This document shows positions 1 to 64,000 of a stretch of 64,000 nucleotides of DNA, one piece after another. The translations under genes were made by a program, and so were the position numbers. Source of the DNA: Squalus acanthias (lineage: Eukaryota); contig JASTWF010000328.1 of the NCBI GenBank assembly GCA_030390025.1, positions 1 to 64,000 on the forward strand. Direction: 5' to 3'. Numbering within the stretch: the first letter of the stretch is position 1; the number at the start of each line of letters is the position of its first letter. The notes beneath the pieces are model-generated. The model saw only the letters and a program-made list of their open reading frames with translations. It was not told where the DNA came from and ran no database searches.

Positions 1-325
1 GAAAACCAAGCTGAATGTAGAAAGTACAGAGGAGATATAAAAAGGGAATAAGAGGGGCAAAGAGAGAGTCTGAGAATAGATTAGCGGCTAACATAAAAGG
101 GAACCCAAAAGTCTTTTATAAACACATAAATAGTAAAAGGGTAGTCAAAGGAAGGCTGGGGCCGATTCGGGACCAAAAACAACATCTTGTGGAGGCAGAG
201 GGCAAAGCTGAGATACTAAATGAGTACTTTACTTCAGTCTTCACAAGAGAAGAGGATGCTGCCAATGTAGCAGTAAAGGAGGAGGCAGTAGTAATATTGC
301 ATAGGATAAAAATAGATGAAGAGGA
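1..325 (+). mobile_element. CR1 LINE ORF2 fragment (linker upstream of RT)
   Basis: Decayed CR1 ORF2-like coding (...AEILNEYFTSVFTREE...). Similar to the minus-strand copies at ~28.9-29.3 kb and ~51.9-52.2 kb. Confidence 0.75.
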
Positions 326-329
326 TGGA

Positions 330-2277
330 CAAGGTTGGGGGACTTTAATCTTCATATAGACTGGACATATCAAATTGGCAAAGGTAGTCTGGAGGACGAG
401 TTCATGGAATGCATTCGGGACAGTTTCCGAGAACAATATGTCATGGAACCAACCAGGGAACAGGCTGTTTTAGATCTTGTATTGTGTAAAGAGGCAGAGT
501 TAATTAGCAATCTCATAGTAAAGGATCCTCTGGGGCCGAGTGATCATAGCAGAAATGTTAAACAAATATTTTGTATCTGTCTTCACAGTAGAAGACACAA
601 AAAATATACCAAAAATGGTGGGGAACCAAGGGTCTAATAGGGGTGGGGAACTTAACGTAATTAATATAAGTAGACAAAAAGTACTTGAGAAACTAATGGG
701 ACTAAAAGCCGACAAACCCCCTGGATCTGACGGCCTACATCCTAGGGTTCTAAAAGAGGTGGCTGAAGAGATAGTGGATGCATTGGTTTTGATCTTCCAA
801 AATTCCCTAGATTCTGGAATGGTCCCAGCGGATTGGAAGGTCGCAAATGTAACACCGCTATTCAAGAAAGGAGGGAGGGAAAAAACAGGGAACTACAGGC
901 CAGTTAGCCTGACATCAGTCATCAGGAAAATGCTGGAATCCATTGTTAAGGAAGTGGTATCAAGTCACTTCGAAAATCATAACATGATTAGGCAGAGTCA
1001 ACATGGTTTTATGAAAGGGAAATCGTGTTTGACAAATTTATGAGTTTTTTGAGGATGTAGCTAGCAGGGTAGATAAAAGGGAGTCAGTGGATGTAGTCTA
1101 TTTGGATTTCCAAAAGGCATTCGATAAGGTTATTACACAAGATTAGGGCTCATGGGGTTGGGTGTAATATAGTAGCATGGATAGAGGTTGGTTAACGGAC
1201 AGAAAACAGAGAGTAGGGATAAACAGATCTTTTTCAGGTTGGCAGGCTGTAACTAGTGGGGTGCCGCAAGGATCAGTATTGGGGCCTCAGCTATTTACAA
1301 TCAAAATTAATGACCTAGATGAAGGGACCGAGTGTAATGTAGCCAAGTTTGCTGATGATACAAAGCTAGGTGGGACAGTAAGCTGTGAGGAGAACACAAA
1401 GAGCCTGCAAAGGGATATAGATAGACTAAGTGAGTGGGCAGTAAGGTGGCAGATGGAGTATAATGTAGGGAAATGTGAGGTTATTCACTTTGGTAGGAAG
1501 AATAGAAAAACAATATTTTTTAAATGGTGAGAAACTTTCAAATGTTGGTGTTCAGAGAGATTTGGGTGTCCTCGTGCAAGAAACACAGAAAGCTAGCATG
1601 CAGGTACAGCAAGCAATAAGGAAGGCAAATGGCATGTTGGCCTTTATTGCAAGGGGGTTGGAGTCTAAGAGTAAGGAAGTCTTGCTACAATTGTACAGGG
1701 CCTTGGTGAGACCACACCTGGAGGACTGTGCACAGTTTTGGTCTCCTTATCTAAGGAAGGATATACTTGCCTTGGAGGCGGTGCAACGAAGGTTCACTAG
1801 ATTGATTCCTGGGATGAGAGGGCTGTCCTATGATGAGAGATTGTGTAGAATGGGCCTATACTCTCTGGAGTTTAGAAGAATGAGAGGTGATCTCATTGAC
1901 ACATATGAGATTCTGAGGGGGATTGACAGGGTAGATGCTGAGAGGTTGTTTCCCCTGGCTGGAGTGTCTAGAACTAGGGGGCATAGTCTCAGGATAAGGG
2001 GTCGGCCATTTAAGACTGAGATGAGGAGGAATTTCTTCACTGAGGGTTGTGAATCTTTGGAATTCTCTGCCCCAAAGGGCTGTGAATGCTGAGTCTTTGA
2101 GTATATTCAAGGCTGAGATCGATAGATTTTTGGACTCATGGGGAATCAAGGGATATGGAGATTGGGTGGGAAAGTGGAGTTGAGGTCGATGATCAGCCAT
2201 GATCTTATTGAATGGCGGAGCAGGCTCGAGGGGCCCTATGGCCCACTCCTGCTCTTATTTCTTATTTCTTATGTTCT
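330..2277 (+). mobile_element. CR1 LINE, internally deleted and frameshifted ORF2 plus 3' UTR
   Basis: ORFs with GDFNLH (APE endonuclease), [19 protein letters not shown] and FADDTK (RT). 3' UTR ends in a ttcttatg-type tail. Confidence 0.92.
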
Positions 2278-2363
2278 TCTCTGCTGGGTTTTGGCAGGAA
2301 TCGAAGAAAAAACAGCTGGAAATTCCCTGATCTGTGATTTACAAGGACACTTTCCCTGGTGCA

Positions 2364-2940
2364 TAAGAACATAAGAATTAGGAGCAGGAGTCGGCCATTC
2401 GGCCCCTCGAGCCTGCTCCGCCATTCAATAAGATCATGGCTGATCATCGACCTCAACTCCACTTTCCTGACCGCTCCCCATAACCCTTGATTCCCCTGTT
2501 TTTCAAAAATCTGTCTATCTCCACCTTCAATGACTCAGCCTCCACAGCTCTCTGGGGTAGAGAATTCCAAAGATTCACGACCCTCAGAGAAGAAATTCCT
2601 CCTCATCTCCGTTTTAAGTGGGTGACCCCTTATTCTGAAATTATGCCCCCTAGTTCTAGATTCCCCCACGAGGGGAAACATCCTCTCTGCATCTACCCTG
2701 TCGAGCCCCCCTCAGAATCTTATATGTTTCAATAAGATCACCTCATTCTTCTAAACTCCACTGAGTATAGGCCCAACCTGCTCAACCTTTCCTCATAAGA
2801 CAACCCCTTCAACTCAGGAATCAACCTAGTGAAGCTTCTCTGAACTGCATCCAATGCAAGTATATCATTCCTTAAATAAGGAGAGCAAAACTGTCCGCAT
2901 TACTCCAGGTGTGGTCTCACCAACGCCCTGTACAGTTGTT
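2364..2940 (-). mobile_element. CR1 LINE 3' fragment
   Basis: Reverse complement of the CR1 tail (ataagaacataagaa) and ORF2 C-terminus. Lies tail-to-tail with the previous element. Confidence 0.9.
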
Positions 2941-3339
2941 CCCAGCAGTTACTTTTCTTCAGTACTGTTCTCATTATCACTAAACTACCCTGCCTGCTGT
3001 TAATTTTGTTATTTCTTGTAGTTTCACAATTATAGGTGTAAACATCACACATTATAATATAATCTATTCTATTACTCACTCTGGTTTAAGCTTATATTGT
3101 GGTTAATAACAGACAAACCCTGTTCTTTCCCCTGATCTGATTACAGATTCCAACCAGTCAATTCAGTGAATGGAATGTCTTATCAGTGTTGCCATGGTGA
3201 CCTGTCTGCAGTGAAATGCCTGTTTGAGTTTCTAACTCAGACTAAACTTCTCTTTCCCATAATACACATTATATCAGACATTTGATCTCAATGTATTTTA
3301 GCCATGTTATGTTAATATCGTTTAAATCTACAGGGAGAT

Positions 3340-3797
3340 CAGATACACAAATCTTTAAAAGTTGGAGGACAAGTTTATAAAGTGGTTTAAAAATGTTACC
3401 CGAGGTTTTTTATAAATGGGGCGTAGAAAACAAAACCATCGGTTCGGCTGCAGTTAGAATAAGTTTTGGGAATCTTACACTAGGAAGGATGTCGGGGCCA
3501 CAGAGAGGCTGCAGAATAAATTCACTGAGGTTATACCACGGATGAGAGGCTTTAGTTATCAGAGAATGATACAGCACAAAAGGTGGCCATTCGGCCCATC
3601 ATGCTTGTGCCAGCTCTTTGGGAGAGCTATCCAATTAGTCCCACTCCCTGCTCTTTCCCCATATCCCGGTAAATGTTTTCCCTTCAAATATTTATCCAAT
3701 TCTCTTTTGAAAGTTACTCTTGAATCTGCTTCCTCCACCCTTTCAGGCAGTGCATTTCAGATCATCATAACTCGCTGGGTAAAGAAATGTTTCCTCA
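3340..3797. mobile_element. Decayed CR1 fragments (plus-strand ORF2 piece and minus-strand 3' end)
   Basis: Weak similarity to the CR1 C-terminal coding region and to the 3' UTR motif ggccattcggccc. Confidence 0.55.
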
Positions 3798-5548
3798 TGA
3801 TGACCTGTCTGCAGTGAAGCGCCTGTTTGAGTTTCTAACTGAGGCGAACTTCTCTTTCCCAGGAGGAGAGACGAGAGAAACTGGGGCACTTCTCATTAGA
3901 ACAAAGCAGGGTGAGAGGAGATGTGAGCGAGGTGTTTAAACTTGATCAACGACACCGACCAAAATATCAGAGACACTCCCTGTCCTTCAGGACCTGTGTC
4001 CAGGGGAGAAGCTGATGGGTTTATCAGATCATCTTTGGGTTAAATGTTGTGCTCGTGGAGCTGAGCCCCTAGTGTCAGCATCAAACACTCTCCAGTCGGG
4101 TACAGCACGGGTTAGATACAGAGTAAACCCATCAGCCGCTCCCCGACACAGATACCGAGGGACAGGGAGTGTCCGGACAATGACATTTCTCATTCAATAA
4201 GGTATAAATTGATCCTGTACCTCTCCCCATTAATCCTGGGCTCCACACGGGGCGAATCCTGCTCCTGTTTCCCTTCCTGTAACAGCACTGAGCTAAACCC
4301 AGCCCATAATGAGCAGGGCTCAGGGAGGTTGGTTGCTAGGTGCTGCAGTGATGTCATAAAGCAGGGCCATTCAGCCCAGCTGGTCGTCTCCTTGTCCCTT
4401 TAAAGGTGGAGAGCCGGGACACCCTGTCTCCAAACACATCCCACCTGTTCATACTGAGAATCCCCGGGGAAGGCCCAAGGCCCAGAGTGTGGAACACAAC
4501 CAAGGGGGAAAGAGGAGGAGAGAAGGGGAGGTAAATCAAGGAGGCGGGACTGAGGGACACCAAGCTTCAGTTTTAGAGCCTGTAGACTTCAGGAGGAGAA
4601 GAGTGAGTTCAGTAGTTTTAGGATCCAGGGAGAGAACAAGGAGCAGATGGGGAGACTGGTGTGGATTCCAGCACAGTGAGGATGTAGGGGGAGGGAGATT
4701 GTGTCGGGCCGTGTATTAGGGGTGTAGGAGGGACAAGAGAGGAAAGGTCAGAGGAGCAATTACTGCAGCAGTGCCCATAAATAGTGAGAGAGAGAGAAGG
4801 TGGGGGTTCGAGTGGACCAGGGACAGTCTGTTAAACTCGCTGTTTGCTGTGACCAGTTTTCTTTCGGTTAAAAATGTCCTCCTGTAGCCCAGTGACACAA
4901 ACAGCCCATTAAACTCCACCAATGGCCTTTGGTCTGGTGAGGTCTCCCTTTGTGAAACATCGGCTGTTGTTAAAGCTTTTCATTCTGACACGCTCACACT
5001 GAGAAATGAGCTGCAGAACTGCCGACACCGTCAGCTTTAAGGAGACGTTTCCCTTTGGAGATCGGATTGCCCATTGAGTTTGATTAAACTGATGTTAAAG
5101 TAACAAGGCTGCTTTGCCCCGTGACAATAACAGATTATCGGAATATTTCCCATAGGTTAAAATCCAATATGACAGGGACTCACTGCCCTGGATGGTTGAA
5201 GTGGACCCTGTGATATATAATAGAATTTTCTGTCCTGTCAGACTTGGACATCTTGTAGATCCATCTTATAGAAAGTTGTGGGAAATCAGTTCTCAGATGG
5301 ATTCCACTCAGTTTGTAACAAGTCCTCAATCAGCTCATTTTATTGTCGAGATATCAAGGACTCGACACACTGCGTGTGTGGGAAACAAAGCTCATTTATT
5401 TGACATTGATACAGATTAAACTCCAGCCCAGTTATAGGGGTTACTAACATCAGCTGAAACAAACCCCAATTGTCAGAATAAACATGGTTCAGTCCTGGAT
5501 GTGATTAACAGCAGCAATAACAGCAGAATCCAACCCCTACAGTCACTT

Positions 5549-6661
5549 GTGAACTCACTGGTGTGTCCGCAGGTTGGACGACTGAGTGAATCCCTTCCCA
5601 CACTCGGGGCAGGTGAACGGCCTCTCCCCAGTGTGAATTCGCTGGTGTGTCAGCAGATCCTTTGTGCTTTTAAAGCTCTTCTCACACTCAGAACATTTAA
5701 AAGGTCTCTTATTAGTGTGAACAAGTTGGTGTGTCCGGAAGTTGGATGACTGAGTGAATCTCATCCCACACACAGAGCAGGTGAACGGCCTCTCCCCTGT
5801 GTGAACTCGCTGATGTGTCAACAGGTTGGATGAACGAGTGACTCTCTTCCCACATACGGAGCAAGTGAACGACCTCTCCCCGGGACCGGTGAGCTCGCTG
5901 GTGTGTCAGCAGGTTGGATGAATGAGTGAATCCCTTCCCACATACGGAGCAAGTGAACGACCTCTCCCTGGTGTGAACTCGCTGGTGTTTCAGTAGGTTG
6001 GATGAGTGGGCAAATGTCTTTGCACAGTGAGAGCACCTGAACGGTGTCTCGTCACTGTGAACTCGCTGGTGTGTCAGCAAGTGGTTGGATTCAGAAAATC
6101 CCTTCCCACACAATGAGCAGCTGAATGGCCTCTCCCCAGTGTGAATTTGCTGGTGTTTCAGCAGGTTTGATGATTCTTTGAAAGTCTTCACGCAGTGAGA
6201 GCAACTGAACGGCCTCTCCCCGGTGTGACTGCGTCGATGAGTTTCCAGCTGGGACGGGTAATTGAATCCCTTCCCACAGTCCCCACATTTCCACGGTTTC
6301 TCCGTGGTGCGGGTGTCCTTGTGTCTCTCCAGCTTGGACGATCAGTTGAAGCCTCGTCCACACACAGAACACGTGTATGGTTTCTTCCTGCAGTGAATGA
6401 TGCGACTTTTTTCAGGCTGTGTAACTGGTTAAAGCTCTTTCCACAGTCAGTGCACTGGAACACTCTCACTCGGGTGTGTGTGTCTCAGTGCTTTTCCAGT
6501 CAAACTGATGTCTGAAATCTTTTACCACAGATAAACATTTCTCCTTCCACATTCAAAGGCCGATGATATTCAGGTCCTGATGAATGGAGTGACTCTGTCA
6601 GATCTTGACGTGATGTTTGGTTTGAGTTTGCGGTGTGTAAATGCTGCCCTTCTCACAGCCT
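5549..6661 (-). pseudogene. C2H2 zinc-finger locus A, disrupted (about 9 fingers after the KPWKC start region)
   Basis: HTGERPF-linked fingers split across ORFs 5712-6191 and 5555-5821 (frameshift ~5890). TGA in the last finger. ACG at the family start site. Family acceptor ctccttttacag and family 3' UTR present. Confidence 0.88.
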
Positions 6662-6726
6662 GTAAAAGGAGTTTGCAAAAGTCATCATTGCAAAGCAAGG
6701 ATAGAAAATCGCAACAGACAATTCTA

Positions 6727-6947
6727 GGTGCTGACACTGGTTGGGTTCAGTTCTACACTCACTGGTTCCTCTCCCTCTCCTCCCCTAAAGGTGCTGACTC
6801 TGGCTGGGTTCAGTTCTACACTCACTGGTTCCACTCCCTCTCCTCCCCTGAAGGTGCTGACTCTGGCTGGGTTCAGTTCTACACTCACTGGTTCCCCTCC
6901 CCAGAAGGTGCTGACTCTGGCTGGGTTCAGTTCTACACTCACTGGTT
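6727..6947. repeat. 63-bp ZNF-associated minisatellite, about 4 copies
   Basis: Unit ctgaaggtgctgactctggctgggttcagttctacactcactggttcccctccctctcctccc. Confidence 0.92.
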
Positions 6948-6948
6948 C

Positions 6949-7530
6949 ATAAGAACATAAGAAATAGGAGCAGGAGTGGGCCTCATCTCAGTCTGACCCC
7001 TTATTCTGAGACTGTGATCCCTGGTTCTGGACTCCCCAGCCAGGGGAAACATCCTCCCTGCATCTACCCTGTCAAGCCCTGTAAGAATTTTGTATGTTTC
7101 AATGAGATCACCTTTCATTCTTCTAAACTCCAGAGAATATAGGCCCATTCTACTCAATTTCTCCTCATAGGACAAACCCCCCATCCCAGGAACCAGTCTG
7201 GTGAACCTTCGTTGCACTCCCTCTCTGGCAAGTATATCCTTCCTTAGGTAAGGAGGCCAAAACTGTACACAATACTCCAGGTGTGGTCTCACCAGGGCCC
7301 TATATAATAGCAGTAAGACGTCTTTACTCTAATACTCAAATCCTCTTGTAATAAAGGCCAACATACCATTTGCTTTCCTAATTGCTTGCTGTACCTGCAT
7401 GTTAACTTTCAGTGATTCGTGTACAAGGACACCCAGGTCCCTCTGAACACCAACATTTCCCAATCTCTCACCATTTAAAAAACTTGGACATATTACATAC
7501 TCAAATCCTCTTGTAATAAAGGCCCACCTT
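6949..7530 (-). mobile_element. CR1 LINE 3' fragment in the putative intron of ZNF A
   Basis: ORF RPHLEYCVQFWPPYLRKD...; tail at 6949; internal deletion of the 3' UTR. Confidence 0.9.
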
Positions 7531-7744
7531 TCGTGAAGTGCTCCGGGCACTTTATTAAACACACACACAGCAGAAGCACATTAATCCGATGGGAGATCAC
7601 TGACACACGAGCAGGCAGCGGTGTGGAGCCTCCTGAGAGTCCGGCCCCTTTACAACCAGTATTTGCAGGAGCTGGGACACAGAAAAAAGTCTAATTAAAA
7701 TTACGGATATATTTGTTCACACAAACCAACCCCCAAAATACTGA

Positions 7745-8012
7745 GTCATTTCTCCTCCATTTACAGACGCTCCCTGACCAGTCACCATTTCTCCTCCATT
7801 TACAGACGCTCCCTGACCAGTCACCATTTCTCCTCTATTTACAGACGCTCCCTGACCAGTCACCAGTTCTCCTCCATTTACAGACGCTCCCTGACCAGTC
7901 ACCATTTCTCCTCCATTGACAGATGCTCCCTGACCAGTCACCATTACTCTTTCATTTGCAGACGCCCCCTGACCAGTCACCATTTCTCCTCCATTTACAG
8001 ACGCTCCCTGAC
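7745..8012. repeat. 39-bp minisatellite, about 7 copies
   Basis: Unit gtcaccatttctcctccatttacagacgctccctgacca. A single copy sits at the paralogous position ~47600. Confidence 0.92.
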
Positions 8013-8110
8013 TCACTTCCTGTCTGTCCCGGAGTTTGGCGCTTTGTTGAGATTCAGGCCAGAGCGAAACGGGAACCCGCGGGTGGAGGCGGATAATGTT
8101 CACTGATCTC

Positions 8111-8511
8111 ATAATGGGGCCTGGGGCCGCACTCGGGGTGTGTGCAGCCCGCGTCCCCCCGGGGTTTATTAACCCGCTCCCTGAGCTCTCTCACCTGATG
8201 TGTCAGCGGCTGCTGCCAAGGTCCGCGCATGCTCAGCTCACCTTCTGTTGTAACAGGTTTAAAGGTCAAGCCCCGCCCCTCTCACACTCCGATTGGTTGG
8301 AGGACCCGCCGCCCCCTCGGTCCTCCAGGCCCGCCCCGCTCTTCCTATTGGTCCGAGCTCCCGTCAATCACCCGGGCAGTGTGAGCTGAGCATGCGCGGA
8401 CCTTGGCAGCAGCCGCTGACACATCAGGTGAGAGAGCTCAGGGAGCGGGTTAATAAACCCCGGGGGGACGCGGGCTGCACACACCCCGAGTGCGGCCCCA
8501 GGCCCCATTAT
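8111..8511. promoter_or_regulatory. Putative bidirectional promoter for ZNF A(-)/B(+): 131-bp perfect inverted repeats around a 139-bp core
   Basis: 8111-8241 is the exact reverse complement of 8381-8511. Core has inverted CCAAT boxes (gattgg, tattgg), GC boxes and gtcaatca. Each arm has an NRF1-like gcatgcgc, an ATG and a cag|gtgaga donor. Confidence 0.8.
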
Positions 8512-8781
8512 TAAAACACTCAACATTATCCGCTTCACAAACACCCGGGGTGGGCCTCAGGCCCCGAACAACAGCCTCCGGGCCGGGCGTTTGCCCCGAG
8601 CGGGGCGGCAGCTGCGGGGCTTTCTCCCGGTGACAGGCCCGGGTTAACGGCCGCCATCTTGACAGGCTCAGGGGGCAGCAGGGCGCATGCGCGGCCCCCT
8701 TGGCCAGGAACCAGGAGGAGAGAATCTTGGCAATTTCTATCCTGGACTCACAGTCATGGCTTTTGGAAACTCCTTTTACAG

Positions 8782-9890
8782 GCTGTGAGAAGGGCAGCAT
8801 TTACACACCGCAAACTCACACCAAACATCACATCAAGATCTGACAGAGTCACTCCATTCATCAGGACCCGAATATCATCGGCCTCTGAATGTGGAAGGAG
8901 AAATGTTTGTCTGTTCTGTCTGTGGGAAAAGATTTCAAACATCAGTGTGACTGGAAAAGCACCGAGACACACACACCCGAGTGAGAGTGTTCCAGTGCAC
9001 TGACTGTGGAAAGAGCCTTAACCAGTTACACAGCCTGAAAAAACATCGCACCGTTCACAGCGGGGAGAAACCGTACACGTGTTCTGTGTGTGGACGAGGC
9101 TTCAACTGATCGTCCAACCTGGAGAGTCACAATGAATCCCGCACCATGGAAAAACCGTGGAAATGTGGGGACTATGGGAAGGGATTCAGTTCCCCATCGA
9201 AGCTGGAAACTCATCGACACAGTCACATTTACCTGCTCCGTGTGTGGGAAGGGATTCACTCATTCATCCAACCTTCTGAGACACCAGCGAGTTCACACTG
9301 GGGAGAGGCCATTCACCTACTCCGTGTGTGGGAAGAGATTCACTCAGAGATCCAGCTTGCTGATCCACCAGCGAGTTCACACTGGGGAGAGGCCGTTCAC
9401 CTGCTTCATGTGTGGGAAGGGATTCACTCGTTCATCTGAGCTTGTGAAACACCAGCACATTCACACACGAGAGAGGCTGTTCACCTGCTCCGTGTGTAAG
9501 AAAGGATTCACTTGTTCATTCGAGCTTTTGAGACATCAACGCATTCACACTGGAGAGAGGCCATTCACCTGCTCCACGTGTGGGAAGGGATTTAATCGAC
9601 CATCCAAACTTCTGACACACCAGTGCATTCACACTGGAGAGAGGCCGTTCACCTGTTCCGTGTGTGGGAAGGGATTCACTAATTCATCTGATGTTCTGAC
9701 AGACCAGCGAGTTCACACTGGGGAGAGACCGTTCACCTGCTCCATGTGTGGGAAGGGATTCACTTGTTCATCCAGCCTGCTGACACACCAGCGAGTTCAC
9801 ACTGGGGAGAGGGCGTTCACCTGCTCCGTGTGTGGGAAGGGATTCACTCAATCATCCCACCTGCTGAGACACCAGCGAGTTCACAAGTGA
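8782..9890 (+). pseudogene. C2H2 zinc-finger locus B, frameshifted (about 9 fingers)
   Basis: Acceptor ttttacag ends at 8781. TGAs at 8786, 8948 and 9107. Kozak ATG at 9146 (MEKPWKC). A 14-nt linker deletion at ~9226 shifts the frame. Ends HQRVHK*. AATAAA at ~10035. Confidence 0.85.
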
Positions 9891-10890
9891 CAGCAGGGGT
9901 TGGATTCTGCTGTTATTGCTGCTGTTAATCACATCCAGGACTGAACCATGTTCATTCTGACAGTTGGGGTTTATTTCTGCTGAAGTTAATGACCCTATAA
10001 CTGGGCTGGAGTTTAATATTCTGGATATATGTCAAATAAATCAGCTTTGTGTTAAACACATTGTTGTAGATTTTCATCTTTCCCACCTGAGTGTTTAGCA
10101 TCACCTGGCTGGAGCTCAGAAAGGACAATCTGGGGGAGGATCGTACGGCGGGAACAGAACTTCAGCCTGGACACAGTCCTTCAGGGCCACACTGAGAGGG
10201 GCAAACGGCACTTTGGTCTTTCTCGTCTCTTCACTGACAGCAAAGTCCCCGTGTGGGTTAATCTCGAGGCCTGTGAGAAATGTGTCCCAGCCACTCTCTT
10301 CCATGGTTCAGAGCTTCTAGGCACGGAACAGAAGGGTCCTTTACAACTGTGTTTAGAGTCAGGAAGAACAACGGTGAATGCTGGAAACGTGCTGTCAAAT
10401 CAGAGATTGGTGTCAAACTGCGATCTGTTCCTGACTGAAAGTGAAACAGGTTTAAGTTTCCAGTCTAAAGATGACTGTGGTAATTATTCCACAAAGATTT
10501 AACGTGTTTGTCTGACAGTCCTGAGTCTACCATTTTAAGGCAGGTGTTAACCCATTTAAAATAAACCCGTTTAAAATAAATTGGTTGAAGTCTGCATTAA
10601 AATAGCAGACGGAGGAGTTCACAGGAGCCTGTTAACTGCTGGTACAATTATACAACAGACATTTGATCTCCAGATAAAGAAGGACCTGCAGCGTGTTTCC
10701 AGGAACTCCCTGTTTTATTGATGTGTGTGTGTTAGACACCAGGATAACTAAAAACCCGGAACATCCACGGGGTGCAATCCCGACAGTTACTCTGGGATCA
10801 CTCCCGCTGTGGAACTCCAGCACTGACCCTGCTGAAGGTTGTAGGCTCAGGGAGTGGGGCCTCCAGGAGTGGATGGTAAGAAAGCTGGGT
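9890..10890 (+). repeat. Duplicated ZNF 3' UTR and downstream block
   Basis: Highly similar to 40007-41000 and, for the first ~330 bp, to the reverse complement of 60675-60998. Confidence 0.85.
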
Positions 10891-11242
10891 TTTATTAGAA
10901 GATAAGATCTAATATGAAATAGAGTCATAAAAGTAAAGTCTTGCTTTGTTTTATATACATGTATGTTTAATATTAGTGGACTTTGTATTAAAGAGCCGTG
11001 TCTAGTGAACTATTATCTTGTAATCACCTCAGACAGAACAGGCTCTAATTATCCCTTTTAAGCTGAAACAGACCTCGTGTGAACAGAACCAGCAGAGCTG
11101 AGAACTCTGCCTGTGTGGACTGAGCGGAACCGTGAAGGCCATTTGTTTCTTGAAATGCCCCAGTAAAAGCAAACTCTGACATTGTTCTGACTCGCAGATT
11201 CCTCGTAGCTCCAATGAACAGGAAGCGGTTACTCACTCAGGA

Positions 11243-11830
11243 GTAGATTGGTGTCAGTGACTGTGGGGTTGGTTTATATCAGACAGGAGGAGATTGGTGT
11301 CAGTGACTGTGGGATTGGTTTATATCAGACAGGAGGAGATTGGTGTCAGTGACTGTGGGGCTGGTTTATATCAGACAGGAGATTGCTGTCAGGGACTGTG
11401 ACCCCACAATCACTGACACCAATCTCCTCCTGTCTGATATAAACCAACCCCACAGTCACTGACACCAATCTCCTCCTGTCTGATATAAACCAACCCCACA
11501 GTCACTGACACCAATCTCCTCCTGTCTGATATAAACCAGCCCCACAGTCACTGACACCAATCTCCTCCTGTCTGACATAAACCAACCCCACAGTCACTGA
11601 CACCAATCTCCTCCTGTCTGATATAAACCAACCCCACAGTCACTGACACCAATCTCCTCCTGTCTGATATAAACCAGCCCCACAGTCACTGACACCAATC
11701 TCCTCCTGTCTGATATAAACCAGCCCCACAGTCACTGACACCAATCTCCTCCTGTCTGATATAAACTAACCCCACAGTCACTGACACCAATCTCCTCCTG
11801 TCTGATATAAACCAACCCCACAGTCACTGA
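11243..11830. repeat. 46-bp minisatellite with an internal orientation switch
   Basis: About 3.5 copies of agattggtgtcagtgactgtggggttggtttatatcagacaggagg, then about 9 copies of its reverse complement from ~11402. Confidence 0.93.
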
Positions 11831-12069
11831 CCTGAGCCCACTGCCCATCCCCCGACCGTGCCTGTTCTTTGTTCTCAGTGAGCACTAGCTCTTCACTTAA
11901 ACTTAGCTCCCAAATTCTCAATCCTCTCTGCCGTCAAGACTGCATTTCTCCACTAGACTAGTGATCTGGTGACTAGCGGATCGCGAGTGGAGTTTGGAGC
12001 AAGGGATCGCGAGAATATCAGTGCTAATTTGATCCTGTGAGAGACAACATCATTCATGTCCGAGGCCGG

Positions 12070-13390
12070 GACCCAGGAGCGAGGACAAGCCCAGCAGCGG
12101 GGTCAAGGCCCAGGAGTGGCACGGGCCAACAGTGGGGTCGGGGCCCAGGAGTGGCGCAGCGTGGACCAGCAGCGGGGTCGGGGCCCAGGGAAGGTGCGGC
12201 ACGGGCCAACAGTGAGGTCAAGGCCCAGGAGTGGCGCAGTGTGGACCAGCAGCGAGGTCAAGGCCCAGGAGTGGCGCGGCATGGGCCAACAGTGAGGTCA
12301 AGGCCCAGGAGTGGCGCGGCATGGGCCAACAGTGAGGTCAAGGCCCAGGAGTGGCGCGGCACGAGCCAACAGTGAGGTCAAGGCCCAGGAGTGGCGCGGC
12401 ACGGACCAGCAGCGAGGTCAAGGCCCAGGAGTGGTGCGGCATGGGCCAACAGTGAGGTCAAGGCCCAGGAGTGGTGCGGCATGGGCCAGCAGTGGGGTCG
12501 GGGCCCAGGAGTGGCGCAGTGTGGACCAGCAGTGAGGTCAAGGCCCAGGAGTGGCGCGGCATGGACCAGCAGTGGGGTCGGGGCCCAGGAGTGGCGCAGT
12601 GTGGACCAGCAGTGGGGTCGGGGCCCAGGAGTGGCGCGGCATGGACCAGCAGTGGGGTCGTGGACCAGCAGTGGGGTCGGGGCCCAGGAGTGGCGCAGTG
12701 TGGGCCAGCAGTGGGGTCAAGGCCCAGGAGTGGCGCAGTGTGGGCCAGCAGTGGGGTCGGGGCCCAGGAGTGGCGCAGTGTGGACCAGCAGTGAGGTCGG
12801 GGCCCAGGAGTGGCGCAGTGTGGACCAGCAGTGGGGTCGGGGCCCAGGAGTGGCGCAGTGTGGACCAGCAGTGGGGTCGGGGCCCAGGAGTGGCGCAGTG
12901 TGGGCCAGCAGTGAGGTCAAGGCCCAGGAGTGGCGCAGTGTGGACCAGCAGTGGGGTCGGGGCCCAGGAGTGGCGCAGTGTGGACCAGCAGTGGGGTCGG
13001 GGCCCAGGAGTGGCGCAGTGTGGGCCAGCAGTGGGGTCGGGGCCCAGGAGTGGTGCAGTGTGGACCAGCAGTGGGGTCGGGGCCCAGGAGTGGCGCAGTG
13101 TGGACCAGCAGTGGGGTCGGGGCCCAGGAGTGGCGCAGTGTGGACCAGCAGTGGGGTCGGGGCCCAGGAGTGGCGCAGTGTGGACCAGCAGTGGGGTCGG
13201 GGCCCAGGAGTGGCGCAGTGTGGACCAGCAGTGGGGTCGGGGCCCAGAAGTGGCGCAGTGTGGGCCAGCAGTGGGGTCGGGGCCCAGTGTGGACCAGCAG
13301 TGGGGTCGGGGCCCAGGAGTGGCGCAGTGTGGACCAGCAGTGGGGTCGGGGCCCAGGGAAGGTGCGGCACGGGCCAACAGCGAGGTCGGG
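12070..13390 (+). repeat. 40-bp GC-rich tandem array, about 32 copies
   Basis: Unit ggcccaggagtggcgcagtgtggaccagcagtggggtcgg. Lies just upstream of an RTE ORF start. Confidence 0.95.
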
Positions 13391-13479
13391 AGGACCACAA
13401 TGCATCCTACGAAACCCAGGCAGAGAGGACCTGCGGGAAGGAGGGAGGAGGACAGTAGGAGTATGTTTGTGTGTGTGAG

Positions 13480-13905
13480 CTAGGCCGTTGTAGCAGAGCC
13501 TGGTCTCCAATCGTCTTGGATCCCCTTGCCATTGGACCAAGACCTTGCTCTGTCAAGCCCGTGAGGTAGCTGCTGTGCAACGGCCACCCCACGTTAAAAG
13601 AATTCACGCACAGGCATCTTCCACCCTTTAAAATGAAGTTCGGGACCTGGAATGTCAGGACCCTCATGGACAACCCCAACAGTGACAGACCGGAACGCTG
13701 CACTGCTATCGTTGCCCGGGAGCTCAGACGTTTCTACATTGACATCGCTGCCCTAAGCGAGACCCGGCGGGCAGGGGAAGGCCAGCTCAAGGAGCAAGGC
13801 GGTGGCTACACCTTCTTCTGGAAAGGCAAACCTGAAGAAGAACGCCGCCTCCATGGGGTAGGTTTCGCCATAAAAAATGAACTAGTTGGGCATCTCAGAG
13901 ACTCC
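13480..13905 (+). mobile_element. RTE-clade LINE 5' end (5' UTR and endonuclease N-terminus), 3'-truncated
   Basis: MKFGTWNVRTL...IDIAALSETR...GYTFFWKG...HGVGFAI is a typical RTE APE N-terminus. Breaks at ~13905 into a block shared with 43832-44300. Confidence 0.85.
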
Positions 13906-14371
13906 CCTAGAGGGGCAACATTTGGGGACTCTCGATTCTCCACCAATTCCCATTCCCCTTCTTTCTGGTGGATAATGGAGGTGCCACGGTGTGTAATGTG
14001 CAAGTCAGTAAGAATTGTCAGCGAGGATTAATCAGCACTTTCTAATTGGAGATGTTAATCAGCGGAACCTTTCAGACACTGAATTGTAGATTTTGTACCA
14101 AAGATCAATTTAAGTTGAAGTAAAAGCTATTTTATTGTAAGATAATTTCTGATGTGTGTCCCTGAATTAAGCGGAAAGATCAGACAGCGGTTCTTAAAGG
14201 GACGCTGCAGACCCGAGAACACAATCAGCTATATATCCAGAATATTAAACTCCAGCCCAGTTACAGGGGTTATTAACATCAGCAGAAACAAACTCCAACT
14301 GTCAGAATGAACATGGTTCAGTCCTGGATGTGATTAACAGCAGCAATAACAGCAGAATCCAACCCTTGTAG

Positions 14372-15046
14372 TCACTTGTGAACTCGCTGGTGCCTCAGCA
14401 GGTTGGATGAGAGAGTGAAGCCCTTCCCACACACGGAGCAGGTGAACGGCCTCTCCCCAGTGTGAACTCGCTGATGTGTCAGCAGGTTGGATGACTGAGT
14501 GAATCCCTTCCCACACACAGAGCAGGTGAACGGCCTCTCCCCACAGTGAACTCGCTGGTGTGTCAGCAGGGTGGATGATTGATTGAATCCCTTCCCACAC
14601 ACGGAGCAGGTGAACGGCCTCTCCCCAGTGTGAACTTGCTGGTGTCTCAGAAGGTTGGATGACCGAGTGAATCCCTTCCCACACTCAGCACAGGTGAACG
14701 GTCTCTCCCCAGTGTGAACTCGCTGGTGTGTCAGCAGGGTGGATGATTGACTGAATCCCTTCCCACACACGGAGCAGGTGAACGGCCTCTCCGCAGTGTG
14801 AACTTGCTGGTGTCTCAGAAGGTCGGATGACCGAGTGAATCCCTTCCCACACTCAGCACAGGTGAACGGTCTCTCCCCAGTGTGAACTCGCTGGTGTGTC
14901 AGAAGGTTGGATGATTGAATGAATTCCTTTCCACACACGGAGCAGATGAACGGCCTCTCCCCGGTGTGACAGCGTCGATGAATTTTCAGCTGGGAAGGGT
15001 AATTGAACCCCTTCCCACAGTCCTCACATTTCCACGGTTTCTCCGT
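14372..15046 (-). CDS. C2H2 zinc-finger locus C: 8-finger ORF without ATG (ACG at the family start site)
   Basis: Open from ACG GAG AAA CCG TGG (15046) to HQRVHK*. Upstream TGAs at 15083 and 15242. Acceptor near 15410. Internal two-finger duplication. Confidence 0.7.
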
Positions 15047-15625
15047 GTTGCGGGTGTCCTTGTGTCTCTCCAGGTTGGACGATCAGTTGAAGCCTCGTCC
15101 ACACACAGAACACGTGTACGGTTTCTCCCCACTGTGAACGGTGCGATGTTTTTTCAGACTGTGTAACTGGTTAAAGCTCTTTCCACAGTCAGTGCACTGG
15201 AACACTCTCACTCGGGTGTGTGTGTCTCGGTGCTTTTCCAGTCACACTGATGTTTGAAATCGTTTCCCACAGACAGAAGAGACAAACATTTCCCCTTCTA
15301 TATTCAAAGGCCGATGATATTCAGGTCCTGATGAATTGAGTGACTCTGAGATTTTAACGTGATGTTTGGTTTGAATTTCCCGTCTGTAAATCCTCCTCTT
15401 CTCACACCCTGTAAAAGGAGTTTACAAAAGTCATCACTGTAATTACAGGATAGAAATTCAGAACAGACAATTCTAGTTTCTATGCAACATTCTTTCCTCT
15501 CTTGTTCCCCCAAAGCTGTAAATCCCCGTCCCACACACTCTCCCTCCTCCCTGTGCTGAAATCATACCATCGCATATCGCCCAACAGTTTGTCCCCCACT
15601 CCCAGTTTTCTCCCTCGACGCTGAT

Positions 15626-16388
15626 GGGTTCAGTTCTACACTCACTGGTTCCCCTCCCTCTCCTCCCCTGAAGGTGCTGACTCTGGCTGGGTTCAGTTCT
15701 ACACTCACTGGTTCCCCTCTCTCTCCTCCCCTGAAGGTGCTGACTCTGGCTGGGTTCAGTTCTACACTCACTGGTTCCCCTCTCTCTCCTCCCCTGAAGG
15801 TGCTGACTCTGGCTGGGTTCAGTTCTACACTCACTGGTTCCCCTCTCTCTCCTCCCCTGAAGGTGCTGACTCTGGCTGGGTTCAGTTCTACACTCACTGG
15901 TTCCCCTCCCTCTCTCCTCCCCTGAAGGTGCTGACTCTGGCTGGGTTCAGTTCTACACTCACTGGTTCCCCTGAAGGTGCTGACTCTGGCTGGGTGCAGT
16001 TCTACACTCACTGGTTCCCCTCCCTCTCTCCTCCTCTGAAGGTGCTGACTCTGGCTGGGTTCAGTTCTACACTCACTGGTTCCTCTCTCTCTCCTCCCCT
16101 GAAGGTGCTGACTCTGGCTGGGTTCAGTTCCACACTCACTGGTTCCCCTCCCTCTCCTCCCCTGAAGGTGCTGACTCTGGCTGGGTTCAGTTCTAGACTC
16201 ACTGGTTCCCCTCCCTCTCCTCCCCTGAAGGTACTGACTCTGGCTGGGTTCAGTTCTACACTCACTGGTTCCCCTCCCTCTCCTCCCCTGAAGGTGCTGA
16301 CTCTGGCTGGGTTCAGTTCTACACTCACTGGTTCCCCTCTCTCTCCTCCTCTGAAGGTGCTGACTCTGGCTGGGTTCTGTTCTACACT
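15626..16388. repeat. 63-bp ZNF-associated minisatellite, about 12 copies
   Basis: Same unit as 6727-6947; period 63 (15731 to 15794). Confidence 0.95.
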
Positions 16389-16391
16389 TGT

Positions 16392-16976
16392 ACAAAAGCA
16401 AAATACTGCGGCAGCTGGAAATCTGAAATAAAACAGAAAATGCTGGAAATACTCAGGACAGCATCTGTGGAGAGAGAAACAGAGTTAACGGTTCAGGTCA
16501 ATGACGTTTCATCAGAACTGTAAAATGTTAGCAATGTAACAGGTTTTAAGATGGACCTCGTGTAGACGAGGGAAGGATGGAAATTGGAAGTAAAGTTGAT
16601 GAAGTTTTCCAGTTCAGGGCGAGAGCAGGAACCGGCACCAATAGTTATCAATGTACCGGAAAAAGAGGTGAGGGAGGGGACCTGACTCGGACTGGAACAA
16701 AGAATGTTCCACATATCCCATGAAAAGGCAGGCATAGCTAGGACACATGCGGGTTCCCATAGCAATGCCTTTATTTGGAGGAAGCGAGTGGAGTCAAAGG
16801 AGAAGTTGTTCAATGTGGGACAAGTTCAGCCAGGTGTAGGAGGCTGGTGGTGGATGGGGACTGGTTGGGCCTCTGTTCAAGGAAGAAGCGGAGCGACCTC
16901 AGGCCGTCCAGGTAGTGGATGGAGGTGTAGAGGGATTGGATGTCCATGGTGAAAAGGAGGAGGAGTGAAAAGGGCC
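16392..16976 (-). mobile_element. Penelope-like element fragment (terminal region and RT piece)
   Basis: Minus strand encodes NNFSFDST-FLQIK and an FFRYID(N) motif typical of PLE RT. Terminal aaaatgctggaaatactcag repeat. Host sequence resumes after the CR1 at ~20957. Confidence 0.7.
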
Positions 16977-19900
16977 AGGAGTAGGCCATTCGGCCCTTCG
17001 AGCCTGCTCCGCCATTCAATGAGATCATGGCTGATCTTCTGCCTCAACTCCATTCACCGGCCCTATCGCCATATCCCTTGATGCCCTTACTAGTCAGACA
17101 TATATCGACTTCTGTTTTGAATATACCCAATGACTGAGCCTCCATCGCCCTCTGGGGTAGAGAATTCCAAAGATTCACCACCCTCTGTGTGAAGAAATTT
17201 CTTCTCATCTCAGTCCTGAATGGCCTACCCTTTATCCTGAGGCTGTGGCCCCTGGTTCTAGACTCCCCAGCCAAGGGAAACATTCTCCCAGCATCCATCC
17301 TATCAAGCCCTGTAATAATTTTGTATGCTTCAATGAGATCCCCTCTCATTCTTCTGAATTCAAGAGAATACAGGCCTAGTTTACTCAACCTCTTCTCATA
17401 CGGCAGTCCCGCCATCCCAGGAATCAATCTCGTGAACCTTCGTTGCACTCCCTCTATGGCAAGTATATCCTTCCTTAGGTAAGGAGACCAAAATTGTACA
17501 TAGTACTCCAGGTGTGGTCTCACCAAGGCCCTATATAATTGGAGTAAGACTTCTTTACTCCTGTACTCAAATCCTCTTGTAATGAAGGCCAGCATACCAT
17601 TTGCCTTCCTAATGGCTTGCTGCACCTGCACATTCACTTTCAGTGACTCATGTACAAGGACACCCAGGTCCCTTTGAGCATCTGCATTCTCCAATCTTTC
17701 ACCATTTAGGAAATACTCTGCCTTTCTGTTTTTTCTACCAAAGTGGATAACTTCACATTTATCCACATTATATGCCATTTGCCATGTTCTCGCCCACTCA
17801 CTGAGCCTGTCGAGAACCCCTTGAAGCCTCTTCACATCCTCTTCGCAACTGACACTGCCACCTAGCTTTGTATCATCAGCAAATTTGGAAATGTTACATT
17901 TAGTCCCCTCATCCAAATCATTGATATAGATTGTGAATAGCTGGGGCCCAAGCACCGATCCTTGCGGTACCCCACTAGTCACAGCCTGCCATCCCGAAAA
18001 AGACCCGTTTATCCCTACTCTTTGTTTTCTGTCTGTTAACCAATTCTCAATCCATGCTAGTATATTACCCCCAATTCCATGTGCCCTAATTTTGTTCACC
18101 AACCTCTTGTGTGGGACCTTATCGAAGGCCTTCTGAAAATCCAGATACACCACATCTACCGGTTCCCCTTTGTCTACTCCACTAGTTACATCCTCAAAGA
18201 ACTCCAATAGGTTTGTCAAATAGGATTTCCCTTTCATAAATCCATGTTGACTCTGCCCAATCTTACTATTAGTTTCTAAGTGCCCAGTTATTGCATCCTT
18301 TATAATAGATTCCAGCATTTTCCCAACTACTGATGTGAGGCTAACAGATCTGTAGTTCCCCGTTTTCTCTCTCCCTCCTTTCTTAAATAGCGGGGTTACA
18401 TTTGCTATCCTCCAATCTGCGGGAACCGTTCCAGAATCTATAGAATTTTGGAAGATGACAACCAATGCGTCCACTATTCCAATGGCCACCTCTTTCAAAA
18501 CCCTAGGATGTAGGTCATCCGGTCCTTGGGATTTATCGACTTTTAGTCCCATTAATTTTGCTAGTACTGTTTTTTACTAATAATAATTTCTTTAAGTTCC
18601 TCATTCTCGTCACACCCTTGGTTTCCTTGTATTTCTGGGAGGTTTTTTGTGTCTTCCTCCGTGAAGACAGAAACAAAGTATTTATTTAATTTCTCTGCCA
18701 TTTCCTCATTCCCCATTATAAATTCTCCCGTCTCTGACTGTAAAGGACCTACATTTACCTTCGCCAGTCTTTTCCTTTTCACATACCTATAGAAGCTTTT
18801 ACAATCCGTTTTTATATTTTTCGCTAGTTTGTGCTCATATTCCATTTTCCCTTTCTTTATCAATTTCTTGGTCCCCCTTTGCTGATTTCTAAAAAGATCC
18901 CAATCCTCAGGCTGACCGCTTTTTCTGGCAACTTTATAAGCTTCCTCCTTTGACTTAATACTAGCTTTAATTTCTTTTGTTAGCCATGGTTGGATCACTT
19001 TTCCTTTTGGGTTTTTATGGCCTAGAGGAATATATGTTTGTTGCAAATTATGCATTATTTCCTTGAATGTTAGCCATTGTATGTCCACCTTCATACCTTT
19101 TAGTGTAGTCTCCCAATCTACCATGGCCAACTTGTCCCTCATACCCTTGTAGTTTCCTCTGTTTAGATTGAAGACCTTAGTTGCAGATTGGACTACATCA
19201 CTCTCAAACTTAAATGTACAGTTTAATCATATTATGGTCACTTGTCCCTAAAGGCCCCTTTACCACAAGATTATTGATTAGCCCTTTCTCATTACACAGT
19301 ACCAGATCCAGAATAGCCTGTTCCCTGGTTGGTTCCTCCACATACTGATCCAGGAAACCATCTCGCATGCATTCCAAGAATTCGTCCTCCACACCATTAG
19401 TGGTAATTTGATTTGCCCAGTCAATATGTAGATTAAAGTCCCCCATGATAACCGTATTGCCCTTGTTACATGCACTTCTAATCTCTTGATTGATACGGTG
19501 CCCTACATCACCACTACTGTTTGGTGGCCTATACACAACTCCCACCAATGTTTTCCGCCCTTTGCTGTTTCTTAGCTCCACCCAAACTGATTCCAGTTCT
19601 ACATCACGATCTGCCAAGCCAAGATCTTTTATCTCTACTGAAAAGGGTTAATTTGAACTCATGTTAAATTAAAACTCTCTTAGCTGTAAAAAGGGAATGG
19701 AAGTTATGTACGAAATAGAATAAGAAGCAACCAGGTGGATGATAAGGGGTGGCTGCCTAGCTCCATTCAAGGACAGCATACAATGGGCAACTGTGGAGAA
19801 ATACAATGGACAAGTATGGGAATGAGATGAGACCCAGCACCCAGGCAAGGCACAGAATGTGGTTCCCAACAAACATTGCTTGCAGCATATATATGTGATT

Positions 19901-20956
19901 GGATAATTGTTTTTAGTTTGTAGCTGACAAGTTAAGAAATATAAAGAATTAACCGGTTTAGTCTGAATTGACATAATTGTAATCATGTGATATTTTGTAA
20001 CAATGTGATTGGATAATTCTTAAATAAAAGGTTGTAACTGACAACGGGAGGTTGAGAAGCCGTGGTCACTAGGCCGGGTAAGGTCTATGACGCTTCTCAC
20101 AGAGATCTCTGAACATTAATAAACTGTTTGCTTTTACCTATCAACACAGACTGGAGTGAAATTAATTTCTCCCTAACATCTACCGTACCGATCTCATCCC
20201 TTATTAACAGCGCTACGCCACCTCCTTTTCCTTTTTGTCTGTCCTTCCTAAATGTTGAGTACCCTGGAACATTCAGTTCCCAGCTTTGGTTACCCTGCAA
20301 CCATGTCTCTGTAATGGCAATTACATCATACCCATTTACTTCTATTAGTGCCATTAATTCATCCACCTTGTTGCGAATGCTAAGTGCATTTAGATAAAGT
20401 GCCTTCAACTTTGCCTGTTTAATATTTTTCTGCACTTTGACCCTCTTTACTGTTGGCCTTTGTTTCTGCTCCCTACTAGTTTTGCTGACTACTTTTCTAA
20501 CTTGCACTTCCAGCTTTGTTTCTCTCCATTCTGGGCCCACACTTTGGTTCCCAGCCCCCTGACAAACTAGCTTAAATCCTTCCCAACAGCACTAGCAAAC
20601 CCCCCTGCGAGGATGTTGGTCCAGTTTCTGCCAAGGTGTAACCCGTCCAGCTTGTACAGGTCCCACCTTCCCCAGAGTGGTCCCAATGCCTCAGGAATTT
20701 AAATCCCTCCCTCCTACACCATCTCTCCAGCCACGCATTCAGCTGGTCTATTCTCCTATTTCTGCTCTCGCTAGCACGTGGCACTGGGAGTAATCCTGAG
20801 ATTACTACCTTTGAGGTCCTGCTTTTTAATTTATTTCCTAGCTCCCTATATTCTGCTTGCAGGACCTCGTCCCTCTTTCTACCTATGTCGTTGGTACCGA
20901 TATGGACCACGACCTCGGGCTGTTCACCCTCCCCCTTCAGAATGTCCTGCAGCTGC
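16977..20956 (-). mobile_element. 5'-truncated CR1 LINE (ORF1 esterase remnant and ORF2) with 19-bp TSD
   Basis: ORF1 piece VHIGTND...VVISGLLP (20572-20910). ORF2 pieces including a 502-aa RT ORF (17044-18552). aggaggagtgaaaagggcc at 16958-16976 and 20957-20975. Confidence 0.92.
19639..20178 (+). mobile_element. Solo LTR, 540 bp, inserted in CR1 endonuclease coding sequence
   Basis: Starts TG and ends CA. 5-bp TSD tctac (19634-19638 and 20179-20183). AT-rich TATA-like tract at ~20021 and aataaa at ~20119. CR1 coding resumes on both sides. Confidence 0.85.
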
Positions 20957-21034
20957 AGGAGGAGTGAAAAGGGCCCAGAAACTGGTAACTGTTAAAGTGG
21001 CGGAGGGCGCTTACACCCTGGTCCACTTTTCAAT

Positions 21035-22290
21035 CATCTCCAACACAGGAGTTCCTCAGGGCAGTGTCCTATTCCCAGCCATCTTCAGCTGCTTTATCAA
21101 TGGCCTTCCCACCACGAAAGGGTCAGAAGTGGGGAAGTTCGCTGATGATTGCACATTTTTCAGTTCCATTTGCAGCTCCACAGATAATGAAGCAGTTCGT
21201 GCCTGCCTGCCGCAAGACCTGGACGACGTTCAGGTTTGGGCTGATAAGTGGCAAGAAATATTCGCGCTACACAAGTGCCAGACAATGACCATCTCCAACA
21301 AGAGAGTCTAACCACCACCCCTTGACATTCAATGGCATTACCATCACCGAAACCCCCATCATCAACATCCTTGAAACTTATAAAATTCTGACAGGACAGG
21401 ACAAACTAGATGCAGGAAGGATGTTCCCGATGGTCGGGGAGTCCAGAACCAGGGGTCACAGTCTAAGGATAAGGGGTAAGCCATTTAGGACAGAAATGAG
21501 GAGGAAGTTCTTCACCCAGAGAGTGGTGAACCTGTGGAATTCTCTGCCACAGAAGGCAGTAGAGGCCAATTCATTAAATAGATTCAAGAAGGAGTTGGAT
21601 ATATTTCTTAAGGCTAAAGGGATCAAGGGATATGGGGAGAAAGCAGGGACAGGGTACTGAATTTGGATGATCAGCCATGATCGCATTGAATGGCGGAGCA
21701 GGCTAGAGGGGCCGAATGGCCTACTCCTGCTCCTATCTTCTATCTATGATTCTATGGAGGTCACCATTGACCGGAAACTTAACTGGACCAGCTACATAAA
21801 TATTGTGGCTACAAGAGCAGGTCAGAGGCTGGGTATCCTGTGGCGAGGGTCTCACCTCCTGACTCCCCAAAGCCTTTCTAGGCACAAGTCAGAAGTGTGA
21901 TGGAATTATCTCCACTTGCCTGGATGAGTGCAGCTCCAACAACATACAAGAGGCTTGACACCATCCAGGACAAAGCAGCCCGTTTGATTGGCACCCCATC
22001 CACCACCTTAAACATTCACTCCCTCCACCATCGGCGTACCGTGGCTGCAGTGTGTACCATCTACCAGATGCACTGCAGCACCTCCCAAACCCGCGACCTC
22101 TTCCACCTAGAAGGACAAAGGCAGTAGGCACATGGGAACACCACCAGCTGCAAGCTCCCCTCCAAGTCACACACCATCCTGACTTGGAAATAGACCGCCA
22201 TTCCTTCATAGTTGCTGGGTCAAAATCCTAGGGATGGGCAATAAACGCTGGCCTTTCGAGCGAAGCCCACATCCCGTGAACGAACAATAA
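21035..22290 (+). mobile_element. CR1-clade LINE 3' part (different subfamily), interrupted by a CR1 3' fragment at 21371-21755
   Basis: GVPQGSVL...FSCFIN...FADD motif. The inserted piece encodes ETYKIL...GIKGYG and ends in a tctatgattctat tail. Confidence 0.8.
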
Positions 22291-22424
22291 AAAAAAACAA
22301 CCCCTCCCCTTCCCACAACACCTTTCCATGCAAGCACAGCAGATCCAACACATTGGCTGTAAAGCGCTTGGGCACCTCCGGTGCTCTTGAAAGGCGCTAT
22401 ATAAATGCAAGTCTTTCTTCTTTT

Positions 22425-22517
22425 CTCTCTCCATAGACGCTGCCTGACCTGCTGAGTATTTCCAGCATTTTCTGCTTTTATTTCAGATTTCCAGCATGCG
22501 CTGTATTTTGCTTTTGT
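22425..22517 (+). mobile_element. Penelope-like terminal fragment, preceded by a SINE/L2 tail at 22350-22420
   Basis: Reverse complement of the terminal repeat seen at 16392, 45404 and 50680. Confidence 0.6.
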
Positions 22518-22537
22518 GTTGAGATGTTGAAACACCC

Positions 22538-23240
22538 GCTGTGTGCAGAGTGAGAATAAAATCAATGAGTCGATTTTCTCCCCTGGTCACTGGGACCCTG
22601 AAGCCCCGCCCACTCATTGTTCCTTTACAAAGATGGCCGCACATACGCTCCGCTGCACTATGAATCAAAATGGCGGCGCACTAAACCTTCCAGCTTTCCT
22701 TTGCAAACATGGCGGCAATTAACTGGGGCCTGTTACCGGGGAAAAAGCCCCGGATCTGCAAACGCGGAACCTGCAGGTTCTTATTCGGGGCTTGCGGCCT
22801 ACACCAGGTGCTTATGAAGCCCACCTGCCAGACCCATTACTCTCCTGCGACCATCGCCTCTCACCTGCTGCAAAACTGTGTCTGCGACCTCTGCCCACTT
22901 CCAGCTCTCACCCAAGTCTGATCGAAGTCACACTGCGCATGCTCCTAATACCGTCCCGCACCGCGCCTGCGCACTGGTCTCCTGCAGTGTGAATAGGGAC
23001 TGGAGAAACTCGCTGCCCCGCGGATCAGACAATCAGCCGGCGCTAGTCCCGCCCCTCGGGCTCCCCGATTGGTTGGAGGACCCGCCGCCGGCTCGCTCCT
23101 CCAGCCCCGCCCCGCTCGCTCTCTATTGGTCGGAAGCTCCCGTCAATCAGGCCGTGGGCCCGGGTCACGTGTCCCCGATGAGATCACGTGCTCCGTCCAA
23201 CTGACTCCGCTCGGTCCGGGGCCTCGCGGACTCTGAGGTT
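22538..23240. promoter_or_regulatory. CpG-rich putative bidirectional promoter for ZNF C(-)/D(+)
   Basis: YY1-like aagatggcc/aaaatggcgg/aacatggcgg, NRF1-like tgcgcatgc, two inverted CCAAT boxes, GC boxes, cggaag, gtcaatca, E-box gtcacgtg. 22538-22650 is the reverse complement of gene J 5' region 53970-54088. Confidence 0.7.
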
Positions 23241-23715
23241 TTTCTATTTCTCTTTATTCTCTCCCGATCCACCCCTCCCCCCCCACCCCGCGCGATTCTC
23301 CACCCAATCAGAGCGGAGAAAACTCACTCTGCGTCACCGATCGCGAGTCTGTAACCGACACCAAGGCCTTTCCCCGGAATGCCCCGCGCCGACTCCGTCC
23401 GGCAGGATCCGACCGCGCAGGCGCAGCTCCGAGTGGGGGAGGGGGGTTGGTCCCCCCTGGGTATTGCAGCCGCCATTACTGCTGATCCTTTCAACCAACC
23501 TGTGCAGCAGCTGGAGCCTGAAAATCAGCTTCACTGCCCCTAGGTTCGGAAAGGGGAAAATTAAACAACATTTTGCCTCTGATCCTTTTCTGAACTCATT
23601 TTACAGGGTTATAGAAGTGGAGCAGTTACAGGCGGGAAGCTCAGACCAAACATCACGTCAAGATCTGACAGAGTCGCTCGATTCATCAGGACCTGAATAT
23701 CATCGGCCTTTGCAC

Positions 23716-25086
23716 ATGGAAGGAGAAAGCAGCGATCGCAGCGATGACAAACCACACACGTGTTCGGTGTGTGGACGCGGATTCAGCCGATCGCCTGACC
23801 TGGCGAGACACGTGCACCGTCACACCGGGGAGAAACCGGGTAAAGGTGGGAAGGGATTCAGTTCCCCGTCTGCAATAGAAGTTCAACGGCGCAGTCACAC
23901 CAGGGACAGTCCGTTCACCTGCTCCGTGTGTGGAAAGGGATTTGTTTGTTCATCCCACCTGCAAACACACCAGCGAGTTCACACTGGGGAGAGGCCGTTC
24001 ACCTGCTCCGTGTGTGGGAAGGGATTTGTTTGTTCATCCCACCTGCAAATACACCAGCGAGTTCACACTGGAGAGAGGCAGTTCACCTGCTCCGTGTGTG
24101 GAAAGGGATTTGTTTGTTCATCCCACCTGCAAACACACCAGCGAGTTCACACTGACGAGAGACCGTTTCAGTGTTCTGACTGTGGGAAGAGCTTTAAAAG
24201 CCCCCAGGAGCTGAAGCGACACCAACTTGTTCACACCGATGAGCGACCGTTTACGTGTCCTGACTGTGGGAAGAGCTTTAAAAGTTCCGGGGATCTGAAG
24301 GGACACCAGCTTGTTCACACTGCGGAGAGGCCGTTCACCTGCTTCGAGTGTGGGAAGGGATTCACTCATTCATCCAACCTGCTGACACACCAGCGCCTCC
24401 ACACTGGGGAGAGGATATTCATCTGCTCCGATTGTGGGAAGGGATTCAATCAGTCCTCCACCCTGCAGACACACCAGCGAGTTCACACTGATGAGAGACC
24501 CTTTAAATGTTCTGACTGTGGGAGAAGCTTTAAAAGCTCCAAGGGGCTGAAAAGACACCAACACCTACACACTGGGGAGAGGCCATTCACCTGCTCCGTG
24601 TGTGGGAAGGAATTCTTGGAGTCCTCCACCCTGCTGAGACACCAGGTTGTTCACACTGATGAGAGACCGTTTAAATGTTCTGACTGTGGGAAGAGCTTTA
24701 AAAGCTCCGGGTATCTGAAGGGACACCAGCGAGTTCACACTGACGAGAGACCCTTTCAATGTTCTGAGTGTGGGAAGAGCTTTAAAAGCCCTGGGGAGCT
24801 GAAGCTCCACCAGCGAGTTCACACTGATGAGAGACCCTTTAAATGTTCTGACTGTGGGAGAAGCTTTAAAAGCTCCGAGGAGCTGAAAAGACACCAACAC
24901 CTACACACTGGGGAGAGACCGTTCACCTGCTCTGTGTGTGGGAAGGGATTCATTCAGTCATCCACCCTGCTGAGACACCAGGTTGTTCACACTGATGAGA
25001 GACCGTTTAAATGTTCTGACTGTGGGAAGAGATTTAAAAGCTCCGAGGAGCTGAAAAGACACCAGCGTCTTCAGACTGATCATTGA
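23716..25086 (+). CDS. C2H2 zinc-finger protein D (about 14 intact and 2 degenerate fingers, 456 aa from first ATG)
   Basis: Uninterrupted ORF. Acceptor ttttacag at ~23606. ATG in cacATGg context. HTGERPF/HTDERPF linkers. An upstream coding exon cannot be excluded. Confidence 0.88.
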
Positions 25087-25631
25087 ATCTAACAGCACAG
25101 AAGGAGGTGATTCGGCCCATCGTGTCTGTGCCGGCTCTTTGAAAGAACTGTCCAATTTAGTCCCAAACCCCAGCTCTATCCCCAGAACTCTGCAAACTAG
25201 TCCTCTTCAAGTACACGTCCAATCACCGTTTGAAAGTTCCTGTGGAACCTGATTCCAGCATCCTTTCAGATGGTGCGTTCCAGATCTTAACAACCCTCTG
25301 TGTGAAAACAATTCTCCTCATTCACCTCTAGTTCTTTTAGCAACTATTTTAAATCTGTGACCTTTGGTTACCGACCCACTTGCCAGAGTGAACAGTTTCT
25401 CCCTACTTGCTCGATCAAAACCCCTCATCATTTTGAACACCTCTATTGGGTCTCCTCTTAACCTTCTCTGCTCTAAGGGGAAGAATCCCAGCTTCTCCAA
25501 TCTCTCCACATAACTGAAGTCCCTCATCCCTGGTACCATCCTGGTCAACCTCCTCTGCACCCTCTCCAAGGCCTTGACATCCTTCCTAAAGTGTGGTGCC
25601 CAGAACTGTACACAAGACTCCAGCTGAGGCC

Positions 25632-26218
25632 AAAACCCTGCAGCTGTACAAAACCCTGGTTAGACCACACCTGGAGTACTGTGAGCAGTTCTGGGCACCA
25701 CACCTTAGGAAGGATATATTGGCCTTGGAGGGAGTGTAGCGCAGGTTTACCAGAATGATACCCAAGACTCCAAGGGTTAAGTTACGGGGAGAGATTACAC
25801 AAATTAGGGTTGTATTCCCTGGAATTTAGAAGGTTAAGGTGTAATCTGATCGAAGTTTTCAGGATATTAAGGGGAACAGATAGGGTAGATAGAGAGAAAC
25901 TATTTCCGCTGGTTGGGGATTCTAGGACTCGGGGGCATAGTCTAAAAATTAGAGCCAGACCTTTCAGGAGTGAAATTAGGAAACACTTCTACACACAAAG
26001 GGTGGTAGAAGTTTGGAACTCTCTTCCGCAAACGGCAATTGATGCGAGATCAATTGTTAATTTTAAATCTGAGATTGATAGGTTTTTGTTACCCAAAGGT
26101 ATTAAGGGATATGGGCCAAAGGCGGGTGTATGGAGTTAGGTCACAGATCAGCCATGATCTCATTGAATGGCGGAACAGGCTCGAGGGGCTGAATGGCCTC
26201 CTCCTGTCCTATGTTCCT
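25632..26218 (+). mobile_element. CR1 LINE 3' fragment inserted in the older CR1
   Basis: ORF YSLEFRRLR...GIKGYG. Empty site at ~50475 (gaggcctaactcg). Confidence 0.88.
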
Positions 26219-26938
26219 AACTAGTGATTTGTAAAGGTTTAGTGTAACTTCCTTGATTTTGTATTCAATGGCCCTATTTACAAAGCCAAGTATCCCATAC
26301 GCTTTCTGAACCGCCTCACCAACTTGCCGTGGCACTTTCAAAGATTTGTGAATATGGACCCCCAGGTCCCTCTGCTCTTGCACCCCCTCAAAATAGTCCC
26401 ATTTAGATTATACGGCCTCTCCCTGTTGTTCCTCCCAAAGTGCATCACTTCACACTTATCCTCATTTAATTTCATCTGCCTTGTGTCTGCTCATTTCACA
26501 GTCTGTCTCTGTCCTTCTGAAGTCTGCTACTACTATGCTCACTATTTACTACGTTGCCAAGTTTTGTATCATCTGTAAACTTCGAAATTGTCCACCTATA
26601 CCCAAGTCCAGGTCAGTTATATATAACAAGAAAAGCAATGGTCCTAATCCCGACCCCTGGGGGAACCCACTGCATACTTCCCTCCAGTCAGAAAAACATC
26701 CCTCAGTACTGCTCACTGTCTCCTGTCCCTTAGCCAATTATATACCCAAATTACCATCAGCCCTTTCATTCCCTGTGCTTCTATTTTCCGAATAAGTCTC
26801 TTATGTGGTACTTTATCAAATGCCTTTTGAAAGTCCATATAAACAACATCTGCTGCACTACCTTCATCAACACTCTGTTACTTCATCAAAGAACTCAATC
26901 AGGTTAGTCAGACATGATTTACCTTTAACAAATCCATA

Positions 26939-28655
26939 GTGCCCGCCGAGGCACTAAAGCATGGCGGAGAAGCACTACTGGCGCGAATTCATTAACTCAT
27001 TTCTCTTATCTGGAAGGAGGAGAGCATGCCAGGGGATCTCAGAGATGCCGTAATTGTGACCATCTTCAAGAAAGGTGACAAGTCCGATTGCGGTAATTAC
27101 AGAGGAGTTTCCCTGCTGTCTGCCACAGGGAAAGTCATCGCAAGAATCCTCCTCAATTGCCTTCTCCCAGTGGCCAAAGAGCTCCTCCCAGAGTCGCAAT
27201 GCGGATTCCGCCCACTAAGGGGCACAATGGACATGATCTTCACCGCACGTTAATTACAAGAGAAATGCAGGGAACAGCACAAACCGCTGTACATGGCCTT
27301 TGATCTCACAAAGGCCTTCGACACTGTTAACCGTGAGGGATTATGGAGTGTCCTCCTCAAATTCGGCTGCCCTCAAAAGTTTGTTACCATCCTCCGCCTG
27401 CTTCACGACGACATGCAAGCCATGATCCTGACCAACGGTTCCACCACAGACCCAATTCACGTACGACCTGGTGTCAAGCAAGGCTGTGTCATCACACGAA
27501 CGCTATTCTCGATCTTCCTGGCTGCAATGCTCCATCTCACCCTCAGTAAGCTCCCCGCTGGAGTGGAGCTAATTTACAGAACAAACGGGAAACTGTTCAA
27601 TCTCCGTCGCCTCCAGTCCAGATCCAAGGTCGTCCCATCCTCTGTCATTGAATTGCAGTATGTAGACGATGCTTGCGTCTGCGCACACTCGGAGGTCGAA
27701 CTCCAAACCATCGTCAACATCTTCACCGAAGCGTACGAGAGCATGGGCCTTACACTAAACATCCGTAAGACAAAGGTCCTCTACCAACCTGCCCCCGCCA
27801 CACAGTACTGCCCCCCGATTATTAAAATCCATGACAAGGCCTTGGACAACGTGGACCACTTTCCATACCTCGGGAGCCTACTGTCAACAAGGGCAGACGT
27901 CGATGACGACGTCCAACACCGCCTTCAGTGTGCCAGTGCAGCCTTCGGTCGCCTGAGGAAGAGAGTGTTTGAAGACCAGGACCTCAAACCCGGCACTAAG
28001 CTCATGGTCTACAGAGCAGCAGTGATACCCACCCTGCTGTATGCCTCAGAGGCATGGACCATGTACAGCAGGCACCTCAAAGCACTGGAGAGGTACCACC
28101 AACGCTGCCTCTGCAAGATCCTGCAAATCCATTGGCAGGATAGGCGCACCAACGTCAGTGTTGTCGCTCAGGCCAACATCCCCAGCATCGAAGCTTTGAC
28201 CGCGCTCGATCAGCTCCGATGGACGGGTCACATTGTCCGCATGCCCGATACGAGACACCCAAAACAAGCGCTCTACTTGGAGCTCCGACACGGCAAGAGA
28301 GCCCCAGGTGGGCAGAGGAAACGCTTCAAGGACACCCTCAAAGCCTCCTTGAAAAAGTGCAACATCCCCACTGACACCTGGGAATCCCTGGCCCAAGATC
28401 GCACAAAGTGAAGGAGAAGCATCCGGGAAGGTGCCGAACACCTCGAGTCTCTTCGCTGGGAGCAAGCGGAAGCCAAGCGCAAGGAGCGCACGTCAACCCA
28501 AGCACTCCACCCACCCCTTCAACCGCCGTCTGCCCCACCTGTGACAGAGACTGTAGGTCCCGCATTGGACTCCTCAGTCACCTGAGAACTCATTTTTAAT
28601 GTGGAAGCAAGTCATCCTCGGTTCCGAGGGACTGCCTAAGAAGAAGAAGAAGAAG
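26939..28655 (+). mobile_element. RTE-clade LINE, 5'-truncated, with (aag)n tail
   Basis: RT motifs NYRGVSLLS, ESQCGFR, DLTKAFD, GVKQG, QYVDD and FPYLGS. C-terminal CPTC..H..H. Stops at 27251 and 28409. Empty site at ~51609. Confidence 0.92.
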
Positions 28656-29424
28656 ACTGGCTATCCCTTATTAACCCATGCTTCTCCAAGTGAGAATTAA
28701 TTTTGTCCTTGACAATGGTCTCTGGTCGTTCACCCATCACTGACATTAGACTGATTGGCCTGTAGTTAGCAGGTTTATCCCTCTCCCCTTTTTTAAACAG
28801 GGTGTAACATTTGCAATCCTCCAGTCCTCTGGCACCACTCCAAAATATCTGAGGGAGATTGAAAGATTGTGGTCAGAGCTTCTGCTGTCTCCACCCTAGC
28901 TTCCCTCAGCAATCCAGGATGCAACACATCTGGACCGGGTGACTTGTTAACTTTGAGTGATGACAACCTATTTAGCACCTCCTTTCTATCCATTTTTATC
29001 CTATCCAATTTCTCTACTCCCCCCTCCTCAACTGCGACATTAACTTCATCCTCTTCTTTTGTGAAGACAGATGCTAAGTACACATTCATACCTCAGCCAC
29101 GCCCTCTGCCTCCGTATGATGAGCTCCTATTTGGTCCCTAATCGGCCCCACCATTCCTTTAACTATCCTTTTACTTTTCATGTTTATAGAAGATTTTTGG
29201 GTTCCCTTATATGTTACCCGCTAATCCTTTCTTGTATTCTCTCCCTTCATATATCCTTTATCAATTTCCCCCACACTCTCTGTATTCTCCTGGTTTTTGA
29301 CTGTATTCTGTACCTGACATTTGTCGTAAACCTTCTTTTTCTGTTTTATTTTAACCTCTATATCCTTTGAAATCCAGGGAGCTCGAGCTTTGGATTCCCC
29401 ATCTTTCCTCCTTATGGGAATATG

Positions 29425-29877
29425 AAAGAAAGACTTGAAAGACTTGCATTTATATAGCGCCTTTCACCACCACCGGACGTCTCAAAGCGCTTTACAGCCA
29501 ATGAAGTACTTTTTGAAGTAGAGTCACTGTTGTAATGTGGGAAACGCGGCAGCCAATTTGCGCTCAGCAAGCTCCCACAAACAGCAATGTGATAATGACC
29601 AGATAATCTGTTTTTGTTATGTTGATTGATGGATAAATATTGGCCAGGACACCAGGGATAAGTCCCCTGCTCTTCTTCAAAATAGTGCCATGGGATCGTT
29701 TACATCCACCTGAGAGAGCAGACGGGGCCTCGGTTTAATGTCTCATCCTAAAGACGGCACCTCCGACAGTGCAGCACTCTCTCAGCACTGCACTGGAGTG
29801 TCAGCCTAGCTTTATGTGTTCATAAATCCACAACCTTCTGACTCAGAGAGAGTGCGACCAACTGAGCCACAGCTGAC
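29425..29877 (-). mobile_element. tRNA-derived Deu-domain SINE (SacSINE1-like) with 5-bp TSD
   Basis: A-box tggctcagttgg at the 5' end, central Deu-like domain, gcgctatataaatgcaag tail. TSD atatg (29420-29424 and 29878-29882). Empty site at ~52380. Confidence 0.85.
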
Positions 29878-30029
29878 ATATGCTTGGTTTATACCCGGTG
29901 TCAAATTTTGTTTTATAACACTCCCGTAAGCTGTTGGGACGTTTTACTACGTTAAAGACGCTATTTAAATACAAATTGTTATTGTCTGAAACTAACAAAT
30001 AGCGCAGAGGGAATAACTCGCAAATATTA

Positions 30030-30735
30030 AATATTTTGTTCCACAGAAGCACGGGGTTTATCTGCTTTTATTCATGAATTTAAAAAGTCTGTATTAAAAC
30101 CTGAGCCAGTGTGTTGTGAGACAAAGAGCCTTGTGTCCAATAAGGGGAATAAAGGCCCACAGCCTCCCCTGGCCCCGGGCCCTGAACAAGGGACTGGAGA
30201 AACTCGCTGCCCCGCGGATCAGACAATCAGCCGGCGCTAGTCCCGCCCCTCGGGCTCCCCGATTGGTTGGAGGACCCGCCGCCGGCTCGCTCCTCCAGCC
30301 CCGCCCCGCTCGCTCCCTATTGGTCGGAAGCTCCCGTCAATCAGGCCGTGGGCCCGGGTCACGTGTTCCTCGCGTGCGAGACGCAAAACTGAAGAAGCTC
30401 GGCTCGGGGCCCGGATCCGCGGACTCTGAGGTTTCTCTTTCTCTTTATTGTCTCCCCCACTCTGATATTAGTCGGATCTCGGGTAAAATTCACTTTCCCT
30501 CACTGATCACGGCGCTTAACCAACACCGACTTGACAAAGAAAGCCCCGCGCGGCGGCCTCCGGCTCCGGGGCACAGTGTGCATGCGCAGGGGAGGATGAT
30601 TGACAGTCCCAGGGTGTGGCCTGAGCATGCGCCGTGCGGACCGCTGGTGGGCGGAGGGTCACGTGGGTCTGAGCAGGGGCGGGGCCTCCGGGAGGTGTGA
30701 CCAGAAACGGCGGGTGCAGAGCCCGCCCACTGGGC
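30030..30735. promoter_or_regulatory. Orphan copy of the ZNF promoter cassette (CpG island)
   Basis: 30193-30365 is nearly identical to 22999-23170 and 53540-53705. No finger exon directly follows. Confidence 0.65.
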
Positions 30736-30740
30736 GCGTG

Positions 30741-32080
30741 TCAGGGCAGAGTGAGGTCACTGAGGGATGAAGGAGGCGAGACCGACCCTGACACTGCACA
30801 CTCGCCTCCTTCATCCCTCAGTGACCTAGCCCGACCCTGACTCTCCACTGCACACTCGCCTCCTTCATCCCTCAGTGACCTAGCCCTACCCTGACTCTCC
30901 ACTGCACACTCGCCTCCTTCATCCCTCAGTGACCAAGCCCGACCCTGACTCTCCACTGCACACTCACCTCCTTCATCCCTCACTGACCTAGCCCGACCCT
31001 GACTCTCCACTGCACACTCGCCTCCTTCATCCCTCAGTGACCCAGCCTGACCCTGACTCTCCACTGCACACTCACCTCCTTCATCCCTCAGTGACCTCGC
31101 CCGACCCTGACTCTCCACTGCACACTCGCCTCCTTCATCCCTCAGTGACCTAGCCCGACACTGACTCTCCACTGCACACTCGCCTCCTTCATCCCTCAGT
31201 GACCTAGCCCGACCCTGACTCTCCACTGCACACTCGCCTCCTTCATCCCTCAGTGACCTAGCCCGACCCTGACTCTCCACTGCACACTCGCCTCCTTCAT
31301 CCCTCAGTGACCTAGCCCGACCCTGACTCTCCACTACACACTCGCCTCCTTCATCCCTCAGTGACCTCGCCCGACCCTGACTCTCCACTGCACACTCGCC
31401 TCCTTCATCCCTCAGTGACCTAGCCCGACCCTGACTCTCCACTGCACACTCGCCTCCTTCATCCCTCAGTGACCTACACTGACCCTGACTCTCCACTGCA
31501 CACTCGCCTCCTTCATCCCTCAGTGACCTAGCCCGACCCTGACTCTCCACTGCACACTCGCCTTCTTCATCCCTCAGTGACCTCGCCCGACCCTGACTCT
31601 CCACTGCACACTCGCCTCCTTCATCCCTCAGTGACCTAGCCCGACCCTGACTCTCCACTGCACACTCGCCTCCTTCATCCCTCAGTGACCTACACTGACC
31701 CTGACTCTCCACTGCACACTCGCCTCCTTCATCCCTCAGTGACCTAGCCCGACCCTGACTCTCCACTGCACACTCGCCTTCTTCATCCCTCAGTGACCTA
31801 CACTGACCCTGACTCTCCACTGCACACTCGCCTCCTTCATCCCTCAGTGACCTAGCCCGACCCTGACTCTACACTGCACACTCGCCTCCTTCATCCCTCA
31901 GTGACCTAGCCCTACCCTGACTCTCCACTGCACACTCGCCTCCTTCATCCCTCAGTAACCTGGCCCTACCCTGACTCTCCACTGCACACTCGCCTCCTTC
32001 ATCCCTCAGTGACCCAGCCCTACACTGACTCCCCACTGCACACTCGCCTCCTTCATCCTTCAGTGACCTAGCCCTACCCT
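30741..32080. repeat. 54-bp minisatellite, about 24 copies, preceded by an inverted partial copy
   Basis: Unit ccctgactctccactgcacactcgcctccttcatccctcagtgacctagcccga. 30741-30780 is the reverse complement of part of the unit. Confidence 0.95.
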
Positions 32081-32125
32081 TCCTTTAACTACTATAGGTG
32101 CAGAGTGATGAGCCATTGTCTTTGT

Positions 32126-32590
32126 GTCAGGCCGTGGCTCAGTTGGTAGCACCCTCGCCTCTGAGTCAGAAGGTTGTGGGTTCATGTTCCCACTCCAGAG
32201 ACTTGAGCACAGAAATCTAGGCTGACGCTCCAGTGCAGTACTGAGCCGCTGCACTGTCGGCGGTACTGTCTTTTGGATGTGATGTTGAACTGAGGTCCCG
32301 TCTACTCTTTCGGGTGGACGTAAAAGATCCCAGGGCTCTATTTCGAAGAAGAACAAGGGAGTTCTCCCTGGTGTCCTGGCCAATATTTATCCCTCAATCA
32401 ACATCACAGAAACAGATTATCTGGTCATTATCACATTGCTGTTTGTGGGAGCTTGCCTTCGCTCATTGGCTGCTACGTTTCCCACATTACAACAATGGCT
32501 ACACTTCAAAATTTACTTCATTGGCTGTAATGCGCTTTGGGACGTCCGGTGGTCCTGAAAGGCGCGATATAAATGCAAGTCTTTCTTTCT
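32126..32590 (+). mobile_element. tRNA-derived Deu-domain SINE (SacSINE1-like)
   Basis: A-box tggctcagttgg, degenerate B-box, same body and tail as 29425-29877. Confidence 0.85.
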
Positions 32591-32809
32591 CTAAATATCA
32601 CAAACAGATGCACAATAATGGAAATCAATCTCTGTACCTTTAACTAACAGCGACATGGAGCGAGGGAAATGAATGAGCTTTAAACACCTGGTCCACTTGG
32701 CACTGAAGTGTATGAAACTCAGAACCGGAACTCCAGGGAAACAAAATACTGAACATGACGGTGCCCTTACCCAGAGTGCCCAGCGCGGGTGAATACGGCC
32801 TATCTCCAT

Positions 32810-33110
32810 CAGCAGGGGCGCAGTGCGCAGGCGCGGGAACGGCTGGTCCCGGGCGCATGCGCGGTGCGGCTCCAGGAAACTGAGCGGGGGCGAGCGCGGC
32901 CTCAGCAACACCGAGTGCGCGTCTCAGGCCCCGAATCAGAGCGGCCGGGCCCGGCGGACGTGCGGCCAGGACCCCGGCACCAGGAAACCCAGGGTGCAGC
33001 GCCTCCCCCAGACAGGAGAAACCACAACTGGCATCGACACAGCAGACCCGCCAATCCAGAGCCGGGGTGTATCAGGGCGGGCGCTGGATGCGGAAGTCGG
33101 TCCCTGGCCG
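32810..33110 (+). promoter_or_regulatory. CpG-island putative promoter of ZNF E
   Basis: NRF1-like gcgcatgcgc (~32853), ccaat (~33051), GC box and ETS-like cggaagt (~33091). Confidence 0.6.
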
Positions 33111-33980
33111 CCTTTGTAGGTCTTTTTGTTGCTTCAGTTTGAGCTGGAGTGGAGATGGAGGAGAAGCTTCTGGGTTTAACCCCCAGTACTTCTGAGCCCA
33201 GGAGGACCCAACAATTTCCAATGTGAGACTGTCAAGGGAGGTGGATTCTGGGGGAGATTAGGTTGTTAAACAGACACTGTCCCTACAATGTAAAAGAGTA
33301 TTGTTTTAGGAACAAGTATTTCTCTAGAGGCTTTTAATCTATTTTACACATACAGATTTTTTTCATTCATTCTTGGGATCTGGGCGTCACGGGCAAGGCC
33401 AGCATATGTTGCCAATCGCCAGTTTCCCGTTGAGAAGGTGATGGTGGGCCTTCGTCATGAACCACTGCAGTCCGTGTGGTGAAGGTACTGACTTAGAGGG
33501 GAACTGGCAGGTGGTGATGTTCCCATACACCTGCTGCCCTCGTCCTTCTAGGTGGTGGAGTTCGCGGGTTTTGGAGGTTCTGTCAAAGTTCAGGTCGAGT
33601 TGCAGATGTATAAAGTCCCTTTCTTTTGACCCTTCCACGCGTCCCGCCCCCCCCCCCCCACGACAACCTCTCTCTCTCCTCCCATAGAGGCTAGAGTCAT
33701 GTGTAGGCCCAGACTGTGTGGCGGATTCCCTTCTCTGAAGGACATTAGTGAACCAGTTGGGTTTTTATGGCAATCCAGCAGCTTTCATGGTCACTTTTTT
33801 CTAATGACCAGATTCATTGAGCTCAATTTCACAACCTGCCTTTGTTTTTTTGTGGGTTCTCTCTCATGCTCCCTTTTTCCTGTTTTAAATTCATTTTACA
33901 GGATATTAGAAGAGGAGGATTAGCAGACGGGAAGCTCAAACCAAACATCGCATCAAGACCTGACGAAGTCACTCGATTCA

Positions 33981-34483
33981 CGGAGAGTGAGGAGACTCAG
34001 ATCAAACTGTCAGGACGGAGTGAGGAGACTCAGTTCAAACTGCCACAGGACGGAGAGTGAGGAGACTCAGAACAAACTGCCACAGGACGGAGAGTGAGGA
34101 GACTCAGAACAAACTGCCACAGGACGGAGAGTGAGGAGACTCAGAACAAACTGCCACAGGACGGAGAGTGAGGAGACTCAGTTCAAACTGCCACAGGACG
34201 GAGAGTGAGGAGACTCAGATCAAACTGCCACAGGACGGAGAGTGAGGAGACTCAGAACAAACTGCCACAGGACGGAGAGTGAGGAGACTCAGTTCAAACT
34301 GCCACAGGACGGAGTGAGGAGACTCAGTTCAAACTGCCACAGGACGGAGAGTGAAGAGACTCAGAACAAACTGCCACAGGACAGAGTGAGGAGACTCAGA
34401 ACAAACTGTCAGGATGGAGTGAGGAGACTCAGATCAAACTGCCACAGGACGGAGAGTGAAGAGACTCATATCAAACTGTCACA
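33981..34483 (+). repeat. 37-bp tandem monomers at the CR1 5' end, about 13-14 copies
   Basis: Unit ggagagtgaggagactcagaacaaactgccacaggac. Confidence 0.93.
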
Positions 34484-34550
34484 GAAGTGTATTGTTTTAA
34501 TTTAAATTAATTAAAGGGTAAATAATAATAAATTTAATTAATTACATAGA

Positions 34551-35507
34551 ATGGGAGAGCAGGTGATGTGTTACTGCTGCAATATGTGGGAGCTGGAGGA
34601 CACCATTGATGTTCACGATGATCACATTTGCAGTAAGTGTTGGCTGCTCGAGGAACTCCGGCTCCGTGTTGATGAGCTGGAGTCCGAGCTTCAAACACTG
34701 CGACACATCAGGGAGGGGGAGAGTTACCTGGACTCTGTGTTCCAGGAGGTAGTCACACCAATTAGATTAACTAATTCAGATGTAGCCCATGATCAGGGAC
34801 AGGAGGGTGTGACTACGAGTGAGGCAGGTACGGGGATCCAGGAGGTAGTGTTGGAGGAGCCGCAGCCCTTGCTCTTGTCCAACAGGTTCGAGGCTCTTAC
34901 TCCCTGTGAGGATGGGAGCAGGGACTGCAGGGAGGATGAGCAACCTGGCCACAGCACTGTGGTACGGGGAGCCATTCAAATGGGGGGAGTAAAAAGAAAT
35001 GTTGTAGTGGTAGGGGATAGTATCATTAAGGGGATAGATAGGGTTCTTTGCAGCCGAGAGCGAGAGTCCCGAAGGCTATGTTGCCTGCCCGGTGCCAGGG
35101 TTAAGGACATCTCCTCTGGGCTGGAGAGAAACTTGGAGTGGGAGGGGGAAGATCCAGTTGTCGTGGTCCATGTTGGTACCAATGACATAGATAGGACAAG
35201 GAATGAGGTTCTGCTGAGGGAGTATGAGCAGCTAGGGGCCAAATTAAAAAAAAGAACCTCTAGGGTAGTAATCTCTGGATTACTACCTGAGCCACGAGCA
35301 AATTTGGCTAGGGTAAATAAAATCAGAGGGTTAAATGCGTGGCTCAAAGACTGGTGTGGGAGAAATGGGTTTTGCTACCTGGGACACTGGCACCAGTACT
35401 GGGACAGGAGAGAGCTGTTCCGTTGGGACGGACTTCACTTGGCCAGTGCTGGGACTAGAGTCCTGGCGAATCGAATAACTAGGGCTGTAGAGAGGGCTTT
35501 AAACTAA
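34551..35507 (+). CDS. CR1 ORF1p (N-terminal Cys/His motif, coiled coil, SGNH esterase)
   Basis: CxxC...HxCxxC, a leucine heptad, and VVVGDS, CLPGA, HVGTND and DGLHL esterase blocks; 318 aa. Confidence 0.92.
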   Translation: MGEQVMCYCCNMWELEDTIDVHDDHICSKCWLLEELRLRVDELESELQTLRHIREGESYLDSVFQEVVTPIRLTNSDVAHDQGQEGVTTSEAGTGIQEVVLEEPQPLLLSNRFEALTPCEDGSRDCREDEQPGHSTVVRGAIQMGGVKRNVVVVGDSIIKGIDRVLCSRERESRRLCCLPGARVKDISSGLERNLEWEGEDPVVVVHVGTNDIDRTRNEVLLREYEQLGAKLKKRTSRVVISGLLPEPRANLARVNKIRGLNAWLKDWCGRNGFCYLGHWHQYWDRRELFRWDGLHLASAGTRVLANRITRAVERALN

Positions 35508-35545
35508 TTAGTGGGGGGGAGGTTTCAAGAGAGCAAAAAATAAAA

Positions 35546-38497
35546 ATGTCAGCGGAGAAGGCAATAGAGCAAAGTAGCAGTGGGGTAATTAAAAACCAGA
35601 GCGTGTCAGGAAGGGACAGAATATATAAAGATAAAGGTAAAGTAGTAAAGGGGGTAAAAGCAGGAAAAAATTGTCACAAAACATATTTAAAAGTTCTTTA
35701 TCTGAATGCACGCAGCATTCGTAACAAAATAGACGAATTGACGGTACAAATAACTACGTATGGGTATGATCTTGTGGCCATTACAGAAACATGGCTGCAG
35801 GGTGACAACGACTGGGAATTAAATATGCCAGGGTATTTAACAATCAGGAAGGACAGACAGGAAGGAAGAGGGGGTGGGGTAGCTATGTTAATAAAGGAAG
35901 GAATCACTGTATTACAGAGAAATGATATTGGGTCAAAGGATCAGGATAATGAAACAGTTTGGGTGGAGATAAGGAATAATAAAGGGAAAAAAACACTAGT
36001 GGGAGTAGTATATAGGCCTCCTAATAGTTGCAACTCTGCTGGAAGAAGTATTAATCAGGAAATAGTTGGGGCATGTAATAAGGGAACAGCTATAATTATA
36101 GGGGATTTTAACTATCATATTAACTGGACAAATCAAATTGGGCAGGGCAGCCTTGAGGAAGAGTTTATTGAGTGTATTAGGGATGGATTTCTTGAGCAGT
36201 ATGTAACTGATCCTACAAGGGGGCAAGCAACCTTGGACCTGGTCCTGTGTAATGAGTCAGGATTAATTAATAATGTCCTAGTTAAGGATCCCCTTGGAAT
36301 GAGTGACCATAACATGGTTGAATTCCATATCCAATTAGAGGGTGAGAAGGTTGGTTCTCAGACAAGCGTACTGAGCTTGAATAAAGGAGACTATGATGGT
36401 ATGAGAGCGGAATTGATTAAAGTGGACTGGGAAAATAGATTAAAGGGTAAGACGGTACATGAGCAGTGGTGTTCATTTAAGGAGTTATTTTACAACTTTC
36501 AAAAAAAATATATTCCACTGAGGAAAAAAGGGTGTAAAAGAAATGACAGCCATCCGTGGCTAAGTAAAGAAATTAAGGATAGTATCCAACTAAAAACAAG
36601 GACATATAAGGTAGCCAAACTTAGTGGGAGGATAGAAGATTGGGAAGTCTTCAAAAGACAGCAAAAAGTAACTAAAGGATTGATTAAGAAAGGTAAGATA
36701 GATTATGAAAATAAATTAGCAAAAAATATAAAAACAGATAGCAAGAGTTTCTATAGTTATATAAAAAGAAAAAGGGTGGCTAAGGCAAACGTAGGTCCCT
36801 TAGAGGATGAGACCGGGAAATTAATGGTGGGAAACATGGAGATGGCAAAAATGCTGAACAAATATTTTGTTTCAGTCTTTACGGTAGAGGACACTAAGAA
36901 TATCCCAACACTGGACAAACAGGGGGCTCTAGGGGGGGAGGAGCTAAATACGATTAAAATCACTAAGGAATTGGTACTCAGTAAAATAATAGGACTCAAG
37001 GCGGATAAATCCCCTGGACCTGATGGCTTACATCCTAGGGTCTTGAGGGAAGTGGCAATAGGGATTGTGGATGCTTTGGTAATAATTTTCCAAAATTCCC
37101 TGGAATCAGCAAAGGTCCCGGCAGATTGGAAAACTGCTAATGTAACACCCTTATTTAAAAAGGGTAGTAGGCAGAAAGCTGGAAATTATAGACCAGTTAG
37201 TCTAACATCTGTGGTGGGTAAAATTTTGGAGTCTATTATTAAGGAGACAGTAACGGAACATTTAGATAAACATAATTTGATAGGACAAAGTCAGCATGGC
37301 TTTATGAAGGGGAAATCATGTCTGACAAATTTGCTTGAGTTCTTTGAGGACATAACGTACAGGGTGGATAAAGGGGAACCAATGGACGTAGTGTATTTAG
37401 ACTTCCAGAAGGCATTCGACAAGGTGCCACATAAAAGATTATTGCTCAAGATAAAAAATCACTGGATTGGGGGTAATATTCTGGCATGGGTGGAGGATTG
37501 GTTATCTAACAGGAAGCAGAGAGTTGGGATAAATGGTTCATTCTCGGACTGGCAACCAGTAGCCAGTGGTGTTCCGCAGGGGTCGGTGCTGGGTCCCCAA
37601 CTCTTTACAATCTATATTAACGATTTGGAGGAGGGGACCGAGTGTAACATATCAAAGTTTGCAGATGATACAAAGATGGGAGGGAAAGTAGAAAGTGAGG
37701 AGGACATAAAAAACCTACAAGGGGATATAGACAAGCTGGGTGAGTGGGCAGAGATTTGGCAGATGCAATACAATATTGGAAAATGTGAGGTTATGCACTT
37801 TGGCAGGAAAAATCAGAGAGCAAGTTATTATCTTAATGGCGAGAAACTGGAAAGTACTGCAGTACAAAGGGATCTGGGGGTCCTAGTGCAAGAAAATCAA
37901 AAAGTTAGTATACAGGTGCAGCAGGTGATCAAGAAGGCCAACGGAATGTTGGCTTTTATTGCTAGGGGGATAGATTATAAAAACAGGGAGGTATTGCTGC
38001 AGTTATATAAGGTATTGGTGAGACCGCATCTGGAATACTGCATACAGTTTTGGTGTCCATACTTAAGAAAAGACATACTTGCTCTCGAGGCAGTACAAAG
38101 AAGGTTCACTCAGTTAATCCCCGGGATGAGGGGGTGGACATATGAGGAGAGGTTGAGTAGATTGGGACTCTACTCATTGGAGTTCAGAAGAATGAGAGGC
38201 GATCTTATTGAAACATATAAGATTGTGAAGGGGCTTGATCGGGTGGATGCGGTAAGGATGTTCCCAAGGATGGGTGAAACTAGAACTAGGGGGCATAATC
38301 TTAGAATAAGGGGCTGCTCTTTCAAAACTGAGATGAGGAGAAACTTCTTCACTCAGAGGGTAGTAGGTCTGTGGAATTTGCTGCCCCAGGAAGCTGTGGA
38401 AGCTACATCATTAAATAAATTTAAAACAGAAATAGACAGTTTCCTAGAAGTAAAGGGAATTAGGGGTTACGGGGAGCGGGCAGGAAATTGGACATGA
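35546..38497 (+). CDS. CR1 ORF2p (APE endonuclease and reverse transcriptase)
   Basis: 983-aa uninterrupted ORF with [42 protein letters not shown] and FADD. Confidence 0.96.
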   Translation: MSAEKAIEQSSSGVIKNQSVSGRDRIYKDKGKVVKGVKAGKNCHKTYLKVLYLNARSIRNKIDELTVQITTYGYDLVAITETWLQGDNDWELNMPGYLTIRKDRQEGRGGGVAMLIKEGITVLQRNDIGSKDQDNETVWVEIRNNKGKKTLVGVVYRPPNSCNSAGRSINQEIVGACNKGTAIIIGDFNYHINWTNQIGQGSLEEEFIECIRDGFLEQYVTDPTRGQATLDLVLCNESGLINNVLVKDPLGMSDHNMVEFHIQLEGEKVGSQTSVLSLNKGDYDGMRAELIKVDWENRLKGKTVHEQWCSFKELFYNFQKKYIPLRKKGCKRNDSHPWLSKEIKDSIQLKTRTYKVAKLSGRIEDWEVFKRQQKVTKGLIKKGKIDYENKLAKNIKTDSKSFYSYIKRKRVAKANVGPLEDETGKLMVGNMEMAKMLNKYFVSVFTVEDTKNIPTLDKQGALGGEELNTIKITKELVLSKIIGLKADKSPGPDGLHPRVLREVAIGIVDALVIIFQNSLESAKVPADWKTANVTPLFKKGSRQKAGNYRPVSLTSVVGKILESIIKETVTEHLDKHNLIGQSQHGFMKGKSCLTNLLEFFEDITYRVDKGEPMDVVYLDFQKAFDKVPHKRLLLKIKNHWIGGNILAWVEDWLSNRKQRVGINGSFSDWQPVASGVPQGSVLGPQLFTIYINDLEEGTECNISKFADDTKMGGKVESEEDIKNLQGDIDKLGEWAEIWQMQYNIGKCEVMHFGRKNQRASYYLNGEKLESTAVQRDLGVLVQENQKVSIQVQQVIKKANGMLAFIARGIDYKNREVLLQLYKVLVRPHLEYCIQFWCPYLRKDILALEAVQRRFTQLIPGMRGWTYEERLSRLGLYSLEFRRMRGDLIETYKIVKGLDRVDAVRMFPRMGETRTRGHNLRIRGCSFKTEMRRNFFTQRVVGLWNLLPQEAVEATSLNKFKTEIDSFLEVKGIRGYGERAGNWT

Positions 38498-41304
38498 GGC
38501 TGAGTTCGGATCGGTCGAGGCCCTGTGGGTGGCGTAGCGGGCCCAGGGGCTGAGTAGCCGGGTCCTGCTCCTACTTCTTGTGTTCTTTAGATTTGAGGTG
38601 AGGATCAGATCAGCCATGATCTTATTGAATGGCGGAGCAGGCTCGAAGGGCCGATTGGCCTACTCCTGCTCCTATTTCTTATGTTCTTATGTTCTTATGA
38701 TTCATCGGACCTCAATATCATCGGCCTTTGAACGCGGAAGCAAAAAGCACCGTTCACAGCGGGGAGAAACCGTACACGTGTTGTGTGTGTGGTCGAGAAT
38801 TCAGCCGATCCTGTGGCCTGTCGAGACACAAGCGCAGTAACACCGGGGAGAAACGGTGTAAATGTGGGGATTGTGGGAAAGGATTCAAATATCCGTCTAA
38901 GCTGGAAACTCAACGGTGCAATCACACCGGGGAGAGGCCGTTCACCTGCTCTGTCTGTGGCAAGAGATGCACTTATTTCTCTGCCCTGCTGATACATCAG
39001 TGGGTTCACACTAACGAGAGAGAGTTTAAATGCATCAAGTGGGAGAAGAGCTTTAAACGCCCTGAGACACTGATAGAGCACCAGCACATTCACAGCGGTT
39101 ACACATTGTTCAACTGCTCTCACTGTGGGAAGAGGTTCAGGGCATCATCGCACGAGTTCACAGCAGTGAGATGCCGTTCACCTGCTCCATGTGTGGGAAG
39201 GGATTCACTAATTCATCCACCCTGCTGACACACCAACTTGTTCACACTGGGGAGAGGCCGTTCACCTGCTCCGTGTGTGGGAAGGGATTCACTCAGTCAT
39301 CTGCCCTGCTGACACACCGGCGAGTTCACACTGGGGAGAGGCCGTTCACCTGCTCCGTGTGTGGGAAGGGATTCACTCAGTCATCCCACCTGCTAACACA
39401 CCAACTTGTTCACACTGATAAGAGACCTTTTAAATGTTCTGATTGTGAGAAGAGATTTAAAAGCAGAAGTGATCTGCTGAGACACCAGCGTAGTAACTCT
39501 GGGGCGAGACCCTTCACCTGTTCCGAGTGTGGGAAAGGATTTATTAATTCATCCACTCTGCTGAAGCACTGGCGAGTTCACACTGACGAGAGACCTTTTA
39601 AATGCCCGGACTGTGGGAAGTGCTATAAAAGTTCCGGGGAACTGACATGCCATCAAACTGTTCACACTGACGAAAGACCGTTCAGCTGCTCTCACTGTGG
39701 GACTGGGTTCAGGCGGTCATCTGAACTCACTGTACACCAGCGCACCCACACTGGGGAGAGGCCGTTCACCTGCTCCGTGTGTGGGAAGGGATTCATTCGG
39801 TCATCAAACCTGCTGAGACACCAGCGAGTTCACTCTGATGATAAACCTTTTACATGTTCTGACTGTGAGAAGAGATTTAAAAGCAAAAAGGATCTGCTGG
39901 GACACCAGCGAGTTCACACTGGGCAGAGGCCGTTCACCTGCCCCGTGTGTGGGAAGGGATTCATTCGGAAATCCAACCTGCTGAGACACCATCAAGTTCA
40001 CAAGTGACTGCAGGGGTTGGATTCTGCTGTTGTTGCTGCTGTTAATCACATCCAGGACTGAACCATGTTCATTCTGACAGTTGGGGTTTGTTTCTGCTGA
40101 TGTTAATAACTCCTGTAACTGGGCTGGAGTTTAATATTCTGGATAGATGTCAAATAAACCAGCTTTGTTTTAAACACATTGTTGTAGATTTTCGTCTTTC
40201 CCACCTGAGTGTTTAGCATCACCTGGCTGGAGCTCAGAAAGGACAATCTGGGGGAGGATCGTACGGCGGGAACAGAACTTCAGCCTGGACACAGTCCTTC
40301 AGGGCCACACTGAGAGGGGCAAACGGCACTTTGGTCTTTCTCATCTCTCAGCCCGGACAGCAAAGTCGCCGTGCGGGTTAATCTTGAGGCCTGTAAGAAA
40401 TGTGTCCCAGCCGCTCTCTTCCATGGTTCAGAGCTCCTAGGCACGGAACAGAAGGCTCCTTTACAACTGTGTTTAGAGTCAGGAAGAACAACGGTGAATG
40501 CTGGAAACGTGCTGTCAAATCAGAGATTGGTGTCAAACTGCGATCTGTTCCTGACTGAAAGTGAAACAGCAGGTTTAAGTTTCCAGTCTATGAAGATTTA
40601 ACGTGTTTGTGTGACAGTCCTGAGTCTACCATTTTAAGGCAGGCATTAACTCATTTAAAATAAACCCGTTTAAAATAAATTAGTTAAAGTCCATATTAAA
40701 ATAGCAGACGGAGGAGTTCACAGGAGCCTGTTAACTGCTGGTACAATTATACAACAGACATTTGATCTCCAGATAAAGAAGGACCTGCAGCGTGTTTCCA
40801 GGAATTCCCTGTTTTATTGATGTGTGTGTGTTAGACACCAGGATAACTAAAAATACACGACCTGGAACAGCCACGGGAGTGCGATCCCGACAGTTACTCT
40901 GGGATCACTCCCGCTGCGGAACTCCACCACTGACCCTGCTGAAGGTTGTAGGCTCAGGGAGTGGGGCCTCCAGGAGTGGACGGTAAGAAAGCTGGGTTTC
41001 AGTATCCTGACAAATATACACCAAGGGACCAGAGGAATCCTTACTGAGGAACCGTCTGGGGTTTTAACTGCCAGCATAGGTCTCGGGGTGAATGATTCCT
41101 GACTCCCCGAACTGTCTTACATTGAACCCAGTTCAGATCAAGGTGAGTTCAGTTTACAGGAGAATAGGGACAAATATCACCCACAATTGAGGGAGTCAAA
41201 AGCAGCCATTAGAGAAGCTAAGAGATATTTGGAAAAGAAGATGCTGCACCATTGTGGTAATAATAGTAAAAGCTTTTCCAGCTGTGTCAGGAGTCAGAAG
41301 ACAT

Positions 41305-43770
41305 AGTTACACAGAGTTACATCGAATTACAGAGTCTACAGCACAGGAACAGGCCATTCGGCCCAACTGGTCAATGCTGGTGTTTCTGCTCCACACGAGT
41401 CTCCTCCCACCACTCTTCATCGAACCCTATTAGCATATCCTTCTATTCCTTTCTCCCTCATGTGCTTATCTACCTTCCCCATGAATGCATCTGTGCTATT
41501 CGCCTTAACTACTCCTTGTGGTAGCACGTTCCACATTCTTACCTCTCTTTGGGTAAAGAAGTTTCTCCTGAATTCCCCATTGGATTTATTAGAGACTGTG
41601 TTATATTTATGACCTGTAGTTTTGGACTCCCCCACAAGTGGAAACATTTTCTCCAGGTCCACCCTCTATAACCTTTTCATAATCTTAAAGACCTCGATCA
41701 GGTCACCCATCGGCCTTCTCTTTATTCTGGAGAAAAGAGCCCCAGCCTGTTCAGCCTTTCCGGATAAATATATCATCTCAGTTCTAGGATCATCCTTGCA
41801 AAGCCTTTTTCCATCTTCTCCAGTGCCTCTATATCCTTTTTATAATATGGTGACCAGAACTGTGCACTGTACGCCAAGTGTGGTCTAACCAAGGTTCAGT
41901 ACAAGTTTAAAATAACTTCTCTGCTTTTTATCCCTCTGGAAATGAGCCCCAGTCCATTGTTTGCTCCTGTTATGGCCTCATTAACCTGCGTCACTACTTT
42001 TCGTGATTTGTGTATCTGGACCCCGAGATCCCTTTGCTTCTCTACCCCATTTAGATTCTTATTTTCCCAGTAGTGTGTGGCCTCCTTATTCTTCCTACCA
42101 AAATGCACCACCTATCTTAAAATGTATTTGCCAATTACCCTCCCATTCTGCCAACTTGACAATGTCCTCTTGCATGTTGTCACAGTCTTCCTCAGTATTA
42201 ATGATGAACAAGGTCAGAGAATGCAGAGTGTGGGGACAAGTAGCAGAATGGATTGCTGGCTGGCTTCAGGACAGAAAGCAGAGAGTCGGGAGTAAAGGGC
42301 AGCTATTCACAGTGGCAGAAGGTGGGTAGTGGTGTTCCACAAGGATCAGTGCTGGGACCACTGCTGTTCACAATTTACATTAACGATGAAGACTTTGGAA
42401 TCAAAAACACAATTTCTAAATTTGCGGATGACACCAAATTGGGGGGTCAGTCAATACTGAGGAGACTGCAACAAAGGGGGCGGGGCTAGTCAATACTGAG
42501 GAGACTGCAACAAAGGGGGCGGGGCTAGTCAACACTGAGGAGACTGCAACAAAGGGGGCGGGGCTAGTCAATACTGAGGAGACTGCAACAAAGGGGGCGG
42601 GGCTAGTCAATACTGAGGAGACTGCAACAAAGGGGGCGGGGCTAGTCAATACTCAGGAGACTGCAACAAAGGGGGCGGGGCTAGTCAATACTGAGGAGAC
42701 TGCAACAAAGGGGGCGGGGCTAGTCAATACTGGAGACTGCAACAAATTACAGAGGGACATTAATAAACTTGCAGAATGGGCATATAATTAACAAATTAAG
42801 TTCAACACAGATAAATGTGAGGTGTTACATTTTGGTAGGACGAATAGGGAGGTCACTTATCATTTGGAGGGTGCAAGTCTAGGTGCGGTAGAGGAACAAA
42901 GGGATCTCAGAGTACAAATACATAAATCACTAAAAGTTGTGACACAGGTTAGCAAGGCCATAAAAAAAGCAAACCAAGCACTAGGGTTTATTTCTAGAGG
43001 AATAGAATTGAAAAGTAGAGAAGTTATGCTAAACCTGTATCGAACCTTGGCTAGGCCACACTTAGAGTACTGTGTACAGTTCTGGTCACCATATTATAAA
43101 AAGGATATAGAGGCACTGGAGAGAAGATTTGCAAGGATGATACCAGAAATGCGAGGGTATACATATCAGGAAAGGATGAACAGGCTGGGTCTCTTTTCTC
43201 TTGAAAAAAGGTTGAGGGGTCACCTAATAGAGGTCTTTAAAATTGTGAAAGGTTTTGATAGAGTGGATACAGAGAGAATGTTTCCACTTGTGGGGAAGAG
43301 CATAACCAGAGGCCATCAATATAAGATCGTCACCAAGAAATCCAATAGGGAATTCAGAAGAAACTTCTTTACCCAAAGAGTGGTGAGAATGTGGAACTCA
43401 CTACCACAGGGAGTGGTTGAAGCGAATAGTATAGATGTATTTACGGGGAGGCTGGACAAGCATATGAGGGAGAAGGGAATAGAGGGTTATGCTGATAGAT
43501 TTAGATGAGGACAGGCTGGAGGAGGCTCGTGTGGAGCATAAACGCCGGCATGGACTGGTTGGGCCGAATGGCCTGTTTCTGTGCCGTATATCCTGTGTAA
43601 TCCTATTAATTAACTCTACCTCCCAATTTGGTGTCATCGACAAATTTTTTAATTCGATTCCCAAGTTCAAATCGTTTCTGTAAATGGTGAACAACAGTGG
43701 TCCCAGCACCGATCCCCGTGGAACACCACTTCCCACCTTCCGCCCGTCTGAGTAAATACCTTTAACTCAT
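41305..43770. mobile_element. Minus-strand CR1 (41305-42202 and 43604-43770) interrupted by a plus-strand CR1 (42203-43603)
   Basis: CR1 ORF2 fragments on both strands. Candidate TSD tattaat at 42196-42202 and 43604-43610. Confidence 0.8.
42449..42745. repeat. 39-bp tandem expansion inside CR1 RT coding sequence, about 7.5 copies
   Basis: Unit agtcaatactgaggagactgcaacaaagggggcggggct, immediately after FADDTKLGG. Confidence 0.92.
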
Positions 43771-44244
43771 CCCGTTACTATAACTGCACTTGTCTCCATT
43801 CCCGTGCCGAGGGGATTGCTGTACCAGATGGGAGGGGCAACATTTGGGGACTCTCGATTCTCCACCAATTCCCATTCCCCTTCTTTCTGGTGGATAATGG
43901 AGGTGCCACTGTGTGTAATGTGCAAGTCAGTAAGAATTGTCAGCAAGGATTAATCAGCACTTTCTAATTGGAGATGTTAATCAGCAGAACCTTTCAGACA
44001 TTGAATTGTAGATTTTGTACCAAAGATTAATATACGATTGAAGTAAAAGTTCATAATTTTATTGTAAAATAATTCAGGGACTTTCATCAGAAATTAAGGG
44101 GATAGATCAGACAGCGGTTCTTAAACAAACACTGCAGCCCCGACAAGTCAATCAGCTATATATCCAGAATATTAAACTCCAGCCCAGTTATAGGGGTTAT
44201 TAACATCAGCAGAAACAAACCCCAACTGTCAGAATGAACATGGT

Positions 44245-45068
44245 TCAGTCCTGGATGTGATTAACAGCAGCGACAGCAGAATCCAACCCCTGCAGCCACT
44301 TGTGAACTCGCTGATGTTTCAGCAGGCTGGACGATGGAGAGAAACCCTTCTCACACATGGAGCAGGTGAACGGCCTCTCCCCAGTGTGAACTCGGTGGTG
44401 TGTTAAGCAGGTGGGATGACTGAGTGAATTCCTTCCCACACACGGAGCAGGTGAACGGCCTCTCCCCAGTGTGAACTCGCTGGTGTAGAATGAGGTTGGA
44501 TGACTGCTTGAATCTCTTCCCACAGTGAGTGCAGCTGAATGGTCTCTCGTCAGTGTGAACTCACTGATGTGTCTGGAGAATGGACGAGCGAGTGAATCCC
44601 TTCCCATACACGGAGCAGGTGAATGGCCTCTCCCCAGTGTGACTGTGTCGATGAGTTTCCAGTTGGAATGGGTAATGGAATCCCTTCCCACAGTCCCCAC
44701 ATTTCCACGGTTTCTCCATGGTGCGGGTGTCCTTGTGTCTCTCCAGGTTGGACGATCAGTTGAAGCCTCGTCCACACACAACACATGTACGGTTTCTCCC
44801 CGCTGTGAATGGTGCGATGTTTTTTCAGGCTGTGTAACTGGTTAAAGCTCTTTCCACAGTCAGTGCACTGGAACACTCTCACTCGGGTGTGTGTGTCTCG
44901 GTGCTTTTCCAGTCACTCTGATGTTTGATATTTTTTGCCACAGGCAAACATTTCACCTTCCACATTCAGATGATATTCAGGTCCTGATGAATGGAGTGAC
45001 TCTGTCAGATCTTGATGTGATGTTTGGTTTGAGTTTGCGGTGTGTAAATGCTGCCCTTCTCACAGCCT
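44245..45068 (-). pseudogene. C2H2 zinc-finger locus F (5 fingers, frameshifted)
   Basis: ATG at 44719. +1 frameshift ~44405. Usual stop changed to TGG. Upstream TGAs at 44913 and 44756. Truncated promoter remnant at 45150-45245. Confidence 0.82.
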
Positions 45069-45462
45069 GTAAAAGGAGTTTACAAAAGCCATCACTGAGA
45101 GTCCAGGATAGAAATTGACAAGATTCTCTCCTCCTGGTTCCTGGCCAAGGGGGCCGCACATGCTCAGCTCACACTACCCGGGCGATTGACGGGAACTCCG
45201 GACCAATAGGAAGAGCAGGGCGGGGCTGGAGGACTGAGCGGGCGGTTGTTGGGACAACGGCTCCTGTCAATGGAGAGAAATGATCTGGGTTTATGGGGCA
45301 CAAGATCAAAATCTTGAGATGACGCCAAAAAGCGACCATGTCCAACTGTGAAGAGGACTGTAAGTGACTTCAGTGTGAATACACAGGTTAGTAAATGGGG
45401 CAATAGCAAAATACAGCAGGCGCTGGAAATCTGAAATTGAAACAGAAAATGGTGGAAACACT

Positions 45463-46130
45463 CACAGGGCAGGTACAGCATGGGTTAGATACAGAGTAAA
45501 GCTCCCTCTACACTGTCCCATCAAACACTCCCAGGGCAGGTACAGCACGGGTTAGATACAGAGTAAAGCTCCCCCTACACTGTCCCATCAAACACTCCCA
45601 GGGCAGGTACAGCACGGGTTAGATACAGAGTAAAGCTCCCTCTACACTGTCCCATCAAACACTCCCAGGGCAGGTACAGCACGGGTTAGATACAGAGTAA
45701 AGCTCCCTCTACACTGTCCCATCAAACACTCCCAGGGCAGGTACAGCACGGGTTAGATACAGAGTAAAGCTCCCTCTACACTGTCCCATCAAACACTCCC
45801 AGGGCAGGTACAGCACGGGTTAGATACAGAGTAAAGCTCCCTCTACACTGTCCTATCAAACACTCCCAGGGCAGGTACAGCACGGGTTAGATACAGAGTA
45901 AAGCTCCCTCTGCACTGAACCATCAAACACTCCCAGGGATGGTAGAGCATTGGTTAGATACAGAGTAAAGCTCCCTCTGCACTGTCCCATCAAACATTCC
46001 CAGGGCAGGTACAGCACGGGTTAGATACAGAGTAAAACTCCCTCTGCACTGAACCATCAAACACTCCCAGGGCAGGTACAGCACGGTTTAGATACAGAGT
46101 AAAGCTCCTTCTGCACTGTCCCATGAAACA
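45463..46130. repeat. 67-bp tandem repeat, about 10 copies
   Basis: Unit cagggcaggtacagcacgggttagatacagagtaaagctccctctacactgtcccatcaaacactcc. Single partial copy at ~4079-4127. Confidence 0.95.
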
Positions 46131-46144
46131 TCCAACCCCTGCAG

Positions 46145-46903
46145 TCACTTGTGAACTCGCTGGTGTTTCAGCAGGTTAGATGACTGAGTGAATCCCTTCC
46201 CACACACTGAGCAGGGAAATGGCCTCTCCCCAGTGTGAATATGCCGGTGTGTCAGAAGGTGGGATGAACGAGTGAATCCCTTCCCACACGTGGAGCAGGT
46301 GAACGGTCTCTCCCCAGTGTGAGTGCGTTGGTGTTTCAGCAGATCCCTTCTGCTTTTAAAGCTCTGCTCACAGTCAGCACAATTAAATGGTCTCTTATCA
46401 GTGTGAACAAGGTGATGTACAGCGAGGGTAGATGACTGAGAGAATCCCTTCCCACACACGGAGCAGGTGAACGGCCTCTCCCCAGTGTGAGTGCGTTGGT
46501 GTTGCATCAGATGCCATCTACTTTTAAAGCTCTTCTCACAGTCAGAACATTTAAACGATCTCTTATTAGAGTGAACAAGTTGGTGTGCAGTGAGGCTGGA
46601 GGAGTTAGTGAATCCCTTCCCACACAGGGAGCAGGTCAATGGCCTCTCCCCAGTGTGAATACGCTGGTGTGTCAGAAGGTGGGATAATTTAGTGAATCCC
46701 TTCCCACACACAGAGCAGGTGAATGGTCTCTCCCCAGTGTGACTGTGTCGATGAGTTTCCAGCTCAGATGGGTAATTGAATCCCTTTCCACACACGGAGC
46801 AGGTGAACGGCCTCTCCCCTGTGTGACTGTGTCGATGAGTTTCCAGCTTGGACGGGTAATTGAATCCCTTCCCACAGTCCCCACATTTCCATGGCTTCTC
46901 CAT
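46145..46903 (-). CDS. C2H2 zinc-finger protein G (9 fingers, 252 aa, MEKPWKC start)
   Basis: Intact ORF from gcaccATGg to HQRVHK*. Confidence 0.85.
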
Positions 46904-47258
46904 GGTGCAGGTGACCTTATGTATGTCCAGGTTGGACAATCCGTTGAAGCCTCGTCCACACACAACACGTATACGGTTTCTCCCCACTGTGAATGGTGCG
47001 ATGTTACTCCAGGCTGTGTAACTGGTTAAAGCTCTTTCCACAGTCAGCGCTCTGGAACACTCTCACTCGGGTGTGTGTGTGTCTCGGTGCTTTTCCAGTC
47101 ACACTGATGTTTGAAATCTTTTCCCACAGACAGAACAGACAAAAATTTCTCCTTCCACATTCAAATGCCGATGATATTCAGGTCCTGATGAATTGAGTGA
47201 CTCTGTCAGATCTTGATGTGATGTTTGGTTTGAGTTTCCCGTCTCTAAATCCTCCCCT

Positions 47259-47462
47259 TCAGTTCCACATTCACTGGTTCCCCTCCCTCTCCTCCCCTGA
47301 AGGTGCTGACTCTGGCTGGGTTCAGTTCTACACTCACTGGTTCCCCTCCCTCTCCTCCCCTGAAGGTGCTGACTCTGGCTGGGTTCAGTTCTACACTCAC
47401 TGGTTCCCCTCCCTCCCCTCCCCTGAAGGTGCTGACTCTGGCTGGGTTCAGTTCTGCACTCA
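47259..47462. repeat. 63-bp ZNF-associated minisatellite, about 3 copies
   Basis: Same unit as at 6.7 kb and 15.6 kb. Confidence 0.9.
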
Positions 47463-47717
47463 TCAGTTGCTGTCCAGTGTGTGACCTGTGTGCCCCATCT
47501 ATGTGTGAACTCTCTGGGAATTTGACCGAATGTGCAGTCCCTCTGGGGACCGGACCCCCGGCCCGAATCGTTCACACAAACCAACTCCCCAAAATTAGAG
47601 TCATTTCTCCTCCATTTACAGACGCTTCCTCTCTGTCCCGGAGTTTGGCGCGGGGCCCCTTTGCTGAGCGAATCGGGAGAAACCGGGAAGCGGCGGGAGG
47701 ATAATGTGGAGTGTTTT

Positions 47718-48041
47718 AATAATGGGGCCTGGGGCCGCACTCGGGGTGTGTGCAGCCCGCGTCCCCCCGGGGTTTATTAACCCGCTCTCTGAGCTCTCTC
47801 ACCTGATGTGTCAGCGGCTGCTGCCAAGGTCCGTGCATGCTCAGCTCTCACTGCCCGGGTGATTGACGGGAGCTCCGGACCAATAGGAAGAGCGGGGCGG
47901 GGCTGGAGGACCGAGCGGGCGGCGGGTCCTCCAATCAATCGGAGTGTGTGAGGGGTGGGGCTTGACCTTTAAACCTGAACAACAGAAGGTGAGCTGAGCA
48001 TGCGCGGACCTTGGCAGCAGCCGCTGACACATCAGGTGAGA
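47718..48041. promoter_or_regulatory. Second inverted-repeat bidirectional promoter cassette, ZNF G(-)/H(+)
   Basis: Same arms as 8111-8511, with the right arm truncated at ~48041. The core is in reverse orientation relative to the flanks. Confidence 0.78.
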
Positions 48042-48392
48042 AAAAACATCGCACCATTCACAGCGGGGAGAAACCGTGCACGTGTTCTGTGTGTGGACGA
48101 GGCTTCAACTGATCGTCCAACCTGGAGAAACACAAGGACACCCGCACCATGGAGAAACCGTGGAAATGTGGGGACTGTGGGAAGGGATCCACTTAGCCGA
48201 CCCAGCTGCAAAATCATTGGCGCAGTCACACTGTTCACCTGCTCCGAGTGTGGGAAGGGATTCACTCACTCATCCAACCTGTTGACACACCGGCGAGTTC
48301 ACACTGGGGAGAGGCCGTGCACCTGCCAAGTGCGTCAGAAGGGATTCGCTCGGTCATCCCACCTGCTGAGACACCAGCGAGTTCACAAGTGA
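48000..48392 (+). pseudogene. Truncated zinc-finger locus H
   Basis: The promoter arm is fused by deletion to finger sequence at ~48041. TGA at 48110. 11-nt linker deletion at ~48234. Ends HQRVHK*. Confidence 0.75.
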
Positions 48393-48722
48393 CTGCAGGT
48401 GTTGTAGTCTGCTACTTTTCCTGCTGTTAATCACATCCAGGACTGAACCATGTTTATTCTGACAGTTGGGGTTTGTTTCTGTTGATGTTAACCTGTGCAG
48501 CTGATGTAACATGTGCAGCAGCTGAAGCCTTGAAATCAGCTTCACTGCCCCTGGGCTGGGAAAGAGGAACATGAGACAGCATTCTCCCTCTTACCTCTTT
48601 CTAAACTCATTTTACAGGATTTTAGAAGTGGAGCATTTACAGACAGGAAGCTCAGACCAAACATCACATCAAGATCTGAATCGCTCGATTCATCCGGACC
48701 TGAATATCATCGGCCTTTGCAC

Positions 48723-49940
48723 ATGGAAGGAGAAAGCAGCTATCGTAGCGATGACAATCCGCACACGTGTTCGGTGTGTGGACGCGGATTCAGCCGATCG
48801 CCTGACCTGGCGAGACACGTGCACCATCACACCGGGGAGAATCTGAGTCAAGGTGTGGATGGCGGGAAGGGCTTTAGTTCCCCGTCTGCGTTGGAAGTTC
48901 ATCGGCACAGTCACACCGGGGACAGTCCATTCACTTGCTCCGTGTGTGGGAAGGGATTCACCCTGTCATCCACCCTGCTGAGACACCAGCTTGTTCACAC
49001 TGATGAGAGACCGTGTAAATGCTCTAACTGTGGGAAGAGCTTTAAATGTTCCGGGCATCTGAAGGGACACCAGCGAGTTCACACTGATGAGAGACCATTT
49101 ACGTGTTCTGACTGTGGGAAGAGCTTTAAAAGCTATCGGGATCTGACGACGCACCAGCGTGCTCAGACTGGGGAGAGGCTGTTCACCTGCTCCGTGTGTG
49201 GGAAGGGATTCACTGGTTCATCCACCCTGCTGAGACACCAGCTTGCTCACACTGATGAAAGACCATTTAAATGTTCCCACTGTGGGATGAGCTTTAAAAG
49301 CCCCGGGGAGCTGAAGGGACACCAGCGAGCTCACACTGGGGAGAGGCCGTTCACCTGCTCCGTGTGTGGGAAGGGATTCACTCGGTCAACCAACCTGCTG
49401 AGACACCAGCACCTCCACACTGGTGAGAGGCCGTTCACCTGCTCCGAATGTGGGAAGGGATTCACTGATTCATCCACTCTGCTGTCACACCAGCTTGTTC
49501 ACACTGATGAGAGACTCTTGAAATGTTCTGACTGTGGGAAGAGCTTTAAACGCTTCCGGGAGCTGAAGCGACACCGGCTCCTCCACACTGGAGAGAGGCC
49601 GTTCACCTGCTCTGTGTGTGGGAAGGGATTCGCTCGGTCCTCCAACCTGCTGGCGCATCAGCAAGTTCACACTCACGAGAGACCCTTTAAATGTTCTGAC
49701 TGTGGGAAAGGCTTTAAAAGCTCCCGGCAGCTGAAGGGACACCAACGATTTCACACTGGAGAGTGGCCATTCACCTGCTCCATGTGTGGGAAGGGATTCA
49801 CTCATTCATCCACCCTCCTGTCACACCAGCGAGTTCACACTGACGAGAGACCCTTTAAATGTTCTGACTGTGGGAAGAGCTTTAAAAGCTCTAAGAGCCT
49901 TAAGAGACACCAGCGTGTTCACACTGATCATAGAATCTAA
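48723..49940 (+). CDS. C2H2 zinc-finger protein I, paralog of D (about 12 intact fingers, 405 aa)
   Basis: Uninterrupted ORF from cacATGg. Acceptor at ~48617. N-terminus closely matches D. Confidence 0.86.
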
Positions 49941-52597
49941 CAGCACAGAAGGAGGTGATTCGGCCCATCGTGTCTGTGCTGGCTCTTTGAAAGAACTGTC
50001 CAATTTAGTCCCAAACCCCAGCTTTATCCCCAGAACTCTGCAAACTAGTCCTCTTCAAGTACACGTCCAATCACCGTTTGAAAGTTCCTGTGGAACCTGA
50101 TTCCAGCATCCTTTCAGATGGTGCGTTCCAGATCTTAACAACCCTCTGTGTGAAAACAATTCTCCTCATTCACCTCTAGTTCTTTTAGCAACTATTTTAA
50201 ATCTGTGACCTTTGGTTACCGATCCACTTGCCAGAGTGAACAGTTTCTCCCGACTTGCTCGATCAAAACCCCTCATCATTTTGAACACCTCTATTGGGTC
50301 TCCTCTTAACCTTCTCTGCTCTAAGGGGAACAATCCCAGCTTCTCCAATCTCTCCACAACTGAAGTCCCTCATCCCTGGTACCATCCTGGTCAACCTCCT
50401 CTGCACCCTCTCCAAGGCCTTGACATCCTTCCTAAAGTGTGGTGCCCAGAACTGTACACAAGACTCCAGCTGAGGCCTAACTCGTGATTTGTAAAGGTTT
50501 AGTGTAACTTCCTTGTTTTTTATTCAATGGCCCTATTTACAAAGCCAAGTATCCCATACGCTTTCTGAACCGCCTCACCAACTTGCCGTGGCACTTTCAA
50601 AGATTTGTGAATATGGACCCCCAGGTCCCTCTGCTCTTGCACCCCCTCAAAATAGTATCATTTATATTATGAAATAACAACAGAAAATGCTGGAAACACT
50701 CAGCAGGCCAGGCAGCATCCGTGGAGAGAGAAACAGAGTTAACGTTTCAGGTCTGTGACCCTTCGTCAGAACTGGTAAAAGTTGGAGATGGAACAGGTTT
50801 TAAGCAGGTACAGAGGCAGGGAAATTGGGGGTGGGGGGGAGGAAGGAACTAAAGGAATGGTCTGTGTTAGGATTAAAGGCAGGAGAGATAAAATGTTGCA
50901 AATGGGGATGGCAGAATAATCAACAGCTGCCACCTGAAAAAATGGGGGGGGGTTATAATCTGAAATTGTTGAACTCAATGTTGAGTCCAGAAGGCTGTAA
51001 AGTGCCTAATCGAAAGATGAGGTGCTGTTCCTCGAGCTTACATTGAGCTTCTATCTTATATTATTATGTTCTATATTATACCATTTATATTATACTGCCT
51101 CTCCATGTTCTTTCTCCATAAGTGCATAATTTCACACTTATTCACATTTAATTGCATCTGCCATGTGTCTGCTCATTTCACAGTCTGTCGATGTCCTCCT
51201 GAAGTCTGCTACTTTTCTGCTCACTATTTACAATGTTGTCAAGTTTTGTATCATCCGTAAACTTCAAAATCGTCCACCTATACCCAAGTCCAGGTCATTT
51301 ATATATAACAAGAAAAGCAATGGTCCTAATCCCGACCCCTGGGGGAACCCACTGCATACTTCCCTCCAGTCAGAAAAAACATCCGTTCAGCACTAGTCTC
51401 TGTCTCCTGTCCCTTAGCCAAGTTACCATCAGCCCTTTAATATCATGTGCTTCTATTTTCCGAGGAAGTCTCTCATGTGGTACTTTATCAAATGCCTTTT
51501 AAAAGTCCATATATACAACATCTACTGCACTACCTTCATCAAACTTCTGTTATTTCATCAAAGAACTCAATCAGGTTAGTCAGACACGATTTACCTTTAA
51601 CAAGTCCATACTGGCTGCCCCTTATTAACCCATGCTTCTCCAAGTGAGAATTAATTTTGTCCTTGACAATGGTCTCTAGTCGTTCACCCACCACTGACAT
51701 GAGACTGATTGGCCTGTCGTTACCAGGTTTATCCCTCTCCCCTTTTTTAAACAGGGTGTAACATTTGCAATCCTCCAGTCTTCTGGCACCACTCCCATAT
51801 ATCTGAGGGAGATTGAAAGATTGTGGTCAGAGCTTCTGCTGTCTCCACCCTAGCTTCCCTCAGCAACCTAGGATGCATCGCATCTGGACCGGGTGACCTG
51901 TTAACTTTGAGTGATGACAACCTATTGAGCACCTCCTTTCTATCTATTTATATCCTATCCAATTTCTCTACTCCCCCCTCCTCTACTGCGACATTAACTT
52001 CATCCTCTTCTTTTGTGAAGACAGATGCTAAGTACTCATTCAGTACCTCAGCCATGCCCTCTGTCTCCGTATGATGAGCTCCTATTTGGTCCCTAATCGG
52101 CCCCACCATTCCTTTAACTATCCTTTTACTTTTCATATGTTTATACAAGATTTTTGGTTTTCTTTTATGTTACCTGCTAATCTTTTCTCATATTGTCTCT
52201 TTGCCCTTCTTATATCCTGTTTCAATTTCCCCCGCACTCTCTGTATTCTGCCTGGTTTTTGACTGTATTCTGTACCTGACATTTGTCGTAAACCTCCTTT
52301 CTCTGTTTTATTCTCACCTCTATATCCTTTGTCATTGGGAGCTCGAGCTTTGGATGCCCCATCTTTCCTCCTTATGGGAATATGCTTGGTTTGTACCCGA
52401 ACTATCTCAGCCTTGAAGGCCTGCCATTGGTCATTCACTGTTTTCCTGGACAATCTTTGTTTCCAGTCCACCTGTGCTCGATCCCTTCTCAAATCACTGA
52501 AATTGGCTCTCTTCCAGCTGGGTATTTTCACCATTGATTTTTCTATCTCCCTTTCCTTAACTACTTTAAACCTAATGACATTGTGATCACTGTTAAC
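49928..52597 (-). mobile_element. Antisense CR1 LINE, duplicate of 25080-29900
   Basis: Collinear and nearly identical to the CR1 behind gene D. Confidence 0.87.
50672..51050 (-). mobile_element. Penelope-like element 3' end
   Basis: Minus strand encodes KLEEQHLIFRLGTLQPSGLNIEF, resembling a GIY-YIG C-terminus, followed by the terminal repeat. Absent from the paralogous site at ~26400. Confidence 0.72.
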
Positions 52598-52907
52598 CAG
52601 ATCCCTCCTGCCCCAGAACCGATGAGAGACCCTGAGTCACCAGCGAGTTCACACAGATCTTCAAAGAAAGAAAGAGGTTTTAGAAAGGCTGGCGGCACTA
52701 AAAGTTCGCAGCCATCTCAGAGTAGTGTCCCTTTAATTACAATCTCACAAAACAAGGAGAATCACTGTCCCTTTAACTACCACAAATCCCTGTGTGGAGG
52801 AGAGGGGGAGATACAGTCTGTCCCAGTAACTGTCGCAGAACAGAATTAGCGACCCTGTCCCTTTAAGGGCTTGACCCTCCCCCACTCCCTGCTTTTCCTC
52901 AAGTGTC

Positions 52908-53312
52908 TCATCCTTAAAATTCTCATCCTTGTTTTCAAATCCCTCCATGGCCTCGCCCCTCCCTATCTCTGTCATCTCTTCCAGCCCCAACAACCTTCCG
53001 AGATGTTTGCACTTCTCGAATTCTGGCCTCTTGAGCATCCCTGATTTTAATCGCTCCACCATTGGTGGCCGTGCCTTCAGCTGCCTGGGCCCCAAGCTCT
53101 GGAATTCCCCGCCGAAACCTCTCCATCTCTCTACCTCTCTCTCCTTCTTTAAGATGCTCCTTAAAACCTACCTCTTTGACCAAGCTTTTGGTCATCTGCC
53201 CGAATATCTCCTTATGTGGCTTGGTGTCAATTTTTGTTTTTTAACGATCCTGTGAAGAGCCTTGGGACGTTTTACTACATTAAAGGCGCTTTATAAATAC
53301 AAGTTGTTGTTG
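52908..53312 (+). mobile_element. L2 LINE 3' fragment
   Basis: KILILVFKSLHGLAPPYL...RAFS...PKLWN...FK..LKTYLF; tail ataaatacaagttgttgttgtt. Confidence 0.8.
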
Positions 53313-53379
53313 TTTCTGAAATTAATAATAAATTCCCCAGAGGGAAAAAAACTTGTACTTTTACTCCCAAATATTAAAT

Positions 53380-54090
53380 ATTTTGTTCCACAGAAGCACG
53401 AGGTTTATCTGTTTTTATTCATGAATTTAAAAAGTCTGTATTAAAACCTGAGCCAGTGTGTTGTGAGACAAAGAGCCTTGTGTCCAATAAGGGGAATAAA
53501 GGCCCACAGCCTCCCCTGGCCCCGGGCCCTGAACAAGGGACTGGAGAAACTCGCTGCCCCGCGGATCAGACAATCAGCCGGCGCTAGTCCCGCCCCTCGG
53601 GCTCCCCGATTGGTTGGAGGACCCGCCGCCGGCTCGCTCCTCCAGCCCCGCCCCACTCACTCCCTATTGGTCGGAAGCTCCCGTCAATCAGGCCCGGGTC
53701 ACGTGTCCCTCACCGACTTCACAAAGGAAGTCCCGCGCGGTCGCCGGGCGGAGCAACAGGTCGGCGGGGTCGGGAGATTAATAAACTGCGGGTAGGCCGC
53801 GCCGCAGGTTTTATAAAGTTGGAGAACGGCCTCAGGCCCGAATGAGACCCCGCGGCCCGGTCTGTGTTCCACCGGACGGCAGCTATGAGGCTTTTTCTCG
53901 CTGACAGGCCCGGGTTACGCGCCGCCATCTTGGTGGAGGAAAGAGAGACTGGTCCCACCTGCAGCAGGGCGCATGCGCGGCCATCTTGGTACAGGAACAA
54001 AGAGTGGGCGGGGCTTCAGGGTCCCAGTGACCAGGAGAGACAATCATTGACTCATTGATTTTATTCTCACTCTGCACACAGCGGGTGTGG
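53380..54090 (+). promoter_or_regulatory. Putative promoter and 5' region of ZNF J
   Basis: Cassette with CCAAT, GC and E boxes, YY1-like cgccatctt (twice) and NRF1-like gcgcatgcgc. Confidence 0.68.
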
Positions 54091-54680
54091 AACTGAACCC
54101 AACCAGAGTAGAGGGAGGGAGAAAACTGGGAGTGGAGGAAAGAAATGTTGGAGATGGTGCGATGGGTTTGGATTTCAGCACAGGGAGGAGGGAGAGTGTG
54201 TGGGACGGGGATTTACAGCTTTGGGGGAACAAGAGAGGAAAGAATGTTCCATAGAAACTAGAATTGTCTGTTCTGAATTTCTATCCTGTACTTACAGTGA
54301 TGACTTTTGTAAACTCCTTTTATAGGGTGTGAGAAGGGCAGGATTTACAGATGGGAAACTCAAACCAAACATCACAACAAGATCTGACAGAGTCACTCAA
54401 TTCATCAGGACCTGAATATCATCGGTCTTTGAATGTGGAAGGAGGAATGTTTGTCTGTGGGAAAAGATTTCAAACATCAGTGTGACTGGTAAAGCACCGA
54501 GACACACACACCCGAGTGAGAGTGTTCCAGTGCACTGACTGTGGAAAGAGCTTTAACCAGTTACACAGCCTGAAAAAACATCGCACCGTTCACAGCGGGG
54601 AGAAACCGTACACGTGTACTGTGTGTGGACGAGGCTTCAACTGATCGTTCAACCTGGAGAGACACAAGGACACCCACACC

Positions 54681-55523
54681 ACGGAGAAACTGTGGAAATG
54701 TGGGGACTGTGGGAAGGGATTCAATTACCCATCCATGCTGGAAACTCATCGGCGCAGTCACACCGGGGAGAGGCCGTTCTTCTGCTCCGTGTGTGGGAAG
54801 GGATTCGCAGAGTTATCCAAGCTCCAGATACACCAGCGAGTTCACACTGGGGAGAGGCCGTTCGCGTGTATTGAATGTGGGAAGGGATTCACTCAGTCAT
54901 CCAGCCTCCATAGACACCAGCGAGTTCACACTGGGGAGAAACCGTTCTCCTGCTCCGTGTGTGGGAAGGGATTCGCAGAGTTATCCAAGCTCCAGATACA
55001 CCAGAGAGTTCACACTGGCGAGAGGCCGTTCGCGTGTATTGAATGTGGGAAGGGATTCACTCAGTTATACCATCTCCAGATACACCAGCGAGTTCACACT
55101 GGGGAGAGGCCATTCACCTGCTCTATGTGTGGGAAGGGATTCACTCAGTCATCCCATCTTCTGACACACCAACTTGTTCACACTGTTAAGAGACCATTTA
55201 GATGTTCTGACTGTGAGAAGAGCTTTAAAAGCACAAGCGACCTGCTGACCCACCAACGCACTCACACTGGGGAGAGACCATTCCCCTGCTGTGTGTGTGG
55301 TAAGGGATTCACTCAGTCATGCACGATGCTGAGACATCAGCGAGTTCACACTGAGGAGCGATCTTTCACCCGCTCTTATTGTGGGAAGGTTTTCACTTGG
55401 AAGTCTAACCTGCTTAATCACCAGCGAGTTCACACTGGGGAGAGGCCGTTCACCTGCTCCGTGTGTGGGAAGGGATTCACTCAGTCATGCACTCTGCTGA
55501 GACACCAGCGAGTTCACCAGTGA
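54681..55523 (+). CDS. C2H2 zinc-finger protein J (9 intact and 1 degenerate finger; ACG at 54681, first ATG at 54735)
   Basis: Open frame to HQRVHQ*. Acceptor at 54325. Upstream TGAs at 54330, 54483 and 54642. Family 3' UTR with aataaa at ~55669. Confidence 0.78.
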   Translation, partial: TEKLWKCGDCGKGFNYPSMLETHRRSHTGERPFFCSVCGKGFAELSKLQIHQRVHTGERPFACIECGKGFTQSSSLHRHQRVHTGEKPFSCSVCGKGFAELSKLQIHQRVHTGERPFACIECGKGFTQLYHLQIHQRVHTGERPFTCSMCGKGFTQSSHLLTHQLVHTVKRPFRCSDCEKSFKSTSDLLTHQRTHTGERPFPCCVCGKGFTQSCTMLRHQRVHTEERSFTRSYCGKVFTWKSNLLNHQRVHTGERPFTCSVCGKGFTQSCTLLRHQRVHQ

Positions 55524-56206
55524 TTGCAGAGGTTGGATTCTGCTGTTATTGCTACTGTTAATCACATCCAGGACTGAACCATGTTCACTCTGGCAATTGG
55601 GCTTTGTTTCTGCTGATGTTAATAACTAGAATAACTGGGCTTGCGATTAATATTCTGGACAAATATTAAATAAATCAGCTTTGTTTCAAACACAGTGTGT
55701 CTAATATTTGATTTCTCCATGATAAGAGGCGCCTAATTGATGTTCTGTTTCTGACTGTTCCATTTTTGGGCCTTTTCTTACTCTGGATTATTTCAGTTCT
55801 CATCTAGTTCACCTTCTACCACATCAAACCCCAAGCTTGTTCCATTTGTGTACACGGCTTGTGGGTGTCATAGACTGAACTGTAGTGTCTCACTTTACAC
55901 TCATCTGAAATTCCTTTGAACCACCCCTTTACAGAACTAACTTGCATAAGATTTGAAATCTATTATTTTCTGTATCATTTAACCTCTTTTGGATCTGATT
56001 TTTAAAAAAAGCTCCTCCACACATACTGCATGTGACAGCCTTAGAAATGTTCTGATCTTTGTAACTGTCATTGCTGATTTTGATGGTCTTGTTAATTTAA
56101 TCTCTTGTTACTAACAGACCTTGCACTATTTCTTTAATCGAGATAATTGTTTCAAATACTTCCTTTATCAGGTCTTTAGCTCCTCCATTGATCCCTGTCA
56201 ATAATC

Positions 56207-56497
56207 CTTGGTTAGGGGCTGGAGTTAGGGTGTAGGTTTAGGGGTTAGTGGTTGGGGCTGGTGGTTATTGGTTAGGATTGGGGTCAGTGCTTGGGGCTAG
56301 TGGTTATTGGTTAGGACTGGGGTTAGTGGTTGGGGCTAGTGGTTATTGGTTAGGATTGGGGTTAGTGGTTGGGGCTAGTGGTTATTGGTTAGGATTGGGG
56401 TTAGTGGTTGGGGCTAGTGGTTATTGGTTAGGACTGGGGTTAGTGGTTGGGGTTAGTGGTTAGGATTGGGGCTAGTGGTTATTGGTTAGGATTGGGG
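56207..56497. repeat. G/T-rich 39-bp minisatellite with ttagg-like motifs
   Basis: Unit ggttagtggttggggctagtggttattggttaggattgg, about 6 copies. Confidence 0.85.
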
Positions 56498-57008
56498 TCT
56501 GTGCTTGCGGGTGTCGATAGGATATTAGGCTTAGGAGATAGTGATTAAGGTTAGAAACCACTGTTGGCAACGCCAGTGACACTGGACATGTCCGTTTTCA
56601 ATTCATGTTTTTAACCTCACACAGACGAGTCACAAAACAGCCTCATGAATTGTTCATTCAAGGAACCTTCTCTCTGGCCTGAGCCTGATTTCCTCCCTTC
56701 TTTCACATCTCGATATTTCTCACAGAAAAAACATCAGGGACATTAGACTTTGGGATTTTGGACAAGAACAGGCGGATCCAGGTGTTGCGTTGATTACATC
56801 CAATCATCGGCCTGCCTGAAAAGGGTTTCTGATAATCTGTCACCAGGCCCCACCAGTCGCCATCTGATTCCACCGTCATATCTTCATCCATTACCCGCCT
56901 TTCACCCTCACTAGAGCTGGATTCACCACCATGACCATTCCCCATACTGAGGCTCTCTGATTCCCATTTATAGTCTCAGTGTAAGTGGTCCCTGTATTTG
57001 GTGCCACA

Positions 57009-57220
57009 GACAACAACAATAACTTGCATTTATATAGTGCCTTTAACATAGTAAACATCCCATGTTGCTTCATGGGAACTTTTTCAAACAAATTTTGACA
57101 GCGAGTCATAAGATATTAGGGCAGGTAACCAAAATCTTGGTCAAAGAGGTAAGTTTTAAGGAGCATCTTAAAGGAGGAAAGAGAGGCGGTGAGGTTTAGG
57201 AATGAAATTTCAGAGCTTGG
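57009..57220 (-). mobile_element. L2 LINE 3' fragment
   Basis: Reverse-complement similarity to 53085-53312. Confidence 0.7.
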
Positions 57221-57224
57221 CAAC

Positions 57225-58336
57225 ATTTGGAGGAAGGGACCAAGTGTAACATATCAAAATTTGCAGATGATACAAAGATGGGAGGGAAAGTAGTGAGTGA
57301 GGAGGACATAAAAAATCTGCAAGGGGACATAGACAGGCTAAGTAAGTGGGCAGAGATTTGGCAGATGGAATACAACTCTGGAAAGTGTGAAGTGATGCAC
57401 TTTGGCAGGAAAAATCCTAGAGCAATTTATTATCTTAATGGCAAGAAACTAGAAAGTACTGAAGTGCAAAGGGATCTGGGGGTCCTGGTGCACGAAACTC
57501 AAAAGGTTAGTATGCAGGTGCAGCAAGTGATTAAGAAGGCAAATGGAATGTTGGCTTTCATTGCTAGGGGGATAGAATATAAAAATAGGGAGGTATTGCT
57601 TCAGTTGTACAAGGTATTGGTGAGACCGCACCTGGAATACTGCATACAGTTTTGGTGTCCTTACTTAAGGAAAGACATCCTTGCTCTCGAAGCAGTGCAA
57701 AAAAGGTTCACTCGGTTAATCCCGGGGATGAGGGGGTGGTCATATGAGGAGAGGTTGGTAGATTGGGACTCTACTCATTGGAGTTCAGAAGAATGAGAGG
57801 CGATCTTATTGAAACATATAAGATTGTGAAGGGGTTGGATCGGGTGGATGCGGGGAGGATGTTCCCGATGACGGGTGAGACTAGAACTAGGGGACATAGT
57901 CTTAGAATAAGGGGCTGCTCTTTCAAAACTGAGATGAGGAGGAACTACTTCACTCAGAGGGTGGTAGGTCCATGGAATATGCTGCCACAAAAAGCTGTAG
58001 AAGCTGCATCATGAAATAAATTTAAAACAGAAATAGACAGTTTCCTAGAAGTAAAGGGCATTAAGGGTTACGGGGAGCGGGCAGGAATTTGGACATGAGT
58101 CTAGGTTTGGATCGGTCATGGCCCTGTGGGTAGTGGAGCGGGCCCAGGGACCGTGTAGCCTGATTCTGCTCCTATTTCGTGTGTGCAATTCTGTTAGATG
58201 CAGGAGATGGTTCTGTGATAGATAGTAGATTGGCGGTTAGGATCAGATCAGCCATGATCTTATTGAATGGCGGAGCAGGCTCGAGGGGCTGATTGGCCTA
58301 CTCCTGCTCCTAGTTCTTATGTTCTTATGTTCTTAT
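57225..58336 (+). mobile_element. CR1 LINE 3' part, same subfamily as the full-length copy
   Basis: FADDTKMGG...; doubled 3' UTR; (ttcttatg)n tail. Confidence 0.92.
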
Positions 58337-58339
58337 GTT

Positions 58340-60650
58340 AACATAGGAACAGGAGTTGGCCATTCAGCCCCTCGAGCCTGCCCACCATTCAATGAGATCT
58401 TACTCCATATACCCGCCATTACCCCATAGTCCTTAATACCTTTGGTTAACACAAATCTATCAATCCCAGATTTAAAATTAACAATTGATCTCGCATCAAC
58501 TGCTGTTTGTGGAAGAGTGTTCCAAACTTCTACCACCCTTTGTGTGTAGAAGTGTTTCCTAACTTCACTCCTGAAAGGTCTGGCTCTAATTTTTACACTC
58601 TGTCCCCGAGTCCTAGAATCCCCAACCAGCAGAAATAGTTTCTCTCTCTCTACCCTATCAGTTCCCCCTAATATCTTGAAAACTTCAAGCAAATCACCCC
58701 TTAACCTTCTAAATTTCAGGGAAAACAACCCTAATTTGTGTAATCTCTCCTTGTAATTTAACCCCTGGAATCCAGGTATCATTCTGGTAAACCTACGCTG
58801 CACTCCTCCCAAGGCCAACATAATCTTCCTAAGTGTGGTGCCCAGAACTGCTCTCAGTACTCCAGGTGTGGTCTAACCAGGGTTTTGTACAGCTGCAGCA
58901 TAACTTCTACCCCCTTGTATTCTAGTCCTCGAGATATAAAGGCCAGCATTCCATTAGCCTTTTTGATTATTTTCTGTACCTGTTCATTATCGATATACCT
59001 GGATCCCCAAGTCTCTTTGGACCTCCACTGTTTCTAGCTTTTCACCATTTAGAAAGTACCCTGTTCTCTCCTTTTTAGGTCCAAAATGGATGACCTCACA
59101 TTTGCCTGCATTGAAATCCATTTGCCACAGTTTTGCCCATTCACTTAATCTATTAATATCTCTGTAATTTTATGCTTCCATCTACACTGCCTACAATGCC
59201 ACCTATCTTTGTGTCATCGGCAACTTGGATATGTGGCTTTCTATCTCATCATCTAAGTCATTCATAAATACGGTGAATAGTCGAGGCCCCAACACAGGTC
59301 CTTGCTGGACAGCGTTAGTCACATCCTGCCAATTAGAGTACCTGCCCATTATCCCCACTCTCTGTCTCCCGCTACTCAGACAATTCCATGGGCTTCACCT
59401 TTAGCTAACAGACTCTTATGAGGGATTTTATCAAATGCCTCCTGGAAGTCCATATAAATAACATCCATAGACATTCCCCTGTCTACTTCAGTCACCTCTT
59501 CAAAAAGTTCAATCAGGTTTGTCAGGCATGACCTACCTTTCACAAATCCATGCTGGCTCTCTCTGATCAGCTGAAAATTTTCAAGGTGTTCAGTCACCCT
59601 ATCCTTAATTATAGACTCTAGTAATTTCCCCACAACAGATGTTTGACTAACTGGTCTCTAATCCCCTGGTTTCCCTCTCTCACCTTTCTCAAATAGCGGA
59701 GTGACATGCGCAATTTTCAAACCTGGCAAAATGGTTACCTAATCGAGAGAACTTTGGAAGATTATAGTTTGGGCATCTGCAATGTTCTCACCTACTTCCT
59801 TTAAAACCCTGGCTTGGAAACCATCTGGTCCTGGGGATTTGTTACTCTTTAGTGCCATTATTTTCTTCGTTATTTTGGTGAGTCCCCGTCCCTGATTCAA
59901 TATTAGATTCCTTGGGATGTCCGGCCTGCTATCCTCTTCCTCTCTGTCAATACTGACACAAAATAATTATGCACATGTCTGCCATTTCCTTATTTTCATT
60001 TACAATATCACCATTATCAGTTTTCAAGGGGCCCACATTGCTCCTGACCACCCTCTTTTTCCTAATATAATTGTAATAAAAATTGTGTTGATTTTGATAA
60101 CCCTTACAAGTTTCTTTTCATACTCCCTTTTTGTAGCTCTTACTGTCTGTTTTGTCACCCTTTGTTGTTCTTTGTATTTCTCCCATTCACCAGGATTTGT
60201 GCTATTTATTGCATTTTTGTGTACTTTTTCTTTTAGTTTGATGTTGTCCCTTCTCTCTTTAGTCGTCCATGGCTGTTTTTTTTGGCAAGTAGAGCTCTTG
60301 CCCCTCAGGGGTATAAGCTGGTTCTGTATCACATTAAATTCTTTTTTGAACACCTCCCACTGATCATCTGCTGTTTTACCCATTAACAGATTTGCCCAGT
60401 TTACTGTGGACAGTCTCTGTCTCATCCTGTTGAAGTTGCCCTGAACTAACACTAGAATCTTAGTAGCTGTTTCGCGTTTCTCCCTTTCAAACATAATGTG
60501 GAACTCGATCATGTTATGATCGCTGTTAGATAAATGTTCACGCACTGTGAGGCTGTTGACTAAATCTGGCTCATTACTAAATCTAATATGGCCTGCCCCC
60601 TTGTTGGTTCTAGGACATATTGTTGCAGAAAATCATCCTGAACACACGCG
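58340..60650 (-). mobile_element. Decayed CR1 LINE
   Basis: ORF2 fragments (SDHNMIEF, SQHGFVKGRSCLTNL, C-terminus). Tail-to-tail with the previous copy. Confidence 0.88.
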
Positions 60651-60998
60651 AGAAATTCGCCCGAGATGACGATAGAGACCAAAGTGCCGTTTGCCCCTCT
60701 CAGTGTGGCCCTGAAGGACTGTGTCCAGGCTGAAGTTCTGTTCCCGCCGTACGATCCTCCCCCAGATTGTCCTTTCTGAGCTCCAGCCAGGTGATGCTAA
60801 ACACTCAGGTGGGAAAGACAAAAATCTACAACAATGTGTTTAAAACAAAACTGATTTATTTCACATATATCCAGAATATTAAACTCCAGCCCAGTTACAG
60901 GAATTACTGACATCAGCAGAAACAACTGTCAGAATGAACATGGTTCAGTCCTGGATGTGATTAACAGCAGCAATAACAGCAGAATCCAACCCCTGCAG

Positions 60999-61682
<684 letters not shown>

Positions 61683-61739
61683 TGTAAAAGGAGTTTCCAA
61701 AAGCCATGACTGTGAGTCCGGGATAGAAATTGCCAAGAT

Positions 61740-62200
61740 TCTCTCCTCCTGGTTCCTGGCCAAGGGGGCCGCGCATGCGCCCTGCTGCCCCCTGAGCCTG
61801 TCCAGATGGCGGCCGTTAAACCGGGCCTGTCACCGAGAGAAAGCCCAGCAGCTGCCGCCCCGCTCGGGGCAAACGCCCGGCCCGGAGGCTGTTGTTCGGG
61901 GCCTGAGGCCCACCCCGGGTGTTTGTGAAGCGGATAATGTTGAGTGTTTTAATAATGGGGCCTGGGGCCGCACTCGGGGTGTGTGCAGCCCGCGTCCCCC
62001 CGGAGTTTAATAACCCGCTCCCTGAGCTCTCTCACTGATGTGTCAGCGGCTGCTGCCAAGGTCCGCGCATGCTCAGCTCACACTGCCCGGGTGATTGACG
62101 GGAGCTCCGGACCAATAGAAGAGTGGGGCGGGGCTGGAGGACCGAGCGGGCGGCGGGTCCTCCAACTAATGGCGGTGCAGCAAGGGGGCGGGGCCTGGTG
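61740..62200 (-). promoter_or_regulatory. Putative promoter and first exon of ZNF K (one arm plus partial core)
   Basis: Reverse complement of ~8295-8720. Confidence 0.7.
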
Positions 62201-62464
62201 AGCAGCTCAGGTGCGCTGGGGCCGATTGTGACGCGCTGTCCCCAGGTGAGAGCAGCTCAGTCAGCACAGAGCTGGGGCTGGAATCTGGGAGAGGGGCCAC
62301 AGTCAGCGGGCCTGGCAAAGGGCCAGAGCGACAGCAGCTTCACTAAAGAAGATTATTTAAAGACAAATTCCTGTAGTTTTAGAGACAGCCCTGGTCACTG
62401 CAATAATTTCTTAAATGTTTAATAATTAAATCAAAAGCATCAAAAAGGAAGAGTAGCAAAAGTA

Positions 62465-62936
62465 AAGAAAGAAGAAAGACTTGCATTTATATAGCGCCAT
62501 TCACGACCACCGGACGTCTCAAAGCTCTTTACAGCCAATGAAGTACTTTTTGAAGTGGAGTCATTGTTGTAATGTGGGAAACACAGCAGCCAATTTGCGC
62601 TCAGCAAGCTCCCACAAACAGCAATGTGATAATGACCAGATAATCTGTTTTTGTTATGTTGGTTGAGGGATAAATATTGGCCAGGACACTGGGGAGAACT
62701 CACCTACTCTTCTTCGAAATAGTGCCATGGGATCTTTTACATCCACCTGAGAGGGCAGACGGGGCCTCGGTTTAACGTCTCATCCGAAAGACGGCACCTC
62801 TGACAGTGCAGCACTCCCTCAGCACTGCACTGGAGTGTCAACCTAGCTTTATGTGCTCAAGTCCCATGGAGCGGGACTTGAACCCACAACCCTTTGACTG
62901 AGAGACGAGTGTGCTACCAACTGAGCCATAGCTGAC
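62465..62936 (-). mobile_element. tRNA-derived Deu-domain SINE (SacSINE1-like)
   Basis: A-box and B-box (ggttcaagtcc) on the minus strand; same body as the other two copies. Confidence 0.87.
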
Positions 62937-62944
62937 GTTGGTCC

Positions 62945-64000
62945 CTTAGAGGTACAGACACGAGAAATTATTATGGGGAATAAGGAAATGGCAGAAACGT
63001 AGAAGACACAAAAGCATACCAAAGATGGTGGGGAACCGAGGGTCTAATGAGGGTGAGGAACTTAATGTAATTAATATAAGTACCAGAGTACTAGAGAAAC
63101 GAATGGTACTAAAAGCTGACAAATCCCCTGGACCTGACGGCCTACATCCTAGGGTTCTAAAAGAGGTGGCTGAAGAGATAGTGGATGCATTGGTTTTGAT
63201 CTTCCAAAATTCCCTAGATTTTGGAACGGTCCCAGCGAATTGGATGGTCGCAAATGTAACACCGCTATTCAAGAAAGGAGGGAGTGAAAAAACAGGGAAC
63301 GACAGGCCAGTTAGCCTGACATCAGTCATTGGGAAAATGCTGGAATCCATTGTTACGGAAGTGGTATCAGGGCACTTAGAAAATCATAACATGATTAGAC
63401 AGAGTCAACATGGTTTTATGAAAGGGAAATCATGTTTGAGTTTTTTGAGGATGTAACTAGCAGGGTAGATAAAGGGGAGTCAGTGGATGTAGTATATTTG
63501 GATTTCCAAAAGGCATTCGATAAGGTGCCACATAAAAGGTTATTACACAAGATTAGGGCTCACGGGGTTGGGGGTAATATAGTAGCTTGGATAGAGGATT
63601 GGTTAACGGACAGAAAACAGAGAGTAGGGATAAACTGATCTTTTTCAGGTTGGCAGGCTGTAACTAGTGGGGTGCCGCAAGGATCAGTGTTGGGGCCTCA
63701 GCTATTTACAATCTATATTAATGACCTAGATGAAGGGACCGAGTGTAATGTATCCAAGTTTGCTGATGATACAAAGCTAGGTGGGACAGTAAGCTGTGAG
63801 GAGAACACAAAGAGTCTGCAAAGGGATATAGATAGACTGAGTGAGTGGGCTGTAAGGTGGCAGATGGAGTATAATGTAGGGAAATGTGAGGTTATTCACT
63901 TTGGTAGGAAGAATAGAAAAACAGAATATTTTTTAAATGGTGAGACACTTTCAAATGTCGGTGTTCAGAGAGATTTGGGTGTCCTCGTGCAAGAAACACA
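62945..64000 (+). mobile_element. CR1 LINE ORF2 (RT region), runs off the window
   Basis: DKSPGPDGLHP, DFQKAFD and [10 protein letters not shown] motifs. Very similar to 590-1587. Confidence 0.92.

Follow-up and report, generated by a model that had tools for sequence, protein, structure and literature searches.

A perfect 131-bp inverted repeat between head-to-head shark zinc-finger genes, probably a by-product of exchange among family leaders

Two head-to-head zinc-finger genes of the shark Squalus acanthias are separated by a perfect 131-bp inverted repeat. Its arms are not unique to the pair: each is a module that serves as 5′ leader in a large family of shark C2H2 zinc-finger genes. We consider it probable that leaders across this large, young subfamily are homogenised by homologous exchange (conversion, sometimes crossover) and that the repeat is a by-product. 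The repeat is real and is mostly explained by known turnover in a young gene family, while its scale and anatomy are new. All positions refer to the window, i.e., the whole 64,000-nucleotide stretch that was analysed (positions 1 to 64,000 of contig JASTWF010000328.1 in assembly GCA_030390025.1). In it, C2H2 finger arrays occur on either strand, interspersed with LINE fragments and minisatellites.

The left arm (8111-8241, minus strand, the leader module of gene A) and the right arm (8381-8511, plus strand, that of gene B) are reverse complements at 131 of 131 bases and enclose a 139-bp spacer, just as an earlier sequence-only reading of this DNA had described. The exact match extends neither inwards nor outwards, and the window contains no N. 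Beyond the 131 bp there is a 10-bp block with six mismatches, after which homology resumes, so a looser repeat of 156 bp at 96.2% identity can be drawn (8086-8241 and 8381-8536), with outer imperfect extensions at 8086-8110 (minus strand) and 8512-8536 (plus strand) that agree at 19 of 25 positions. Each arm contains an ATG (8392, mirror 8230) and a CAG|GT donor motif (8427/8428, mirror 8195/8194), again as first described, and would comprise a 47-nt exon part followed by 84 nt of intron. Acceptor motifs are present before 8782 in gene B, where one had been predicted, and before 6659 in gene A, where the prediction had been approximately 6661. The head-to-head arrangement is likewise confirmed, with finger arrays at 5633-6287 on the minus strand and 9234-9884 on the plus strand.

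A repeat whose arms are perfectly identical could be produced by the assembly process (e.g., a fold-back or a collapsed repeat), and among the contigs listed in the sequencing runs described below, none bridges the whole arm. However, a second locus (47719-48041) shows both core-arm junctions again with private substitutions, and X5, an independent DNA run, covers all 30 bins of 8013-9010, so we regard an artefact as very improbable. The two sides of the repeat also run into different intron types, each of which has its own paralogues.

X5 is one of 24 runs listed by a search (18 with at least half of the words), none of which is recorded as RNA, and one of four that were compared with the window as contigs, along with X8, X10 and X16. 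The comparison covered 8013-9010 (998 bases), with the gene A junction outside this stretch, and X5 was read to about 55% and X16 to 88%. X8 has the same organism code as X5 and is RNA by guess, while X16 comes from another organism. The sequence-only reading proposed that the two genes have identical first exons, with a junction from 8427 to 8782 in gene B, and we retain these exons as predictions from splice motifs: the joint is not among the contigs listed in the four runs, a result that counts neither for nor against splicing, and exon and intron cannot be ranked by the depth of single contigs. In X8 and X10, core and arm are covered by unspliced contigs (8324-8449), which carry no start or strand information. 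One X10 contig ends at 8427, and a one-base deletion in another copy of the arm (unit E, below) yields a branch at the same place.

Behind the arms, the two genes have different predicted introns. The B-type intron (8428-8781, plus strand) is 98% identical over 270 bp to a copy at 61682-61951, and the A-type intron (6660-8194, minus strand) contains 39-bp and 63-bp minisatellites. The 63-bp minisatellite is found before exon 2 of three finger genes in the window, at 6726-6948 (3.7 copies), 15625-16388 (approximately 12 copies) and 47258-47462 (3.3 copies).

Exon 2 of gene A (5545-6659, minus strand) contains seven fingers in two frames, the first five without an ATG-started frame, and the sole ATG-started ORF with a finger has 69 aa and one finger; gene A is probably a pseudogene, judging from its sequence. 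Exon 2 of gene B (8782-9890, plus strand) begins with a dead finger leader containing two TGA codons, its family-type start (9146) goes out of frame after the first finger, and its ORF (9132-9890) has 252 aa and six intact C2H2 fingers. The ATG at 9132 is absent from unit E, the near twin of gene B, and in B it opens a frame of six fingers that the frameshift has cut off from the family-type start. Elsewhere in the window, gene C is intact (252 aa, nine fingers), and units D and E are broken. Two further details of exon 2 recur across paralogues. The dead finger leader has TGA at the same two positions in B (8945-8947 and 9107-9109) and also in A, C, D, E and F, and the linker behind the first finger has a short deletion of differing length in B (9228), D (48230) and E (61237), possibly marking a deletion hotspot.

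Pfam matches on five frames were to C2H2 families, and no KRAB family was among the matches in those five frames. When the leader of a neighbouring finger gene was used as a query, the five best of 47 protein matches were horn-shark gene models, so we treat the family as one of cartilaginous fish; identity among the shark matches to this leader was 37-58%.

The sequence-only reading also noted an ATG with a 12-residue peptide in each arm. If spliced as predicted, the frame from this ATG (the MRGPW peptide) would run for 85 aa in gene B and for 41 aa in gene A and contain no fingers. It would then be an upstream ORF in a different frame from the fingers, with 12 codons up to the predicted donor (8392-8427 on the plus strand, mirror 8195-8230 on the minus strand). 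Its exon-2 part (73 aa) had no homologue among proteins of 40-128 residues and matched 0 Pfam families. Because the arm ATG frame contains no fingers and exon 2 of A, B, C, E and F has stops that close its finger frame, the arms are best read as non-coding leaders.

The spacer between the arms (8242-8380) is a predicted promoter core. A motif scan of it gives a TATA-like hexamer (TTTAAA) at 8258, GC boxes at 8273, 8309 and 8331, and CCAAT boxes (ATTGG) at 8292 and 8347. GC content is 0.64 and the CpG observed/expected ratio 0.70 over 8013-8730 (vs 0.44 for the window), and a CpG island with CCAAT/GC-box content therefore sits between the divergent genes. The core had been described as a symmetric bidirectional promoter, and the CpG island fits with the promoter part of this claim, i.e., with a putative one, but not with its symmetry: both CCAAT boxes are on one strand of the core, and the TATA-like hexamer is at the left core end only, as is a strong donor-like AAG|GTGAGC (8/9). 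Related cores occur at six other places in the window, one whole (47850-47988) and five partial.

The sequence-only reading treated the arm as a feature of A and B and overlooked its other copies. BLAST of the arm against the window gives five places, i.e., A, B, C, D and E. At 47.7-48.0 kbp, the same arm-core-arm arrangement recurs, with arms that agree at 51 of 53 positions. It consists of the arm of gene C (47719-47849, minus strand; 3/131 substitutions), with 10 B-type bases between it and an A-type intron, the second whole core (47850-47988, minus strand; six substitutions and two indels), which has the opposite orientation relative to the A-type intron, and the arm of unit D (47989-48041, plus strand), which is identical to A and B for 53 bp (0/53) and then lost to a deletion into finger exon sequence. 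Unit E (61952-62197, minus strand) has an arm at 61952-62081 (two substitutions and one deletion, 3/131) and a partial core. In unit F (45163-45245, minus strand), the core end is joined to a B-type intron and almost the whole arm is gone. The arm of F was lost between two copies of a short GCATG-containing word (45163-45183), the deletion in D (48041) removed the intron and the start of exon 2, and short shared words are present at both deletion joints.

Opposite the arm of E there is a weak, diverged mirror arm (62198-62302, plus strand) which begins at the mirror position and has a donor motif, with a local score of 47 that was equalled by 14 of 1000 shuffles in one of eight regions tested. 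Of the five other cores only E gave even this weak signal, as 205-314 of 1000 shuffles scored as high for mirror arms at cores F, G, H and I. The forward side of core H has a diverged arm (0 of 1000 shuffles as high). Core I (22532-23600) is also two-sided in appearance: a donor motif is present on its minus side, as is an intron that is related to the one in unit H, and no exon 2 was found behind it.

The zinc-finger family behind the arm is clearly large and many-copy, since 1646 contigs of X5 fall on the 998 compared bases (where summed depth is not copy number). Two exact-pattern scans of metagenome contigs gave 0 loci each.

How the arms of A and B came to be identical is best approached by comparing them with the sequence around them. 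Exon 2 of A differs from that of B at 22 of 352 aligned bases, and at this rate 0/131 is unlikely by chance (binomial 2e-4; Fisher vs 22/352, 0.001). The arms are also more alike than the two whole cores, which differ at 8/140 (Fisher 0.007), and the finger-leader sequences of A, B, C, D and E differ by 10-13% in all pairs. A more telling comparison is that of A with C, where the arm differs at 3/131 and the intron blocks directly behind it at 26/159 substitutions (Fisher 4e-5), in alignments that are approximate and contain eight gaps. A and C have a common intron type (homologous 5′ blocks and the 63-bp minisatellite), yet both have B-type arms, and the B-like tract ends at position 131 in A and at position 141 in C. 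Such a contrast with differing tract ends is the pattern that conversion tracts would be expected to leave.

One alternative is that there has been no exchange since the arms originated: a leader constrained by factor sites and donor would descend from a single recent template, and neither A nor B would have acquired a mutation in it. All six differences among the window copies are private to C or E, the arms of A and B do not differ from the five-copy consensus (so no derived base is common to A and B), and two contigs of X16 match the arm without a difference (131/131). The probability of 0/131 at the rate seen between copies is 0.048. B and E show no special conservation of the arm either (3/131, vs 5/270 in the intron), and the six differences that X16 has in 452 neighbouring bases are not significantly more than the zero in its arm (Fisher 0.35). 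However, 84 of the 131 bases are predicted intron, identity between A and C falls to approximately 84% immediately beyond the arm, the arm is almost entirely gone from F, and A, which has kept it, looks like a pseudogene. In addition, a horn-shark gene model has only a diverged match to the second half of the arm and the B-type flank (22/38 residues, E 2e-6 against six small loci). This match, together with the weak, diverged mirror arm of E, indicates that the arm is not frozen across sharks, and suggests an old origin of the head-to-head arrangement, with arms that diverge unless they are overwritten. We therefore consider inheritance without exchange unlikely.

A second alternative is that the structure is a MITE or another non-autonomous DNA transposon with 131-bp terminal inverted repeats. 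It does have the arm-spacer-arm form of such an element (401 bp, two copies in the window), but a target-site duplication is absent at either boundary tested, homology continues beyond the arm ends, single-arm copies (E and F) and core-only copies exist, and every copy is at a zinc-finger 5′ end. With no target-site duplication and with related flanks, this reading is largely refuted, and we give it almost no weight.

Recent homologous exchange, the more general part of what the sequence-only reading had proposed (gene conversion or recombination), thus remains our preferred explanation, but conversion specifically between A and B does not follow. Because the arm is a family module and both arms equal the consensus, also in X16, A-B identity alone does not single out that event. 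In X16, one contig passes through the arm end without a break at 8511, the core has a different upstream flank, and the repeat was not seen in the 88% of the run that was read, where depth is low.

We infer the following sequence of events. A young and very large shark C2H2 subfamily, with members that often lie head to head around one CCAAT/GC-box core, would have the arms as its common 5′ leader (exon part, donor and the beginning of intron 1). Homologous exchange would copy the abundant B-type leader over older leaders and stop abruptly where homology drops. At the 8.2-kbp locus, the leader of A would have been overwritten up to position 131, and at the second locus that of C up to position 141, leaving the core joined to an A-type intron by its other end. 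The nearest donor would be the facing arm, but any family copy would yield the same sequence. The perfect repeat would then be a by-product of turnover and not a selected structure.

The second locus raises a further question, because the A-type intron joins the TTTAAA end of the core at 8.2 kbp and the CCAAT end at 47.9 kbp. One possible explanation is that the core is an invertible segment, i.e., that crossover between the arms flips the 139-bp core and thereby turns its TATA-like end and strong donor-like site towards one gene or the other, that these loci have undergone such a flip one or more times, and that the orientation may be polymorphic. Near-identical inverted repeats flank a unique segment, as this would need, and the junction in C (arm plus 10 B-type bases, then A-type intron) is the one expected from a crossover in the outer homology block. 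There are also precedents in the yeast flip/flop region (PMC9731477) and in human inversions that exchange first exons (PMC3961182). However, the reciprocal junction was deleted with the intron of D, a crossover between different loci would yield the same junction, only three of four end-by-intron combinations occur among five informative units, and no listed contig bridges the arm, hence there is no phasing across the locus. The body of D differs from B by 11.6%, from A by 10.0% and from F by 8.5%, and trees were unresolved; as D is no closer to B than to A or F, the C/D locus is not a plain duplicate of A/B. With the reciprocal side deleted and D not B-like, in-place inversion and inter-locus crossover are indistinguishable, and we lean against inversion while treating it as a serious candidate. 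It is compatible with family exchange, to which it adds a crossover at the locus. If the core does flip in the population or in somatic cells, it would be the smallest kind of promoter inversion.

The sequence-only reading suggested that the repeat could fold into a stem-loop. The DNA does fold (z -27), as any perfect repeat trivially would. We rejected a DNA cruciform, which would need a 139-nt loop, as unlikely, because stable hairpins in yeast needed spacers of <9 bp (PMC8053094) and the spacer here is 139 bp. An Rfam match to MIR918 was also rejected, as it was the best of three matches, reached 53 bits against a gathering threshold of 268, and reflects a long-hairpin model matching the repeat. 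A duplex in RNA is the one form of the suggestion to have gained some indirect support. The idea would be that transcripts crossing the core contain both arms and form a 131-bp duplex, which is ADAR-edited or processed and could damp both genes.

That support comes from one contig of X8 (8420-8533, depth 4.07), which lies on the right arm and B-type flank and has seven A>G changes at 8452-8481 (plus strand). In 8450-8488, 7 of 9 A sites and none of the 30 other sites listed carry such a change (Fisher 2e-6). The 5′ neighbours of the changed sites are T, A or C, and the only site with a 5′ G is unchanged, which resembles the 5′ U/A preference, 5′ G avoidance and clustered A>G changes of ADAR substrates in young repeats (PMC9989829). 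The seven changes are absent from X5 (depth 26,407-163,473), X10, X16 and four window copies, and among the differences listed X8 has 17 A>G places, compared with 4-6 in the other runs. A partner strand would be needed, since a single arm folds no better than shuffles (z -0.95), and contigs of X8 and X10 do pass unspliced from the core (8324-8326) into the arm. On the other side, this is one contig with a depth below 5, from a run whose RNA status is guessed; it carries six further differences of undisplayed kind and may derive from any B-type copy, and the DNA run used for comparison is another sample, not the same individual. Pairing could be with an antisense transcript or with an inverted copy far away, whereas divergent transcripts from the core would each contain one arm in the same sense and could not pair with each other. 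Editing of young repeats is also common and need not be functional. We therefore treat the A>G cluster as a lead for the arm being double-stranded in RNA, not as a result, and consider a functional role of the repeat as RNA quite unlikely. If the editing lead holds, the gene leaders would themselves be a source of double-stranded RNA in the family. Two more low-depth X8 contigs (8325-8449) have 9-10 differences each, of undisplayed kind, and may hold further A>G changes.

The two preceding ideas can be combined into a vertebrate flip-flop promoter, in which the core inverts recurrently between the arms in many family members, switching which gene has the TATA-like end, and transcripts that cross the core form an ADAR-edited duplex. 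We rate this combination a long shot. If true, ordinary homologous recombination would be driving a eukaryotic equivalent of the invertible promoters of bacteria.

Lineage-specific tandem C2H2 clusters (KRAB-ZNF-like) undergo birth and death and typically contain many paralogues, frameshifts, shared scars and CpG-island promoters. The shark cluster has all four of these features, and its best protein matches are horn-shark ZNF models. Unlike KRAB-ZNF clusters, it has no KRAB match in the five frames scanned, and it has a two-exon design with a dead finger leader.

The closest parallel for the exchange itself may be SIGLEC11/SIGLEC16 of primates, head-to-head paralogues in which gene conversion keeps the upstream sequence and the first exons alike, with tract boundaries varying from event to event (PMC5701461). 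Like that pair, the shark genes are divergent paralogues with a 5′ tract that is far more alike than the rest, sharp tract ends and a probably non-functional copy involved. The SIGLEC genes are approximately 9 kbp apart, have their own promoters and have a converted region of 2-3 kbp that includes coding exons (PMC5701461), whereas the shark arms are 131 bp long, 139 bp apart, non-coding and arranged around one common core, and conversion within the species is only hypothetical. At a far smaller scale, the shark locus may also work like the Saccharomyces flip/flop region, where homogenised inverted repeats let the enclosed segment invert (PMC9731477), and like human inversions such as HsInv0241 at AQP12A/B, which exchange the first exons of paralogues (PMC3961182). 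Both likewise have continually homogenised inverted repeats and inversions that exchange gene 5′ ends, but with kbp-long repeats and with both orientations proven at one locus. The shark repeat is very short and encloses only a promoter core, and its two orientations are at paralogous loci only.

Other systems share parts of this anatomy. The silkmoth chorion HcA/HcB genes form a tandem cluster of head-to-head pairs approximately 330 nt apart, with a bidirectional promoter, conversion and pseudogene templates, but the members of a pair belong to different classes, and the available part of the source does not describe an inverted repeat within a pair (PMC4639761). ADAR substrates of young inverted repeats resemble the X8 contig in their clustering and neighbour preferences, but there the repeats are transposon pairs (PMC9989829), and here we have one contig and a repeat made of gene leaders around a promoter. 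In the open-access literature (subscription papers being outside the scope), we found neither the shark promoter module described nor any vertebrate paralogues with an invertible core between them. Most likely, the locus is a compact case of non-coding leaders evolving in concert within an expanded shark zinc-finger family, and it illustrates how promoters and first exons can be swapped between gene bodies.

The LINE fragments among the finger genes include one long open frame. At 35483-38497, 1004 aa read like an intact LINE ORF2 with endonuclease and reverse transcriptase, which we take to be of a CR1-like family, and a frame of 321 aa precedes it.

Follow-up and report, generated by a model that had tools for sequence, protein, structure and literature searches.

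Shared in-frame TGA codons in a zinc-finger gene family of Squalus acanthias are very probably old disabling mutations in fingers no longer evolving as protein

The window analysed here, a 64-kb stretch of Squalus acanthias DNA (contig JASTWF010000328.1, positions 1 to 64,000), holds about a dozen C2H2 zinc-finger units lying among LINE fragments and minisatellites. Each unit consists of a short predicted exon 1, an intron and one exon that contains a 40-codon linker, fingers (codons 41-121), a finger array and a conserved 3′ end; codons are numbered from the exon-2 acceptor, with codon 1 of unit B at 8783 and the array running from codon 122. The arrays are made of five or more C2H2 fingers joined by TGEKP-type linkers, as in tandem poly-C2H2 expansions. 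The paralogs are many and clustered (1913 exact 30-mer matches in the genome, the 100 matches listed being mostly on contig C29), and the nearest named relatives sharing the linker and the first finger are proteins of the sharks Heterodontus and Scyliorhinus. In the literature searched, from which subscription journals are mostly absent, no paper on this shark family was found. KRAB, SCAN and BTB domains gave no Pfam match in any of four translated stretches, and the N-terminal KRAB on an exon of its own that marks KRAB-ZNF genes was not found, exon 1 of unit B being 47 bases long and out of frame. Long minisatellite arrays lie between units at 12376-13480, 15470-16480 and 30741-31868. Exon 2 of unit E (33903-38701) is split by a near full-length LINE with ORFs at 34542-35507 and 35483-38497 (1004 codons open), which we take from its translation to be of the CR1/L2 type.

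All features of unit B lie on the forward strand. A non-coding exon 1 is predicted at 8381-8427, with an uncertain 5′ end and, in the spliced model, the donor CAG/GTGAGA after position 8427; a uATG at 8392 would open an 85-codon out-of-frame uORF once the exon is spliced. This exon sits in one arm of an inverted repeat (8086-8241 / 8381-8536; 156 bases, 96% alike), which flanks a promoter-like core between the divergent units A and B and gives both units the same predicted exon 1. The predicted intron (8428-8781) ends in the TTTTACAG acceptor common to all unit types. Exon 2 opens with a non-coding linker (8782-8902) that has many stops and frameshifts and a dN/dS of 0.85. In the codon table, the linker carries a TGA at 8786-8788, found in one third of the copies, and a GTG at 8891-8893 where open sister subfamilies have ATG.

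Three dead fingers follow. The first (8903-8986) is recognized by Pfam as part of a zf-C2H2 stretch when its stop is read as X; it starts with an in-frame ATG (codon 41), which opens a 15-codon uORF that ends at the first TGA (8948-8950, helix position +3, followed by the Leu codon CTG). An out-of-frame uORF of 31 codons spans 8889-8984. Dead finger 2 (8987-9070) has no shared stop and no in-frame start, and evolves neutrally. Dead finger 3 (9071-9145), defined by alignment and dN/dS, lacks its second His and contains the second TGA (9107-9109, helix position -1) as well as a CTG in strong context (codon 113, 9119-9121). The constrained array starts at codon 122, which in unit B is ATG (9146-9148); it replaces the Gly codon of a TGEKP linker and reads ACG in two thirds of the family. 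The frame of this family ATG breaks in unit B after one finger (97 aa) and is out of frame with most of the array. The ORF of unit B (9132-9890) uses a copy-specific ATG at 9132 (a second one is at 9174) in frame with the array, and encodes 252 aa with six canonical fingers and no KRAB, SCAN or BTB match. AUG rescues resembling that of unit B are seen in L140 and L213, where a deletion brings the out-of-frame AUG in KPWKC into frame, and in L046 and L281, which have a new AUG five codons upstream.

The preliminary description had reported two TGA codons recurring at the same finger positions throughout the window copies, and the positions hold. The first TGA is present in seven of seven copies, at 8948-8950 and 54483 on the forward strand and at 6502-6500, 15244-15242, 44915-44913, 47101-47099 and 61515-61513 on the reverse strand. 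The second is present in seven of eight, at 9107, 48110 and 54642 (forward) and 6344, 15085, 44758 and 61356 (reverse), copy G having GGA at 46942 (reverse); the CGA described at this site in units D and I (23788, 48795) and E (about 38806) was also confirmed. Both TGAs are thus carried by copies A (6342-6502, with the second TGA at 6344-6342), C (15083-15244), F (44756-44915) and K (61354-61515), all on the reverse strand, and by copy J (54483-54683, forward); copy G (46940-47101, reverse) has the first and copy H (48110-48151, forward), whose leader is truncated, the second. Leader frameshifts were found in the four copies named earlier: A (-1, codon 88), C (-2, codon 20), F (-2, codon 101) and G (+2, codon 62; -2, codon 101). 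The third TGA, said to follow the acceptor, is present in six of seven window copies; it is not family-wide, as this codon is TGA in 54 and TTA in 64 of 165 sampled copies. The codon at the array head, a point missed by the earlier reader, is ATG in four of eight window copies (B; F, at 44719; G; H, at 48149), ACG in A (6305), C and J (54681), and ACA in K. The array is broken in F, frameshifted in K, open for 280 codons in J and has nine intact fingers in G; in C it has eight intact fingers and no in-frame Met.

That the TGAs are subfamily-wide is borne out by exact-flank matches in the genome, which read TGA in 1913 of 1957 cases at the first site and in 1227 of 1469 at the second. The other 44 matches at the first site are TGG (16), TGC (3), TAA (10), TCA (7), TTA (2), CGA (2) and AGA (4), so that 34 are sense codons and only 10 are stops. 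At the second site, 242 matches carry CGA, AGA or GGA; CGA accounts for 94 of the 100 listed and is present in about 15% of copies. None of the 24 sequencing runs in which the sequence was located is recorded as RNA. Contigs of such runs, used for alleles only, show no difference at the first site among the best-supported differences in eight runs, while at the second site C makes up 3-26% of the depth in contigs of four runs (organisms D-G). Since these contigs carry the same alleles, the TGAs are common to several organisms. The leader deviates from the family consensus by a median of 2.5%; judged from the sequences, the sharing of the TGAs is therefore a matter of descent and not of chance.

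Sister subfamilies in sharks, whose products start with MEAK or MEGK (units D, E and I of the window; P0040, P0070 and P0121 of Scyliorhinus and Heterodontus), have the same acceptor, linker, array and 3′ end as the TGA subfamily. In D, E and I, the third finger is homologous to that of the TGA subfamily and has Arg (CGA) at helix position -1. In contrast to the TGA subfamily, the sister subfamilies still have an ATG in the linker but no dead fingers 1 and 2, of which only the tail STVHSGEKP is left, and for this reason they are open from the linker on. Codon 37 of the linker is GTG in 131 of 165 copies of the TGA subfamily and ATG in sister units of the same clusters.

The preliminary description had held that three ancestral fingers most likely became a 5′ leader with uORFs before the family was amplified, and had proposed dN/dS and indel-frame analysis of the paralogs. 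We aligned 165 distinct units from the window and from fetched loci; 140 were used on the tree, 23 poorly aligned or insertion-bearing units and two duplicates having been dropped. Tree-based dN/dS by mutation class was 1.03 for codons 41-109, 0.97 for codons 110-121 and 0.56 for the first array finger. In 35 close pairs (nine of 44, diverging by more than 8%, were excluded), dN/dS was 1.2 for the leader and 0.53 for the array, and frameshifting and in-frame indels stood at 15:0 in the leader versus 14:32 in the array. Copy-private changes gave 1.05-1.31 for leaders and 0.50-0.58 for arrays. Thus, the upstream fingers are neutral on the tree, in the pairs and by indel frame, and the earlier proposal is supported by these values together with two exon-2 uATGs whose uORFs end at or near the first TGA. 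Its uORF part stands only in that both uATGs are in the consensus; the peptides that they open evolve without selection (dN/dS 0.95 and 1.28), not as a functional peptide uORF would, and so no uORF function is shown. All six leader frames are neutral (dN/dS 0.93-1.24), and no coding was detected by six-frame dN/dS in the other leader frames or on the other strand.

Further stops or frameshifts are present in the leaders of 57 of the 127 copies with a 3′ end (13 of 140 without one were left out of this count); the remaining 70 leaders are free of them. Of 80 intact arrays headed by ATG or ACG, 38 lie behind a leader with such further breaks and 42 behind a break-free one. Disablements number 104 in 31.6 kb of leader versus 89 in 107 kb of array, about four times fewer in the array, and zinc ligands are lost at 3-5% in the leader versus 0.5-0.8% in the array. 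The base-contacting positions of the dead fingers are uniform (entropy 0.11-0.95 bits), and those of the first array finger vary (1.6-2.2 bits at -1, +3 and +6); a framework under purifying selection with diversity at these helix positions is seen in the array only. We conclude that the three front fingers show no sign of selection as protein, and that the array downstream is under purifying selection, with a dN/dS of about 0.5.

These results bear directly on programmed readthrough of both TGAs from the codon-41 ATG, which would yield an extended isoform containing three additional fingers. In the 70 break-free copies, nothing but the TGAs interrupts the finger frame, and TGA alleles also dominate in the contigs of other organisms. 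UGA-CUR is a known leaky stop context. A 1993 paper by Li and Rice, cited in PMC7089771, is said, by its title, to trace readthrough in Sindbis virus to the single base C after UGA. The first TGA likewise has a C next to it, and UGA then CUG at this site resembles Sindbis-type readthrough. The leaky context that the preliminary description saw here is probably inherited, since this C is the first base of the conserved Leu codon at helix position +4, and the second TGA is followed by T (UGA-UCG). Unlike Sindbis-type UGA-C readthrough, there is no coding selection past the stop, the frame is not conserved, no unusual downstream structure is predicted and two stops stand in series; two leaky stops in series would multiply to a very small yield. 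The dN/dS near 1, which the preliminary description itself had named as speaking against readthrough, was obtained by all three methods, and frameshifted leaders lie ahead of intact arrays. Among 123 database hits of 220-2000 aa, no relative above 51% identity carries these fingers, and three candidates of 50-161 aa yielded one hit, of the sister type. The leader RNA is predicted to fold no more stably than shuffled sequences (z -0.85). We consider readthrough very improbable.

Recoding of the TGAs as selenocysteine, or their editing to UGG, might be suggested by both shared stops being TGA and by the 16 genomic copies with TGG at the first site. The two sites are at helix positions +3 and -1 and are not Cys ligands, and Rfam found no SECIS element in 7900-10800 (E <= 5), where its only matches were two chance snoRNA hits. 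As to editing, the best-supported differences in contigs of the eight runs include no A>G change at 8950 or 9109, and most TGG copies differ from TGA copies by 3-7% and have other breaks. The neutral evolution of the fingers speaks against both mechanisms, whose probability we regard as minimal. In short, readthrough, selenocysteine and editing are unsupported because the fingers are neutral, the leaders are broken, sense codons have replaced the first TGA more often than TAA has, and there is no SECIS.

Splicing-out of the TGA region was also considered and rejected: no GT..AG joint was seen among the best 15 of 161 and the best 15 of 86 contig joints. In the Heterodontus gene model P0050, the linker is joined directly to a point just ahead of MEKPW, perhaps an artefact of modelling. 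One run contig begins to match at the acceptor and is preceded there by 106 letters of different sequence, a pattern expected of a spliced transcript; we do not take this as proof. In contigs of run X13, the linker end (8903/8904) is joined to a sequence resembling the exon-2 start of another unit, and these joints look as if a donor at the codon-41 uATG could splice between neighbouring units.

We propose that the TGAs are old disabling mutations in fingers that have ceased to evolve as protein. These fingers would make up the untranslated leader in a gene family of about two thousand copies, of which the non-ATG copies are likely translated poorly or not at all, their arrays being kept by conversion. 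We hold this explanation to be highly probable. One observation argues against a pure scar, which does not predict it: of all parts of the unit, the dead leader has diverged least, at 2.5% versus 4.4-8% for the linker, the 3′ UTR and the intron end. The leader might instead be kept as a DNA or RNA element, a regulatory site or a translation brake on the family, with the TGAs mattering as uORF stops. Low leader divergence, the scarcity of fixed differences between 8890 and 9130 in the organism D-G contigs, private synonymous changes two to three times rarer in leaders (those without indels only) than in arrays, and the two uATGs of the consensus are in line with such an element. Against it, sense codons outnumber TAA among the replacements of the first TGA (34 vs 10), the codon-41 uATG has been changed or lost in 33 of the 165 copies, there is no Rfam match and no stable fold, and leader substitution rates are near the synonymous rates of the adjacent half finger. 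Low divergence is what homogenisation of a segment confined to the TGA subfamily would give, and it is partly due to ascertainment, copies having been picked by leader motifs; the two together can suffice to account for it. An element of this kind seems unlikely to us.

In close pairs, leader divergence (0.022-0.027) is near the synonymous divergence of arrays (0.021-0.038). Of 24 pairs with near-identical leaders, 15 have unlike arrays; conversely, of 84 array sisters, 20 carry unlike start codons and 31 fall outside the closest 5% by leader. From these sequence comparisons, gene conversion is evident in the family, and leader and array are partly uncoupled.

With disabled front fingers, a start codon is needed past the second TGA, and about two thirds of the copies have no ATG there. 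At codon 122, 1673 genome matches comprise 514 ATG, 1099 ACG and 60 with another last base, 55 of them ACA. A start at ACG was first suggested because ACG arrays are intact well above the expectation from leader decay, some of them without any Met: in that count, 42 of 65 were intact versus 12 expected at the leader decay rate, 17 of the 42 lacking Met. Under one common rule, with all 60 non-ATG/ACG copies fetched and 20 of 181 sites dropped for want of a 3′ end, arrays are intact in 32 of 45 ACA, 42 of 70 ACG and 26 of 40 ATG copies (Fisher p 0.24 and 0.69). ACG as a required start is thus weakened by the ACA copies, which are intact as often, with dN/dS 0.50-0.58. These form clades (25 of 29 have an ACA sister), 12 ACA pairs give a dN/dS of 0.55 (CI 0.33-0.76), and decay is lower in their arrays than in the leaders of the same copies (p 7e-6). 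Since ACA copies are intact as often, and in clades, with such a pair dN/dS, the array-head codon does not decide the fate of the array. Of the signs of an exclusive ACG start, a constrained frame without an upstream AUG was found, and release of the frame from selection upon loss of the codon was not.

ATG copies trend toward stronger constraint, not significantly: disablements per kb are 0.65 versus 0.89-0.92 in the others (p = 0.20), and pair dN/dS is 0.31 versus 0.51-0.55 (not significant). Private-change dN/dS is the same in all start-codon classes and amounts to 0.38-0.47 in 48 non-ATG arrays without any Met; under a tenth of the family was sampled, and donor-derived and new changes are pooled in the array counts. 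A test on the rarer alleles, with few synonymous events, gave 0.83 for ACA (CI 0.54-5.3) and 0.49 for ACG (CI 0.29-1.06). As ATG copies are not measurably more intact than others, we only infer that conversion keeps the non-ATG arrays tidy. Decay on either strand of the CpG at this codon should be equally frequent, yet ATG (514) is nine times as common as ACA (55), an excess that indicates selection for ATG or an old ATG lineage.

A different possibility starts from the same dead leader and has nearly all copies translated from two mutually backing near-cognate codons, CUG at codon 113 (AAC CUG G) and ACG at codon 122 (ACC ACG G), with CpG decay of ACG to ATG turning a copy up. Both codons lie in the finger frame beyond the second TGA and have an A at -3 and a G at +4, and CUG and ACG in good context initiate at about 1-10% of AUG (PMC9789052). 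An AUG ORF covering 80% of the fingers is available in only three of 60 ACG and three of 36 ACA copies, and there is none in 18 and 15, respectively. The Met-less arrays with their purifying patterns (17 of 42 intact ACG arrays; private dN/dS 0.38-0.47) also favour such starts, as does the single frameshift event in codons 113-121, versus about four expected from the leader, a difference that is not significant. The same source describes exclusive non-AUG starts at ACG in TRPV6 and at CUG in POLG (PMC9789052), which the shark ACG and CUG resemble in that their context is strong and a constrained frame follows. Unlike in TRPV6 and POLG, the shark codon is variable, and ATG, ACG and ACA copies keep the array equally well. 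Each codon appears dispensable: ACA copies lack ACG and are intact (32 of 45, with their clades and dN/dS as above), and of ten non-ATG copies with another codon 113, seven are intact, as are two of three lacking both codons (several of one clade). Further, other leader CpGs decay no more often than ACG changes to ACA (55 per 1099), and AAC CTG is an ordinary finger motif. Near-cognate starts are a tentative possibility. More doubtful still is the bolder claim built on them, namely that over 1000 shark zinc-finger genes are translated without AUG, a dead leader with two uORFs feeding redundant CUG and ACG starts at low output per copy, and ACG-to-ATG decay acting as a heritable up-switch. In our view, a reservoir of arrays kept by conversion appears somewhat ahead of redundant weak starts.

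If the TGAs are indeed old scars, the history of the subfamily may be pictured as follows. In a founder, the linker ATG would have been lost (it is now GTG) and the first TGA gained from TGG or CGA; being near-fixed, the first TGA was probably in the founder. The second TGA would have arisen by CpG decay of the Arg codon at helix position -1, never becoming fully fixed, and the Gly codon of the next TGEKP linker would have been replaced by ATG or ACG. Since second-site TGA, like CGA, is paired with both ATG and ACG (52, 46, 11 and 7 copies), the second TGA was reshuffled or recurred. Scanning ribosomes would pass or translate the two short uORFs and then start at the array-head ATG in the third of copies that have one. 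Copies without ATG would likely be translated poorly or not at all, their arrays being maintained by gene conversion with working copies and by new duplication of these, perhaps aided by weak near-cognate starts.

Several copies may preserve steps of this history. The divergent copy L003 (C130, near 923,560) has TGG, CAA and a normal TGEKP linker, with one frameshift remaining, and looks ancestral or recombinant; two more divergent copies with CGA at both sites show the open form. Most of the other TGG copies look like reversions. In a clade of five copies (L060, L208, L255, L020 and L067, on C29, C178 and C2142), the first array finger has a stop and a frameshift and is followed by 15-22 fingers, and in three of them an open frame of 447-643 codons starts at an ATG 121 bases further along; this clade may represent a second round of a front finger becoming leader. 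A recurrent insertion at linker codons 14-15 (SNQQQQLTFI or SNQTTTYLYI) parts exon 2 from the acceptor in many copies (L014, L036, L039, L041, L054, L068 and others). In several intact arrays (L110, L181, L204, L214, L100, L024 and L101), the terminal TGA is gone and the frame extends through 18 codons of 3′ UTR to end in AVNHIQD.

By analogy, the shark family may work like other lineage-specific tandem zinc-finger expansions. Such tandem poly-C2H2 families include the tetrapod KRAB-ZNFs and the cyprinid FiNZ-ZNFs (Wells et al. 2023, PMC10547256), and the shark family resembles them in having hundreds to thousands of young clustered paralogs, two exons with the array in the last, and varied base-contacting residues. 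In that paper, the 28-residue FiNZ domain on the upstream exon is called unique to cyprinids, and sharks are not mentioned in the main text. Unlike in the KRAB-ZNF and FiNZ-ZNF families, the shark exon 1 and linker look non-coding, three dead fingers lie ahead of the array, and most copies have no ATG at the array head. In zebrafish, tandem fingers are described as stalling ribosomes (PMC11620358), which is not used as evidence here.

The TGAs are thus most likely ordinary scars of a disabled front end carried through amplification, and a stop common to many paralogs is no evidence of recoding. What could matter is the AUG-less majority with constrained arrays: of about 2000 zinc-finger genes without an effector domain, about two thirds are invisible to AUG-based annotation and yet have selected-looking arrays. 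If the non-ATG copies are translated, the family would be a very large case of non-AUG initiation; if they are not, it would be a conversion-kept reservoir of DNA-binding arrays that may be switched on by one CpG change.

Follow-up and report, generated by a model that had tools for sequence, protein, structure and literature searches.

Organization of the zinc-finger loci

The window, a 64,000-nt stretch of a Squalus acanthias contig, contains LINE reverse-transcriptase, endonuclease and esterase frames together with tandem C2H2 zinc-finger genes. At two loci, termed A and B, a cassette is located between divergent zinc-finger genes or their remnants. It is composed of a core and two arms that are inverted copies of each other (Table 1). 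Additional copies, termed C to G, are found elsewhere in the window.

Table 1. Features of the two cassettes and of related copies in the window
Feature	Positions	Strand	Description
A-minus zinc-finger exon	5545..6659	-	frameshifted; without the Met present in B-minus
A left flank	7715..8085	-	39-nt array (7747-8012) and linker
A left arm	8086..8241	-	
A core	8242..8380	+	
A right arm	8381..8536	+	donor-like GT at 8428
Right flank (RF)	8537..8781	+	YY1-like and NRF1-like motifs, acceptor-like AG at end; 98% shared with C
A-plus zinc-finger exon	8782..9890	+	frameshifted after first finger
Pair E	22532..23149	.	core 23045-23149 (+), RF-like module on reverse side
B-minus C2H2 zinc-finger ORF	46145..46903	-	252 aa, 9 fingers
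63-nt minisatellite	47258..47462	.	3.3 copies
Left flank (LF) of B	47570..47651	-	common to A 7715-8042, same orientation
B linker	47652..47698	-	homologous to A 8043-8090, strongly diverged
B left arm	47699..47849	-	predicted first exon and intron start, reading away from core
B core	47850..47988	-	two CCAAT boxes, GC boxes, TATA-like hexamer
B right arm remnant	47989..48041	+	53/53 identical to A 8381-8433
B-plus zinc-finger exon fragment	48042..48491	+	premature stop, frameshift; with 3' end
ORF J	48723..49940	+	intact zinc-finger ORF, 405 aa, 12 fingers; paralog of 23.6-kb gene
Copy C	61927..62197	-	core (own 5' end) and full forward arm, then RF and broken zinc-finger exon
Candidate C reverse arm	62198..62265	+	diverged, tentative; begins at core end, donor-like site

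The A arms are 156 nt long and 96% identical as inverted repeats. Over 131 nt (8111-8241), the left arm matches the right arm perfectly, and five changes cluster at 8101-8110. The B arms are 98% identical as inverted repeats over 51 nt (47797-47847 and 47991-48041). The right arm of B ends after 53 nt and runs into the middle of a zinc-finger exon. The equivalent of A 8434-9038 (605 nt) is deleted here, with a 2-nt microhomology at the junction.

The B-minus ORF has lost its usual upstream splice acceptor to the 63-nt array. The same unit is found at 6726-6948 and 15625-16388. Each array is located upstream of a minus-strand zinc-finger exon, and the array marks three minus-strand genes in the window. 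It adjoins the three exons at three different points. A single segment resembling part of the unit is located in the intron of G (54079-54109) and is a possible seed of the minisatellite.

On the plus side of B, ORF J has an acceptor-like AG at 48616-48617, and the sequence immediately upstream lacks a promoter module of the type proper to J. The right arm remnant contains a donor-like GT at 48036 and may serve as the first exon of J. No joint from donor 48036 to acceptor 48617 is present among the 15 of 49 contig joints surveyed. A protein search with J returned generic zinc-finger matches, and the top identity among the 120 matches listed is 57% over 88%, to a sawfish protein. Profile searches returned no match in Rfam and none in metagenome scans. 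The 40-codon frame of the arm has no protein match, and the frame in RF matches one unnamed protein.

Two further points concern reading frames. Splicing of 47989-48035 to 48618-49940 would bring an ATG of the arm (48000; 12 codons) into the frame of J. In type-1 zinc-finger exons (9037-9120 and paralogs), common in-frame stops are found upstream of the first Met-led finger.

The core of locus B is reversed relative to locus A

Alignment of the two loci revealed that B 47699-48041 corresponds to A 8189-8531 in reverse complement (332 of 344 columns, 96.5%, E 1.6e-161). Within it, the 139-nt B core is the reverse complement of the A core, apart from 6 substitutions and two columns with gaps. 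The core limits at B, 47849/47850 and 47988/47989, are the inner ends of the arms. A reverse-complemented core with limits at the inner repeat edges is the pattern of a spacer microinversion. The left flank is in the same orientation at both loci. B 47570-47630 matches A 7715-7775 at 92%, and B 47602-47847 matches A 7981-8239 at 82%. The original prediction had proposed aligning the two loci and had described a left flank matching 7715-8042 in the orientation of A. The alignments recovered both this unreversed flank and the reversed core. The core limits given there, 47848-47989, are corrected to 47850-47988; the reversal itself stands, on an alignment that includes the arms.

The outer flanks of B are preserved to different extents. 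The left one is retained and the right one, where a reciprocal swap would be visible, is deleted, so a single flank fixes the orientation of B directly against A. The outer genes match those of pair E. Between A and B, a single substitution in 59 separates the copies of LF proper, and 1 in 63 those of the 63-nt unit. The linker between flank and arm is only about 65% alike (64 of 98 columns, borders included). The 39-nt repeat is present in 6.8 copies in the A left flank and in less than one copy in B. Between the flank and the 63-nt array, A additionally carries a LINE piece and unrelated DNA. We considered whether arm and core are more alike between A and B than the flanks, as after a recent transfer. 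This idea was dropped because LF proper and the 63-nt unit are equally alike.

The outer arm edge of B (47708-47718) has one difference to the A right arm and six to the A left arm. This edge had been described as B-type. It is indeed distinct from the A left arm, yet it is also found in C and in right-flank-type contigs. Because these carry it too, the edge probably represents the ancestral state rather than a scar left by crossover.

The core resembles a bidirectional promoter

The cassette is 62% GC and has a CpG observed/expected ratio of 0.66-0.69 (0.66 for the B arm-core-arm segment), compared to 0.44 in the window. Both CCAAT boxes and both GC boxes of the core are located on one strand. 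An NRF1-like motif is found at the start of each arm, with one base altered in the B left arm. Each arm contains a donor-like site, which is at 47802-47801 in the B left arm, and acceptor-like sites precede the zinc-finger exons. Motif patterns were consensus sequences, and the promoter and exon roles are assigned from these motifs and CpG content.

The core is predicted to be a bidirectional CpG-island promoter in head-to-head C2H2 zinc-finger pairs, and the arms are predicted to be duplicated first exons around it. The locus combines a GC- and CpG-rich core, motifs of the NF-Y, NRF1 and YY1 types and divergent predicted genes. In these respects it is similar to vertebrate bidirectional promoters, with divergent genes, a GC- or CpG-rich core and CCAAT, GC-box, NRF1-like and YY1-like motifs. 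NRF1, NF-Y, YY1 and GABPA sites are enriched in human head-to-head bidirectional promoters, according to excerpts of one study (PMC3082894). Unlike in the vertebrate promoters, the predicted first exons here are near-identical inverted copies, and the unit is amplified in a zinc-finger family.

Since both arms offer the same predicted exon, a flip would not be expected to act as an on/off switch. It would alter only the spacing and polarity of the CCAAT and GC boxes, and would cause a fixed shift in bias at most. A and B are a natural pair for asking whether the orientation of the CCAAT/GC-box core biases two-way transcription. As we read the locus, the duplicated first exons make the shared promoter a palindrome, which could be reversed or reshuffled during expansion of the zinc-finger family.

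Related copies and the direction of the change

The forward core-arm join is predicted to be ancestral, since it is present in C and, for its first ~19 bases, in D. Copy C contains a candidate reverse arm as well. It matches in 49 of 73 columns, a value reached by 9 of 2000 shuffles, and is the best of 2556 tiles in a comparison that left out known arm copies and D. Arm-like traces are also found on the reverse side of E (20 of 2000 shuffles) and the forward side of G (8 of 2000). Arm-likeness was tested in nine regions, with four at or below 20 of 2000 shuffles and five above. This lends modest support to an ancient layout with two arms, of which a diverged reverse arm would have been renewed in the A/B subfamily.

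Pair E provides an outgroup for A and B. An intron module on the reverse side of core E (22532-22871) recurs at core G, there on the forward side (53753-54088). In addition, 15380-15640 matches G 54354-54086, and 22532-22657 matches G 54088-53960. The 14-16-kb gene is probably the head-to-head partner of E, because the G intron resumes there where the E module stops (G 54086/54088). The intron of this gene (15380-22657) is seemingly stretched by ~6.9 kb, with the 63-nt array, a SINE and LINE pieces.

The position of the 63-nt-array gene relative to the core differs between the pairs. It is observed on the reverse side in A and is placed there in E by the assignment of its partner, and it is on the forward side in B alone. 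On the opposite side, ORF J and the right-hand gene of E are 97.9% identical over 581 nt. J is thus a close paralog of that gene, and B is reversed against the outer genes of E too. With E as outgroup, the comparison suggests that B has the derived, flipped orientation. B is favored as the flipped copy because the array gene is on the forward side only in B, and on the reverse side in both A and E. The E core is of a different subtype (85%), which makes it weaker as an outgroup.

Trees of exon blocks are star-like (0 of 6 and 0 of 5 inner branches starred), and the B-plus fragment was not placed. Of its non-CpG minority sites, one is shared with A-minus, one with A-plus and one with the gene at 39-40 kb.

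The promoter modules of D, E, F and G form a patchwork, with a downstream part common to E and F and an upstream part common to F and G. The side change of the E/G module is non-reciprocal and took place without near-identical arms. Side-swaps therefore need no inversion.

Depth and variants in contig data

Four contig runs were compared with 47463-48760 at 90% likeness; all 21 runs consist of contigs. In runs X1, X5 and X8, the arm and core bins are ~60- to 4,600-fold deeper than bin 47551-47594, where bin depth is summed contig depth and not copy number. This large excess marks the arm and core modules as highly repeated. At 47708, 47788, 47834, 47848, 47935 and 47956, most of the depth carries the A letter (in the 40 of 64 variant rows compared), so these changes, the first four of them in the left arm, are private to B. 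The two B arms differ from each other at 47834 and 47848, and B is thus without recent homogenization.

None of the 32 contig pieces listed (of about 28,000) carries the exact B haplotype, so these pieces give B no independent confirmation. The B letter at 47848 has zero depth in the 55% of run X5 that was read. One X5 contig (record 9) spans the flank, a linker resembling that of B and, at the arm edge, 20 letters, with 7 differences; being short of our 31-letter rule, it serves as a hint only. No strand-changing joint is present among the 15 of 49 joints surveyed, and contigs would be unable to reveal a flip across identical arms.

In a second organism, one contig (run X8, record 30) spans the reverse core-arm join, covering 53 letters to either side of it. 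In 34 contigs from this organism, the arm edge is followed by RF-type sequence. Run X7, guessed to be RNA and possibly DNA, has contigs on arm and core, which have no bearing on expression. Length variants of the arm are found at 47740-47802: contigs in X1 and X5 skip 57 nt, and 24 contigs of X8 have arm-like loose ends before 47740.

Origin of the reversed core

We favor, with moderate confidence, the explanation that the B core was turned once, long ago, by unregulated exchange between its mirror-image arms. In the A/B subfamily, the forward arm would have overwritten an older and diverged reverse arm similar to that of C. The spacer of one cassette would then have been inverted, through either homologous recombination of the arms or a template switch between strands during replication. 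Later, the 605-nt deletion and point changes would have cut the unbroken arm identity at B to 37 nt and locked it. A template switch is plausible because it can equalize arms and invert the spacer in one step, and excerpts of two reports describe both outcomes (PMC5453318, PMC8604942). Its application to a 139-nt spacer would be an extrapolation. A single historical inversion, the fallback offered by the original prediction, fits best.

A substantially less probable explanation involves exchange between paralogs and no inversion in place. LF could have joined the forward arm by gene conversion or ectopic exchange via the shared arm, or A could have gained RF from a C-type copy. In one version, a fold-back ancestor had LF on both sides, of which B lost one by deletion and A swapped one. 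The same picture would result, so the earlier claim that the core has inverted at least once is retained as the likeliest reading with E as outgroup, and not as the only one. The arm is shared by many paralogs, as the high depth of arm and core indicates, and the module patchwork with its E/G side-swap is what such exchange would leave. A-minus contains a G-type intron end and an A-plus-type exon start, and the poorly matching linker is located between parts of A and B that are ~98% alike. These observations are weighed against two others. The partner arm, 139 nt away, would be by far the nearest template for exchange. The array gene on the reverse side of E is explained in fewer steps by one inversion in B.

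Slow, recurrent toggling is unlikely. It would require that long-arm cassettes such as A re-invert occasionally in the germ line and segregate in both orientations, with B as a frozen outcome. The A arms, identical over 131 nt and only 139 nt apart, are suitable for this, and the presence of the core-arm join in a second organism indicates that the layout has had time. Inversions between human and yeast inverted repeats do recur, according to excerpts of two studies, yet the inverted segments are far larger there, 5.6-37.6 kb and 24 kb (PMC3961182, PMC9731477). In addition, only one of the two cassettes with near-identical arms in the window is reversed. The A arms equal the family-majority sequence, so ongoing exchange is not required to account for their identity. 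If both orientations were found at one locus, this would be a recurrent inversion at promoter scale.

The longest perfect arm identity is 37 nt at B and 131 nt at A. In mouse cells, recombination was 20-fold lower when homology was cut from 232 to 134 bp, as an excerpt reports (PMC2583991). The same source, as excerpted, describes exchange through matches below 50 bp as possible when repeats are close, so B is not strictly locked. Both partner exons of A are frameshifted. At B, the minus ORF and the more distant ORF J are intact, and the adjacent plus fragment is dead. Thus the cassette most capable of flipping, A, lacks intact genes to choose between, and the intact partners accompany short arms.

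It is very doubtful that high-copy palindromic cassettes flip their cores often, in germ line or soma, and reshuffle the favored zinc-finger partner through ordinary recombination. If this were true, it would be a vertebrate counterpart of invertible promoters, present at many loci, with A-type long-arm cassettes and further copies with intact partners beyond the window as the candidates. Somatic flipping would be a type of switch for which we found no vertebrate report in the open-access literature.

An assembly artefact, such as a fold-back chimera or a polishing error behind the reversed B or the identical A arms, is highly improbable. The missing B haplotype and the zero depth of its letter at 47848 in X5 are compatible with it. 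However, B and A disagree in 12 of 344 columns, and B has its own linker and deletion junction, unlike a chimera of A, and the core-arm join is bridged in a contig of another organism.

A flip-flop that is programmed, or frequent in somatic cells, and selects one of two zinc-finger partners, as in bacterial invertible promoters, is scarcely credible: its asymmetric promoter-like core between inverted repeats and the intact ORFs on both sides of B are set against the absence of a recombinase in 12 of 78 ORFs and of a RAG-signal-like site at A or B, the pairing of long arms with broken partners and of intact partners with short arms, and the same exon in both arms. The flip-flop switch raised by the original prediction is thus unsupported, as the B arms are short and unhomogenized, the A partners are broken and no recombinase is found in the 12 ORFs.

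Comparison with known inversion systems

In behavior, the cassette is akin to the inversion of a spacer flanked by inverted repeats, and no account of this cassette was found in the open-access literature. Spacer inversions by template switch or break repair have spacers of 2-33 nt and arms mostly below 75 nt, according to excerpts of three reports (PMC5453318, PMC8755829, PMC8604942). As in these human-chimp and yeast cases, the spacer here is reverse-complemented, the limits are at the inner repeat edges and the arms are equalized. The differences are a longer spacer (139 nt), longer arms (131-156 nt) and a comparison of paralogs rather than orthologs.

Recurrent inversions have been described on a larger scale. 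Among human inversions between inverted repeats, 11 of 16 amenable to analysis had signs of recurrence, as excerpted from PMC3961182. In Saccharomyces, a 24-kb flip/flop region on chromosome XIV with 4-kb repeats re-inverts over evolution and was stable in ~53,800 mitoses, in the portion of the report available (PMC9731477). In both systems, as in the shark cassette, the repeats are parts of duplicated genes and the process is unprogrammed; the human AQP12A/B case exchanges first exons, as far as the excerpts describe it. The human and yeast segments are kilobases long and occur in both orientations at one locus, whereas here a promoter-sized core has its two orientations at two loci.

A third comparison is with bacterial promoters. 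Invertible promoters are known from E. coli fimS, Salmonella hin and the Bacteroides capsule promoters. They are served by a dedicated site-specific recombinase, usually encoded nearby. Similar to these, a segment that is promoter-like by motifs and CpG content is located between inverted repeats and is found in two orientations relative to the flank. Unlike these, the shark cassette has long exon-like arms instead of short recombinase sites, has its orientations at two loci and resembles a two-way promoter. A Pfam scan of 12 of the 78 listed ORFs found no recombinase; eight contain LINE or zinc-finger domains and four have no match, and an enzyme could be encoded elsewhere. No RAG-signal-like site is found at A or B with the motif used, which has two loose matches in the window, at 9128 and 11400. 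Searches of the open-access literature returned no eukaryotic invertible promoter among the matches listed, no match for duplicated zinc-finger bidirectional promoters and, for sharks, no account of this cassette.

Transposon origins of the cassette were considered and rejected. For a MITE or fold-back transposon, inspection by eye found no target-site duplication at 8076-8085 and 8537-8546. Arms as transposon ends were rejected because, in A, B and C, the arm sequence is continuous with gene modules.

The change cluster at the left edge of A (8103-8111) pairs at 9 of 10 positions with its own linker at 8048-8057, 50 nt away. This level was reached by 71 of 5000 shuffles, for a pairing that was noticed post hoc. 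A short local template switch at the left-arm edge of A would be a weak lead.

Among the LINE sequences, two inverted pieces at 1687-2939 form an imperfect 1.25-kb palindrome (81%). A CR1-type LINE at 34545-38497 contains an ORF1 with an esterase domain and, uninterrupted over 1003 aa, an endonuclease/reverse-transcriptase frame, and is preceded by a 37-nt array at 33980-34484.
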